This document shows positions 1 to 64,000 of a DNA stretch of 64,000 nt, one piece after another. Each line of letters starts with the position of its first letter. Within the stretch, counting starts at the first letter, position 1. The stretch is from Octopus bimaculoides. Lineage: Eukaryota. The notes beneath the pieces were generated by a model. The model saw only the letters and a program-made list of their open reading frames with translations, did no database searches and had not been told where the DNA came from. Location: assembly GCF_001194135.2 (NCBI RefSeq), contig NC_068981.1, positions 192,534,721 through 192,598,720 of the forward strand, written 5' to 3'. Made by a program: the position numbers and the translations under genes.

Positions 1-36
1 TCCACCAGAAGAATTATCGTAAGTTGAAGAGAACTA

Positions 37-335
37 TCACACACACACACACACACATACACTCTCTCTCTCTCTTACACACACTTTCACTTTCTCTCTC
101 TCTCTCTCACACACACACGCTCTTTCTCTCTCTTTCTCTCTCTCACACACACACTCACTCTCTCTCTCACAAATATTCTCTCTTTCTTTCTCTCTCTCAC
201 AGAGAAACAAATAGTCTAGTTCTTTCATACAAATACAGTTTATCTCTTTCTCTATCACACACACACAGCCTCTCTCTCTCTCTCTCCCCTTCTCACACAC
301 ACACACACACACATACACGTACACATACACACATA
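37..335. repeat. compound (CA)n/(CT)n microsatellite
   Basis: direct reading. Confidence 0.95.
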
Positions 336-667
336 CAGATATACATATGGTCAGATAACTATAGTTATAAGAACCAACAAGAGATTCACCTCATGGTCAT
401 TCTGCTCGACTCGGAGCCAAAGTTCCCTTAAAAAATCACACTACAATGTTTTACAAGAGAAAGGATACACAGGATAACATAGTTTGGGGGTTTTATTCCT
501 GAGAAAAAGGTAAAAAGAGACATAACCACAGATTGGTCCACACCATACAACTTTTTTCCTCATAACTTCCACAAAATTGCCTATTTTTTAACAAAAAATG
601 CAGCAGTAACATTTCATGAGTGGTGATTACAAAAAAAAATTTCTGAATTGTTCTCCATTTCTTTAAG

Positions 668-731
668 GTGTGTCTGTAAAGAGGGATATATTGGGAATGG
701 ACGTACAGAATGTATTGGAAATCTGGTCGTT
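668..731 (+). CDS. exon 1 (EGF end): [21 protein letters not shown]
   Basis: ctttaAG acceptor, GTAAGT donor at 732; phase 2 in, 0 out. Confidence 0.88.
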
Positions 732-1115
732 GTAAGTATTTTTTCTAAAAGGTTCTTAACATTCTACAGTAATTTACGTTGTATCCTTACTACTGTCCCT
801 TATCACCTTCTCCTCTTCTTGCTCCTTCCCGACCCCTATTTTCTTTCCTTTACTTCCCATTCTCAAACTGATATTTACTGTATCCACTTCTTAGCTGTTT
901 AAGAATCTATAAGTTAGAAAGAAATATGCACTCATATATTTGTCAATAGAGTGGGTATATCAATCAGTATTATATCTCCATTACGGCTGATCTTACCAAT
1001 CGGTTTTGCACAGGTGGTTCAACAAGATGTTAGGTAACAACATGATTATGTAACTCTGTGCTCTCCAGAGTTGGCTGTTATGGAAGGAAATATGGCATGT
1101 GTGTGCATGTGTACA

Positions 1116-1174
<59 letters not shown>

Positions 1175-3898
1175 AAAGTTAATATAGGCAGCAGTGTGCA
1201 ATGTTTTACCAAAAAGTAAAATTATAATTGTCACAAAATATGTGCTTTGACTACAACATTAGAACATTTTAGCTTTTATTTCTTGCAATGTAGGTGTTTC
1301 TAACACCCAGTCATATTTAGTGACAATTATAGTTTACCTTTTTGGTAAAAAATTGCAGACTACTATCTATATTAGTTTTCTGTATACACATTTGTGATTT
1401 GCTAAATCATTAGAAAATTACTATTTGTAAACCTCATAATGAGAGATATTCAGCAACAGTACTTTGGAGTAAAGATTGTTTGCCAACATAACATAGTAGT
1501 CCTGGTTTAGGACGAATGTTGCTGTAATTTAGCCCCAGGAGACATCGTCTCCAGCTGGCTAACCGAACAATTATTCTGTGTTGATGAAAGGAAATAACCC
1601 GGAAATCGCAATACACAGATATTGTTTTGAGCTGAGTGGAGGTGCTAGATTCCCTTGTTCGAAAATATAAGGACACAGATCATGTCATATAGCCAGCTGG
1701 AGACGATGTCTCCTGGGCTAAATTACAGCAACATTCATCCTAAACTAGGACTGCCATGTTATTTTGGCAAACAATCTTTACTCGCTAAATCATCTATAGA
1801 TTTTTATGTTGGAAACATATATACTGACAAAGAATTCAGTCCAGAATCAGCCAAAGTCAAGCAGTCCTTACTGACAAGGCAACGGAAATTTTCAAAACTG
1901 ACCAGTCAGTATAAGGAATTCTCAATCAGTTTTTTGGGGTGATTATAGTCCCTGTCAAGATATATGTATACAATTATGTGCTTTGACCACCACAGCATTA
2001 GAGCATTTTAATTTGTATTATATATACAGGGTGTTCCAAAAGTCTCTCTGCAGTAAATATTTCATTGCAAAATAAATATTTATAAGATGGTATAAGAATA
2101 AGACTACAGAAGAATATATTAGTCTTTACAAGACTTTAAAAAACTTTATAAGAGGTGTTGAAAGTGTCGTCCTTCATTTTGAATACATAAGTTGACTCTT
2201 TTACACATGTTTTGGAGAGTCTGACATGGTATGGACCATGTGAAGGTTATGATTGCGTCTTTTAGCTCATTAATAGTTTTTGGGCGATTCTTGTACACTG
2301 ATCCTTTACCTGCTCCCTAGAAAAGAAAGTCTGGCGGTGTTAAATCAGGTGATCTTGGGGGCCAAAGTCCCTTCAAAATAATCTGTTCACCAAAAAACTC
2401 TTGAAGTAGTGCCATGGTGATGCACGAAGTATGTGCTGTAGCTCCATCTTGCTNNNNNNNNNNNNNNNNNNNNNNNNNNNNNNNNNNNNNNNNNNNNNNN
2501 NNNNNNNNNNNNNNNNNNNNNNNNNNNNNNNNNNNNNNNNNNNNNNNNNNNNNNNNNNNNNNNNNNNNNNNNNNNNNNNNNNNNNNNNNNNNNNNNNNNN
2601 NNNNNNNNNNNNNNNNNNNNNNNNNNNNNNNNNNNNNNNNNNNNNNNNNNNNNNNNNNNNNNNNNNNNNNNNNNNNNNNNNNNNNNCCCTGCTTGCGAAG
2701 ACCTGTTGAGGCAAGTGAAATCAAAATCGAATCAAATTTGATGACTGGCACCCATGCCAACCTTCTTTAATTGGACACTAAACTCTTCTTGTGAAGACCT
2801 GTTGGGGCAAGTGAAATTGTAACTGAACCAAATTCGATGACTGGCACCCGTGCCAGTGGAGCGATAACAGCACCATCCGAGAGGGATCACTGCCAGAGCA
2901 GCAGTCTCGCTTCCATGCCGGTGGCATGTATTAAGCACTATTTGAGTGCGATCGTTTCCAGCTTCGCATTACTGGCACTCGTGCCGGTGGCATGTGAACA
3001 AAACATTCGAACGAGGTCGTTGCCAGCACTACTGGACTGACTCCTGTGCAGGTGGCATGTAAAAACACCATTTGAGCGTGGCCGTTGCCAGTACCACCAG
3101 ACTGGCCCTCATGCTGGTGGCATGTAAAAGCACCCACTACACTTTCGGAGTTAGGAAGGGCATCCAACTGCAGAAACTCTGCCAGATCAGATTGGAACCT
3201 GGTGCAGCCATCTGGTTCACCAATCCTCAGTCAAATCGTCCAACCCATGCTAGCATGGAAAGTGGACGTTAAACGATAATGATATATAGTTGAAATTTAC
3301 AGAAAAAAAAATGACGAAAACAGGTAATAAACAACAAGCAGGTGTATTAGTTTGATGCTCAGGAAGGTGAGAAAGTCTTTTATGTTTCGAGCCTATGCTC
3401 TTTTACAGAAAGGAAAACAAGGAAATAAACAAAGAGAGAATAAAAAAACTTGTGGAGTTAGCAGTCAATAATGGCGACTGGTTGGACAAAGGTAGTTAGA
3501 CAGGAGAGCTAGGAAGAAGGAGAGATGATAAAGTACATATGTATATACGTATTTATATGTGTGTGTATATGTATGTAAATGTGCATGTATGTATATACAT
3601 GTATAGATAGATATTGTAAATCTTAAATGATTTTAAAAATGATCTAACTTTTTAGCAGAATTATTATTTTTATCAATGTCACATTGATTGTAATTATGGA
3701 TTTGCTTGGGCCTCATTCCTGGCAAGTAATTCTGTTAATTCCTGCAAAATCTTATTTTAAGTGTAATAAAATCCATGTCAGATGCTAAAACACTTTGCTT
3801 TACTGTTAGAATATATATAAAAGAACATTGTAAGTAAGAGAAACGGTTTCTACATTCCAGACTTCATACTTAATCATCATCGTCATTGTCGTCGTCAG

Positions 3899-3929
<31 letters not shown>

Positions 3930-5754
3930 GTTTAACGTCCGTTTTCCATGCTGGCATGGGATGACTGAAGTCTAGAGAGCCAGGAGGCTTCACCAGGCTC
4001 CAATCTGATCTGGTAAGGTTTCTACAGCTGGATGCCCTTCCTAACGCCAACCACTCCAAGAGTGTAGTGGGTGCTTTTTAAGTGCCACCGGCACAGGAGC
4101 CAGTCAGGTTGGCCTGGCATCAATCACATTCGGATACTGTTTTTTACATGCCACTGGCATGGGAGCCAGTCAGGGGGTACTGGTATTGGCCACATTTGGT
4201 TGGTGCTTTTATGTGCCATCAACATGGGAGCCAGTCAGGTGGACCTGGCATCGATCACGTTTGGATGGTGTTTTTACATGCCACCGTAACAAGAGTCAGT
4301 CAGGGAGCACTGGCCATAGCTACAATTTTGGTTTTACTTGACTCAACAGGTCTTCTCAAGCATATCATATCGCCCGATGCATCAAGGGCACTCTTAAATG
4401 GGCCGGACATGCAACAGTAGCATCGGCCATGGCTGCGATCTCACTTTAGTTACCAGGTCTTCTTAATCACAGCATATTTCCAAAGGTTTCTGCTTCCTGT
4501 CATTGACTCTGTGAGGTCCAATGTTCCAAGGTCATGCTTCACCACCTCATCCCATATGTTCCTGGGTCTACCTCTTCCACAGGTTCCTTCCACAGGTTCC
4601 TTCCATAGGTTCCTTCCACAGGTTCCTTCCACAGTTAGGGTGTGGCACTTCCTCACACAGCTGTCCTCATCCATACACAACACATGACCATACCTATGCA
4701 GTCGTCTCTCTTACACACTACATTTGATGCTTCTTATGTACAACTTTTCTCTCAGGGTACTTACACTCTGTCATGTCTGTACACTGACATTACACATTCA
4801 GTGAATCATACTAGCTTCATTTCTTTCAAGCCTACACATGTCCTCAGCAGTCATGGCCCATGTTTCACTGCCATGTAGCATGGCAGTTTGCATACATGCA
4901 TCATACAGTCTACCTTTTATCCTGAGTGAGAGGCCCTTAGTTGCCAGTAGAGGTAGGAGCTCCCTGAACTTTGCCCAACCTATTCTTATTCTAGCGGCTA
5001 CACTCTCAGAGTAACCATCCCCACTACAGACTTGGTTGCCTAGGTAGTGGAAGCTATCAACTACTTCTAGTTTTTCCCCTTTGCATGTAATAGAATCTTC
5101 TGTGTTTATTGCCCCTTTGCATCTGCCACACACAAAAACTATCTTCCCAGTTAACCTTCTATGATAATAATGAAATCTGCCTTAATACCTTAACACTGAC
5201 CATATCTACACACTTAGTTTGTCTACAGAACCTATTTAGTTGTAATACACTCTATAACAGATTGCCTTGTTATTTTTATCATCGTTGTTGTCGCCATCAT
5301 CATAATTGCCAACATTGTTGTTGTCGTCGTCCTCCCCCATCTTCACCTCCCTATCATCATCAACATCATCAGCTTTTAATGTCCATCTTACATGCTGACA
5401 TGGGATGAACTGAGAGGATCTGATGAAATCCTCTTGGGCAATCCCTCAGGTTGATTCTCTTGAGTGGATTTGGCTGAAGAGAACTTAAAGGAGTCTGTTG
5501 TGGATACATGTTCGTGCATGTATATTTGTGTGTGTGTGAACACACGCATCTGTGCTTCTTTGCTTTGACATTGTATGATAGTTGTAAACGAGTATCACAT
5601 GGAGAAATAATAGCTTGCTTGGAAAAAGATAAGGGTTGACAACAAGAAGGGCATCAGGCCATAGAAAGATTTGCCTCAACAGATTCCATCTAACTCATGC
5701 AAGCATGGAAAGCGGACGTTAAAACAATGATGGTGATGAAGACGGTAATGGTGG

Positions 5755-5793
<39 letters not shown>

Positions 5794-8700
5794 GGATGAG
5801 GATGATGATGATGACGATGACGATGACGATGACGATGGCGATGATGATGATGATAGTGCTGAATTTGCTGCAATTAAACCTTGTTTTCTAAAAAATCATT
5901 CTTCATGCTTTCTTTAGTTTCTTAAATATTCACATTACCATTAAGACATGATTCTTGTTCAGGTAACAATTTTTTATTTCTTCATAGCAAATTGCAGACA
6001 TGAATGATGAAGACGATATTGGTAAGAACAGGTTAAATAATTTCCTAATGATGCTGCAAAAAGTCTACAAAGGTGAATTAACGAAACACGGGAATTACAC
6101 AGTCTTTGTGCCATTAGATCGTGGCTTTAGTAACTTGCTTCAGGACACTACTGTAAGTAAGCTTTCAGACATTATTACTTATAATCATATTTCTCTCTTC
6201 TCTCTCTTTCCTTCTCTCCACTCCCTTGTGTGTGTATGAATGTATATTTTCGCTCTATTTCTATATAAGTCACAGACCAGAGATTCAATTCCTGCATGGT
6301 ATTAATAATCCACAATAATGATGAAATATTGGTATCTACCCCTCTCGGATTCAATCCGAGGTGAGTTGTCTCACCTGGGGCATGGCATTCAGGTGTTTTT
6401 TAAAACTCAGCCTCGTGTAGAGAGCTATATCAGATGTTATCCTGCAGCAAATTTGGTGTATAAACAAAACACAAAACTTTGTTTATTATGGTATTATTAA
6501 AATTTGCTTATTATGATTATTTGGAATCTTTCCTGCTTGGCTGCACCTGTGGAAATTTTAATGTTTAGTGACAATTTTAAAATTTGATGTATTGGTGTAA
6601 ATTTCCATGCTGAATCTCAGGAGATACTTCACAGTTACAGAGGTTTAAATTCTGATTATTTTTACCTGGTGAGAAAACTGGATTTGGAAGTTGTCATTTT
6701 ATGCATGACAGCAAGTGTTGTGAACTGTAAACAAATGAAATATTGGCAGAATTCTGCTTTATGCATGTCTCATATAATCCCTCATATTGGTTTTTTTTTC
6801 TGAATTTTCAGAAAATTTTTGTGAATTTGTATTCTACACATGGGAATTCATATAATTATGCAAAAGCAAAAAAAAAAAAAAGTTTACATGTGTGATTTAA
6901 GGCCGATTTAGCTGTTATATCTCATACCACATGTGTTTTAGGTATCTCTTGCTGCATGTGTTTTAAGCATTTAATAAGTGACAAAAAGAACACATGGTAA
7001 ATAGCTTGGTAACAGCTTGGTTTGTTACCAAAGAAATAGGCACCTATATGTCTGTGACTAAAATTACTCAAAATTTGCAAACTTTAAAAAGCTGTTAACT
7101 CTTTATTTATTGATTTATAGTGAAAAGGAATATCATGTCAATGATAACTTTACAAAACTACACCAATATACCAAATATAAAATCAAATGGAACAAAAATT
7201 GAAGAAACTGAAAAGTGCCAACCAAACAGAAAAGATCTGTTATTTGTTTATCACAGCATTATTCTCATTAAATTCCAATCTAACATGTGTTTCTGCTGGA
7301 ATTTAATGAGAGTAATACTATAAAAACAAATTTTGAAGATGTATAATTCTCCATTCTTGTTTGTGATGTCTTGATTTTATACAGTGTATGCTGTGTGAAA
7401 TCCAGTGAAGTGAACTTGGGAGTTACTTATTGAGTGAAGTACCATTTAATTGTTTATCATTAGCAATTCTGTACATTCCCTGTCATTCGATGTGGTTTGC
7501 GAGATCTAGATTATATCAGAATGCTAATAAGGTATCTACTGAGATTCCAAATCAGTTTTCACTTCAAATTTTATGTAAACTGGCCTTGCAAACAGAGTTG
7601 GTACAGAAACAATTGTAAATGATCATTAAAGATGTGTTAAAGTATTTCTTTGTCTTATTATTTGGATTACACACACACACCCACACACACCCACACCCAC
7701 ACACCCACACACGTGTAATATATATATATATATATATGAGAATAAGTTAGTAACTGTTTCATAAAGTGGTCAATGAGATGGAAAGTTTGCTGACTCATAT
7801 TTGACTCATATTTGAAAAAAAAAAATGATTATTAAATATTAAGATATTCACTTTAGGATGATTTAATTTCAGAGTAAAAATTATTTGCCTACATAACATG
7901 GCAGTCCTGGTTTAGGACGAATGTTGCTGTAATTTAGCCCCAGGAGACATCGTCTCCAGCTGGCTATACGACACAATCTGTGTCCTTATATTTTCAAACA
8001 AGGGAATCTAGCACCCCCACTCACCTCAAAACAATATCTGTATATCGCGATTTCCAGGTTATTTCCCTTCGTCAGCACAGAATAATTGTTTTGAGCTGAG
8101 TGGGGGTGCCAGATTCCCTTGTTCGAAAATATAAGGACACAGATCGTGTCGTATAGCCAGCTGGAGACGATGTCTCCTGGGGCTAAATTACGGCAACATT
8201 CATCCTAAACCAGGACTGCCATGTTATGTAGGCAAATAATCTTTACTCCAAAGTACTGTCGCTGAATATCTCTGGTTGTGAGATTTAAAGATAGTAATTT
8301 TCTGATTTAATTTCAGTTTAGCCAGTTTCTGGAAAATTCAGACCATGTAAGACAAATTCTACGCCAGCACATTTTTCCCGTAAGAGTGTATATAGATGAT
8401 CTCACAGACAACATGTTCTACACATTACAAGGAAACTTTGCCCGCTTCTTTTACAAGGTAAAACAAAAATCTAGTTTTCAATCTCTGATCAGAATATTGA
8501 AAGTAACACATCTTGAAATGTATAGTATTTGAAAACAAAGGCTATAAATCCAGATATGCTTAGTATATGGAAGTTGTGAGGCTCATGCATTTTTGAAGAG
8601 GAGTAAATTGTCATTCTATACAAATGTAATGAGTGTTTCATTGGCATAAAATTACCTTTCTCCTGCAAAAGTTCTGTGCTATTTTGGTGATTCTGGAGCA

Positions 8701-9018
8701 AGGTTTTCTTCTTAACCCTTTTGATACTAATCCAGCTGAAATCGCCTCTGGCTCTGTAGTACAAATGTCTTGTTTTCATTAAGTTTTGAATGGAAATCTT
8801 CCACCAAACCTTAGTCACAATTTATGTTCCTAACACTAGCTGAATGATAACTCAGTTATTTTACTAAATTTTTTCTTATATTCAAAAGTAATTGAAAGAA
8901 ACACAGAACATCTCAACAGAAATATGGTAACAAAAGAATTAAAGCTTATATAATAGTATATGTATATGCATATATGTATGGATGTGAGGGTTTGTATTTG
9001 TGTTTTTTTGTCCTGATG

Positions 9019-9070
<52 letters not shown>

Positions 9071-12000
9071 TTAACTTCCGCTTTCCATGCTGACATGGGT
9101 TGGACAGTTTGACTGAGGACTAACAAGCCAGAAGGCTGCACCTGTCCTGTCATACAAGCAGTGTCATTCATTTCCAATATTCTGCAAGAACATGTCTGGC
9201 CAGGGGATAATATTACTCTGCTTGGAAACAAGTGAGGGTTGGTAACAGGAAGAGCATCTGGCAGTTGAAAATCTGTCTCAATAAAATCCATCCAATCCAT
9301 GCAAGCATGGAAAAGAGGATGTTAAAACAATGAGGATGACAACGACAATGGCAATGATGATGATGATGATGAGGATGATGATGATGATGATAATAGGATC
9401 ATCTGATGCTGTTGGGAAGGAGAGAGGAAGCTATTTTCGGGCTGAAGATGTACTGCAAATGCTTGCTACAGAGTAGACCCTGTTAAATATACTAAAGGTA
9501 GTGATGGTATTAAACTGGGTGACAAATTCAGTTGACCACCCCAAAACAGAATTGGTCACTCATAAGATTTGGGTCACTCTGAGATTGCAGTAGAAGATTT
9601 TTGCCCAAAATAGTATGCCATATGATAGAACTCAAACCATGAGATTTGGAAACGAACTTCATGCCTACACCTAAGTTATAAACTCCAGAATATAAATGCA
9701 TGTTGGTCTGTTATTATTTGTATTTCTTTCATAAATATACATAATTGTTGCTTCAGACACGAGGAAGAATTTTATTTCATCCAAGAATATTTAGAACAAG
9801 AGCTCCAAAGTTTTCCATGATTTTAGTAAGAAATATGCCCAGAAACATATAGAAGTATTTGAAAATATATGTTTCAAACATTATGATAATAAAAGCTGCA
9901 TTTATATATCATGTGCTGAAATGAATATTTAAATCTAAGAGAATATTAAAGCTGTGTATCTTTTTGATGAATCTATTGATTTTAGAATCTCTGCTTCTCA
10001 TTCTAGGGTAAAAAACTAATTCTAAAATTCCAAGGTTCAAGCAGGCGAAGTCGTGTGCTTAGTATTTATCGTGATATTAGAGCCTCAAATGGACTGATCC
10101 ATATCGTCAACAACCTTATGATGAATGAGCCAGAAATACCAGGAAATCTCTATGTAAGTTGAATTTATATTTATTTTAAATGTATGATTACCTTTGATGT
10201 AACTTCAATAATTACTCTGTGCTGGTGCCACATAAAAAGCATCCATGCTGGTGCCACACAAATAGCACCTGTGCTGGTGCCACATCAGAAGCACCTAGTA
10301 CACTCTGTAAAGGGGTTGGCATTAGGAAAGGCATCCAGCCATAGAATCCGTGCCAAAACAGACAATCGGATCTTGGTACACCTCTCCAACCTGCCAGCTC
10401 CTGTCGAATTGTCCTACCCATGCCAGCATGGAAAACGGAGGCTATTGGATGATAATGATGAATCAGTAATACTGGCAAGGAAAAAAAACATATGAGCCAG
10501 TGTGGGAGTATCTATGAAATAGTTGCCAAGTCTCCCTCAAATCACACAATTTGATGTAGGAATGGAATTCCCTGTGTGATGTGTCAGCCATGGCTTATTA
10601 TGTTATTAAAATGAAGTTGATTACGATGGACCAAAAGAGAAGAAATTTGAAAATATAGCACAGAAAAACAACAGTTGTGTCAAAATATTCATAGTCACAA
10701 AAATGTGGTAAAGTTCATATTAACAGAAAAGCTCACAAGAAAAGAAATACAGAATTAACAGCATCCATTGAAATTCCAGGATTATTTTGAAAATTTTAAG
10801 ATGGAACTGTACATTTTTCTACAGCATTTGATTCATGAAATGGTGTAAAAATCCTCTTAGGTAGCATTTTTTTCAATTGCATCGACTTGCTATAAAAGCA
10901 GATAGTAAATTTACCTTATCCTTATTCTTAAAGAAAGTTCTGGAGAGTGCAGTTCAATTTTAATAGTTATTTTTTCAAAGCTATAATGGAAGTAATAATG
11001 GTGTATATTTGGCATATTTTGCTTTATGAGTTCAATAAAGGCAACAACACAATGGAAAGTGCAAGGAATATTAATGCAGTATATGAGGAACGGACAATAA
11101 ATGTAAGCCAGTCTCAACAGTGGTTCCAGAAATTCTGAGCCAGAAACTATAGCCTCAAAGACAAGCCTCATCGTAGAAGATCTGTAGAGCTCAATGAGGA
11201 CGTCCTGCGAACCCTGGTGGAACAAAATCCCATCGTAACTGTTGAGGAATTAACAGAGAAGCTTGGATTTGGTCATTCAACCATTCATTGACACCTGTGT
11301 GCCATGGGAAAAGTCAGCAAATTGGGTCAGTGGGTTCCTCACAAACTTTCTGAGTCTAATCACAGGCAGAGAGTGAATGTGCTCTTCTTTGCTGTAACAT
11401 CTCATGAATGAACCCTATTTGGACGGAATAGTGAATGATTATGAGAAATGAGTTCTCTATAAAAATGTCAAGCGCTGAAGACAGTGGGTAGGTGTTGTTA
11501 TCTGTTTGGTGGGATAGGAAAGGTGTAGTCCACTTTGAAGGTAAGGTACAAGAAGCCAGGTCTGGTTGGTTTGAATATAAAACAGGTGGAATATTTTGAC
11601 CAGATATGACCAGTTTAAAAGGCTAAAAAGTTAATCACACTATCTACTTACAGCTGTTCTTATTTTCCAGTCTTGGAGGACTGTCTATTTCACAGAACAC
11701 TGTCCATTTAAAAATCTTCAAACTTTACATGAATGCCAGGACTTTTGATGATGATTGCTTTTATCTAACCAACATATGTTTTCTGAATAAAACAATCAAT
11801 TTTTATATTGTAGCAAGATTTCGTGACTTTCATCATGGGGCATTCTGACTTCCAAGAATTTGGATCCTGGATTACGGTAAGTTCAATCTATTCTAAGGGA
11901 AAAGGTTTGGCTCATCTTAAATGGGGATGAAAGGTTTTTTTCCAGGTTACACAGGGGAAAATATCTTGTACATGTTCACTTAGCATGCTAGAAATAGTTA

Positions 12001-15000
12001 TCAAATATCTCTTAAATAATACACAATCACTTTAAAAAAGGAAGGACACATTAGATAATATTACTATGCATACATTTTATCTGGAAAGCAAAACATGGGG
12101 TGGTTAAAGTTGGAATAAACCACAACAAATACTTTGTGAATATCGTTTTATTGTTGCTGAGATGCTGCTTCTGATGGTTTGTAATTCCTACTCCAAATGT
12201 CTGCAAGTCTCTTAATTACATTTTCTTCTGAGTCAACATTTAATAATTCCAACTAAATATTAAAATATTTCCTAGAAGAATTAGAATCTTCATGAATGAT
12301 TAAAATCATTTTATCTGTTATCTTTTATTTCTTTCAGTCATTAGACTGTGGCCATGCTGGGGCATCACCTTGATGAATTTTAGTCGAATGAACCGACATC
12401 AGTATTTATGTCTTTTAAAGTCTGGTACTCATTCTATCGGTTGTTTTGCCAAACTGCTATGTCAGGGCAAAGTAAACACACTAACACTGGTTGTCAAATG
12501 TTGGTGGGGGACAATACAGACATAAAGACACATAAACACACACACACACACACACATGCACAAAGGGCTTCTTTCAGTTTCCACTTAGTAAATCACTAGA
12601 CTTTGGTCAGTCCAAGACTATTGTGGAAGACACTTGCCCAAGGTGCCATGCGGTGGGACTGAATTTAATTTAATTTTGCTTTGAATTTCAATGGTGTGGG
12701 AGTGAGAAAGAGATTGAAAGAGAAAGATTTCAGCCATACTACATATGATGACTAATTTGGATGTGGTCACTATTGCAGTTACCGATTTTTGCTTCCTTTC
12801 CCCCTCTTTCTGTCTCTCCTTCATTCTATGTACCCCCATCTCTTCCATACACACTCACTTCTCCGCCTGTCTTTGTATTGTTCTTAGCAGCATAATGGTT
12901 ACAAATCAAATTATGAAGACTTTTTAAGTATGATGCAATCATGATAGTAATAATTTCTTTCGGTTGCTTCATTTTAAATATAAGTTATTTTATTGAATAA
13001 AATGCAAACTAACAAATGCTAGAAATATACTTCTGAAAGAATCTGTAGGTAATTAAAAGATGATTAGTGAGATTAAACAATTATGAATTATGTATAAATT
13101 TTATACTTCTTAAATAACAACCAAAAAATGTTTATTTGCCAACATAAGGTGGCTGTCTATCTAGAATTATGTTACTACCTTTTAACCCCATCTTGTTAGT
13201 GGATTAAAGCAACTGGTGGTTTGTAATAGGACAGAAATATGACAGAACTTAATTTACAAGGCAAAGTTTACATAAATGTGTTTGTGAGATTGTACATAGA
13301 TATTTTCATGTTTTACAATCAATTGAATAATGTATTACAGAAAGTGTCAAATTCTCTTAGAAGGGTTTGGATTGGCCAGAGGACTTAGTAAAAGACACTT
13401 GCTCAAGGTATCACATCATGAAACTGAACCACAAATCATATGATTGGAAAGCAAACTTCATAACCACACAGCCATACCTGCACCTATTCTTAGTCACACA
13501 CTCAGGTCTACACCTACCACATCTAAAAGTATTCCTTTCTAATAAAGGCGTAAGAACTAAAATTTTGGGTTGATTACACTCATACCAAAAGAAAAGGATA
13601 GGAAGCAAAATAGGCCGTTTGAACTCAAAATGTATTTCATTTAAGAATGTCTTTCAGTTGCCTCAAAGAACACTAAGCTGAGCTAGAAAAATAATTTACT
13701 TTTGTTAGGGGGATAATGATAATAATAATAATAATAATGGAACACTCCTTCCCACATGAGAAGTGGTATGTGCTAGTTGTTACAAATACTGTGACGTAGG
13801 AAGTCGAGTCGTCAAGAAGTTGGAGAAGTTGGTCATAAATAGTCATGTCTTTATTTGTCTACTGTACTGCTATAGTGGAGTGGATTACAACGTTGGATTA
13901 CAACAAGTTTTTTAAAGCGAGTTAATGTAGCACAAAAGTAGAATAATGAATGAAATGAAGAATAAGGAAGTCTTCTAACAAACTTTCTGCATTGTTGGAA
14001 GCTTTTCTTATTTCTCATTTCATTTATTATTCTGCTTCAATATGTTTTTAATATTTTCTGCTTTATTCATTACAGCGCACTGGATTGGAGAAACAGTTTC
14101 GACGAGAAAATATCACAGTTTTTCTTCCCAGTAAAACCTCTTTGGATAAAATACCAAAAAATGTGATGGATTATTTGAAGTCTAAAAATGTAAATACATT
14201 TTATCATATTTTTATGTATCATTTATCCTCATCTCTTAAATATAGAACTGTAAATGAGTAATTGTTTCTAACATTGTTTTACTTATCAATTAATGCAGTT
14301 CATTTGTTTGCTAACACACAATATTTTCTCTGTTGCAGGGAATTGGAGCATGGATTGGTCTTGTGAAAAACCATCTACTTCAAACAAAAGTACAACAGAA
14401 TGCCATATTTGTTATTTTAATTTTTTTTATATCTGTTACTTTTTACTGGTTATTATTTCACAATTATAAATAATTAGATGAAGGGCTCCAAGACTGTGTT
14501 GAGGGCATGGGATTTATCTCCAGACTGGCAATTGGGTCTAAATGCTTGCAATACCATGGCTCCACTTAAGGTATCCAAAGGGCAGGCGAGGGTATAAAAG
14601 TGAGAAATAGATTAAGTCTGTCACTCAATAACAGGAAGGGTTTGGCCTCTCCAACTAGTTTTCTGCAACACAGTTTTCATAAAGCAAATTTCACTCATAA
14701 CACTTTGGTCAACAAAAAACTATGGTAGAAAGCAATTTTCCAAAATTTCCATACAGTTGGATTGAGCCCCAAATCATACTGCTGTAGAGTGAGCTTATTA
14801 ACCTCACAGACATATATACATGCCGAAATACATTGGAGGTATGCAAACTTATTTGAAATTCTTTGTAGGTATAGTACAAATACTGTATATATGTGGAAAG
14901 AAACCAGAAAGCACTTTTGAAGTCAAATATTTGTTTATGAGTTCAATAGAAATGGTTTCCTTCATTTAATGTTTGCCAATAGTTTCCTGACATTCTTTAA

Positions 15001-16617
15001 GTCTTCTGTTAAAGGTTCCAGTCAATGGATAACAGTCAAGTACGAGGAGAAACAGAATTTATTGGTAAACAACATTAGTTGGAGCACTTTAAGAATGGTG
15101 AAGTTATCTCTCAGTGTCACACTTTGTACCTTTCTAAAGTCAATGAAATAAAAGTATTATTAAAATAGGGGAGGAGGCAATTTGAACAGGAATCGTCTCT
15201 TTTCATACAAAGGCATATGTTCATTTGTGTGTAAAAGTGTATATAATCAAAATAAATTATATCAACATAGTGATTAATTAATTCTTTCATGAATCCTAGT
15301 AGAGTATAATGTCTGTGATAAATCTCATTTTCTGTAGTGTTTAATATAAGGACAACTCTTCCAGTGGCTGGTTGTATGCTAATTATCACAGTTCAGTTTA
15401 TCCAAGAAAGCCTAATTCTTGTTTTCAGTTAAAGTATTATCATCAATATCATAATCATTTACTTTAGTCTCTAAATAAATAATTCCAGCATGACAAGTCT
15501 TTGCACAATTCAGCAAATTTACTATTTGCTGTTTAGACATAAAAACAGCAGTTCTTATCAGGTTATGAACAACAGAACCAGTGTCTGTAGCTGATGAAGC
15601 ATAACAATGCAGAAATATGTGTCTTACAATCTAAAGACATTACTTATGGCTGCATGGTGTGTTTTTCCCACACCATTGTCTATAAGAAGAATTTCTCTTC
15701 TGAGATAGTATCTGCAGCCAAGGTCTTTCCATCTTTGAGTGTACATGAATGTGCTTACTGTAATTTTCATGTGATCACATGATCAAACAGACTATTTGAT
15801 ATTGTCATACGCTGCTGGTCACAATGTGCTTTGTGCCACTTTTTTAGCTTTCAAATGATGCCACCCTCCTGGTGAGGTGAGGAGGCCAATATTGCCATGA
15901 TCAGAAGGCCAAGCCATCGTAGGGTGTACCCATTTACAGTTGAGTGGACTGGAAAAATATGAAATGAAGTGTTTTGCTCAAGAACACAACATGCCCCTTG
16001 CTCAGGGAATCAGATCCATGATCTAGTAATTATGAATACATCACCTTAACCACTAGACCATGTGCCTTTATGACTATAGCTGTACACACCTTTATTTCAA
16101 TCATCATAGTTCAGTATGCTTCTGGCTACTAGAATTCACATTTCTTATTTCAAATTTAAAAAGAAAATAATTGTATTCTAAAAAAATTGGCACGTTGATT
16201 ATGATGAAGTAAAACAAATATCATTCTTGTTTGGAAGTCAATCCTTTTGTGTGTAAGAATTATTTAGAACTTCAATGATTTTACATTTATTTCTACCAGA
16301 GAACCATTACTGATCTGATTGATTCCAAGAAAATGTATTCATTGGGGAGAACTACATTCCGCATTAAAATATCAAGTAATGTAAGTGAATCTTCTTTACC
16401 CAGTTTCAATAATAAGAGCTTTCTTTTATCTGGTTATTTAGTTCATGTTTATGCTGTCTTTATGAAGCTTTTCAGAGGAGATTGTTTTCCAAGAGGCATT
16501 AAGTCTGTGCATTACTGTCTTTCTCATTATAATCACAACTTTCTTCATCTCCATCCCCATCAATTCTCATCCTCCTTGTCATCATTGTTGTCACCATTGT
16601 TGTCACCATTGTCATTG

Positions 16618-16653
<36 letters not shown>

Positions 16654-19600
16654 CGAATATGTATATATAAAGCAATAGTATGTTCCTACCTACCTACAAC
16701 TTGTGTCATGCTGAGGGACATAACTTAAACAATAAAACAGTTGGTGGTTATAGAAGTAGTGATAGTGGTGAAAGCATTGGTGTTGATCATAGTGGATAGA
16801 GAAAGATATGGAGAAAGAGTGAGAGAGAGAGAAGGAAGAGATTAGCATTTACAGAAGAGAGATAGAGGGAAAACATGAAAGAAAATGACTGAAAAACAGA
16901 GAGAAAAGAAGAAATAATTTAAAAATAAAAGATGACAATGGTAAATGGAGGTTGTGGAGTGGCTGAGCACTCCACAGACATGTGTACCCTTAACCTCTCA
17001 TGGAGATTCAATGTGAAACAGAATGTGACAAGGCTGGCCCCTTTGAATTACAGATATTTACTCATTTTTGCCAGCTGAGTGGATTGGTGCAACATGAAAT
17101 AAAGTGTCTTGCTCAAGGACAAAATGTGTTGCTAGGAATTGGACGCATGACCATTAGGTCATGTGTCCAATTCCTAGCAACACTTCAGCCACTTAGCCAT
17201 GAGTCTTCACACACCTGCGGTCATCATAGTTATAAAGTGGCCATGGTGATATTACAGTTCTCAGAGCATGTGTGTGTGTGTGTGTGTGCGTTTATGTGTG
17301 CCTGCGTGCACCATTAGCATTTTCCTCTTTGTTCTTCTTCTTTCCTACCTTTTACTACTACCACTTCAATTAACACTTGTCACAATTTCTTCTTCCATCT
17401 CTCCCTCTCCTCCCTCCGTCTCTCTCTCTCTTTCTCTCTCTTTCTTTCTATCTATGTAGCCTACCATTCACTATCATCTCCACCATCACGTCACATCAGA
17501 CAACTAGAGCTCTCAGCTTTCATTAGCAGATTCAGTGGCATATCCACAGGTTTCACTGCATAATTTCTTTAAGCCTGGTGGCATTGCATGCAGTCAGGAG
17601 AGATTTTTAACTAATTTTCTATATGAAAGCTATGACTTCCAAAGTCATTTCAGGGTTGTCCCACTTCGTATATGGTGCTGACAATAGCTAATTAGCTTGA
17701 AATGCATTCCTAGGTTCAAAGAAGGTATTAAAAACAGGGTTGTCTCTCTTGGTATCTGGTGCTGATGATTGCTAATTAGTTTGATGTGCATTTATCAATA
17801 TTTCAGTCCATTATCAAGGATATAGTTAATTCACTACAATGCAGCTTCTCTGAAATGCCACTGGTAGCATTCTTGAGAAGAGTACAACTTTATTAAAACT
17901 TTAAAAATAGAAAACAAATAACTAAATAATATTCCAAATTAACTATTTTTTTGTGTGTATTTAAATTTCATAATGAATTTCAGTGCTTACAAAATATTTT
18001 GTGTCTTTGAGTAGGGTCAAATTCATTTTGGTCCAAATGCAAACATGACTCAATCAGGTGTTCCAGTGAAGAATGGAATTGTTCATTTAATCGAAGGTTT
18101 ACTCTTTCCTGATGATTTGGAAACTCTGGTGCCCCATAACTGTGATAATGTAACCTTCAAAGCTGTTCATGTAAGTATTAAAAGTTTTGGAATAATATTG
18201 TTATATTATTTTATAAAAAAAAACATTGCAGAGGCTTAGAGGGAAAATACAGAAAACATTCTCAACAATTTAAAGTATTAGACACAAACTTAAAGAGACT
18301 TCATAATAAAAAGATGTGTCAAGTGTTAGTGTTTGTATTTGTACCTAAACAAGTGCTACATTGAACCAAACTGGGGTAATTTCGTTTTATCATATTGTTG
18401 TAAAACAATATGATAATATAACTGTTGTAAATGGTATCTTGTAAAACTGGAAAAGAACAATGCATAGCTTTTCTCATGTTTCTATATATTTACAGTTGAA
18501 CACATCAAAACCTATCAGTGTAAGGTTTAGTTATAATGTCTCTCATCAGAATATACATCTGGTGGTACCAGGACCGATTTGCTTTCATTGCTTTGATGAT
18601 TTCTTGGACTCAAAGTTAAAGGGTACAATCTTACAATCACTTGTATTTTCGATACAATTCTTAAATGTTCCTAGTCTAAATTCATTCCATGACATTCTCG
18701 AAACTTTGAATGTAATGCCCTTTGTTTCAGGAATCAGTGATCTAAATATGCAATGAAATTACTTGAACTCAAACTTAGCTAATTCACACATTGGGATGGT
18801 CATGGATGGAATGTCTTTAATCATAGGTCTTCTCAAACAAGGTGGTATTGAGATTAACTAACAACCTAATAATGAGTAGTTTCAGTAATACAATGTATTA
18901 TGTCAGAATCTATTCAGTTTTACAATGGTAAAAGTTGGTAAGTATCTCAAAGAGAATGATGGTAGTGGGGGGGGGGGACAAACACAGATACACAAATACA
19001 TACATGCATACATACATATACATAGACGGGCTTCTTTCAGTTTCCGTCTATGAAATCCACTCACAAAGCTTTGGTCAGCCAAAGCTATAGTAGAAGACAC
19101 TTGCCTAAGGTACTACGCAGTGGGACTGAACCCAGAATCATGTGATTGGGAAACAAGCTTCTTACCATGAATGACATTGATGGGTAGGTATGAGAGGCTG
19201 GATCTGGTTAGTTTTAATGTAAAACAAGGAGAAGATTTGGGTCAGATATGGCTGGATTAAATGCTAAAGGATTAAAGGTATTAATTGAAATAAAATTTGA
19301 AACTTAATGTTTTTATTTCCTCCAGTAATCCCAAAGCAAATGTTATATTGCAGGGAGAATGTGGTCTGTGCGAGAGTGACCTCCATTGTTTGCAGCCTTC
19401 TGATATACCAACAGTAAGTAGTGCTTCTGTTTTGATCATGGTTAGCATTGTGTAAATATCTCAACTGAATCAAGAAGTTTGAAGTAAAATGTTTACTGCA
19501 ATCATTCATACATTATTTACATTATTTACAATTAACGGATATTTGTCCTCATCTTGTTTGCTGTTAACACAACGTCTTGGCTGATATACCCTCCAGCCTT

Positions 19601-19658
19601 CATAAGATGTCTTGGGAAAATTTCGAACCTGGGTTCTCATTCCTAAGCTATTTTTCGA

Positions 19659-19716
<58 letters not shown>

Positions 19717-20360
19717 NNNNNNNNNNNNNNNNNNNNNNNNNNNNNNNNNNNNNNNNNNNNNNNNNNNNNNNNNNNNNNNNNNNNNNNNNNNNNNNNNNNN
19801 NNNNNNNNNNNNNNNNNNNNNNNNNNNNNNNNNNNNNNNNNNNNNNNNNNNNNNNNNNNNNNNNNNNNNNNNNNNNNNNNNNNNNNNNNNNNNNNNNNNN
19901 NNNNNNNNNNNNNNNNNNNNNNNNNNNNNNNNNNNNNNNNNNNNNNNNNNNNNNNNNNNNNNNNNNNNNNNNNNNNNNNNNNNNNNNNNNNNNNNNNNNN
20001 NNNNNNNNNNNNNNNNNNNNNNNNNNNNNNNNNNNNNNNNNNNNNNNNNNNNNNNNNNNNNNNNNNNNNNNNNNNNNNNNNNNNNNNNNNNNNNNNNNNN
20101 NNNNNNNNNNNNNNNNNNNNNNNNNNNNNNNNNNNNNNNNNNNNNNNNNNNNNNNNNNNNNNNNNNNNNNNNNNNNNNNNNNNNNNNNNNNNNNNNNNNN
20201 NNNNNNNNNNNNNNNNNNNNNNNNNNNNNNNNNNNNNNNNNNNNNNNNNNNNNNNNNNNNNNNNNNNNNNNNNNNNNNNNNNNNNNNNNNNNNNNNNNNN
20301 NNNNNNNNNNNNNNNNNNNNNNNNNNNNNNNNNNNNNNNNNNNNNNNNNNNNNNNNNNNN

Positions 20361-20421
<61 letters not shown>

Positions 20422-23339
20422 TGAGCTTCTTTCATTTTCTGCTTACCGAATCCACTCACAAGGCTTTGGTTGGCCTAAGACTATAGCAGAAGACACTTGC
20501 CCAAGGTGCCATGCAGTAGGGACTGAACCTTGGACCATGTGGTTGGGAAGCAAACTTCTTAGCATACAGCTATGCCTGCACCTAGTTTATGTAACTTTTT
20601 CAGTTTTTCATCTGAGATAGCAAGCTGGACGTAGTGTTATTTTTCAGGGGCCAACTTGAAATGTATTTTAACCCTTGTGCTCCCATATTTCTGCTGAATT
20701 ACTCTGACTTTTCCTTTGAATTAATTTTGAAAACATTGAAGAATTTTAGTAAAATAATTATGTCATTATTAAGCTGGGGTTTTGAAACATAAACATGAAA
20801 TTCTGTAGAAGATTTTAATTTAGGGAGATGTACTTGCATAACAAGTGACCTGATCTAAGATCATGTGCTGGAACGAAAACAATTGCAGCGTGGAAGATGT
20901 TTATAAGCCATTTAAGAAACACACAAAAACCGTTAGATTCACTTCAATATTTAAATTTAATTTGCCAAAATATTTTGGCAAAATTCCGTACTGCATCTGA
21001 GAAAGTAACAGTTAGTAACAGTTAGTTCATGAACTAACTGTTACTTTCTTAGATGCAGCACGGAATTTTGTCAGTGAACAGGTCACGGTCTCAAAGTGCC
21101 GAAAATATTTTGGCAAATTAAATTTAAATGTCGAAGTGAATCTAACGGTTTTTGTGTGTTTCATAAATGGCTTATAAACACCTTCCATGCTGCAATTGTT
21201 TAGTTTGATTTAGATCACATTAAAACCAGGAATTTGTATCATAAAGCCAAAGACAGCTTCAGACAGATTGGTATCAAAATGGTTAAACACAGAATATATT
21301 TTAATTCATGATTATTTTGTCAGGATAAAATATATAAAAACTGCACCTACCAAATAAACCTGAAATACACTTACACCAGGCGGAAAGGTTGCCAACGGAT
21401 TTGTCGTCGAAAAGTTATTGTAAGTACATTCTGTTCTATTCTTTCTCAATTCTAAGCACAGACATTAGATATGAAATACAATATTCCATTCTATGAGACA
21501 AAGGACTCGTTCTTCAGTCAACATATATCATTTCTATTACTGTTTCTTCCTTTTTCTCCCTTTGTCATAAAATGGGTTTCAAAGTTTTAAAATAGAGATT
21601 ATGCATGTGTAACTCTTCAAAATAGGAGGTAAAGAAAATGTGACTGTTTACTAATTTTAATACAATTTTCTGATGGATCCTTCCTAGTGTTTGGTACTTT
21701 TGGTGCTATCTATGGCAAATATTTTGGAGTTTTATATATATAGGATTATATTAGTGTAATATTGGTGAGTATAGATGTGTGTGTGCATGTGCACGTGCAT
21801 GCGCACGCACACAAGCATATATATCATCATCGTCTTTTAATGTTCATTTTCCATGCTAGAATGGGTTGGACGGTTTGACTGAGGCTGCACCAGGCTCCAA
21901 TCTGTTCTGGCAAGGTTTCTACAGCTGGATGCCATTCCTAATGCCAACCACTCCAAGAGTGTAGTGGGTGCGTTTCATGTGTCACCAGCATGGGGGCCAG
22001 TCAGGTGGCACTGGTATTGATCACGCTCAAATGGTGCTTTTTACGTGCTACCAGCATGGGAGCTAGTCAGGTGGCCCTGGCATATATATATGTATACATT
22101 TGATGGGATTTGAACTTAGAATCTAAAGAGCTCTTTTGGCTTTCTGCATTAATACTTTTCTACAGATTTGTTAATAACAACAACATTTTCATCCAGTTCC
22201 CCACTCACCTTCTTCCTCCTGCTCCTCCCCCTTCTTCTCACCTCCTTCACCTTTTCATCATCTTCATGAACAACATCAACAACAATTATTTATTTAAACA
22301 ATGATTTCTCTCTTTCAGGATCGTCAATGTTGCCAGGGCTTTTTTGGTCCCAACTGTGAACCTTGCCCAGGAAGCTTAAACAACCCATGCTATGGCCGTG
22401 GCACGGTAAACTAAACAAATTACACTCAATCTTCATTATTTCTCTGCCATAACCTTATATATTTATATGTTTATATGGATTTTCAGCAAGGAAAGAGTTA
22501 ATCCAAGGCCCATAGCCTTATTGGAAAGTTATGTCTATATCTTTTATCTTTTGTCTTTTACTTGTTTCAGTCATTGAACTGTGGCCAAGCTGGGGCACCA
22601 CCTTGAAGAATTTTTAGTTGAATAAATCAACCCCAGTACTTGCTTTTTTTTGTTTAAGCTTCATACTTATTCTATCCGTCTCTTTTGTTGAACAGCTAAA
22701 TTATGGGGACATAAACACACCAACATTGGGGACATACACAAACACAAAAACACACCCACATAGAAATATATATAGGCATAGGAGTGGCTGTGTGGTAAGT
22801 ACCTTGCCTACCAACCACACAGTTCTGGGTTCAGTCCCACTGCGTGGCACTTTGGGCAAGTGTCTTCTACTACAGCCTTGGGCCGACCAAAGCCCTGTGA
22901 GTGGATTTGGTAGACGGAAACTGAAAGAAGCCCATTTTATATATGTATATATATATATGTATGTGTGTATATGTTTGTGTGTCTGTGTTTGTCCCCCCAA
23001 CATCGCTTGACAACCGATGTTAGTGTCTTTACGCCCCCTAACTTAGCAGTTCAGCAAAATATACTGATAGAATCAGAAGTACCAGGCTTACAAAGATTAA
23101 GTCTAGGGTTGATTTCTTCAACGAAAAGGTGGTGCTCCAGCATGGCCGCAGCCAAAATGACTGAAACAAGTAAAAGAATAAAAAAAAATATGTAAGAACA
23201 GGCTATGTGGTAAGAAGTTTGCTTCTGAACCACATTGTTCTGGGTTCAATCCTACAGCAAGGCACCCTAAGTAAGTGTCTTCTACTATAGTCTAGGGCTG
23301 ACCAAAGACTTGTGAGTGGATTTGGTAGGTGGAAATATA

Positions 23340-23428
<89 letters not shown>

Positions 23429-26400
23429 ACGACAGGCTTCTTTCAGTTTCTGTCTACCAAATCCACTCACAAGGCTTCGGTCAGCCCTAGACTATAGTAG
23501 AAGACACTTGCCCAAGGTACCATGCAGTGGGATTGAACCCAGAACCATGTGGTTGGGAAGCAAACTTATTACTACACAGCCTGTTCTTATGTATTGAACC
23601 TTTTGATGAGTTGAAGAAAATTACTAAAAACATGAGCAAATGTGTAAATTTGTCTTGGATTACATGTGTGAGTATGTATTTATGTGATTGTGTGTAAGAG
23701 CATGTGTGTAAGAGCATGTGTGTGTGTATGTGAGAGTGTATGTATGTGTGCATGTTTGTGTGTTTGTAAACATGTGTATGTATATACATGCATGTGTATA
23801 TATGTGGAAGTGTATAGGTATATCTGAGTGCATAAGAGTGTATGTATATGTGCATGTGTGTGTGTGTGTGTGTGTGTATAGATGTGTCTGAATGTGTCTA
23901 CAAGTGTGTTTCTGCAACTATATTGAGAGTTGTATTGAAAATCCCATTGAAGACATATGATCTCCCATGCTTGTGAACGCATGTGCACATGTATATACAC
24001 GTACATACGCGTGTATATGTATGTACACGAGTGTATGTCTGTGTATGAATTCATTTATGTGTGTGAGTGTACACGTGTGGGTGTATGCATGTAAATGTGC
24101 AGGTATGTTTGTGTGTGTGGGTATCTGGGTTTTTTTAATATATATTTTTTACAAAAATGTTAAATCTGTTTAGAGAATTACATAAATAATTGTAAAAAAA
24201 CCATTATGAATGTATGCGCCACTACTGAAATTATTGTAAGACAGAAATTCCTGAAGTCAATTTACAGAGAGATTTCTTATCTAGCTTTAGATTTATTCTA
24301 TTTTAATCCCTCTACTTTATGTAAAAATGACTGAATTCCTCATTAGGCTCATGACTGATATTTTTATTAACTGATTCCCAGGTGGTTCTTTCAGACAGGA
24401 ATGTCAAAAACATAAATAAATATCTAAATTACCAAATCATTTTATGTTGCAAATAAAACACATACATTTTTCATTATTTACATTATTTACATTTGATGGA
24501 TACTTGTCCTCATCTTGTTTGTTGTTAACACAACATTTTGGTTGATGTACTCTCCGGTTCGAAATTTCCTCAGGGCACCTGATGAAGGCTGGAGGACAAA
24601 TATCAGGCGAAATGTTGTGTTAACAACAAACAAGATGAGGACAAATATCCATCAAATGTAAATAATGTAAATAATGTACATAATCCCTCATCTCTTAAAT
24701 ATAGAACTGAACATACATTTTAAATTTATTGTTTAGAAGAGGAAAGAAACCTGCTTGTGTGTGTATGTAAGTATGTATGTGTACATGTGTGTGTGTGTGT
24801 TTGTGTGTGCATATGTATTTGATTCTTTATCTTTTACTTGTTTCAACCATTAGACTGTGGCCATGCTACAGCAGTGCCCTGAAGAATTTTTTGTTGATCA
24901 AATTGATCCCAGAACTTATTTTATCTCTTTTAAGCTTGGTGATTATTCTCTCAGACTCTTTTGCTAAACCATTAATTTAGAGGAACATAAACACACCAAC
25001 ACCAGTTGTCAAAGTGGTGGGGTGAGGCACAAATGCAGACTGAAAGGCACACACACACACACACACACACATACACACACACAGATATAGATATATATTT
25101 ATATGCAGTTAAGTATGTGTCTGGTCTTAACTGCATATAAATACATTACTGCTCTATTCTTTAGAGTGTGCTTCTTTCTCAGACATATGATACACTGATG
25201 ATATATCTATATATATATATATATANNNNNNNNNNNNNNNNNNNNNNNNNNNNNNNNNNNNNNNNNNNNNNNNNNNNNNNNNNNNNNNNNNNNNNNNNNN
25301 NNNNNNNNNNNNNNNNNNNNNNNNNNNNNNNNNNNNNNNNNNNNNNNNNNNNNNNNNNNNNNNNNNNNNNNNNNNNNNNNNNNNNNNNNNNNNNNNNNNN
25401 NNNNNNNNNNNNNNNNNNNNNNNNNNNNNNNNNNNNNNNNNNNNNNNNNNNNNNNNNNNNNNNNNNNNNNNNNNNNNNNNNNNNNNNNNNNNNNNNNNNN
25501 NNNNNNNNNNNNNNNNNNNNNNNNNNNNNNNNNNNNNNNNNNNNNNNNNNNNNNNNNNNNNNNNNNNNNNNNNNNNNNNNNNNNNNNNNNNNNNNNNNNN
25601 NNNNNNNNNNNNNNNNNNNNNNNNNNNNNNNNNNNNNNNNNNNNNNNNNNNNNNNNNNNNNNNNNNNNNNNNNNNNNNNNNNNNNNNNNNNNNNNNNNNN
25701 NNNNNNNNNNNNNNNNNNNNNNNNNNNNNNNNNNNNNNNNNNNNNNNNNNNNNTATATATATATATATATGTTAAATAAAATGAAACAACAAAGACAAGG
25801 CTGTGTGGAATTTTCAGGACATTTATGAAGAGACAATGTGAAATGGTTAAATAAAGGGAAATATTAGAGTTATTTTCAAAAAGGAAGAAGGGAAGGAAAG
25901 AAGGAGTATAGAATGAAATAGGAGAACGAATGTAGAAATAAAAGGCGGCGAGCTGGCTGAAACGTTAGCACGCTGGGCGGAATGCTTAGCGGTATTTTGT
26001 CCGCTGCTAAGTTCTGAGTTCAAATTCCGCCGAGGTTGACTTAGCCTTTCATCCTTTCGGGGTCGATAAATAAAGCACCAGTTATGCACTGGGGTCGATG
26101 TAATCGACTTAATCCGTTTGTCTGTTCTTGTTTGTCCCCTCTATGTTTAGCCCCTTGTGGGCAATAAAGAATATGAATGTAGAAATAAAAAGAAGAAAAA
26201 ATATATAAATATATTTCGTATGTGTTTTTGGTGTGCAAGATTCTTGATGTGAATACGTGTGTTGAAATAAATGGAAGTGGAGAGACGGGTTACTGAAGAA
26301 ATTGCAAGAGTGCAATGAAATGATTTAACAAAAAAAAAAACAAAAAAACTAAATACTGTTTATAAATAAATAAATAAAGGACCAAACCAGTGCATGGGTT

Positions 26401-29400
26401 TATTACTGGCATAATTCCTCTCCCAAGGTTTAATAGTATTTAAATATATATTTATATATATATATATCTATATGAGTGGAAGTCAAAAATTATCTGCACT
26501 TTGCCATAACATATCTTTATTATTGTCACACGGATTTATGTACATGTGTGTTTATAGTTGGTACTATTGTGGTCATGTGATCAAAGTTTGAGTCTGATCG
26601 CACTGTTTTTCTTTCTGGTTTTATGGTGTAACTATGGCTGCTTCACTAGCAATGTTTGCCAAAGAACAAAGAGCAATGATCTGATTTCTCTGGTTGGAAG
26701 GTGTGTCAGGTGCTGAAATCATCAGAGGCTTTTAGCACAATATAGGGACAGTGCGCTACTGCGTAGAAGTGTGTATGAGTGGATCAAGAAGTTTAAAAGT
26801 GACTAGACAAGTATGATGCACAAAGAGGGAGCATTATGCCTGCCAACCTCCACCACTGACGAGAGGATTCAGCAAGCTCGAGGGATGGTGATGGTGAACT
26901 AGCAATCTATCATCGATGAGGTAGCTCATTCTCTACAGATAAGTCATGGTTCTACCTATCAAATCATCCATGATGAGCTCAGCTTCCATAAAGTCTGTGC
27001 AAGATGGGTGCCAAGAGATCTTGCTGCAGAGCACAAGCACAAATGTCTTGAAGTCTGCCAATGTTTACTCCATCGCTACAACCATGGGTCCATCATAATG
27101 AGGCAGAATCCAAAAGACAAAGTATGGAGTGGAAACAATAAAGAAGACAAATTAGAAACATGTCTACTTATTTCATCCATGAGATTCTTAATATCAAATG
27201 TGAGCGATTGAGGTTTTTATGGATATGGTTTCCTTATTCTTCTTTTTATAAGATTATTTTTCTTTTATTTCACAGTGTTTCGATGGAATCAATGGAAATG
27301 GAACTTGTAAATGTAAAGAAGGCTTTGGTAAAGAAGCATGCTGGGATTGTGCAGCCGATGATATGTTTGGGCCCCAGTGTACCGAGAGTAAGTACCAAAT
27401 GAATTAATAGTCCATGTTTACCATTAATGAGTATAAAATTACTCAAGATAGTTTTGGCAGTTATTTTGGTTCTGGGAGATGGCCATATCTGAGGGTAATA
27501 GGTTAATCTGATTTTGTTTTAAATATTCTGCTTGTTTTATTCAAAGTTAAGAATAAAGCAATCTCCATGAACCGTTTCTAACCAACGTTTGATGATTACA
27601 TTTGGGAGGGTTTATTAACCTGTTTTCATCCTTGATTAACTATTTCATACTGTTTCCTAAATAAACTGATATTCTATTTAATGATTTTACTTTAAAGAAT
27701 TCATGCATACACATACATACATATATGCATACATACATATATGCATACATACATACATACATACATACACACACATACATACATACATACATACCTCCTC
27801 CTCCGCATCCTCCTCCTCCTCCTCATCATCCTCTTCCTCCTCCTCTNNNNNNNNNNNNNNNNNNNNNNNNNNNNNNNNNNNNNNNNNNNNNNNNNNNNNN
27901 NNNNNNNNNNNNNNNNNNNNNNNNNNNNNNNNNNNNNNNNNNNNNNNNNNNNNNNNNNNNNNNNNNNNNNNNNNNNNNNNNNNNNNNNNNNNNNNNNNNN
28001 NNNNNNNNNNNNNNNNNNNNNNNNNNNNNNNNNNNNNNNNNNNNNNNNNNNNNNNNNNNNNNNNNNNNNNNNNNNNNNNNNNNNNNNNNNNNNNNNNNNN
28101 NNNNNNNTATATATATGAAATGTAAAGCACAGCTGGACAAAACAAGCAAGCAAGCGACCAAGCAACCAATATCTAATCAATATTTATGTTGGTCATTAAT
28201 CAATAGAGATTATGTAAACATCTCATTATTTTTCAACTTGCAGAATGTACGTGTCGTTATGGTGAGTGTGACAGTGGCATTAATGGCAATGGACAATGTA
28301 AGAAATCTAGTTGCCAAGTAGGATTTAAAGGACGAAATTGTGATAGACAAATAACCAGTTGCAATGGGAAAGTTTCTGTATGTCTAGCAGTCACTGAATG
28401 TCTTGAAAATAATGAAATCAGGTTTGTATTCATTACACATTTTATCTCTCCTTTTCTCTTTTAAATTTAGATACTCTTATCCCATTGATTTCAAATTGTA
28501 GCACAAGGCCAGCAATTTTGAGGGAGTAGGCAAGTCGAACATTGATCCCAGTGTTCAACTGGTACTTATTTTATTGACCCCAAAAGGATTAAAGGCTAAG
28601 TCAACCTCAGGAGAACTTGAACTCAGAATGTAAAGACAGGCAAAATGACACTAAGTATTTTTCCCAGCATGCTAACAATTCAGTCAGCTTCCTGTCTTCC
28701 TGTCAATTACTGGTCGAGACACTGTGTCCCATTTTGTTACCATATTTCTGTTGAGATGTTTTGTGTTTCTTTCAATTAATTTTAAATATAACAAAGAATT
28801 TAGTAAAATAACTTAGTTATTAAGCTAATGATGTTAAGAACATAAATTGTGATTAAGGTTTGCTGGAAGATTTTAACTGAGAACTTATGAAAACAAGACA
28901 TTTGTACACAGAGCCAGAGGTGGTTTGAGCCAAGTTGGTATCAAACGGGTTAAATTAATCATTTGTTAACCCTTTTGTCACCATTTTTCTGTTGAGATGT
29001 CCTGTGTTTCTTTCAATTAATTTTAAATATAACAAAGAATTTAGTAAAATAACTTACTACAGATGCCACTGTCTGTTTTAGCATGGTTTCTACAGATGGA
29101 CGTCCTTCCTAACACCAACCACTTTATAGAGTGTTTTGGGTGCTTTTTTTATGTGGCACCATCACCAACAGGGTTGCCAAGTATCTAGCAAGACAAACTC
29201 TCCCTCTACTGGGAGGTGGGGAGAAGTATTGATGGGGCGTGGCTTTGTGCCAGTTGAAGAGTACGATATGTCATAGATGGTTATATTTCAATATGTTTCA
29301 GATGTTTGTGCTGGCCTGGCTATGAAGGTAATGGAAACCAATGTACAGAGATTGACCCTTGTAAAAATCCAAATATATGTCACGAACAAGTGAGTTGACA

Positions 29401-29885
29401 TCCAAATTTCACTGCTTTATTTATTTCCAATGACCACACCTGAACTTTTAAAATACAGGGTGTCCACAAAGTCTAAGTACATGGGGATTAATGCATACTT
29501 TAAGAAATTATTATTTCTTATATTTAATTGTTTATGTTATAATATTATTTACTCCATGTACCCAGACTTTGTGGACACCCTGCAGTTATAGGAAATTCTT
29601 GGCATAAACATTTTCGCAATAGGAAAATTTTCCATAATAAATTAAGCTATAGGAAAATTCATCATAAAAATTTGTCATATTCTTTTATTTGTTTCAGTCA
29701 TTTGACTGTGGCCATGCTGGAGCACTGCCTTTAGTCAAACAAATCGACCCCAAGACTTATTCTTTGCAAACCCAGTGCTTATTCTACTGGTCTGTTTTTC
29801 TGAACCACTAAGTTATGGGGATATAAACACACTAACATCGGTTGTCAAGCGATGGTGGAGGAACAAACACAGGCACACAAACATA

Positions 29886-29935
<50 letters not shown>

Positions 29936-32474
29936 ATGAGCTTCTTTCAGTTTCCATCTACCAAATCCACTTACAAGGCTTTGGTCGGCCCGAGGCTATA
30001 GTAGAAGACACTTGCCCAAGGTGCCATGCAGTTGGACTGAACCTGAAACCATGTGGTTGGGAAGCAAGCTTCTTACCACACAGCCATTCCTGTGCCTATA
30101 GGAACATTCACAGCAAAACGCATGTTATTTGTGCAGCATTGTTTGGAATTGCCATACATTTTAAAAGATCTCATCATGTTTTAATCTGGTGAATTTTCCA
30201 GTACAGCAAAATTTCTTATAAGCCCAAAAAATCACTCCATAGTTGCCCACGGGTATATGGTGTAGTGGTTAAGAGCACAGGCTACTAACCCCAAGATTCC
30301 GAGTTCAATTCCAGGCAGTGGCCTGATTATCAATAATAGTAATAATAACAATAACATCGAAAAATACCTTAGGAATGAGAATATGGTTCAAAATTTCCCC
30401 AATACACCTGATGAAGGTTGGAGGGTATATCAGCCAAAACGTGTTAACAACAAACAAGATGAGGACAAATATCCGTCAAATGTAAATAATATAAATAATG
30501 AACAAATTTCCCTACACCAAATTTTCCCCTGACAAAAATGTTTCTGGAAATCACCCCCCCCCTCCAAAAAAAAACAAAAGCTAAAAACAGATGAATAGTG
30601 GCAGACGGTTAAAAGAAAAAAAAGCAATGAATAAATGTGAAAAGCTGAATGTGTGTGTGTGTGTGGGGGTGGGGTGCAAATAAATAAAGAATGGTGGTCA
30701 AAATTTTGGATCAAACTGGCTTTTGGGAGTGGTGGATAGGTATGTGGAGGGTATATCAGTCAAAAGGTGTTAACAACAAAAATGTGGACAAATATCCGTC
30801 AAATGTAAATAATGTAAATAATGAACAAATTTCCCTACAGCAAATTTTCCCCTGACAAAAATGTTTCTGGAAATGTTTTAAAATAATTCATTTCTGTTTG
30901 GCATTGTAGGCTACCTGTACGAAGACTGGTCCTGGCAAAAACAATTGCACCTGTAATGAAGGTTGGGTTGGCGATGGCCAATATTGTCATGTGGCACGTA
31001 TATGTATGCTGCACCGAGACTGCGACCCAAATGCCGAGTGTCAGCTTAGTGGACCAGGTGGTGTAAGTTGCATAAAGTTTATATAAATTCTATCAAAACG
31101 GCAAAAGACCAACTCTTTTGCATGAGAAACAATCCAAAGCAAAGCCAAATTTTGGTCAATAGCATAAAACACAGTGGACACAGAATATTTAATTAGTTTT
31201 TATCTCTTGTCATTAGTATCATTGCACACATAAGGCTGGTAGAATTGTTAGAACACTGGACGAAATGCTTAGCAGTATTTCGCTTGTCTTTACATTCTGA
31301 GTTCAAATTCTGCCGGGGTCAACTTTACCTTTCATCCTTTCAGAGTCAATAAAATAAGTACCAGTTGCATACTGGGTTCGATGTAATCGACTGGTCCCCT
31401 CCCAAAATATTTAGTAGAAAGGATTATCATTTTTACTCTTGTTATAGTTAAACTTTGTTTTTATTAATAGTATAAGCACCCATTACACTCTCGGAGTGGC
31501 TGGCATTAGGAAGGGTATCCCGCCATAGAAGACCATGCCAAATCAGACTGGAGCTTGGCACAGCCTTCCAGCTTACCAGCCCAGTCAAACCGTCCAACCC
31601 ATGCCAGCATGGACAATGGATGCTAAATGATGATGATGAGTATATTGTTACAGGAAGAAAATGAAAGAAAAAACATCAAAAGTATAAAAAACCAAATTAT
31701 CAGAGAAGAAAAAACAAAAACTTATGACTACCACACCAAGGAAATAAAGGAAAAGAAAAAAAGGGGGAGGGATTAAGCAGCAGAAGATGGGGGAGAGTAA
31801 CGGGTTGTATACCCCAGAATAAATGGGGTGTTTAGTTGTTCCTCACAAACATGATTGCAAAAGTGTTGCCATGGAGAATAGCCATCATCACTCACTGAGG
31901 CAGCCACTCCACCTTGCAGGGAAAGAAGCAAGGGAACACATCATTACTATCTCCCAGTTGTTGGTTTAATAACGGCTTTAAATTTTGGTACAAGGCTAAC
32001 AATTTCAGGAGAGGATTTAGTTGATTATGTTGAGTCCCATTGTTCAAGTAGCACTTATTCTATCGACCCTGAAAGGAGGAAAGGTAAAACCCAACCTTGA
32101 CGGAATTTGAAGTCAGATTGTAACAGAATAGACAAAGTACCACAAAACATTTTGGTCAGTCAGATAAACCTTCTGCCAACTCGCCCCCGTCACTTGTTAA
32201 TTTTGATTTAATTTTCTTTCAGTCTGTGTGTATTTGTAAAGATGGTTTCATTGGTGATGGCAAAACTTGTACCCCTGAAAATCCCTGTAAGATCAACAAT
32301 GGAGGCTGCCATCACAATGTAAGTAAAACTTGAAGAATTTGAAATGTTTCCTTATTACGAGACATCATTGTTTACAGAGTGCATTTTTCAAAACCATATT
32401 AACAGATTAATAGTAGTTTCTCCGTAGGCTTGTTATATTGAAATATCAATCAAGTACTGGACAAATGTAACTAG

Positions 32475-32512
<38 letters not shown>

Positions 32513-32546
32513 CACACACATACACCCACACATGTACACATGCATA

Positions 32547-32587
<41 letters not shown>

Positions 32588-33210
32588 CTTGATGGAATTT
32601 GAACTCAGAATGTAAAAATGTAAAGATGGATGAAATGCCACAAAGCATTTTGTATACATAGATACACACACACACACGAAGGGCTTCTTTCAGTTTCCAG
32701 GTTAGGTTAAAAATTCCAATACAACAACTGAGTTCAACACAAGACACCTGAAAAAGACTGGAGTGTACAACAGGTGAAACATAATGACAGCAACAATCAA
32801 GCTGATGACATCACTCTGATTAATGCAAACAGGTGTACATGATAGAAATTTCTCATCTCACAAATATAGAATTGTACATCTTCCAGTGTTATATCTTTTG
32901 GAATCAGGCACTTTGTGAAATGACTGGCATCGGTGAAAGAGAATGTGTATGTCGTCCTGGTTATGTTGGTGAAGGATTATCATGTTTTTCAACAATTATG
33001 GGAGAAATACGAAATCAACCGGATCTTTCAGAACTCTCTGATCTGCTCAAGGTAAGTAACTTTCAGAAATAACTTTAAAAACAAAAAAAAATCCAAATGG
33101 TGAAACACCAGGCCATTGAGCAGGTGGGATTTTTTTAAACCTTTATATGACACACTCAGTACAGAGTTCATTTAAGCAAATCACCGTCATTGTTGTCATC
33201 ATCATCATCA

Positions 33211-33245
<35 letters not shown>

Positions 33246-35681
33246 CATATAAGCAAAAATGAACTTAGAAAAAAAAACTCAGAAAGGCCTTTGGCATGCA
33301 TTTGAACAATGTAGACAAATACAAATATATCAAATATCATACAACATAAATTCTTGATTTTTTTCAGAATTACTTCTACCTCTAGAGGATGTGTCATGAT
33401 TTCCAAATAGCAATTACAACCAGCTCTGTATCCATAACTATCCTCTTATCTCCAGACAATAAACTGGTCCTTTTCCTTAATGGTATGTCTTTGGAGAATT
33501 CTTAATTTTTGCGATCATCTCCCCATTGTCTCATATGGAGATAAATTTTGTGATAACAGAGGCACCTAAAGCAAGAAAATCATGGCACATTACCAAGCCA
33601 TTTGATGTACCTGTGAGTTATGGCTGGTTGAATTTTACCAAACAATGAAACTGGAGGGGAAAAAGTCATCAAATTTGAATTCTAAGTTGTTTCTGGTAAC
33701 ATAGAAATACATTGTTTCTTTGCAGGATGTTACTTATTTCTGGGAAGAAAATGAAAAGTATACGTTTTTAGCTCCTAATAATATTGCTGTACTGAAATTT
33801 AAACAGCGTGCATCAGTCTCTTATTGGCAAGAACGATCTAATATCCTTGATTTAATTGCGTGAGTAAAGTCTCTGACATATTTTCTTTTTGTTGCTTTAT
33901 AAAAAAGATTGTTCTTTTTATTCTTTTATTCATTTACTTGTTTCAGTCATTTGACTGCGACCATGCTGGAGCACTACCTTTTGTTGAACAAATCGACCCC
34001 AGAACTTATTCTTTGTAAGCCTAGTACTTAGTCTATCAGTCACTTTTGCTGAATTGCTAATTTATGAGGACATAAGTACACCAGCATCAGTCGTCAAACA
34101 ATGGTTGGGGGACAAACACAGACACACAAATACATACATACATCTTAATAATACTAAAACTCTAGAAGATGTTTGTTTGTTCCTGAAATATCTTAGAAAT
34201 AGTATATTTTATCTTAATTTTTTTATCTATATATTTTCATACTTACTTTATGTAGAGCAGTATGAGGTTTTGTGATATTTGGACCTCTATTTATCAATGA
34301 AAACGATTAAACACAATTTTTGTTTGTTATTTCTTGACGAAAATAAACATGGCTTCCGTAACATCAACACACATACACATGTACAGAATATACACACATA
34401 TAATGAATGTCATGGCGTGTGAATCAACACAAACACACGTACGCTACCTCTGACATATACACACACATAATCTTCACGCTCTCTCTTTATTACTCTCTAA
34501 GAAAAAAAAAACAGACTTTTTGATGTACACACACTGACATAGAGAAACATCTATTTTGCAGAGATTACTTATTGTTTCATCATTTCAGATTTTATTCTAT
34601 TTCATTTATTTGACACTTGTAATCTCTTTGTTGTTTTGCTTTAATTTTCTTAATACAACATTACATACAAGAACAAATACTGATCAATTAAGCCATATGG
34701 AAAGACACGGGGATCACTTGGTTCACTTGAACTGACTGGATTACCACCACATAAACTTGAATTGAAGAGAGGATCTCCTATAATTTCAATGAGAAACTTA
34801 GATCCTCCAAGGCTTTGCAATGGAACATGGATGATTGTACAAGTAATGTACAAGAATCTAATCATAGCAAAGATCAATGTTGGTGCATTAAAAAATGATA
34901 TTGTCATGATTCCTAAAATTAAATGTAATACATCAGAAGGTGAAGATATACTGTGAATACTTTACTGGGCAACACTGGATAGTAAATCTCGTACATATAT
35001 ATATATATATATATCATCCAAAATGTACAGGTACTATATATCCATCATGGCTGATATTACCAATCAATTTCGCACAAGGAATACAATGGAATGTTAGGTA
35101 ACAATCCTGACTTATGGACTCTTAGATGACTCACGTATATATATCATCATCATCATCATCCTTTAATGTCCGCTTTCCATGCTGGCATGTGTTGGATGGT
35201 TTGACTGGGGACTGGCAAGCCAGGAGGCTGCACCAGGCTCCAATCTGATCTGGAAAGGTCTCTACAGCTGGATGCCCTTCCTAATGCCAACCACTCCGAG
35301 AGGGTACTGAGTGCTTTTTACATGCCACTGGCACATATGTATGTATACAAGCATACATACATACATACATACATTCATACATACATATATATGTATATAT
35401 ATAATGAAGAAATAAATATGATAATTATCCCCTTATACAGCACAAATAATTAGCACTCTAATATAGTATCAGGAATATAAAGTCAAGAAAGTGAAAACAA
35501 ATTTCAAAGGTTAGTGTTCAAAGGTCAGTGTTCAAAGGTCAGCGTTCAATAAAGACTACTTTACTTAGAAACAGTTGAAGGCTTGCAATAAGAAAAAGCA
35601 TCTGAGGTGACAGGAAAATCTGCCTCACTGACTTCCATCTGATCCATGCAGGTATGGAAATGTAGATGTCAAAAACGCGGG

Positions 35682-35717
<36 letters not shown>

Positions 35718-36341
35718 CAATGATGATGAAGATGTTTATACATGCTTCAGATTGATGTTTTAAATGCTTTGCCACAAATGAGAGAATTAATGTCAAGTTT
35801 CTGTCCCATGTTTTACAGGTTCCATACTTTAAATGGCAGCTACAGCATGGATACTTTGCAGCAAATGAACCAAGAAGAATTTAAGACATCCATGACAGGT
35901 TTCAATGTCATGATCGTCACAAACGAAACAGTAAACAAAATTCTTTAACCTTCGTCATTTTCAGTATTAAATAATTAAAGGAATTACTACTGTTGCTGCT
36001 GCTGCTGCTACTACTACTACTAATACTACCACCACCAACACCACCACTACCATCACTGCCACCGCCACCACCACCACCACTCACACACATAAAGACACAC
36101 CAACACAAAGATACCCACCAACCCACACACACACAAACACACACACATACAAACACATGCACACACACACAAACACAGACACACATACAAACATATGCAC
36201 ACACAAACATATGCACACACAAACACATGCACACACATACAAACACACATACACACACACACACACACACTCACACACACACAAACACACACACACACAA
36301 ACACACACACTCTCACACACACACACAAACACACATACAAA

Positions 36342-36380
<39 letters not shown>

Positions 36381-37379
36381 ATACACACGCGCACATCATC
36401 TAATACCACTGCTTTGTCAACTAAACCTTTCATTCCTGAAGTTCAATAATCAATTCCTGAGTTTTCTGCTCAATTTCCAATCCATCACCCAATAAAATGT
36501 TTTAATTTCTAATCAAAACCAATTTACTAATATTCATTGACCTTTTAACATTCCAATATTTCTTTTCTTCTTAAAGGACGTCATGGTGACAACACGAGAA
36601 ACATCAGCAGTCATGATTCAAACTGATTTACTCTCTAGCAATGGTTACATCCATATAATAGATCAGGTAAGATCAATAATCAATTATACAAATATGATTG
36701 ATTTTTTCCCCTTCTCAGAAGATTTACATTCATATAATTTTGATGAATTAATCAGTGAAGGTGCATGGTCTAATGTTTAGAGTCCTGTAGAGACAGTCAC
36801 AGGATTATGGTTTCCATTCTAGCACCAGGCAATGCTTTGTATTCGTTTCATGTTGCTTTGGGATCACTTCAACATCTGACATGTGGCACATCATGCACCA
36901 GTATAGGTAGTTCTGTTATTCTTTTACTTGTTTCAATCATTTTGACTGCAGCCATGCTGGAGCACTGCCTTTAGTTGAACAAATCAACCCCAGGACTTAT
37001 TCTTTGTAAGCCTTGTACTTATCCTATCGGTCTCTTTTGCTGAACTGCTAATTTACGGGGATGTAAACACACCAATGTCAGTTGTCAAGTGATGGTGGTA
37101 GGGACAAACACAGACACAAACACACACACACTTATATGTATTTATATATATATATGTGTGTATATATATATCATCGTCATCATCATCATCGTTTAACATC
37201 TGTTTTCCATGCTGGCATGGGTTGGACGGTGTGACTGGAGTCTGGGAAGCCAGTGGGCTGCACCAAGCCCCAATCTGATCTGGCAGTGTTTTTGCAGCTG
37301 GATGCCCTTCCTAATGCCAACCACTCCAAGAATGTAGTGGGTGCCTTTTACATGCCACTGGCACAGGGGCCAGAGGAGC

Positions 37380-37415
<36 letters not shown>

Positions 37416-40400
37416 GATGGGCTTCTTTCAGTTTCCATCTACCAAATCCACTCACAAGGCTTTGATTGGCCTGTGGGTGTAGTAGAAGATGCGTGCCCAA
37501 GGTGCCATGCAGTGGGACTGAACCTAGAAGCATGTGGTTGGGAAGCAAACTTCTTACCACACAGCCACTCCTGCACCTATGTTGATTTGATGAAGGGAAT
37601 GAGCTAATGTACAGCTCTAGCATTTGATCTCTATAAGCAAATCATCTGTGCAGTTTGCTTAGCAAGCAGCTGCAGAACCCTCATCTGTCATTTATGACAA
37701 GAGAGTCCACCATGAATTAATCAGGAATATTGGGGAAACATGAATTGACCATTGTTGGCATCAACTATCAAGTGAAAGAAAATATAGTTGAAATTTACAG
37801 AAAAACAAAAGACAAAGACAGGTGTATGAACAACAAGCAGGTCTATTAGTTTGACACTCGGGAAAGTGAGAAAGTCTTTTACATTTCAAGCCTAAGCTCT
37901 TCAACAGAAAGGAATAAGAGAAAATAAACAGAGAGAGAATAAAAAAACTGGTGGATTTAGTGATCAAGCACATATATTAAAGGTTTGTAGGTATGTGGCA
38001 CTTTGTTATGCAAACACAATATACTATGAAGTATACTAAATGTTTTTATAAGTCAGTACCAAGTCCTACTGCATCAGCAGTGCTTGTTACATTATTCTTA
38101 AGATTATAAAGTTCTATATTTAAGAGATGAGGAATTATGTACATTATTTACATTTGACGAATACTTGTCCTCATCATGTTTGTTGCTACCATGCAATGTG
38201 TTTGAACCTGGAGCCATGGGGTTGGGAAGCAAGTTTCTTACCAGACAGCCATGCCTGCACCTATGTGAAATCTTTAAAACTAAATGTTTTCTTCCTTCTC
38301 TTTTAGGTTCTGGAACCTTTCCTAGAAAATCAGGAGAGACCATCTCTATCGGAATATTTTTCTGCTCATCCAGAATATTCTACGTTTTCGGAAGCATTGC
38401 TAGTAAATATTTTCTGCATCTTTTTCTTTCTTTTTTTTTATTTAGTATTCTACAACTCTATAAAGGTTCATATGTAGACAGGGTAAATAACAACATGGAC
38501 AGTTGATCCTGGAGTTGACCAGTGATGTGTTCAAATAAACCCACTTTCAAATATCAAATAACCAAACTGGATTACAAACTTTTTAAATAGCAACAAAATA
38601 GTTGCTCTTAAACATTGTTTGCCTCACCAGCTGGAAATAGCTACCAAATCTCCCAGACTCACACTCAGTCGTCTTAAAAAAGGAAGAACACAAATGATCA
38701 TGTAGCTCTACACATAGAGAAAAGCATAGATGGGATGATCATGGCTGGATTGTCTTTCATTATAGATCTGGTCAATCAGGGCTAACTGAAGGCTCAGTAA
38801 CTGGCATTGTGTTCTTTCAGTTGCTGAGTTGCTTTAACCCTTTTGTTACCATCTTTCTGATAAAATATACTTCCTTTCTAATATGTGTCTTCCCCTGGAA
38901 GGGGAGATAATCATTTCTTCAAAATATTTGGCAGGATTAGAAATTTGAATTTGAAATTAATGAATCACAAGGAAAAACATGCAGAGAACTCACATGTTTT
39001 ATTTTTCGTTTTGTTTACTTTTTATGAAGTTCTTGAAATTTCTGGTCAGTAGTAATCCTATATAGCTGTATTTCATTCTTTTTAGAGATCATCAGCTTGA
39101 CAAAACCTCAAATCTATTAATTAAATACCATATGAAGCAACACATTTCTTGTAGATGGAAGATAATTACAGTCTGAAAAAATTCATGGAATGTGTGTTTT
39201 GCTTTTCAATTAAATTATTAGAATAAAAAACAATTTAGCAAAATAAGTTTGTATTGTCAAGTGGAACAAATTAACATGAGATTTCAAAGGAAGATTATAA
39301 TTTAGATCATTTTAGGACAGGAAGTTTGTGTCCAGAATAAGAGGCTGAGTCAGGTAGGTTGGTATCAAAAGAGTGGTACCATGCATAATATATTGTTGTT
39401 CCTATCTGGTTTCTGATTGAATAAACCCATTCCAGACATGTCCTTTGTTTACAGGCATTAAAGTGTGAATTGAAGGTTTCTAGTGGATCACTAGGGACTC
39501 CCACATTGGCTTCCATATTATATGTGTTTTAGAGATTTGTCAATTTCTGTTGTGTATTTTGGACCTCAACAGATCTAAGAATCTACTGCTGTTTAATACC
39601 ATTGTCATGATCAGTGATGTTACATTTAAAACAGGAATGTCATAAATGCTATCCTATGATATTTAACTCATTTGATACCAATCTAAGACTACCCCTGGTT
39701 CTACGATATAGCCTTCCTGTTCTAAAATGGTCTAAATTATAACCTTCCATCAAAATTTCATGTGTGTTCTCCACATCATATAAATAACAACAAAGTTAGT
39801 CTATTAAATTCTTCATCATCATCAAAATTAATTGAAATAAAAGCAGTATATTTCAACAGAAATATGGTAACAAAAAGATCTAAAGTGATCTAAATTTAAA
39901 TCTTCCATCAAAATTTCACTTTTTTTCCAAACACAGTATTTATGCTGACAAGGTTTTTTGATTAAATTCTTCATTATTTTCAAAATTAATTGAAGCAAAT
40001 TTCAATTAATTTCAATAGAATTATTGGAATAACAGACTTAATAGTTCAAATCTAGTGATAATGACAGATAAAATATTTTGACTTTTTGTTAAAATTGTGA
40101 TATAATTCTAAAATAATTATTTAAGAAGAACTCATTTTCTTTTGTTTGTGACAGTCTGATTAATTAAAAAAAAGTTTAATAATAACCCTTTAACATTCAG
40201 ATTATTGCTCTTAAATTTAATGCTTATCTATTGATACCAGTTTTGAATTAATCCTCATTATCTTGTAACTCTGAGATTTTGATGATGTGATTGTTTATTT
40301 TTAGAATGAATTTGTAGGGTAAACGTGAAAGGCCTGATCTGACCAGCTTTAAACATAAAACAGGTAGAATATTGGGGCTAGATAGGGTTGGTTTAAATGT

Positions 40401-43004
40401 AATCCAAAAGTTAAGTTGGCATTTAAATAATATAATATGATGCTTATAAAATAGGATAATGGCTTGGTTGATAAACTGGAGGATATGGATGATTACACCC
40501 TGTTTGTGCCTGATAAGAATGTCATGGAGGATTGCAGTCAAAAACTTGTAAGTAAATTCTTTAGGCTTCAAATTTTGTGATTTATTATTTTTTGTTTTGA
40601 ATTGTGGTTTTGTGGTTAAGAAATTTTGTTCCCAACCATAGAGTTCAGGGTTCAGTTCCACCCCACTGAGTGGCACCTTGGCTATGTGTCATCTACTATG
40701 GCCCTGGGCCTACCAATTCTTTGGAAGTGGATTTGGGAGACAGAAGCTGGAAGAAGACCATTGTGTGTGTGTCTGTGTGCGTGTGTGATTATTCAGTATT
40801 ATTTCAAAATTTCTTACCAATAGGGAAAGAGCTGGTTTCTAATCTAGATCCTTCATTGGGATTTCAACAACAATAACAGGGCATTTTTACATGTATGTGT
40901 GTGTATATGTGCAGTATTTAGAGTCAGTGCAGATTTGTATGTTTGTTTATGTGTGTATTCTCATGCATATAGTTGCATGTCTAGACACATGTATATACAC
41001 TTAAATGATATGTATGTATGCATGTATGTATATATGTACATGTATGTGTATGCATTTGTGTTTGTGAGTGTGTGTGTGTGTGTGTGTATGTGTTAGTGTC
41101 TTCTTGATCTGACATTGTGTGACTTTTAAAAGAACATCACTGTCACACCACAAAGGGTGTCCCCCATTTTCAATCTTCCATGAAAACTTATCTGGCCATG
41201 AGGAAACATTACCTTACTTGCAAACAGCCGAAGGTTGCACATCGGGTTTGGCTTTTGACCATAGGAAACTCTGCCCTAATGGAGTTTAGTATGACCTGTG
41301 CAAGCATGGAAAAGAATAGCTTGAAATGATGGAGATGGTGGAGGTGGTGGTGGTGATGATGATGATGATTATGATAAAAATATATTTGCATATATTACAT
41401 ACTTCTACTGTAGCCCCTTCTCTTATACTGTAACCCCTCATCTCTTAGCATAAATCTGCTACCTGTCTCAGGGCTCATAATCTCACAAACAGCATGGCAA
41501 CCTTGCTAATGCTGGTGGTATGAAAGAAGAACACCCAGTCCATGCTGTAAAGTGGTTGGTGTTAGGAAAGGTATCTAACAATAGGAACCACACCAATATA
41601 GAGAGGAGCACTATGAAGTCCTTGAACCCATCAGATCTTATCCTACCATCAAAATCGTTCTGACTGGAACTATAGCGGCTGTCGTTGGCCATTCAAGTGT
41701 GTGTTACTAAATGGAAAAACAGTTAGTATGAATCACTATAGGACATTTTTGTGTATAAATATATTGTTTATTTTTATGTTCACCATTTGTGGTGGGAGCA
41801 GATAGTATGATACAAAAACATGTGTGTTTATTTTCAAAGAAAGTTTTGATTTTTGCTTTTGCACTGAAAGAAGTAAGATATAATATTTACATTACAGTAT
41901 GTATGCATGTGTGTAATGAGAACAGTCATTTTGATAATGTGTGTGTGATAAAATATTTTCGTTTATGAACTATATCTCGTGTCAAAGTGAATAGACATGT
42001 GAGTCCACATGGGAGACTTGTGCGTGGAGCTACAGAGAGGACATATGTCTTTGACCAAAAGCTGGCAGGAACTGGTGAACTTCTACAGTGTAGCACTGAA
42101 TGAGCTAGTGTCTCAGAACGAGGCTACTGTATCAAAGCAAGGCAAGTGTATCAAAGCGAGGCTAGATGCCTCATCGATATATTCATCTGCTGTGCAGATC
42201 GACTCACACATTACTATGTAATATGTAGCTCTGCTACAGAACACAGATGCTCGATGACAATGATGATGATGATTGTGTTGGTGATAATGACATCTATACG
42301 TTATTATTAGAACATCTGTCATTGTCAATGATGACCAAAGACATCAATTGGGAGAAGAGGAAAGGGAATGATGTGATATGAGCTCAGAAGGCTCTGCCAT
42401 TGGTTCAGCACTGCTGTTCTGCAAGCACTGAAGGCAAGGAGTCAGCTCTGGACTGGTGCAGTTCACATTTCTTTTTTGTATCCCTGCAATCCTGTTCTGT
42501 TCGTAGGAGATGGCCCCTCTGTGGGTGCAGCTTTGCCAGGTAGGGCAGTCTTGGACTTACATTTTCCAGGTGTCAGGATTGACCTCAAAGCTCTCCATGC
42601 ACACACACACACACACACATGCATATATATGCATGTATAACATCATTTCTGTCTTTTACAGGGTTTTCGTGTTCTCTCTTATTACATCTTACCATTTACC
42701 CTGATGTCAGCCTCAATGACCAATGGATTAAAAGTGAAGACCAGCCTGGGGCAGCTCCATCAGCTCATCTTCAGAACTCAAGAACATAAGGTTAGTCTTA
42801 TACAACAGTAATGCTCATTATAATTTAGGTTTTTAATGAGTTCTCTCTCTCCCACACACCTCATTTTCTCTCTCTCTCACGCACGCACACATCTCATTTT
42901 CTCTCTCTTTGTCTCTCCCACACACCTCATTTTCTCTCTCTCTCTCGCACACACACACTTACATCTCATTTTCTCTCTCTTTCTCTCTCCCACACACCTC
43001 CTTT

Positions 43005-43036
<32 letters not shown>

Positions 43037-46000
43037 TTACATCTCATTTTCTCTTTCATTAATTTTCTACAAAATTCTTTATCCTCATTTTCTGTTGAAT
43101 TTTTAAAATAATTTTGAAGGTTGAAATTGTTAAATCATTCAACATATCTACAAAAATAAAATGAGTAATCTTCTGAACTTTTGAAATTTGGATTCCAGAA
43201 TTTCTTTGGAGGGAAGGTAATGCATGACCCTTTACAGGGACCTCAAAACTGGTACTGCTGAGGGACTGGCCTGCAAACCCTTTGGATCCCACCTCAATGG
43301 GATCATCTCTGGCTTACCTAAAAATTCTTCAAGGTGGTGCCCCAGCATGGCCACAGTCCAATGCCCGAAACAAGTAAATGATGAAAGATATAATGAGGTT
43401 GATTCATTCAACTAAAAGCCTTCAAGGTGGTGCCCCAGCATGGCCACAGTCCAATGACTGAAACAAGTAAAAGATAAAAGATAAATGCAACAGCGAAAAT
43501 TTACCATTTTCCCCACTTTTTGTTATTTAGGAATAAATTTGTGAACAGTTTTCAAGGTGAATAAATGTTTGTTTTTGTCAGGTATTTGTGAATGATGTCA
43601 GCATTACCTTGATGGATGTCCTCACAGTTGGTGGCATAATTCATATCATTAATGGCTGTCTTGTGCCTGTATTACATCGTTGTGACAATGAAGTTATGGA
43701 GACCAACAAGGTTTGTCATGTATTTCACATTATATCATATGTACATAAATACACACTTATATTGCTGTTGTATATTCACACATCGCTGTTGCCAAGCTGT
43801 CTCAGCCTTTGCCTTTCCCTTGGATAACATCGGTGGCATGGAGAGGGGAGGCTGTATACACAGGCGACTGTTGGTCTTCTATGAACAGCCTTGCCTGGAT
43901 GTGTGCCTCAGAGGGGAACTTTCTAGGTTCAATCCCATAGTCATTCACGACTGAAAGGGGTCCTTACCCATTACCCTTCTGGGTCCTTATCCTTTACCCT
44001 CACATGTTTGGGGCAGTCATGACTCTGTTAGTGGTCAGCTTCAATTGTAGTAGTAGGCATCTGTCAGTCTCGAGAGGCCATGGATCTGCACCCAAAGAAG
44101 TCATGTCAGCAGCTGATGGTGATGCTGCATCTGTTGTGGCTGTACAGGCCCACAAGGAAGTGGCAGTCACGCATACAGTGACTGCATTTGAAGGATCTCT
44201 CTGCCAGTGCTGATGATTTTTCCTTCCATCGAGTGCGCATTTCTTTGATGAGGAGTACCTGTTCTTCTTCCACTCTCTTCATTCCCTTTCACAGTATTTT
44301 TAATACATACATAGATTAAAAAACAAAACAAAAAAAGCAAATCAAAGGTCCTTCTCAAGCCATAGGCTCATAAGGCCAGTTTCTCAGATTCTGTGGTGTG
44401 TACATTCCCCCACCCCCTTGATAAAATGCTGGTTTGTCACAGGATTCCTCATTTTTGTCAGCTGAGGAGAATGCAGCAATGTAGAATTAACACAACGTAT
44501 TGCCCAGTCCAGGAATTGAAACCTCAATCTTACAATCACCAGACCCTAACCACTAAGCCACATGTCTCCATTATATACATACATACAAATGAATATATCA
44601 GATTAAACAAACTACAAAGAGATTTTGGTGGTTTGCATCAACAAGACTTTTTTTTACAAAAATCTGCCATCTAAACTCTTTTTTTTGTTTTTGTGGTATT
44701 TGAGCAAAGGTGGGCACCATTAATTGAAAAGTTAACTTTGTTAACTGTTAATCCATTAACCAAAAAGTTAACTCTGATAACTGTTAATGAGTCAATTATT
44801 TCCTAATGTAATGGAAGTTATCGATAAACAGTTAACGTTAATTTTTATTATAGAAAGAAAACAGAAAAGGTCAGTTCTTGCTCTAAGACCACCTACAAAC
44901 ACCTCTAAAAAGTGCCAAAACTATAAAATCTGTTAACTTCAATTCAATTGAAATTAATGGAATTTGAACTCAGAACGTAAAGACAAACAAAATATCACTG
45001 AGTATTTTGCCCAGCATGCTCTCAGTTCTGCAGCTCACCATATTTTTGATATTAATGAAGAGATATTTGAATAAAGTTTTACTTTTATCAGTGAATTTGG
45101 AATCGCCAATAGAGAAGCTATGGTTGTTCTAGTTCAGAAAGCTATTTATGAAAATTTTAGGCGTTAAGCAAATGTTAGAGTTTGGACAGCTCACCACTGC
45201 ACATACATATGTTTATACACATTAAACAGTATGTATCCAGCCAACGAAAATACAAAAAACAAAAAAATTAGTAGCAAAGAGGTCAGGGAGGGTTTCCCCA
45301 AGAGCAGAGGAGGATAGAGGATAGGTGTAGAGGCGAAATTGGGAGACAGGAGAGTAATGTGGTGTAATGACATGTCACATGATTTGACATGAAACATTTC
45401 AAATTTCCCCATGTAACGGATTTAGTCAGAGCAATTAAAGATCCCAAAACTATAAATTTATAGTTTTTAAGTTAATTCCAAGTTTTGACTGCATTTTTCA
45501 GTTGGTGTAACAAGAAGTTAACTTCGAAAAAATATGGAAACATTTGTGGGCATGTCTAAGGTGCTGAATAGCCTGGCACTGTACCATGATAGAAGGTTGT
45601 GATTTGAGCATGAGTTGGCTACTATTTGTAGCAGTTCAAGTGGCCACGTAGAAGCTACCCCTCCCTCCAGATCACAAGTGATATCTTGCTGTTGATATAT
45701 ACAGATTGCTACTTTACTTCTTGTTATAATATTCCTCCTATCCATTTTCTCTGTTCCTTATTCTCAGGAGGGTCTTGGGGGTAGAGTCTTCAGGCACCTC
45801 CTTCATAATCAGAAGCATTCTGACTAGATTCCCAAACATAACCAAATAAGACAATGGATATTATCCAGCCACTTCATTCTTAATCTACTCCTAAGTCTTC
45901 TGCCAGTTGGTTCAGCTTGAAGAGTCCAGTTTGTGAGTCATTCCTGTGACATTCTAACCACATAACTGAAGTATCAAAGCCATGACCTCTCAATGTCATG

Positions 46001-48587
46001 AAGTAGTGGCTCACCTTGAAGAGAGACTCCCTGATCTCTGATCTCTGAGATGTACACCTTGTCAAGTAATGTTGCTGTCATAATACTCCAAATAATATTT
46101 ATGAGGCAATATCTAATCTGACATTACTTTCTTCACTTTAAATCATGAGATTTCCTATAGCTCTTCAGACACCCTTGAGTTCTGTCGATTTTTCAAGGAA
46201 AGGAATTTATTGGAGTAAAGATTATTTGCCAACATAACATGGTAGTCCTGGTTTAGGACGAATGTTGCTGTAATTCAGCCCCAGGAGACATCGTTTCTAG
46301 CTGGCGCTGGCTATATGACATGATCTGTGTCCTTATATTTTCGAACAAGGGAATCTAGCACCCCCACTATATATAAGGACACAAATCGTGTCGTATAGCC
46401 AGCTGGAGACGATGTCTCCTGGGGTTGAATTACAGCAACATTAGTCCTAAACCAGGACTGCCATGTTATGTTGGCAAATAATCTTTACTTGAAGGTACTG
46501 TTACTGAATATCTCTCATTGTGAGATTTACAAATAGTAATTTTCTAAGGAATTCATTGTATTCAAGTTTTCCTTGTCTTTTCTTCTGTCCTGAATCTTTT
46601 ATCTTACACCATCACACCATCATGAAGGCATGTAGCCTTGTGATAGGGTGTTGTACTCACATTTACAAGATCATTGATTTTGATTCCTAGACTGGGAGGT
46701 CCGTTGTATCCACGAGTAAATCACTTTATTTCCCATTGCTCCAGTCCACTCAGCTGTAGATGGGTCACCCTACAATGGACTGGCATCCTGAACAGGGTGG
46801 GAAATGTTGTGATCTTGGCCACTTATATATGCCAAAGAAACCAGATAACTAGCCCTATGAGTCCAAGGACTTGTGGATAGTAAAGTCCAGGGGACCTGCT
46901 TGCATCACGCCATCTCTTTCTTTTACATCCTCTCCTTACTTGATCAAATATCAAGCAACTTGTAACCTTCAGCTAAATTTGCTACATTAATGATATTTCT
47001 CTTTTAGACTTCTTGTATATCCTGCGATGAAGAATTCACTTGTCCACCAGAATATCATAAAGTAGCTGTATTAAAACATGTTTGCAGTTATAAAACCCCA
47101 GAGGGAGAATTACTAGGATGTACAGCACTGTGTCGAAGGCTTAAAGTTGTAAGTTATTTCTCCTTAACCATTTTGACACTAACACATTTAAGATCACCCT
47201 CAGTCCAGTGACACAAACTTCATGTTATAAAGTGTTTTGAATAAAAAAACAAAACTATCAAAATTTTATGTTACTTTATGTTCCAGACAACCAGCTTAAT
47301 AATTCTTTCTAATTTTGACTCAAGGCCAGCAATTTTGAGGGGAGGGAGCAATTATATATGTCAACCTCAGTACTTTATCATCATCATTTAATGTCTGTTT
47401 TCCATGCTGGCATGGGTTGGATGGTTTGACTGAGACTGGCAAGCCAGGAGGCTGCACCAAGCTCCAATCTGATTTGGCAAAGTTTCTACAGCTGGATGCC
47501 CTTCCTAATGCCAAGCACTCTGAGAGTGTAGTGGGTGCTTTTTATGTGCCACTAGTACAGGGGCCAGTCGGGCAGCACTGGCATCAGCCATGCTGAAATG
47601 GCGCATTTTACGTGCCACCAGCATGGGGGCCAGTTGGGTGGCACTGGCATCGACTATGCTCAAATGGTGTTTTTTACGTACCACCAGCATGATAGCCAGA
47701 AAGGCAAAGTTGATCTCAGTGAAATTTGAACTCAGAACGTAAAGGCAGAAAAGATGCCACTAAGTAGTTTGTCTGCTATGCTAATCAGTCTCCCAGCTCA
47801 CTGCCTTGCACCACTTTTATAACAACAAAGGACATTTACTAAATTATTTATTATTTTTGAAATAATTACAACAAAGGCATTGTATTTTAGCAAAAAACAT
47901 GGTAAGAAAAGGATTACTGCTGTAATCCACCAGGCAATCCATCGAGAGGGATTGAATACACGACCAACAAACTTTGAACCCTCCCTGAAGAGGCTCCTAA
48001 CTAAAAATGAACCAATAAAAAACAGCATCATACACAACTGCTTGATTGATGTTGAAAATATATGTCTATGATCTTATGTGGTGTATAAAATCACATGTGG
48101 TAAATGCAATGAATTTTACATCAGAAATACCATATGTATATACGTATAGCCACAGCTATGATGACATACTCTTTTTTCCCCCCTTTGGTCCAGAATGATA
48201 ATATCTGGTTGATTGCATGAAGTTTGTTATCAGTCTGTACAGTAAAATTACTTAAGACTTTAAACTGATTGTTCTCTATTACACTCTCTATTTGATGTTG
48301 ACACTATTTTCTTCTTACTCTTAATCTTCTTTTCCACCGTACGTTTCAGTGAAGTGCCATAACTACACAGTGGTGTTTGCATCTATATTCCTCTGTGCCA
48401 AAGGACTATAAGACCTTACGTGCAGAACAGATTCCTCTTTTTCATTCTTACTCTGCACTCAGCACTTTCTGTGCTTTCATCTATTTTTGCCGAAATGGCA
48501 TTCGTCTGCAATGATTGGCTTTGAGTGACCTTTATTTCTCTTTAACTGTTTCTCCTTCTGTTTCTTTCTAATGTTCTCCATTCTTCA

Positions 48588-48646
<59 letters not shown>

Positions 48647-48767
48647 TATTATTATTATTATTCAGTAGTTTTATTTTTATAGCGTGCTTTCACTTCACTA
48701 CTGAGCGCAGCTCTGTGTGCCTTGGGTACGTGCTGTGGTTTGCTGTGATGCTCTTATGGTTACTGTA

Positions 48768-48802
<35 letters not shown>

Positions 48803-49187
48803 GAAAAACTCACAGCTTATTTTGCTGGGTATGATGAAAAGTGTCATCTGTCCACAGCCCGCAGACTGAGGTGACACTTCTTTACTGGTCATGCTTCAAG
48901 AACCCTTTAAAGAATTCCTGCAGTCCCAAGCAATGCTGACTTTTGTAGGTGTTCTACCTTCACATTTGTACTGATCTTTTTCAGCCATGTTGGTAGTTGA
49001 GTGCTGATACTTCCAAGTGCACCAATTACTATTGGTAACACGTCTACTCTCTTCTTTGACCACAACCTTCGTATTTCCCACTTCAATTCGTCATAGTTGT
49101 TTATTTCTTCTTCTTCTTTCACATTGATCCTGTTGTCTCTGGGGCATGCTATGTCGATTATCATACATGTTCTTACCATCATCATCA

Positions 49188-49239
<52 letters not shown>

Positions 49240-49399
49240 CATTATCATCAATGTTATTTCCAGACACCAGCCTGTTGTTATGGATATTATGGACCTGAAT
49301 GCGACGGTAAGTAAATCAAAGATGCATTTCTTTAAATAAGAGCTTTAGAGCATCAAATGAAAATCATGTGGCGTGCATGGTAGTATATCTGTTCATGTA

Positions 49400-49433
<34 letters not shown>

Positions 49434-52400
49434 TATGCAAGTATGTATGTGTGTGTGTGTGTGTATACATATATATATATATATATAAGCAATGTTAATT
49501 CTCTAAATGAAGTATTAACAGTAACTGCACGATAAAGTGTAGTATATTGCCACTTAAGTGTGGCTGACCCCTAGGGGTGGATGTTACTGTTGCTTTTATA
49601 TATATATNNNNNNNNNNNNNNNNNNNNNNNNNNNNNNNNNNNNNNNNNNNNNNNNNNNNNNNNNNNNNNNNNNNNNNNNNNNNNNNNNNNNNNNNNNNNN
49701 NNNNNNNNNNNNNNNNNNNNNNNNNNNNNNNNNNNNNNNNNNNNNNNNNGGCACATAAAAGACACCATTTCGAGCGTGGCCGTTTTCGTGCGGGTGACAC
49801 GTAAAAGCACCCACTACACTCTCTGAGTGGTTGGCGTTAGGAAGGGCATCCAGCTGTAGAAACTCTGCCAAATTAGACTGGAGCCTGGTGTTGCCATCCG
49901 GTTTCACCAGTCCTCAGTCAAATCGTCCAACCCATGCTAGCATGGAAAGCGGACGTTAAACGATGATGATGATGATGATGATATATATAAATAAACTAAT
50001 ATGTTTAAATATACAATATTGCAAATAATAAATTGATAACCACAATCACAAGCTGAAATTTAATAAAACAGAAAAGTTCTTTTGCCTTTTTTCTTTGTTT
50101 CCAGAATGTCCTGGTGGTGCCGATTACCCATGTTCTGGTCAAGGGAATTGTTCTGATGGTTTGGATGGAACTGGTCTCTGCAGTTGCAAAGCAAACTTCA
50201 CATCCTCTGATTGTTCAACATATGTAGCTGGGAATACAAGACCTGATTATAGTAAGAACTATTATGGAACAATTATTTCATAGAGGAATCGTTTTTAACA
50301 TTTTAAAACATACAAACACACTTACAGTCACTTTTGCTTTATTTTGTGACAGTGTTGTGCATCTATGACCTGATCAGTAGCAAAACTCAGCTGTATCTGT
50401 TGATAGTCTTTGAACACAAGCATATATTTGCAATGGTGACCATGTCATAGATGTATTATGAAACTTCTTTGAAATTTTATTACAGACAATACTGCCATGA
50501 AATAAATAAACAAAATGTAACTGTATATGTTTATTATGACTCTTTAACAATTAATTTTAATAATAAATATTAGATAAGTCATTGAAAAGATCACAGATGT
50601 ATGGTGAAGAAACTTTTATAAACTAAACCAATTATAGTATTTGCTTGTGCATAAGTTGCACACATGTGTATAAGTTGCACTCTTGATTTAGTGTTAAATG
50701 TTAGAACAAAATTTTTTCTCTTCATATTCAAACATTGCTCCATGTATAAGTTGCATCCCAGTTTTTCAGTTAAAATCAAGTATACATGAGTGAATATGGT
50801 GATAAAGAAGTGAACTACAACCAGTACATGTATTTTTACTGGCAGAATGACCTTCCCCTAGTACAACAATATCTGGGATTGAACACAATTCCACATCAAG
50901 AATCTTGTGAAATAAATACAAGAATTATTTTTTAAGATTTCAGAATCTTTTTATGCTGTTTTTTGTTTTGCAGATGACAAATGTGGAGGATGTCATCCTT
51001 CTAGTGAATGCAAACAAAACCAAGACTCTGAATGGACGTGTGAATGTGGTGACAGCTATGTTCTCACTAACGAGGGTGAATGTCGTTCTCCATGCACAAT
51101 TGCTAATGGCAATTGTCATCAGAATGCACTTTGTTCTTTTGGTCCTGAAGAAAAGGTAAGAAGGCAGTCCTTCACATAATTAATCAGGTATATGAATTAT
51201 TGAACCAATTTAAATTGCTTCTACTCTTGGAAACATTTCTGTGTCAAATAATTTGTTATATAAAATTATTATCTGTAATTAGGCAGAAAATTGGCTTCAC
51301 TTATGTACTTTTACTTGTTTCAGTCATTTGACTGCAGCCATGCTGGTGCACCACCTTGAAGGGTTATAACTGAACAAATCAACCCCAAGACTTATTTTTT
51401 AAAGCCTAGTACTTATTTTATTAGTCTCTTTTGCTGAACCACTAAGTTATGGAGACGTAAACACACCAATACCAGTTGTCAAGTGGTGGTGGAGGGACAA
51501 ACACAAAACATGTACACACACACGATAGACTTCTTTTAGTTTCCATCTACCAAATCCACTCACAAGGCCTTGGTTGGCCTGAGGCTATTGTAGAAGACAC
51601 TTTCCCTAGGTGCCCTGCAACAGGACTATTCATATCAAAGCAAGATTTCTGACTATTCCTCTTCATCATGGAACCAAATGGTCATGTAATATGAATGAAT
51701 CAAACCATTCCCAGATGATGATGACGATGATGATGATGATGATGAGGATGATGATGATCATCATCATCATCATTTAACATCTGTTTTCCATGCTGGCATG
51801 GGTTGAACAGCTTGACAGGAACTGGTAAGGCCAAGGGCTGCATCAGGCTCCATTGTCTGTTTTGGCTTGGTTTCTACAGCTAGATGCCCTTCCTAATGCC
51901 AACCACTCCACAGAGTGTACTGGGTTTTTTTTTATGTGGCACCATCACAGGTACTTTTTATATGACACCAGCACCCACGCTAGTGCTTTTTGTATGGCTC
52001 CTTAGTTTTAGGATCTGTTCTGCTGTGGTGGGCAAGTCTTCTCAAGCACAGCAATGTGTCACATATCTTGGGCCCCTGTCGTCTCCTTCGTAAGGTTCAG
52101 TGTTTTGAGATCAGTCTTCAAAATTTCATCCCATGCCTTCCTGGGGTCTCCCTCTTCCACAATTTCTCCCCACTTTAAGTTATCAGCACATCTTTATGCA
52201 GCTGTCCTCATTCATCTGCAAATTAAGTTTACAAATGAATTTTACATATTTCAATTTCTGTGAATTACTTCCATATTTTTTGCTTTTCTGTTTTTTTTCT
52301 TCTTTTTTTTAAAAAATTTTTTCCTTCCATCAGATCAGTGGTCATGCAAAGTGCGTCTGCAGAAGTGGTTACCATGGTGATGGACTCAACTTTTGCCAAC

Positions 52401-55037
52401 CAATTGTTAATCTATGTAATATGAACAATGGCAATTGTTCACCTCGAGCTGAATGTACTTTCATTCCTCCTTCAGGTACATTTTATCTTCTCAAACACAA
52501 ATTTACAAAACATATAAATCCCATCAAATATATTCCATATAATACAAATAATCTAATATAAATTATTGCATGTATGTGCATTCACACCTCCACCATTACA
52601 CATGCACATACACACACACACACATGCACACGCACACACACACACACTCCTACACTCACTCCCACATACATATGAAAAAGGTAAAGGTTGACAGTGGCTT
52701 TTAAATTTTGCTAGTCATTAATTTCATCAGTCTGATAAAACCAATGACTAACGAAACTTTGAAGTCACTATCAACAACTTCCACTTCCATTTCAGACCAG
52801 ATGACCAGTCTTTGCATGTTTTTAAAGCCAATTGTCAACTGACCAGTTTGTTCCTTGTCTTTTGCTCTTATTTTAGCCAATGCCATTGTCGCTGGTCAAG
52901 TAAAATGTGAATGTTACCCATCTTATATTGGTAATGGCACCACATGCAACCGAGACATTTTAAGTACATTGGAATATATGCCAAGTATGCGCCTCTTTTG
53001 TGATGTAAGTATTTTTTCAACTCTCATTCAGTTTTAAAACATGAATGGCTTCTGTAAAGCCAGATCTGCTGGTGACCTGCAGTCTTTTCACTGAACGTTG
53101 AGTACTAACCCTGAAGAAATTTACAACTGAATAAAAGCAAAAACCAGAGTTGTGTGATAAGGGGGTGACTGGAAGCTGATGCTAAAGAGATTATTCTTTT
53201 ATTCTTTTAGTCATTTGACTGTGGCCATGCTGGAGCACCACCTTTAGTCAAACANNNNNNNNNNNNNNNNNNNNNNNNNNNNNNNNNNNNNNNNNNNNNN
53301 NNNNNNNNNNNNNNNNNNNNNNNNNNNNNNNNNNNNNNNNNNNNNNNNNNNNNNNNNNNNNNNNNNNNNNNNNNNNNNNNNNNNNNNNNNNNNNNNNNNN
53401 NNNNNNNNNNNNNNNNNNNNNNNNNNNNNNNNNNNNNNNNNNNNNNNNNNNNNNNNNNNNNNNNNNNNNNTATATACATACATACATACACACACACACA
53501 ACAGGCTTCGTTCAGTTTTCGTCTATCAAATTCACTCACAAAGCTTTGGTTCGTCCGAGGCTATAGTAGAAGACACTTGCCTAAGGTGCCATGTAGTGGG
53601 ACTGAACCTGTGATTGGTAAGGAAGCTACTTACCACACAGCCACTCCTGCACCTATGTGCCTATCATTTTATCATAGTAAAACACTGAAGCCTTCCCACC
53701 AGAATCTATCAAGTTGTATACATAAAATAACAGCAGAATATATGAAGACTGTAAAGAAATAATTGACCAAGACTTAGCCAAGTTCAAAATTATACAAAAA
53801 CAAAAGAGCAAAAGACAGAGACAGGTGCTGGAACAATTAGTTTGAGATTAAGATAAAATGGAAAAGTTTTTGATGTTTCGAGCCTATGCTCTTCTTCACT
53901 AGAGTGGTCAAAGTGCTTTTATAAGTTGAATATATGTGTGTGTGTATATGTTTGTATATTAATTTACAGAAGAGTGATCAGTTGACCAAATTTCGTAAGT
54001 TATGTATAAAATGCCTTGTGGTATTTGTTCTGTTTCTTTTTATGTTCTAAATTGAAATTCCTCTAAGGTTAACTTAGCCTTTCATTCCTCTGGTTTTGAT
54101 AAAATAAATACTAGCCAAGCACTGATGTCAATATAATTGGCTGTTTCTGCAACACGAATTTCTAGCTTTGTGCCTTTCTCAGGAATCAGTATTAATTTGT
54201 GATAAAAGACAATATTGATAAAGTTAATTCTTGAAAGTTTAATGTCATTCTTACCAAAATACACAAAACAAAATAAAATAAAAAAACCTACATCAATTTG
54301 TTTTGTCTTTCAGCTTCTAATATTGAGGGATGTATCCAATGATAAACAAAGAAGTGATTTAATACAAATGTTGGAAAATATTAACCAAAACATAACGGTA
54401 TTTGTACCTGTAAATGGATTAGACTATAATCATGTAAGATAAACCTTAATTTCCTTTGTCTTATCTTATTCTCAGACTATTGATTCGATTAAACATTTGT
54501 AGAGTTAATTATCAACATGAGCGTGGTCATTGCGAGTGCCGCTGGGCTGGCTCCTGTGCAGGTAGCATGTAAAAACACCTTTTGAGCATGGTCGTTGCCA
54601 GAACCGTTCGACTGGCCATCATGCCGGTTTCACATAGAAGTACCCACTACACTCTTAAAGTGGTTGGCGTTAGGAAGGGCATCCAGCTGTAGAAACCTTG
54701 CCAAATCAGATTGGAGACTGGTGCAGCCTCCCGGCTTGCTAGTTCTCAGTCAAACCACCCAACCCATACCAGCATGGAAAGTGGACATTAAACGATGATG
54801 ACTGGTGCAATAATATGATGCTTCCACAACAATTTTTCATAGTGTGTACCAAACTTCAATTGCTACCAAAAATTTATCAATTTATTTTTTGAGATGATCA
54901 ACAATGTGATTAATATTGCAGAATATTCAATAACTAAATCAAATACTAACAAGTATTTTACATATTCTACAATATCTATAATGCTTTGGGTGAAAAAATA
55001 AAACTGCTATCTATCTATCTATCTATCTATCTATATA

Positions 55038-55084
<47 letters not shown>

Positions 55085-56368
55085 GAAACATGGAACAAAC
55101 TACCTGCATCAGTTGTTAGTTGTTGAGACATTGCATCCTTTAAAACCTCCATGCTTCCTGAAATTCACCAACACTACACCTGATCTTCCCTCCCTCCGTA
55201 TGCATGCACACATGTATATCACGACTCATACACTGTTCACTTTCCTGACTTTTGTACATAATTCTATGTACTATACATGCACCTTTGATTAGTTGTAGTG
55301 CACCTGAGCAGTATACGCAATAATTTCATTGTTATTATTATTATTTATTATTATTGTTATATAGTTTAAATTTACAAAAAAACAAAAGACAAAGACAAGT
55401 GTAGAAACAACAAGCAGGTGTATTAGTTTGACACTCAGGAAAACTGGAAAAGTCTTTTACATTTCAAACCTATGCTCTTTGACAGAAAGGAAGAAGAGGA
55501 AAAAATGGAGAGAGAATGAAAAAAAAAACAAAAAACGGAGAGAGAGAAAAACTGTAAAGTTCAATGGTCCAACATGAGATATATGTATATCTCACATGCG
55601 ATATATATATCTCACATGCGATATATATATCTCACAACCCTGGCTGACCAAGATTGTATTCTTGCACACACACATTGATAGATAAATAGATAGATAGTGA
55701 GAGAGAGAGTGAGAGAGACAGAGAGAGAGAGACAGACAGATAGCTAGCTAGCTAGATAGATATAGTGATCCTGCCTTGGATATACAGTGGAGTTGTATCA
55801 ACGACTCAGTGCAGTATTGGTACAACAAAAATTTGTGCTCCAAAATAATAAAGTGAAGTTAATAATTCTTGTGTGTTTTTGAATGGCTAATATATATGTT
55901 TCACCCCGTGATTATGTTATAAAAAACATGTCTTTTAAAAGATAACAAATTAAATTTGGTTTTCAGAATTTAAGCACACAAGATGTCATGAACCATGTGG
56001 TTGCCAGAAAGATCTACATTGATTCTGACACTGAAGCATCATCATATAAAACTTTGGCAGGTCAGAGCGTTCGGTTACAAAAGAGTTCCTCAGGTGAAGT
56101 AAGTGAACTGCAGCCTTTCTTTCTTCTCTCAGCTCAGTCTTTCCATTTGTTGAATCATTTTAAGGGAGAAATTTTTAGTAAACATGATAAATAAAAAAAA
56201 TATTACCACCAGATGTAGTGTGGCTGTGTGGTAAGAAGCTTTCTTTCCAACCACATGGTTCTGGGTTCAGTCTCACTGCATGGTACCATAGGCAAGTGTC
56301 TTCTACTATAGCCTCAGGCCGACCAAAGCCTTGTGATTGGATTTGGTAGACAGAAACTGAAAGAAACC

Positions 56369-56407
<39 letters not shown>

Positions 56408-57458
56408 CAGGGTGGCCCAAAAGTAGGTTTACAGTTATCATGTAGGCACTTTAAATTTCTTTTAAAACATTGTATTACATTTGAATTTCTATCTTACAAT
56501 CATATTGTTTATGCACATCTTAAACAGACAATGTTTAATCTCTCAGATGCTCAAAATGTCCTCCTTCGACATTGCAACATTCTTTAAACCTCTTCAGAAC
56601 ACTCTGACACAGTGTGGCACAAATTCCAATCTCCATCAATTTCAGTGAATGTGCCAGAAATGTAATCTTATAATTCATTTTCTGTTTTGGGATTCTTCTC
56701 ATAGACCTAACATAGTGTCAGGTCAGGTGAATGTGGTGGTCATTTGATGCTGCCCTGTCTTCCAAACCAATGCTGTGGAAAGGCTTGGTTAAGGTAGTCT
56801 CTTACTGTCAACGCATAATGTGGAGGTGCTCCATCTTGCTGGATAATGGTTTCATATATTTTTATAATTAAGATCTAAACTGTTAATATATGAATGTGAA
56901 AGAGGGGCCACCCTGTATATATGTATATGTTTGTGTGTCTGTGTTTGTCCCCTCACTGTCACTTGACAACCGATGTTGGTGTTTACGTCCCTGTAACTTA
57001 GCTGTTAGGCAAAAGAGACTGATTGAATAAGTACTAGGCTTACAAAGATTTGTTCACCTAAAGGCGGTGCTCCAGCATGGCTGTAGTCAAATGACTGAAG
57101 CAAATAAAAAAATGGAAGATGTGATGCCACTAAGCATTTTGCCTGGCAAGCTAATAGTTGTGCCAACTCATCACCTCAGAGCTAAGAATAATTGTGGTTT
57201 CAAATTTTGGTACAAGGCTGGCTATTTCGTGGCAGGGAGTCAGCTGATTTCATTGACCCCCTATGCTCAGCTGGTACTTATTTTATTGACCCCAAAAGCA
57301 TGAAAGGTAAAGTTGACGCTGATAGCATTTGAACTCAGAATGTAAAGACAGGTGAAATGTATTTTGCTGCCTCAGAGCAGTGGTTCCCAGCCTTTGGTCT
57401 GCAAAGGTAGTACTGGGTGTCCGTGAACCAAATTCAAAATTTCATATATATATGTGCC

Positions 57459-57532
<74 letters not shown>

Positions 57533-60500
57533 GCGAGAGAGAGAGAGATCTGCCAATCAAATTGGCAGATCGAAATGATCGTCAATGAATCATTATACAA
57601 TCTCCACATAATTAATTAAATCAATGGCTAACTAGCGCAATTGACCTGCTTCTTCTTGTGTTTGTTTCTCCATTCTCCACTTGATTATATACATATATTG
57701 CTGGCTTGCCAGACCTCAGTCAAACCGTCCAACTCATGCCAGCATGGAAAATGGATGTTAAATGACAATGATGATGATGATGATGATGATGATACCTTAA
57801 TACTTCGATATGTTGATAGATTTTGGCCAGTATTTGTTTTTTTCAGTTTCTCTATACCAGACGCACTCACAAATCTTTTGTTATCTTGGTGTTATAGTAG
57901 AAAACACTTGCTCAAGTTGCTGTGAAGTGCGATTGAACCCAAGATCCCATGGTTGGGAAGCAAGCTTCTCTGTCACCCAGTCATATCTTCACTCGTACTC
58001 ATAGTGGGCATTAAAAGGATAATGATGAAATCCTGTAGTAAAGATTGTTTGCCAATATAACATGGCAGTCCTGATTTAGGACTAATGTTGCTGTAATTTA
58101 GCCCCAGGAGACATTGTCTCAAGCTGGCTATACGACATGATCTGTGTCCTTATATTTTCGAAAAAGGGAATCTGTGTCCTTATATTTTCGAAAATATAAG
58201 GATACAGATCGTGTCATATAGCCAGCTGGAGATGATGTCTCCTGGGGCTAAATTACAGCAACATTAGTCCTAAACCAGGACTGCCATGTTATGTTGGCAA
58301 ACAATCTTTACTCTAAAGTACTGTTGCTGAATATCTCTTGTTGTGAGATTTAAAAATAGTAATGAAATCTTGTATTTCGTAAGAACTCATTTTATTTTAT
58401 CATTAATACTTATTGCTTCGTCTCATTCAGCTCTATATTATACAAGAAGAAGTGGTAGAAATAAGAATTCTTGAGACAAACATCTTAAACATGAATGGCT
58501 ACATACACATCGTGGAAACACCTTTGTGGTATAACTACAAAGTAACTGCTAAGGTAAGTCAATTCGAAATACAGTTTCTATTTTCTAAGCTTTATTTCTA
58601 TGTTCTTAAGTAATTACCAAACAATAAGTTATTTCAAATATATTAAGGAATAGTTACCTTTTTTTCATGCCAATCCACATAAGACCACCACTGACTATGT
58701 GAAACAAACTGTTCATTTGATGTCTATTCATTTTGTCCATCCTAAATAATGGATAGCCCAGTTAATTTGACAAGAGTTATTAAATAATTGTTTCTAATTC
58801 TGGCACAGGGCCAGCAGTTTTTGAAGGGACGGGGAAGTCGAATACATTGACCCCAGTACTTGACTGGTACTTATTTTATTGACCAACTGCATAAAGATGA
58901 AAGGCAAAGTCAACCTTAGCAGAATTTGAACTCAGAATGTAAAGACTGATGAAATGTTGGCAAGCATTTTGTTTGGCATCCTAACGATTCTGCCAACTCA
59001 TTGCGTTAATGATTATTAAATAATGAAATAACAAATAAAGTAAAAATAAAGCAATAACAAATACTAGATTCTATACTTTCATATTTTTATTGCCAAATTT
59101 TTACACCTTATAACACCATAAGGTGTAAAAGATGTGATGGAAATAAGAATTCTTGAGAGAAACATCTTAAACATAAATGGCTAAATACATCTCCAATGTA
59201 ATGTAGAAGTAAGTCTGTTGAGTGGATTCTAAGAAGAGGCACCAGTCTCAAGTTTGGTAAACCAAGTTGGAATGTCTTTGATGCCAGGTTTCATCAGTCA
59301 CAGCTGATCTGGAGATACACAATAGCAACAGCAGCAACAATCAGAATATAAACTTTTATTAATGTCAGGTATTTATATTCTGTAATAATTCTGGAACTGG
59401 TCAGCAGCTAATATGATTTGCTGCTGTCATTTCATGTCCACTTTTCCATGGTTGCATGGGTCAGATGAAATTTGTTGAGACAGATTTTCTATTCCTGGAT
59501 GCCCTTCCAGTCACCAACCTTTGCCTGTTTCCAAGCAAAATTATGTTTCCTCTTCCAATTTTTTATGGAAGACTGGAAATGCTTCACTTGTGCGATGCTG
59601 ATGCCCTTTTGCAACCATTCACATGTACACATGCACACATGTGCACACGCACACATGCATATGCACAAACACATGTACATACATGCAGACACACACATGC
59701 ATATGCATGCACACACACACGCACACAAACACATACATACACACATGCGCGCGCACACACACAAACATTACATACAAAACACACTAACAAATACTTATTA
59801 TTTTGACTATTTCTTTGTAGGTGAAGGAGGAGGGACCGCATCGGGTGAGTCTATACAGTTTTATGACATGTTAAGGTTTGTCTGGTCTCTGTTAACTGCT
59901 AGTAAAACTAACTCTGATGACTGTTACTAATAATAACTATATTAACTATTGCTATTAAATACTACAAAAATTTATTTTTATAACTATTACTAACATTATT
60001 AACTTTTACTAACACAAGCAACTAACTGTTGTTAACACAAGCTACATTAAGTGTTACAGATAATAACTATATTACATATTAGTAACCTTAGTTCTATTCA
60101 CAGCTAGTATTCTAATTCAATTAATTCTTTCTAACAGTATTACCTGTTATTAACACTAACTATTAACTTGTATTAATACTACTTGTACACAAAATCCATA
60201 TATATTTAATTCTTTATTGCCCACAAGGGGCTAAACATAGAGGGGACAAATAATGACAAAGGGACTAAGTTGATTACATCGATCCCCAGTGCGTAACTGG
60301 TACTTATCTCCACTATCATTAGTCATGCTAATCCTACAAAGTTACTAATCATAACTCCATCATTTTTGGATTATATTACTTGTTACTAACCTTAACTTTA
60401 TGAATTCTTTCTTACTCATATTACTTATTACTACCTCTAACACAATAAAATCTGACCACCTTTGCTAATTCTTACTAACACTAACAATATTAACTATTAC

Positions 60501-63500
60501 TAACCCTAACTATTAGCTATTATTTAAAGCTTTACTAACAATTACTGACACTAATTCATGTAACTATTTCTAACTATTAATTATAATGCTACCTTTATTT
60601 ACTATTTTTAACATATATGCTGTCATTGAGAAGACTCAGTAAGTAAAGTGAGATCACAGCCAAAGCCTATACCAGTGTCGCATAACCAGGCCATTTAAAA
60701 AGTACCTTTGAATTGTCAGGTGAGATGCTGTGCTTGAGGAGACTTGTTGAGTCAAGTAAAATCAAAATAAAAATCTAAATCACAATCAGAATCTCAATCA
60801 AAGCAAAATCAAAAATAGAAATTGTAGTCGTGGGTCATTGCCAGTGCTGCCTGACTGGATCCTGTGTTGGTGGCACGCAATAAGCACCATTCATGTGTGG
60901 GCCTTTGCCAGTGCTGCTTGACTCTCGTGCTGGTGGCACGCAATAAGCACCATTCATGCATGGGTCATTGTCAGTACCACCTGACTGGCTCCTCGTACCG
61001 GTGGCACATAAAAACCACCATCTGAACATGGTCGATGCCAACCCCCACTGCCCCAAATGGTTCCTGTGCCTGAGCCATGTAAGAAGCACCATCCAAACAT
61101 GGCTGATGCCAGTGCTGCCTGACTGGCTCCCATTCCAGTGGCACATAAAAAGCACCCACTACACTCTCGGAGTGGTTGGTGTTAGGAAGAACTTCCAGCT
61201 GTAGAAACATTGCCAGATCAGATTGGAGCCTGGTGCAGCCACTGGCTCTCCAGACCTCAGTCAAACCATCCAACCCATGCCAGCACAGAAAATGGACGTT
61301 AAATGATGATGATGATGATGATGATGACAGTCTGTTAATTTTGAACAACACAAAACTACCAGCAGTAGTTTTATTAACTATTTATAACACATAAGTACAT
61401 TATTAACCTGGATTTTTATAAACTTTTACTAACCTTATTCCTACTAACTATTTCTAATACTACTAATTGTTACTAAAGTTATTAATAATTACTAACTTTG
61501 GCAATTGTTACTGAGCTTAACTACACTAATTGTTTCTAATACTAACTCTTTTTTTCCCTCCATAAACTTTCACTAATCTTAACTTGGGATTACCTCCGGC
61601 CATCCTAATTGTTCCTTCATGCACTGCATGTGCTGAAAAGTTCCTGGCTTTAAGGGTATTTCAAAAGGCCTGGCTGGAGACCCAACTTTCTGATTTCTTT
61701 TACAGGGTTGAGAAAAACTGAAGGACTGCTGCAATAATTGTGGGAATCTGAGAGGGGAATATGTTGATTAAAATCATAATTAGCTGATCCTCTTGTATTT
61801 TCTTTCAATCAAAGCCAGAAATTTTTCAGCACCCCTCTGTGCTTTACCTAATTATTCTTCTTAAGAGTGCAACTGTCTGGAATTCCAACTAACCTGAGGC
61901 CTACGTTATTCATGGATGCTGCCTTCTGTCTTAGATTTATTTTGTTTCTTTTATTCTTTTACTTGTTTTAGTCATTTGACTGTGGCCATGGTGAAGCACT
62001 GCCTTTAGTTGAACAAATCGACCCCAAGACTTATTCATTGTAAGACTAGTACTTATTCTATCAGTCTCTTTCGCCAAACTGCTAAGTTACAGAGACGTAG
62101 ACACACCAAAATCAGTTGTCAATCGATGGTAGGGGGACAAGCAGAGACATACAAATACATACATACCCACGATGGGCTCCCGTGTTGCTGGCAAGTAAAA
62201 AGCACCATCTGAATGTGGCCAATGCCAGCACCCACTGACTGGCTCCCATGCTGGTGGCACGTAAAAAGCACCATCCAAATGTGGCCGATGCTAGGACCAC
62301 CTGACTGGCCTGTAAAAAACACTATCTGAACATGGTTGATGTCAGGCCCGCCTAATTCGGTCCCGTGCTGATGGCACGTAAAAAGCACCCACTACACTCT
62401 TGGAGTGGTTGGCGTTAGGAAGGGCATCCAGAAACATTGCCAGACCAGATTGGAGCCTGGTGCAGTCACTGGCTCTCAAGACCTCAGTCAAACCGACCAA
62501 CCCATGCCAGCATGGAAAACGGAGTTAAACGATGATGATGATAATGATGTGTGTAAGACAGCAAGCTGGCAGAATTGGTAGCACACTGGGCGAAATGCTC
62601 AGCAGTATTTCGTCTCTTGCTATGTTCTGAGTTCAAATTCCGCTGGGGTTGACTTTGCCTTTCATCCTTTCAAGGCTGATAATATAAGTACCAGTTGAGC
62701 ACTGGGGTCAATGTAATCAACTCATTCCCTCCCACCAAAAACTGCTGCCCTTGTGGAAAACTTTGAAACCATTATATAAAGATGAGTGGAAGTCATCAGG
62801 GTGGTGCTGGAAAGAGAGACAGTGGAAACATGATGTCAGGACGAACCCATTACTAAAACTTGGGACAGAAGACATAACAGGAAAAAAAAAACAACTTTTT
62901 TTTCTAAGGTGAAAGAAAGAAAGAAATGGGGGAAAAAATTTTACTATGGGGTGTAGGGATGAGATATAAAGAACAAGAAGAAATTTATAGAAGAATGACA
63001 GAAAATGAAACTAGAGAGAGGAGGGGGGAGATAGAACCAAATTTCAGCAATGAGCTAATTTCTAGGCACGTAGCTTAGTGGTTAGGGTATTCAGCTCATG
63101 ACTGTAAGGTTGTGAGTTCAATTCCCAACAGCATGTTGCGTCCTTGAGCAAGACACTTTATTTCACATTGCTCCAGTCCGCTCAACTGGCAAAAATGAGT
63201 AGAACCTGTATTTCAAAGGGCCAGCTTTGTCACATTCTGTGTCAAGCTGAATCTGAGAACTGTTAAGAGTACATGTGTCTATGGAGTGCTCAGCCACTTG
63301 CATGTTAATTTCACGAGCAGACTGTTCCATTGATTGGATCAATGTGAACCCTTGTCTTCATAGAATCTTCTGTTTGTCTCTCACAATGAATCATTAAATA
63401 TTCTCCATTTCTTTAATGTTTTTCTCATTCCTTCTCTCGACAGGTTGTGGGGGTCGTCTTAGGTGTGTTTTCCGTGTTGCTCATCATCTTGTTGATTGTT

Positions 63501-63560
63501 CTATACAAGAAATATGCATCAAATATTTTCCTCTGTGACATTTGGCAAAGATATAGAATG
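668..63560 (+). CDS. STAB2: Stabilin-like FAS1/EGF scavenger receptor, spliced, 36 exons in window, partial at both ends
   Basis: 36 exons with AG/GT boundaries join in phase into one open frame (4078 nt). Domain order (EGF, FAS1 x2, CxxC linker, EGF cluster, FAS1 x2, linker, EGF cluster, FAS1, TM) matches the C-terminal part of vertebrate stabilins. Symbol means stabilin-2-like; STAB1 versus STAB2 orthology cannot be resolved. Confidence 0.9.
1412..1783 (+). mobile_element. fold-back element family P1, copy 1 (one inner arm partly deleted; tail on the left)
   Basis: inverted arms GAGTAAAGATT...CCAGCTGGCT / AGCCAGCTGG...AATCTTTACTC; same sequence at 7872, 46213 and 58037. Confidence 0.88.
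1575..1619 (+). ncRNA. type-I hammerhead ribozyme-like motif (partly decayed) in the P1 loop
   Basis: TCTGTG-TTGATGA-A-AGG(AAATAA)CCC-G-GAAA-T(CGCA)AT-A-CACAGA. Confidence 0.55.
2027..2453 (-). mobile_element. Tc1/mariner-superfamily transposase remnant with TIR end (maT/DD37D-like motifs)
   Basis: TA-CAGGGTG end at 2027; minus frame QDGATAH...[16 protein letters not shown]; runs into gap. Confidence 0.82.
2454..2686. other. assembly gap (others: 19717-20360, 25226-25753, 27847-28107, 49608-49749, 53255-53470)
   Basis: runs of N, mostly flanked by microsatellites. Confidence 0.99.
2687..3283 (+). mobile_element. RTE LINE 3' end (tandem-unit UTR plus GAT tail)
   Basis: ends CCAACCCATGCTAGCATGGAAAGTGGACGTTAAACGAT; same tail as the RT-bearing copy at 3873-5133. 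Confidence 0.75.
3285..3450 (-). mobile_element. repeat family P3 with hammerhead-like motif (copies also at about 37780-37965, 53790-53900, 55360-55520)
   Basis: shared AAATTTACAGAAAA...TATTAGTTTGA...GTTTCGAGCCTATGCTCTT. Confidence 0.7.
3873..5133 (-). mobile_element. 5'-truncated RTE-clade LINE (C-terminal RT region, 3' UTR, (GAT)n tail)
   Basis: minus ORF ...[11 protein letters not shown]...[12 protein letters not shown]...LHGSETW; then [17 protein letters not shown]; (CAT)n at the left end. Confidence 0.88.
5365..5835. mobile_element. divergent pair of RTE-type tails (CAT tail left, GAT tail right)
   Basis: TTAATGTCC..CATGCTGACATGGG ... CTCATGCAAGCATGGAAAGCGGACGTTAA(GAT)n. Confidence 0.65.
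5988..6152 (+). CDS. exon 2 (FAS1): [10 protein letters not shown]...[21 protein letters not shown]
   Basis: ttcatAG/GTAAGT; FAS1 H1 motif YTVFVP; phase 0/0. Confidence 0.92.
7872..8303 (-). mobile_element. fold-back element family P1, copy 2 (most complete)
   Basis: arms 7872-8036 and 8082-8248 are reverse complements with about 7 mismatches; one-sided 55-nt tail to 8303. Confidence 0.92.
8037..8081 (-). ncRNA. type-I hammerhead ribozyme motif forming the apical loop of P1
   Basis: minus strand UCUGUG-CUGACGA-A-GGG(AAAUAA)CCU-G-GAAA-U(CGCG)AU-A-UACAGA: stems I, II, III and core present. Confidence 0.7.
8317..8457 (+). CDS. exon 3 (FAS1): [47 protein letters not shown]
   Basis: tttcAG/GTAAAA; ILRQHI and TLQG FAS1 motifs; phase 0/0. 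Confidence 0.9.
8716..8938 (-). mobile_element. TTAA-flanked MITE (piggyBac-like ends); related copies at 20672-21282, 28728-28949, 28970-29056
   Basis: TTAA-CCCTTTTGATAC ... GTAACAAAAGAA-TTAA. Confidence 0.7.
9019..9395. mobile_element. divergent pair of RTE-type tails flanked by (CAT)n and (GAT)n
   Basis: left CATTTAACTTCCGCTTTCCATGCTGACATGGGTTGG is the reverse complement of right CCAATCCATGCAAGCATGGAAAAGAGGATGTTAA. Confidence 0.7.
10007..10153 (+). CDS. exon 4 (FAS1): GKKLILKF...[27 protein letters not shown]
   Basis: ttctAG/GTAAGT; FAS1 H2 motif [12 protein letters not shown]. Confidence 0.92.
10215..10460 (+). mobile_element. RTE-type 3' fragment; more copies at about 21823-22080(-), 31478-31640(+), 35145-35335(-), 37173-37375(-), 47380-47695(-), 49750-49982(+), 54520-54800(+), 57700-57790(+), 59428-59580(-), 62170-62548(+)
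   Basis: shared GGCGTTAGGAAGGGCATCCAGCTGTAGAAA...CATGCCAGCATGGAAA..GGACGTTAAA(TGA)n. Confidence 0.75.
10985..11520 (+). mobile_element. degenerate mariner (DD34D-type) transposase remnant
   Basis: [19 protein letters not shown]...QWFQKF*...[17 protein letters not shown]...GQWVPHKL; stops and frameshifts. Confidence 0.88.
11814..11876 (+). CDS. exon 5 (FAS1 start): [21 protein letters not shown]
   Basis: ttgtAG/GTAAGT; 63 nt, phase 0/0. Confidence 0.85.
12327..12663 (-). mobile_element. tRNA-derived composite SINE with internal microsatellite; copies at about 22548-22760(-), 22777-23190(+), 24826-25060(-), 29688-30100(-), 33938-34135(-), 36920-37580(-), 51305-51625(-), 53195-53650(-), 56215-57105(+), 61955-62170(-)
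   Basis: head GGCTGTGTGGTAAG...GGGTTCAGTCCCAC (B-box-like), middle (TA/TG)n, tail CCAGCATGGCCACAGTCAAATGACTGAAACAAGTAAAAG. Confidence 0.85.
14076..14189 (+). CDS. exon 6 (FAS1): [38 protein letters not shown]
   Basis: ttacAG/GTAAAT; TGL..ITVFLP H1 motif. Confidence 0.9.
14339..14389 (+). CDS. exon 7 (FAS1): [17 protein letters not shown]
   Basis: ttgcAG/GTACAA (weak donor); LVKNHL resembles the FAS1 LLxYH motif; keeps frame. Confidence 0.72.
16300..16380 (+). CDS. exon 8 (FAS1): [27 protein letters not shown]
   Basis: taccAG/GTAAGT; phase 0/0. Confidence 0.85.
16960..17150 (-). mobile_element. SINE family with TCCTTGAGCAAGACACTT core (best copy 63066-63360 +)
   Basis: reverse complement of the 63066 element body. 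Confidence 0.65.
18015..18170 (+). CDS. exon 9 (FAS1 end): [52 protein letters not shown]
   Basis: gagtAG/GTAAGT; [12 protein letters not shown]2 motif. Confidence 0.92.
19354..19413 (+). CDS. exon 10 (Cys linker): [20 protein letters not shown]
   Basis: ttgcAG/GTAAGT; matches the stabilin GECGSC..C linker. Confidence 0.88.
19508..19716 (-). mobile_element. hammerhead-tail SINE family P2 (degenerate core); head probably in the gap
   Basis: minus: (AAT)n-ATCGAAAAATAGCTTAGG...ACAT-CTTATGA-A-GGCTG..CAGCC-AAGA-CGTT-GTGT. Confidence 0.75.
20878..21200. repeat. long spacer-less palindrome nested in a TTAA MITE
   Basis: outer arms about 20878-20975 and 21102-21200; inner arms meet at AGTTCATGAACT near 21030. 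Confidence 0.88.
21324..21419 (+). CDS. exon 11 (Cys linker): [32 protein letters not shown]
   Basis: tgtcAG/GTAAGT; C.Y...GC...C pattern of stabilins. Confidence 0.88.
22319..22405 (+). CDS. exon 12: [29 protein letters not shown]
   Basis: tttcAG/GTAAAC; CC.GFFGP.C..CPG motif. Confidence 0.92.
23200..23582. repeat. inverted pair of SINE 5' halves around (TA)n
   Basis: + half 23200-23335, (TA)n, - half 23428-23582. Confidence 0.85.
24473..24710. mobile_element. inverted pair of P2 tails; hammerhead motif on + at 24575-24620
   Basis: GCAC-CTGATGA-A-GGCTG..CAGGC-GAAA-TGTT-GTGT; arms ATTATTTACATTTGA...CAACA / TGTTG...TCAAATGTAAATAAT. Confidence 0.75.
25943..26170 (+). mobile_element. tRNA-derived SINE, second family (copies at about 28490-28690 -, 31233-31420 +, 31975-32190 -, 57095-57370 -, 58790-59005 -, 62565-62770 +)
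   Basis: GGCGGCGAGCTGGCTGAAACGTTAGC head, GAGTTCAAATTCC B-box, body GCCTTTCATCCTTTCGGGGTCGATAAA. Confidence 0.85.
26473..27135 (+). mobile_element. degenerate mariner transposase remnant
   Basis: EQRAMI*FLWLEG...VYEWIKKFK...[20 protein letters not shown]; several stops. Confidence 0.85.
27276..27387 (+). CDS. exon 13 (laminin-type EGF): [37 protein letters not shown]
   Basis: tcacAG/GTAAGT; phase 0 in, 1 out. Confidence 0.92.
28244..28421 (+). CDS. exon 14 (EGF): [19 protein letters not shown]...[13 protein letters not shown]
   Basis: ttgcAG/GTTTGT; phase 1 in, 2 out. Confidence 0.9.
29302..29389 (+). CDS. exon 15 (EGF): [29 protein letters not shown]
   Basis: tttcAG/GTGAGT; phase 2 in, 0 out. 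Confidence 0.92.
29456..29582. mobile_element. 127-bp Tc1/mariner-type MITE
   Basis: TIRs CAGGGTGTCCACAAAGTCT..GTACATGG / CCATGTAC..AGACTTTGTGGACACCCTG; TA on the left, CA on the right. Confidence 0.85.
30251..30500 (+). mobile_element. complete P2 element: tRNA-like head, (AAT)n, hammerhead-bearing tail
   Basis: A-box TGGTGTAGTGG 30258, B-box GAGTTCAATTCC 30301, ACAC-CTGATGA-A-GGTTG..CAGCC-AAAA-CGT at 30404-30442. Confidence 0.75.
30910..31062 (+). CDS. exon 16 (EGF): [26 protein letters not shown]...CQLSGPGG
   Basis: ttgtAG/GTAAGT; phase 0/0. Confidence 0.92.
32223..32318 (+). CDS. exon 17 (EGF): [32 protein letters not shown]
   Basis: tttcAG/GTAAGT; phase 0/0. Confidence 0.92.
32728..32825 (+). 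mobile_element. degenerate P2-like hammerhead tail
   Basis: AAGACAC-CTGAAAA-A-GACTG-GAGTGTACAA-CAGGT-GAAA-CAT. Confidence 0.45.
32908..33051 (+). CDS. exon 18 (EGF/FAS1 start): [26 protein letters not shown]...LSDLLK
   Basis: aatcAG/GTAAGT; phase 0/0. Confidence 0.92.
33726..33859 (+). CDS. exon 19 (FAS1): [22 protein letters not shown]...SNILDLI
   Basis: ttgcAG/GTGAGT; YTFLAPNN H1 motif; phase 0 in, 2 out. Confidence 0.9.
34720..34956 (+). mobile_element. Helitron Pif1-type helicase fragment
   Basis: [39 protein letters not shown]...IPKI matches the Helitron G.PPH.L.LK.G.P...RNL.P..LCNGT motif. Confidence 0.85.
35819..35930 (+). CDS. exon 20 (FAS1): [37 protein letters not shown]
   Basis: ttacAG/GTAAAC; phase 2 in, 0 out. 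Confidence 0.87.
35990..36400. repeat. long imperfect (CA)n array preceded by (CTG)/(CTA)/(CCA) triplets
   Basis: direct reading. Confidence 0.95.
36577..36666 (+). CDS. exon 21 (FAS1 end): [30 protein letters not shown]
   Basis: ttaaAG/GTAAGA; [10 protein letters not shown]2 motif. Confidence 0.92.
38307..38402 (+). CDS. exon 22: [32 protein letters not shown]
   Basis: ttttAG/GTAAAT; YSTF..L FAS1 start. Confidence 0.88.
40186..40410. mobile_element. second TTAA-type MITE family (fragments also near 11530-11630 and 19165-19275)
   Basis: TAA-CCCTTTAACATT ... AATGTAATCCAAAAG-TTAA; shared AAAACAGGTAGAATATT core. Confidence 0.55.
40455..40547 (+). CDS. exon 23 (FAS1): [31 protein letters not shown]
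   Basis: aaatAG/GTAAGT; YTLFVP H1 motif. Confidence 0.88.
42662..42790 (+). CDS. exon 24 (FAS1): [43 protein letters not shown]
   Basis: ttacAG/GTTAGT; VLSYYI and KTSLG motifs. Confidence 0.87.
42836..43055. repeat. minisatellite of about 40-50-bp CT/CA units ending CTCATTTT
   Basis: repeated TCTCTCTCCCACACACCTCATTTT. Confidence 0.85.
43582..43710 (+). CDS. exon 25 (FAS1 end): [43 protein letters not shown]
   Basis: tgtcAG/GTTTGT; VFVN and GIIHII motifs. Confidence 0.9.
44000..44270 (-). mobile_element. degenerate RTE-like LINE C-terminus
   Basis: minus frames give [11 protein letters not shown] and, after a frameshift, [21 protein letters not shown] (C..C.RDC...GL.SH pattern). Confidence 0.6.
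45770..46170 (-). mobile_element. possible old LINE RT C-terminal remnant
   Basis: minus [14 protein letters not shown] resembles RGRPRxRWLDNI; heavily decayed. Confidence 0.4.
46213..46545 (-). mobile_element. fold-back element P1, copy 3 (hammerhead loop deleted)
   Basis: same arms and tail as 7872-8303; centre collapsed at CCCCCACTAT/ATATAAGGAC. Confidence 0.88.
47008..47148 (+). CDS. exon 26 (Cys linker): [16 protein letters not shown]...[11 protein letters not shown]
   Basis: ttttAG/GTAAGT; parallels exons 10-11. Confidence 0.9.
48770..49180 (-). mobile_element. 5'-truncated R4/Dong-like non-LTR retrotransposon (restriction-like endonuclease C-terminus) in (TAA)n
   Basis: minus [12 protein letters not shown]...[20 protein letters not shown]...PIVIGALG...[13 protein letters not shown]; flanked by (ATT)n both sides. 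Confidence 0.8.
49264..49306 (+). CDS. exon 27: [14 protein letters not shown]
   Basis: ttccAG/GTAAGT; phase 0 in, 1 out. Confidence 0.88.
50105..50251 (+). CDS. exon 28 (laminin-type EGF): [49 protein letters not shown]
   Basis: ttccAG/GTAAGA; phase 1/1. Confidence 0.88.
50974..51155 (+). CDS. exon 29 (EGF): [13 protein letters not shown]...[17 protein letters not shown]
   Basis: ttgcAG/GTAAGA; phase 1 in, 0 out. Confidence 0.9.
51758..52215 (-). mobile_element. RTE LINE 3' fragment, diverged subfamily
   Basis: minus [20 protein letters not shown]..., standard tail and (CAT)n. Confidence 0.7.
52334..52475 (+). CDS. exon 30 (EGF): [21 protein letters not shown]...[13 protein letters not shown]
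   Basis: catcAG/GTACAT; phase 0 in, 1 out. Confidence 0.9.
52877..53004 (+). CDS. exon 31 (EGF end): [43 protein letters not shown]
   Basis: ttttAG/GTAAGT; phase 1 in, 0 out. Confidence 0.9.
54314..54433 (+). CDS. exon 32 (last FAS1): [40 protein letters not shown]
   Basis: tttcAG/GTAAGA; ITVFVP motif. Confidence 0.9.
55967..56098 (+). CDS. exon 33 (FAS1): [17 protein letters not shown]...[18 protein letters not shown]
   Basis: tttcAG/GTAAGT; KTLAG motif. Confidence 0.9.
56408..56915 (-). mobile_element. internally deleted Tc1/mariner (maT-like) element nested in a SINE
   Basis: TA-CAGGGTGGCCC...GGGCCACCCTG-TA; minus [41 protein letters not shown]. Confidence 0.9.
58037..58363 (-). mobile_element. 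fold-back element P1, copy 4 (loop deleted, internal 20-bp duplication)
   Basis: same arms and tail; centre has ATCTGTGTCCTTATATTTTCGAAAA twice. Confidence 0.88.
58431..58553 (+). CDS. exon 34 (FAS1 end): [41 protein letters not shown]
   Basis: attcAG/GTAAGT; NGYIHIV motif. Confidence 0.92.
59821..59844 (+). CDS. exon 35, 24-nt microexon (juxtamembrane stalk): VKEEGPHR
   Basis: ttctttgtAG acceptor, GTGAGT donor at 59845; frame-preserving; no homology support. Confidence 0.65.
59905..61580 (+). promoter_or_regulatory. ACTAAY-rich tract downstream of the microexon (candidate STAR/QKI splicing element), interrupted by repeats
   Basis: about 20 ACTAAC/ACTAAT counted by eye on + in 59905-60560 and 61420-61580. 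Confidence 0.45.
60630..61328 (+). mobile_element. RTE LINE 3' end with about 5 tandem UTR units and (GAT)n tail
   Basis: repeated GCCAGTGCTGCCTGACTGG...GGTGGCAC..AAGCACC. Confidence 0.78.
63066..63360 (+). mobile_element. tRNA-derived SINE, third family
   Basis: TAGCTTAGTGGTTAG A-box, GAGTTCAATTCC B-box, TCCTTGAGCAAGACACTT core. Confidence 0.78.
63444..63560 (+). CDS. exon 36 (transmembrane helix and start of tail): [39 protein letters not shown]
   Basis: cgacAG/GTAAGT; about 20 hydrophobic residues followed by YKK. Confidence 0.9.
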
Positions 63561-63967
63561 GTAAGTATTAAGATGCCTTTATAAAGGTATTTCCAAATAT
63601 TTCTTAGGTATAGAAGTTAAGAAAACATGTTTTGCATCTGTGTTTCCTTGGTTCAATCCCATGGTTTATCAGCAGCCGAGGCTGAGTGTGTTCAACCATA
63701 GCCTCAGGTTGCACATGAAATTTGGTTGAGCATCTGTGCATAAGCCTTTCATACACACAAATACACATATCAAAGTGTGTGTGTGTGTGTATGCATGGGT
63801 GTTTACATTCTGCACTGAGATGACAAGTTTCCCTGCAACTTGGTTCTTTCAAAGCAAAGTGGAATAAAACTCCCTGACTTGAAAAAACCAGATAAGTTTC
63901 AAGACAGAAAGAGCAATGCCTCAGTAATAACCCATGCTAGCATGGAATCATGGATGTAAAACAAATG

Positions 63968-64000
<33 letters not shown>

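What the first reader, a model, noticed from the sequence alone, without database searches (positions are those of the whole stretch)
7872..8303. Rod-like fold-back element capped by a hammerhead ribozyme
Seen: two ~165-nt arms (about 7 mismatches) enclose a 45-nt loop. On the minus strand the loop reads as a complete type-I hammerhead: stem I UCUGUG/UACAGA (continuous with the long arms), core CUGACGA, stem II GGG/CCU, GAAA, palindromic stem III AUCGCGAU, and a predicted cut after AUA (+ coordinate 8043). One deviation: an A/G apposition at the base of stem II. A 55-nt tail lies on one side only. Established: minimal type-I hammerheads with palindromic stem III occur in Penelope-like pseudo-LTRs and retrozymes, and Penelope-like elements form inverted pLTRs with tails. 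Inference: a non-autonomous, viroid-shaped, self-cleaving retroelement that an annotator would mislabel as a MITE.
Basis: partly seen in the sequence, partly recalled or inferred. Interest (0 to 1): 0.9.

Follow-up and report, generated by a model that had tools for sequence, protein, structure and literature searches.

The report
Hammerhead-bearing Penelope-type retroelement insertion, fold-back form
This is an old, dead insertion of a Penelope-type retroelement in an intron: two head-to-head copies of one RNA's tail end, one of which carries a hammerhead ribozyme motif. It is a real but already known kind of element.

Summary
Arms 7872-8035 and 8085-8248 are 164 nt and 96% complementary, with 49 nt between them and a 54-nt one-sided tail.

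The centre reads on the minus strand as a type-I hammerhead. About 0.004 such motifs are expected per window by chance. No Rfam hammerhead model matches it, and the conserved G10.1-C11.1 pair is replaced by A.G.

Three more copies lie in the window, with duplications of 10, 12 and 11 bp. All keep both outer ends and the one-sided tail, but their inner junctions differ, and two lack the hammerhead.

Some substitutions are shared by both arms of one copy but differ between copies. So the rod was probably built at each integration from two head-to-head, 5'-truncated copies of one template. This is the published Penelope-like signature, not an intrinsic viroid-shaped RNA.

The hammerhead belongs to the template RNA, about 170 nt upstream of the reverse-transcription start.

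No outside copies or RT/GIY-YIG partner could be retrieved, and catalysis is untested.

Verdict: new member of a known kind, modest interest.

The parts
7859..7872 (.). Left copy of the 14-bp target-site duplication TGATTTAATTTCAG
   Evidence: Exact direct repeat D1 with 444-nt spacing; coordinates re-checked.
7873..8035 (-). Left arm: the no-tail copy. Its sense strand is the minus strand. Its outer end (complement of AGTAAA...) is the internal reverse-transcription start.
   Evidence: Inverted repeat I1. All four copies share the same outer end, (G)AGTAAAGATT.
8036..8084 (-). The 49-nt centre, a type-I hammerhead motif on the minus strand. Helix I is 8081-8076 with 8042-8037. The core CUGACGA is 8075-8069. 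Helix II is 8068-8055 with loop AAAUAA and an A.G apposition at 10.1/11.1. GAAA is 8054-8051. Helix III AUCGCGAU is 8051-8044. The cut is predicted between A8043 and U8042. It continues upstream into UAU and AACAAU (8084-8090), which c1 and c2 share.
   Evidence: Direct reading. Descriptor hit with 0.004 expected by chance. The dimer fold forms the 8-bp intermolecular helix III: -29.7 kcal/mol against 2 x -11.8. No Rfam hammerhead hit.
8085..8248 (+). Right arm: the copy that carries the tail. Its sense strand is the plus strand. Its inner end lies at the base of the hammerhead hairpin.
   Evidence: Inverted repeat I1, 96% complementary; alignment of the arms.
8249..8302 (+). One-sided 54-nt tail, extending to the distal reverse-transcription start
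   Evidence: Unique sequence between the right arm and the target-site duplication. A homologous 50-58-nt tail sits on the same side in all four copies.
8303..8316 (.). Right copy of the 14-bp target-site duplication
1411..1783 (-). Family copy c2, in inverted orientation. It keeps the hammerhead centre (plus strand 1576-1619), but with C3>U, G10.2>A and a helix III G>A change. Its right copy is truncated 63 nt further out. It is flanked by an exact 10-bp duplication (1401-1410 and 1784-1793).
46213..46546 (+). Family copy c3. It has no hammerhead and its inner junction lies at ...CACCCCCACT/ATATATAAGG. It is flanked by a 12-bp duplication with 1 mismatch (46201-46212 and 46547-46558).
58037..58362 (+). 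Family copy c4. It has no hammerhead. Its inner junction lies at the palindrome TTTTCGAAAA and includes a short direct duplication. It is flanked by an 11-bp duplication with 1 mismatch (58026-58036 and 58363-58373).

Best explanation
Window 7873-8302 is a relic of one Penelope-like (PLE-type) retrotransposition event in an intron of a stabilin-like gene.

Shown:
- The insertion consists of two head-to-head copies of the same 3'-terminal stretch of one sequence.
- It is flanked by a 14-bp target-site duplication.
- Both outer ends are constant across the family.
- Only one side carries the 54-nt tail.
- The inner junction differs in every family copy.

Inferred, from published PLE biochemistry:
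- The element's nuclease cut both target strands, and each nick primed reverse transcription of the template RNA. One cDNA started at the distal start site and so carries the tail. The other started at the internal site and has none.
- The two cDNAs were joined, or one snapped back, at a self-complementary spot.
- In this copy that spot was the hammerhead hairpin, so the minus-sense copy runs through the ribozyme and the plus-sense copy stops at its base. That places the hammerhead at the apex of a 164-bp rod.

The hammerhead belongs to the template RNA. Copies c1 and c2 share the core and the upstream AACAAUUAUUCUGUG. The cut site lies 170 nt upstream of the internal start and 224 nt upstream of the distal one.

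The motif is a metazoan-style type-I hammerhead: helix I of 6 bp, helix II of 3 bp plus an A.G apposition, and helix III of 2 bp closed by the palindromic tetraloop CGCG.

Inferred: in active source copies it would cut multimeric or read-through transcripts as a dimer, or with protein help. In this solitary copy, now 4% decayed between its arms, it most likely does nothing.
For: - Fold-back, tail and 14-bp target-site duplication.
- Four copies with duplications of 14, 10, 12 and 11 bp in AT-rich targets.
- Constant outer ends and variable inner junctions.
- Arm alignment: at GATT[A/G]TTT the state is A/A in c1, G/G in c2, A/A in c3 and G/G in c4. A T at GCC[T]A is shared by both c1 arms only. 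A C at AATT[C]A is shared by both c3 arms only. Two of four doubleton sites fall within one copy, against 14% expected.
- Published PLE signature:
  - High 5' truncation, an adjacent inverted 5'-truncated copy, and a tail at one end only (PMC8557442).
  - Duplications of 8-10 bp, a tail at the 3' end of one inverted pLTR, and palindromes at head-to-head junctions (PMC3846280).
  - Both strands cut and extended, two internal start sites that define the tail, a preference for ATT targets, and a hammerhead just upstream (PMC11167929).
- Hammerhead motif beyond chance: 0.004 expected per window.
- Its helix dimensions match the canonical metazoan type-I description (PMC4209133).
- A mismatch at the base of helix II has a precedent in the weakly active axolotl HHR_Amex2 (PMC7229834).
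- The dimer fold forms the 8-bp helix III.
Against: - No RT/GIY-YIG reading frame was recognised in the window, though only a subset of ORFs went through Pfam.
- There are only four copies, and only two carry the centre. Copies from outside the window could not be retrieved.
- Rfam hammerhead models do not match.
- The highly conserved G10.1-C11.1 pair is absent in both c1 and c2.
- Helix II shows two independent hits between c1 and c2, not a compensatory change.
- The tail is 50-58 nt, against the published 30-40 nt.
- The shared-arm statistic is weak: P about 0.1 for the doubletons and about 0.09 for the 4:4 site (the second figure is my own combinatorial estimate, not a tool result).
- One CpG site looks side-specific: it is lost in all 4 left arms and kept in all 3 right arms.
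Confidence: 0.7

Rival explanations
1. The 430-nt hairpin is itself the mobile unit: a non-autonomous, viroid-shaped RNA with an apical hammerhead. Copies c2-c4 would then be internal-deletion derivatives.
For: c1 folds into an almost perfect rod, -323.5 kcal/mol on the minus strand. c1 is the youngest copy, with arms 95.7% identical. One CpG site looks side-specific. c2 can be read as a microhomology deletion of a c1-like sequence.
Against: A retroelement copied from its 3' end should show one-sided 5' truncation. Instead, all four copies keep both outer ends and lose only the middle. Three non-CpG substitutions would each need a compensatory double change to appear in both arms of one copy. 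One hammerhead per RNA gives a single cut and no unit-length or circular product.
Confidence: 0.13
2. It is a tRNA-related, Pol III-driven SINE-like element carrying a hammerhead, of the Sm-alpha/Sj-alpha type. A LINE would mobilise it, and the inversions would arise by twin priming.
For: A box-A-like AGCTGAGTGG, 17 nt, then a box-B-like GTTCGA lie in sense orientation just 3' of the cut site in both c1 and c2. Sm-alpha/Sj-alpha are SINE-like, tRNA-derived and carry hammerheads (PMC2770079). LINE fragments are present in the window (identified by eye).
Against: ARAGORN finds no tRNA-like fold. The 17-nt spacing between the boxes is shorter than in tRNA genes (my own knowledge). There is no A-rich or microsatellite 3' end. 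Twin priming inverts an upstream segment rather than duplicating the same 3' end, so it does not explain the one-sided tail (my own knowledge).
Confidence: 0.08
3. It is a MITE or fold-back DNA transposon, and the hammerhead-like centre is a coincidence.
For: It has long terminal inverted repeats and a short length. Rfam returns only generic long-hairpin (miRNA precursor) matches.
Against: The target-site duplications vary from 10 to 14 bp. The true termini are not inverted repeats of each other, because of the 54-nt tail. The chance expectation for the hammerhead motif is 0.004 per window, and far less within one 49-nt centre. The same motif is inherited in c2.
Confidence: 0.03

Closest known systems
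Penelope-like element (PLE) insertions with inverted head-to-head pseudo-LTRs and a one-sided tail (Penelope/Poseidon/Neptune type; PMC3846280, PMC8557442, PMC11167929)
   Same: - Two 5'-truncated copies joined head to head, with 3' ends facing outward.
- A tail on one side only.
- Short target-site duplications of variable length in AT-rich DNA.
- A self-complementary sequence at the junction.
- A hammerhead a short distance upstream of the reverse-transcription start.
   Different: - No RT/GIY-YIG reading frame is linked to it here.
- The tail is 50-58 nt rather than 30-40 nt.
- The hammerhead has a proper short helix III with a palindromic tetraloop. It is not the 'minimal' form reported for most metazoan PLEs.
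- The arm and tail do not run into an open reading frame: a stop at GCTGAATATC is conserved in all copies (direct reading).
Metazoan non-LTR retrozymes with canonical type-I hammerheads (PMC7229834). A 2026 preprint proposes they are non-autonomous PLE derivatives (10.64898/2026.07.22.740005).
   Same: - Hammerhead architecture: helix I of 6 bp, a short helix II, and helix III of 2 bp plus a tetraloop 'as in invertebrate HHRs'.
- Low GC content.
- Duplications longer than 4 bp.
- A unit in the few-hundred-nt range.
- The axolotl HHR_Amex2 also has a mismatch (U.U) at the base of helix II and works better as a dimer.
   Different: - Retrozymes are head-to-tail tandem repeats that give unit-length circular RNAs. 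Here each locus is a dispersed inverted pair with one hammerhead or none.
- No tandem copy is present in the window.
Sm-alpha / Sj-alpha SINE-like retroposons of schistosomes (PMC2770079 and the references it cites)
   Same: - A short, dispersed, non-coding retroposon family carrying a type-I hammerhead.
- Possible Pol III box A/B-like motifs.
   Different: - No tRNA-like fold is detected.
- The fold-back architecture with a tail is not a described feature of Sm-alpha (my own knowledge).
- Rfam Hammerhead_1 recognises the schistosome motifs but not this one.
MITEs and fold-back DNA transposons
   Same: Short length, long inverted arms, intronic location.
   Different: Variable duplication length, asymmetric ends, an inner junction that varies while the ends stay constant, and a ribozyme motif in the centre.

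Membership tests
Hammerhead ribozyme, type I (canonical metazoan form; Rfam Hammerhead_1) | Conserved core C3-U-G-A-N-G-A9, G12-A-A14, and a non-G residue at position 17 | tested here: met
   CUGACGA 8075-8069, GAAA 8054-8051 and A17 at 8043 on the minus strand. c2 carries an inactivating C3>U.
Hammerhead ribozyme, type I (canonical metazoan form; Rfam Hammerhead_1) | Three helices around the core with helix I open. Metazoan pattern: helix I 6 bp, helix II 4 bp, helix III 1-2 bp with a 2-4 nt palindromic loop (PMC4209133). | tested here: met
   Helix I is 6 bp. Helix II is 3 bp plus one apposition. Helix III is A-U and U-A closed by CGCG. The dimer fold makes the 8-bp helix III.
Hammerhead ribozyme, type I (canonical metazoan form; Rfam Hammerhead_1) | G10.1-C11.1 pair at the base of helix II | tested here: not met
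   A8068 is apposed to G8055 in c1, and the same is true in c2. The only precedent found is the U.U mismatch in axolotl HHR_Amex2.
Hammerhead ribozyme, type I (canonical metazoan form; Rfam Hammerhead_1) | Score at or above the Rfam covariance-model threshold | tested here: not met
   No hammerhead family is listed at gathering score or at E<=10 on 551 nt and 65 nt.
Hammerhead ribozyme, type I (canonical metazoan form; Rfam Hammerhead_1) | Conservation of the core and covariation in the helices across family members | tested here: inconclusive
   Only two copies carry the centre. From CpG polarity, the inferred ancestor is a better hammerhead (G10.2-C11.2, intact AUCGCGAU). There is no compensatory change.
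Hammerhead ribozyme, type I (canonical metazoan form; Rfam Hammerhead_1) | Site-specific self-cleavage in Mg2+ | not testable with these tools
   This needs in vitro transcription of monomer and dimer constructs.
Penelope-like element (PLE) insertion | Head-to-head inverted 5'-truncated copies (pseudo-LTR arrangement) with a variable junction | tested here: met
   Four copies have constant outer ends and four different inner junctions.
Penelope-like element (PLE) insertion | Short extension ('tail') at one end only | tested here: met
   A tail of 50-58 nt sits on the same side in all four copies. It is longer than the published 30-40 nt.
Penelope-like element (PLE) insertion | Short target-site duplication of variable length | tested here: met
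   14, 10, 12 (1 mismatch) and 11 (1 mismatch) bp.
Penelope-like element (PLE) insertion | RT plus GIY-YIG reading frame in a partner that shares these ends | tested here: inconclusive
   None was recognised among window ORFs of at least 60 aa, by inspection and by Pfam on a subset.
Metazoan non-LTR retrozyme | Head-to-tail tandem repeats of 150-450 bp, each with a hammerhead | tested here: not met
   There are no tandem units. Each locus has one hammerhead or none.
Metazoan non-LTR retrozyme | Expression as unit-length linear and circular RNA | not testable with these tools
   No transcriptome data were available.
MITE / fold-back DNA transposon | Symmetric terminal inverted repeats and a target-site duplication of fixed length | tested here: not met
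   The termini are asymmetric because of the tail, and the duplications range from 10 to 14 bp.
tRNA-derived SINE | tRNA-like head with properly spaced A and B boxes | tested here: not met
   ARAGORN finds no tRNA in the window. The box-like motifs are only 17 nt apart.

The most novel reading that the evidence does not exclude
The hammerhead hairpin may have a role at the DNA level. Its self-complementary helix I and closing stem would act as a preferred fold-back (self-priming) or cDNA-cDNA annealing point that creates the head-to-head junctions of Penelope-type insertions. This would give PLE hammerheads a role that does not depend on RNA cleavage.

All four inner junctions in the window sit at or next to self-complementary sequence: the hammerhead hairpin in c1, TTTTCGAAAA in c4, beside CCAGCTGG in c2, and TATATA in c3.
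Probability: 0.12. Interest if true: 0.6.

Novelty: new member of a known kind. Interest (0 to 1): 0.3.

Why it matters
The element shows, in one locus, a retrozyme-style type-I hammerhead sitting inside an insertion that carries the full Penelope-like integration signature: head-to-head copies, a one-sided tail and a variable target-site duplication.

That is direct structural support for the recent proposal that animal hammerhead repeats are non-autonomous relatives of PLEs.

It also matters for annotation. Such fold-backs would be called MITEs or miRNA-like hairpins by automatic pipelines; Rfam's only sub-threshold hits here are miRNA precursor models.

The role of hammerheads in endonuclease-containing PLEs is still described as unclear (PMC8557442). 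A genome-wide map of where the head-to-head junctions fall relative to the hammerhead hairpin would be a cheap test of one possible role.

Tried and rejected
- Rfam at three scales found no hammerhead family. It returned only generic long-hairpin matches to miRNA precursor models, far below their thresholds. I treated these as artefacts of the 164-bp stem.
- A metagenome scan with a 20-mer spanning the arm/centre boundary gave five loci. All were chance 20-21-nt matches with no further similarity.
- Three viral-contig scans with arm and centre patterns gave nothing.
- A protein word search with the 72-aa ORF across the centre, intended to pull spurious ORFs from other genomic copies, found no candidate. 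So no family copies from outside the window could be obtained.
- I aligned the second hammerhead-like motif (15591) with c1 and c2 to build a covariance model. The alignment was not structurally sound and homology is uncertain, so I built no model.
- I looked for a reading frame running from the hammerhead through the arm and tail, as in the anole PLE. Both candidate ATGs stop before the end, and the stop is shared by all copies (reading).
- The tRNA-SINE idea was tested with ARAGORN, which was negative.
- I considered identifying the host organism through the stabilin-like exons. I did not run it, because it would not change the verdict and the search is costly.
Full report
**1. The observation**

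The fold-back is real. One search reports arms 7872-8035 and 8085-8248, 164 nt and 96% complementary, with 49 nt between them. A unique 54-nt stretch (8249-8302) follows the right arm only.

The inserted element is therefore 7873-8302.

Read on the minus strand, the centre has every part of a type-I hammerhead at the stated coordinates:
- Helix I: UCUGUG (8081-8076) with UACAGA (8042-8037).
- Core: CUGACGA (8075-8069).
- Helix II: GGG with CCU around the loop AAAUAA, and an A8068.G8055 apposition at its base.
- GAAA (8054-8051).
- Helix III: AUCGCGAU (8051-8044).
- A17 at 8043.

**2. Is the hammerhead more than chance?**

I wrote a descriptor requiring:
- helix I directly before CUGANGA;
- helix II of at least 3 bp, with or without one mismatch at 10.1/11.1;
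- GAAA;
- an A15.1-U16.1 closure;
- a non-G residue at position 17;
- the return strand of helix I.

In the real window it finds this site (helix I of 6 bp) and one other. In 2000 dinucleotide-preserving shuffles of the window, both strands together give 0.004 hits with helix I of at least 6 bp and 0.009 with at least 5 bp. For the motif to fall in the 49-nt apex of the one large fold-back is far less likely still.

The helix dimensions match the published description of canonical metazoan type-I hammerheads: helix I of 6 bp, helix II of 4 bp, and helix III of 1-2 bp capped by a 2-4 nt palindromic loop, acting as dimers (PMC4209133). These dimensions were not all required by the descriptor.

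A two-molecule fold forms the 8-bp intermolecular helix III and is 6 kcal/mol better than two monomers.

Three things count against it:
- No Rfam hammerhead model matches at any threshold tried.
- The G10.1-C11.1 pair, described as highly conserved, is replaced by A.G.
- Catalysis is untested.

A mismatch at the base of helix II has one published precedent. The axolotl HHR_Amex2 has U.U there, cleaves weakly as a monomer and better as a dimer (PMC7229834).

**3. The family**

BLAST of the element against the window finds three more copies.

| Copy | Coordinates | Orientation vs c1 | Target-site duplication | Hammerhead centre |
|---|---|---|---|---|
| c1 | 7873-8302 | same | 14 bp, exact | present |
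| c2 | 1411-1783 | inverted | 10 bp, exact | present, mutated |
| c3 | 46213-46546 | same | 12 bp, 1 mismatch | absent |
| c4 | 58037-58362 | same | 11 bp, 1 mismatch | absent |

- The targets are AT-rich.
- All four copies have the same two outer ends and the tail on the same side.
- The middle differs in each. c1 has full arms plus the centre. c2 has the centre, but its right copy starts 63 nt further out. c3 and c4 lack the centre and join at other points.
- c1 and c2 share the hammerhead and also the upstream AACAAUUAUUCUGUG. So helix I, its 3-nt/1-nt internal loop and a closing stem AACAAU/AUUGUU belong to the source sequence and are not created by the inversion.
- Where c1 and c2 differ in the hammerhead, CpG polarity points to an ancestor with G10.2-C11.2 and an intact AUCGCGAU. 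c2 has since acquired C3>U and other hits. Nothing suggests selection after insertion.

**4. What the rod is**

If the 430-nt hairpin were the mobile RNA, copying from its 3' end should give one-sided 5' truncations. Instead both outer ends are always complete and only the centre varies.

In the alignment of the eight arms, three non-CpG substitutions are shared by the two arms of one copy and differ between copies:
- A/G at GATTNTTT splits the copies cleanly: c1 and c3 against c2 and c4.
- A T is unique to both c1 arms.
- A C is unique to both c3 arms.

Two of the four doubleton sites fall within one copy, against 14% expected (P about 0.1). My own combinatorial estimate for the clean 4:4 split is about 0.09. 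This is modest support, but it points the same way as the junction data: both arms were copied from one template at each integration.

This is the published signature of Penelope-like elements:
- High 5' truncation, an adjacent inverted 5'-truncated copy, and a tail at one end only (PMC8557442).
- Duplications of 8-10 bp, a tail at the 3' end of one inverted pseudo-LTR, and palindromes at head-to-head junctions, read as self-priming (PMC3846280).
- A purified PLE protein that cuts and extends both target strands, prefers ATT, and starts reverse transcription at two internal sites whose spacing is the tail. A hammerhead lies just upstream, and it was not required for insertion in vitro (PMC11167929).

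Here the predicted cut lies 170 nt from the internal start and 224 nt from the distal one.

**5. Mechanism proposed**

Shown: a double head-to-head insertion with a target-site duplication, a tail on one side, and the hammerhead inherited from the template.

Inferred:
- Target-primed reverse transcription ran from both nicks.
- The two cDNAs were joined, or one snapped back, at self-complementary sequence.
- In c1 that site was the hammerhead hairpin, which explains why the ribozyme caps the rod.
- In c4 the junction is the palindrome TTTTCGAAAA. In c2 it abuts CCAGCTGG, and in c3 it lies at TATATA (direct reading).

In active source copies the hammerhead would process multimeric or read-through RNA, as a dimer or with protein help.

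In this copy the hammerhead strand is antisense to the host gene, and the arms have diverged 4.3% from each other. I regard it as inert. The plus-strand intronic transcript would still contain a 164-bp duplex of -309 kcal/mol.

**6. Context**

The window carries exons of a stabilin-like gene on the plus strand, with Pfam hits to Fasciclin, EGF_STAB1-2 and EGF_3. The element lies in one of its introns.

The sequence is eukaryotic, about 35% GC, rich in microsatellites and other repeats, and has six N gaps.

**7. Comparison, novelty and limits**

The element works like a PLE-type insertion. It meets the architectural criteria for one, but the defining RT/GIY-YIG partner was not found.

It resembles non-LTR retrozymes in its ribozyme but fails their tandem-repeat criterion. 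It resembles Sm-alpha/Sj-alpha in being a short dispersed hammerhead retroposon. It fails the MITE criteria.

A 2026 preprint already argues that animal retrozymes derive from PLE pseudo-LTRs. This is therefore a new member of a known kind, with a minor ribozyme variant (a purine-purine apposition at 10.1/11.1).

The main limits are that only four copies were available and that no copies from outside the window could be retrieved.

Noticed in passing
window 15583-15631 (+): A second hammerhead-like motif: GUCUGUAG CUGAUGA A-GCAU AACA AUGC-A GAAA UAUGUG U C UUACA. Helix I is 5 bp and helix II is 4 bp. It has an A.A apposition at 10.1/11.1, the same kind of deviation as in the finding. It is single-copy in the window and has no fold-back around it. 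The chance expectation is 0.009 per window.
   Followed up: partly
window 8094-8126 (+) and 1630-1662 (+): A Pol III box-A-like AGCTGAGTGG, 17 nt, then a box-B-like GTTCGA lie in sense orientation just 3' of the hammerhead cut site in both copies that carry the centre. ARAGORN sees no tRNA, and the spacing is short for a type-2 promoter.
   Followed up: partly
window 627-899, 5988-6236, 28207-28461, 32124-32330, 36541-36777, 52313-52558 and others (+): These are exons of a stabilin-like gene, with Pfam hits to Fasciclin, EGF_STAB1-2 and EGF_3. All four copies of the element lie in its introns. c1's hammerhead strand is antisense to the gene, whereas c2's mutated hammerhead is in the sense orientation.
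   Followed up: partly
window 58120-58190 (copy c4): The inner junction of c4 is a perfect palindrome, TTTTCGAAAA. It is preceded by a short direct duplication of CTGTGTCCTTATATTTTCGAAAA. This looks like a template jump followed by a snap-back.
   Followed up: no
window 4453-5181 (-), 48910-49344 (-), 2317-2760 (-), 10932-11135 (+), 26903-27208 (+), 34684-34953 (+): Decayed fragments of other mobile elements, recognised by eye from the translations. They include LINE-type reverse-transcriptase C-terminal regions, mariner-type transposase pieces and a Pif1/Helitron-like helicase piece. Pfam gave no significant hit for the ones submitted.
   Followed up: no
window 63072-63121 (+); related pieces 15895-16073, 46620-46797, 17072-17124: A tRNA-like SINE head: AGCTTAGTGG, 34 nt, then GTTCAATTCC. 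Several diverged copies are present. Another abundant short repeat is linked to microsatellites; its translations contain ...[11 protein letters not shown]....
   Followed up: no
window 2454-2686, 19717-20360, 25226-25753, 27847-28107, 49608-49749, 53255-53470: Six runs of N (assembly gaps), several flanked by microsatellites.
   Followed up: no
arm alignment column 109 (c1: 7974-7979 / 8141-8146): One CpG site (CACGAT) is lost in all four left arms and kept in all three available right arms. After allowing for the number of CpG sites this may be chance, but it is the one observation that fits an intrinsic arm difference.
   Followed up: partly
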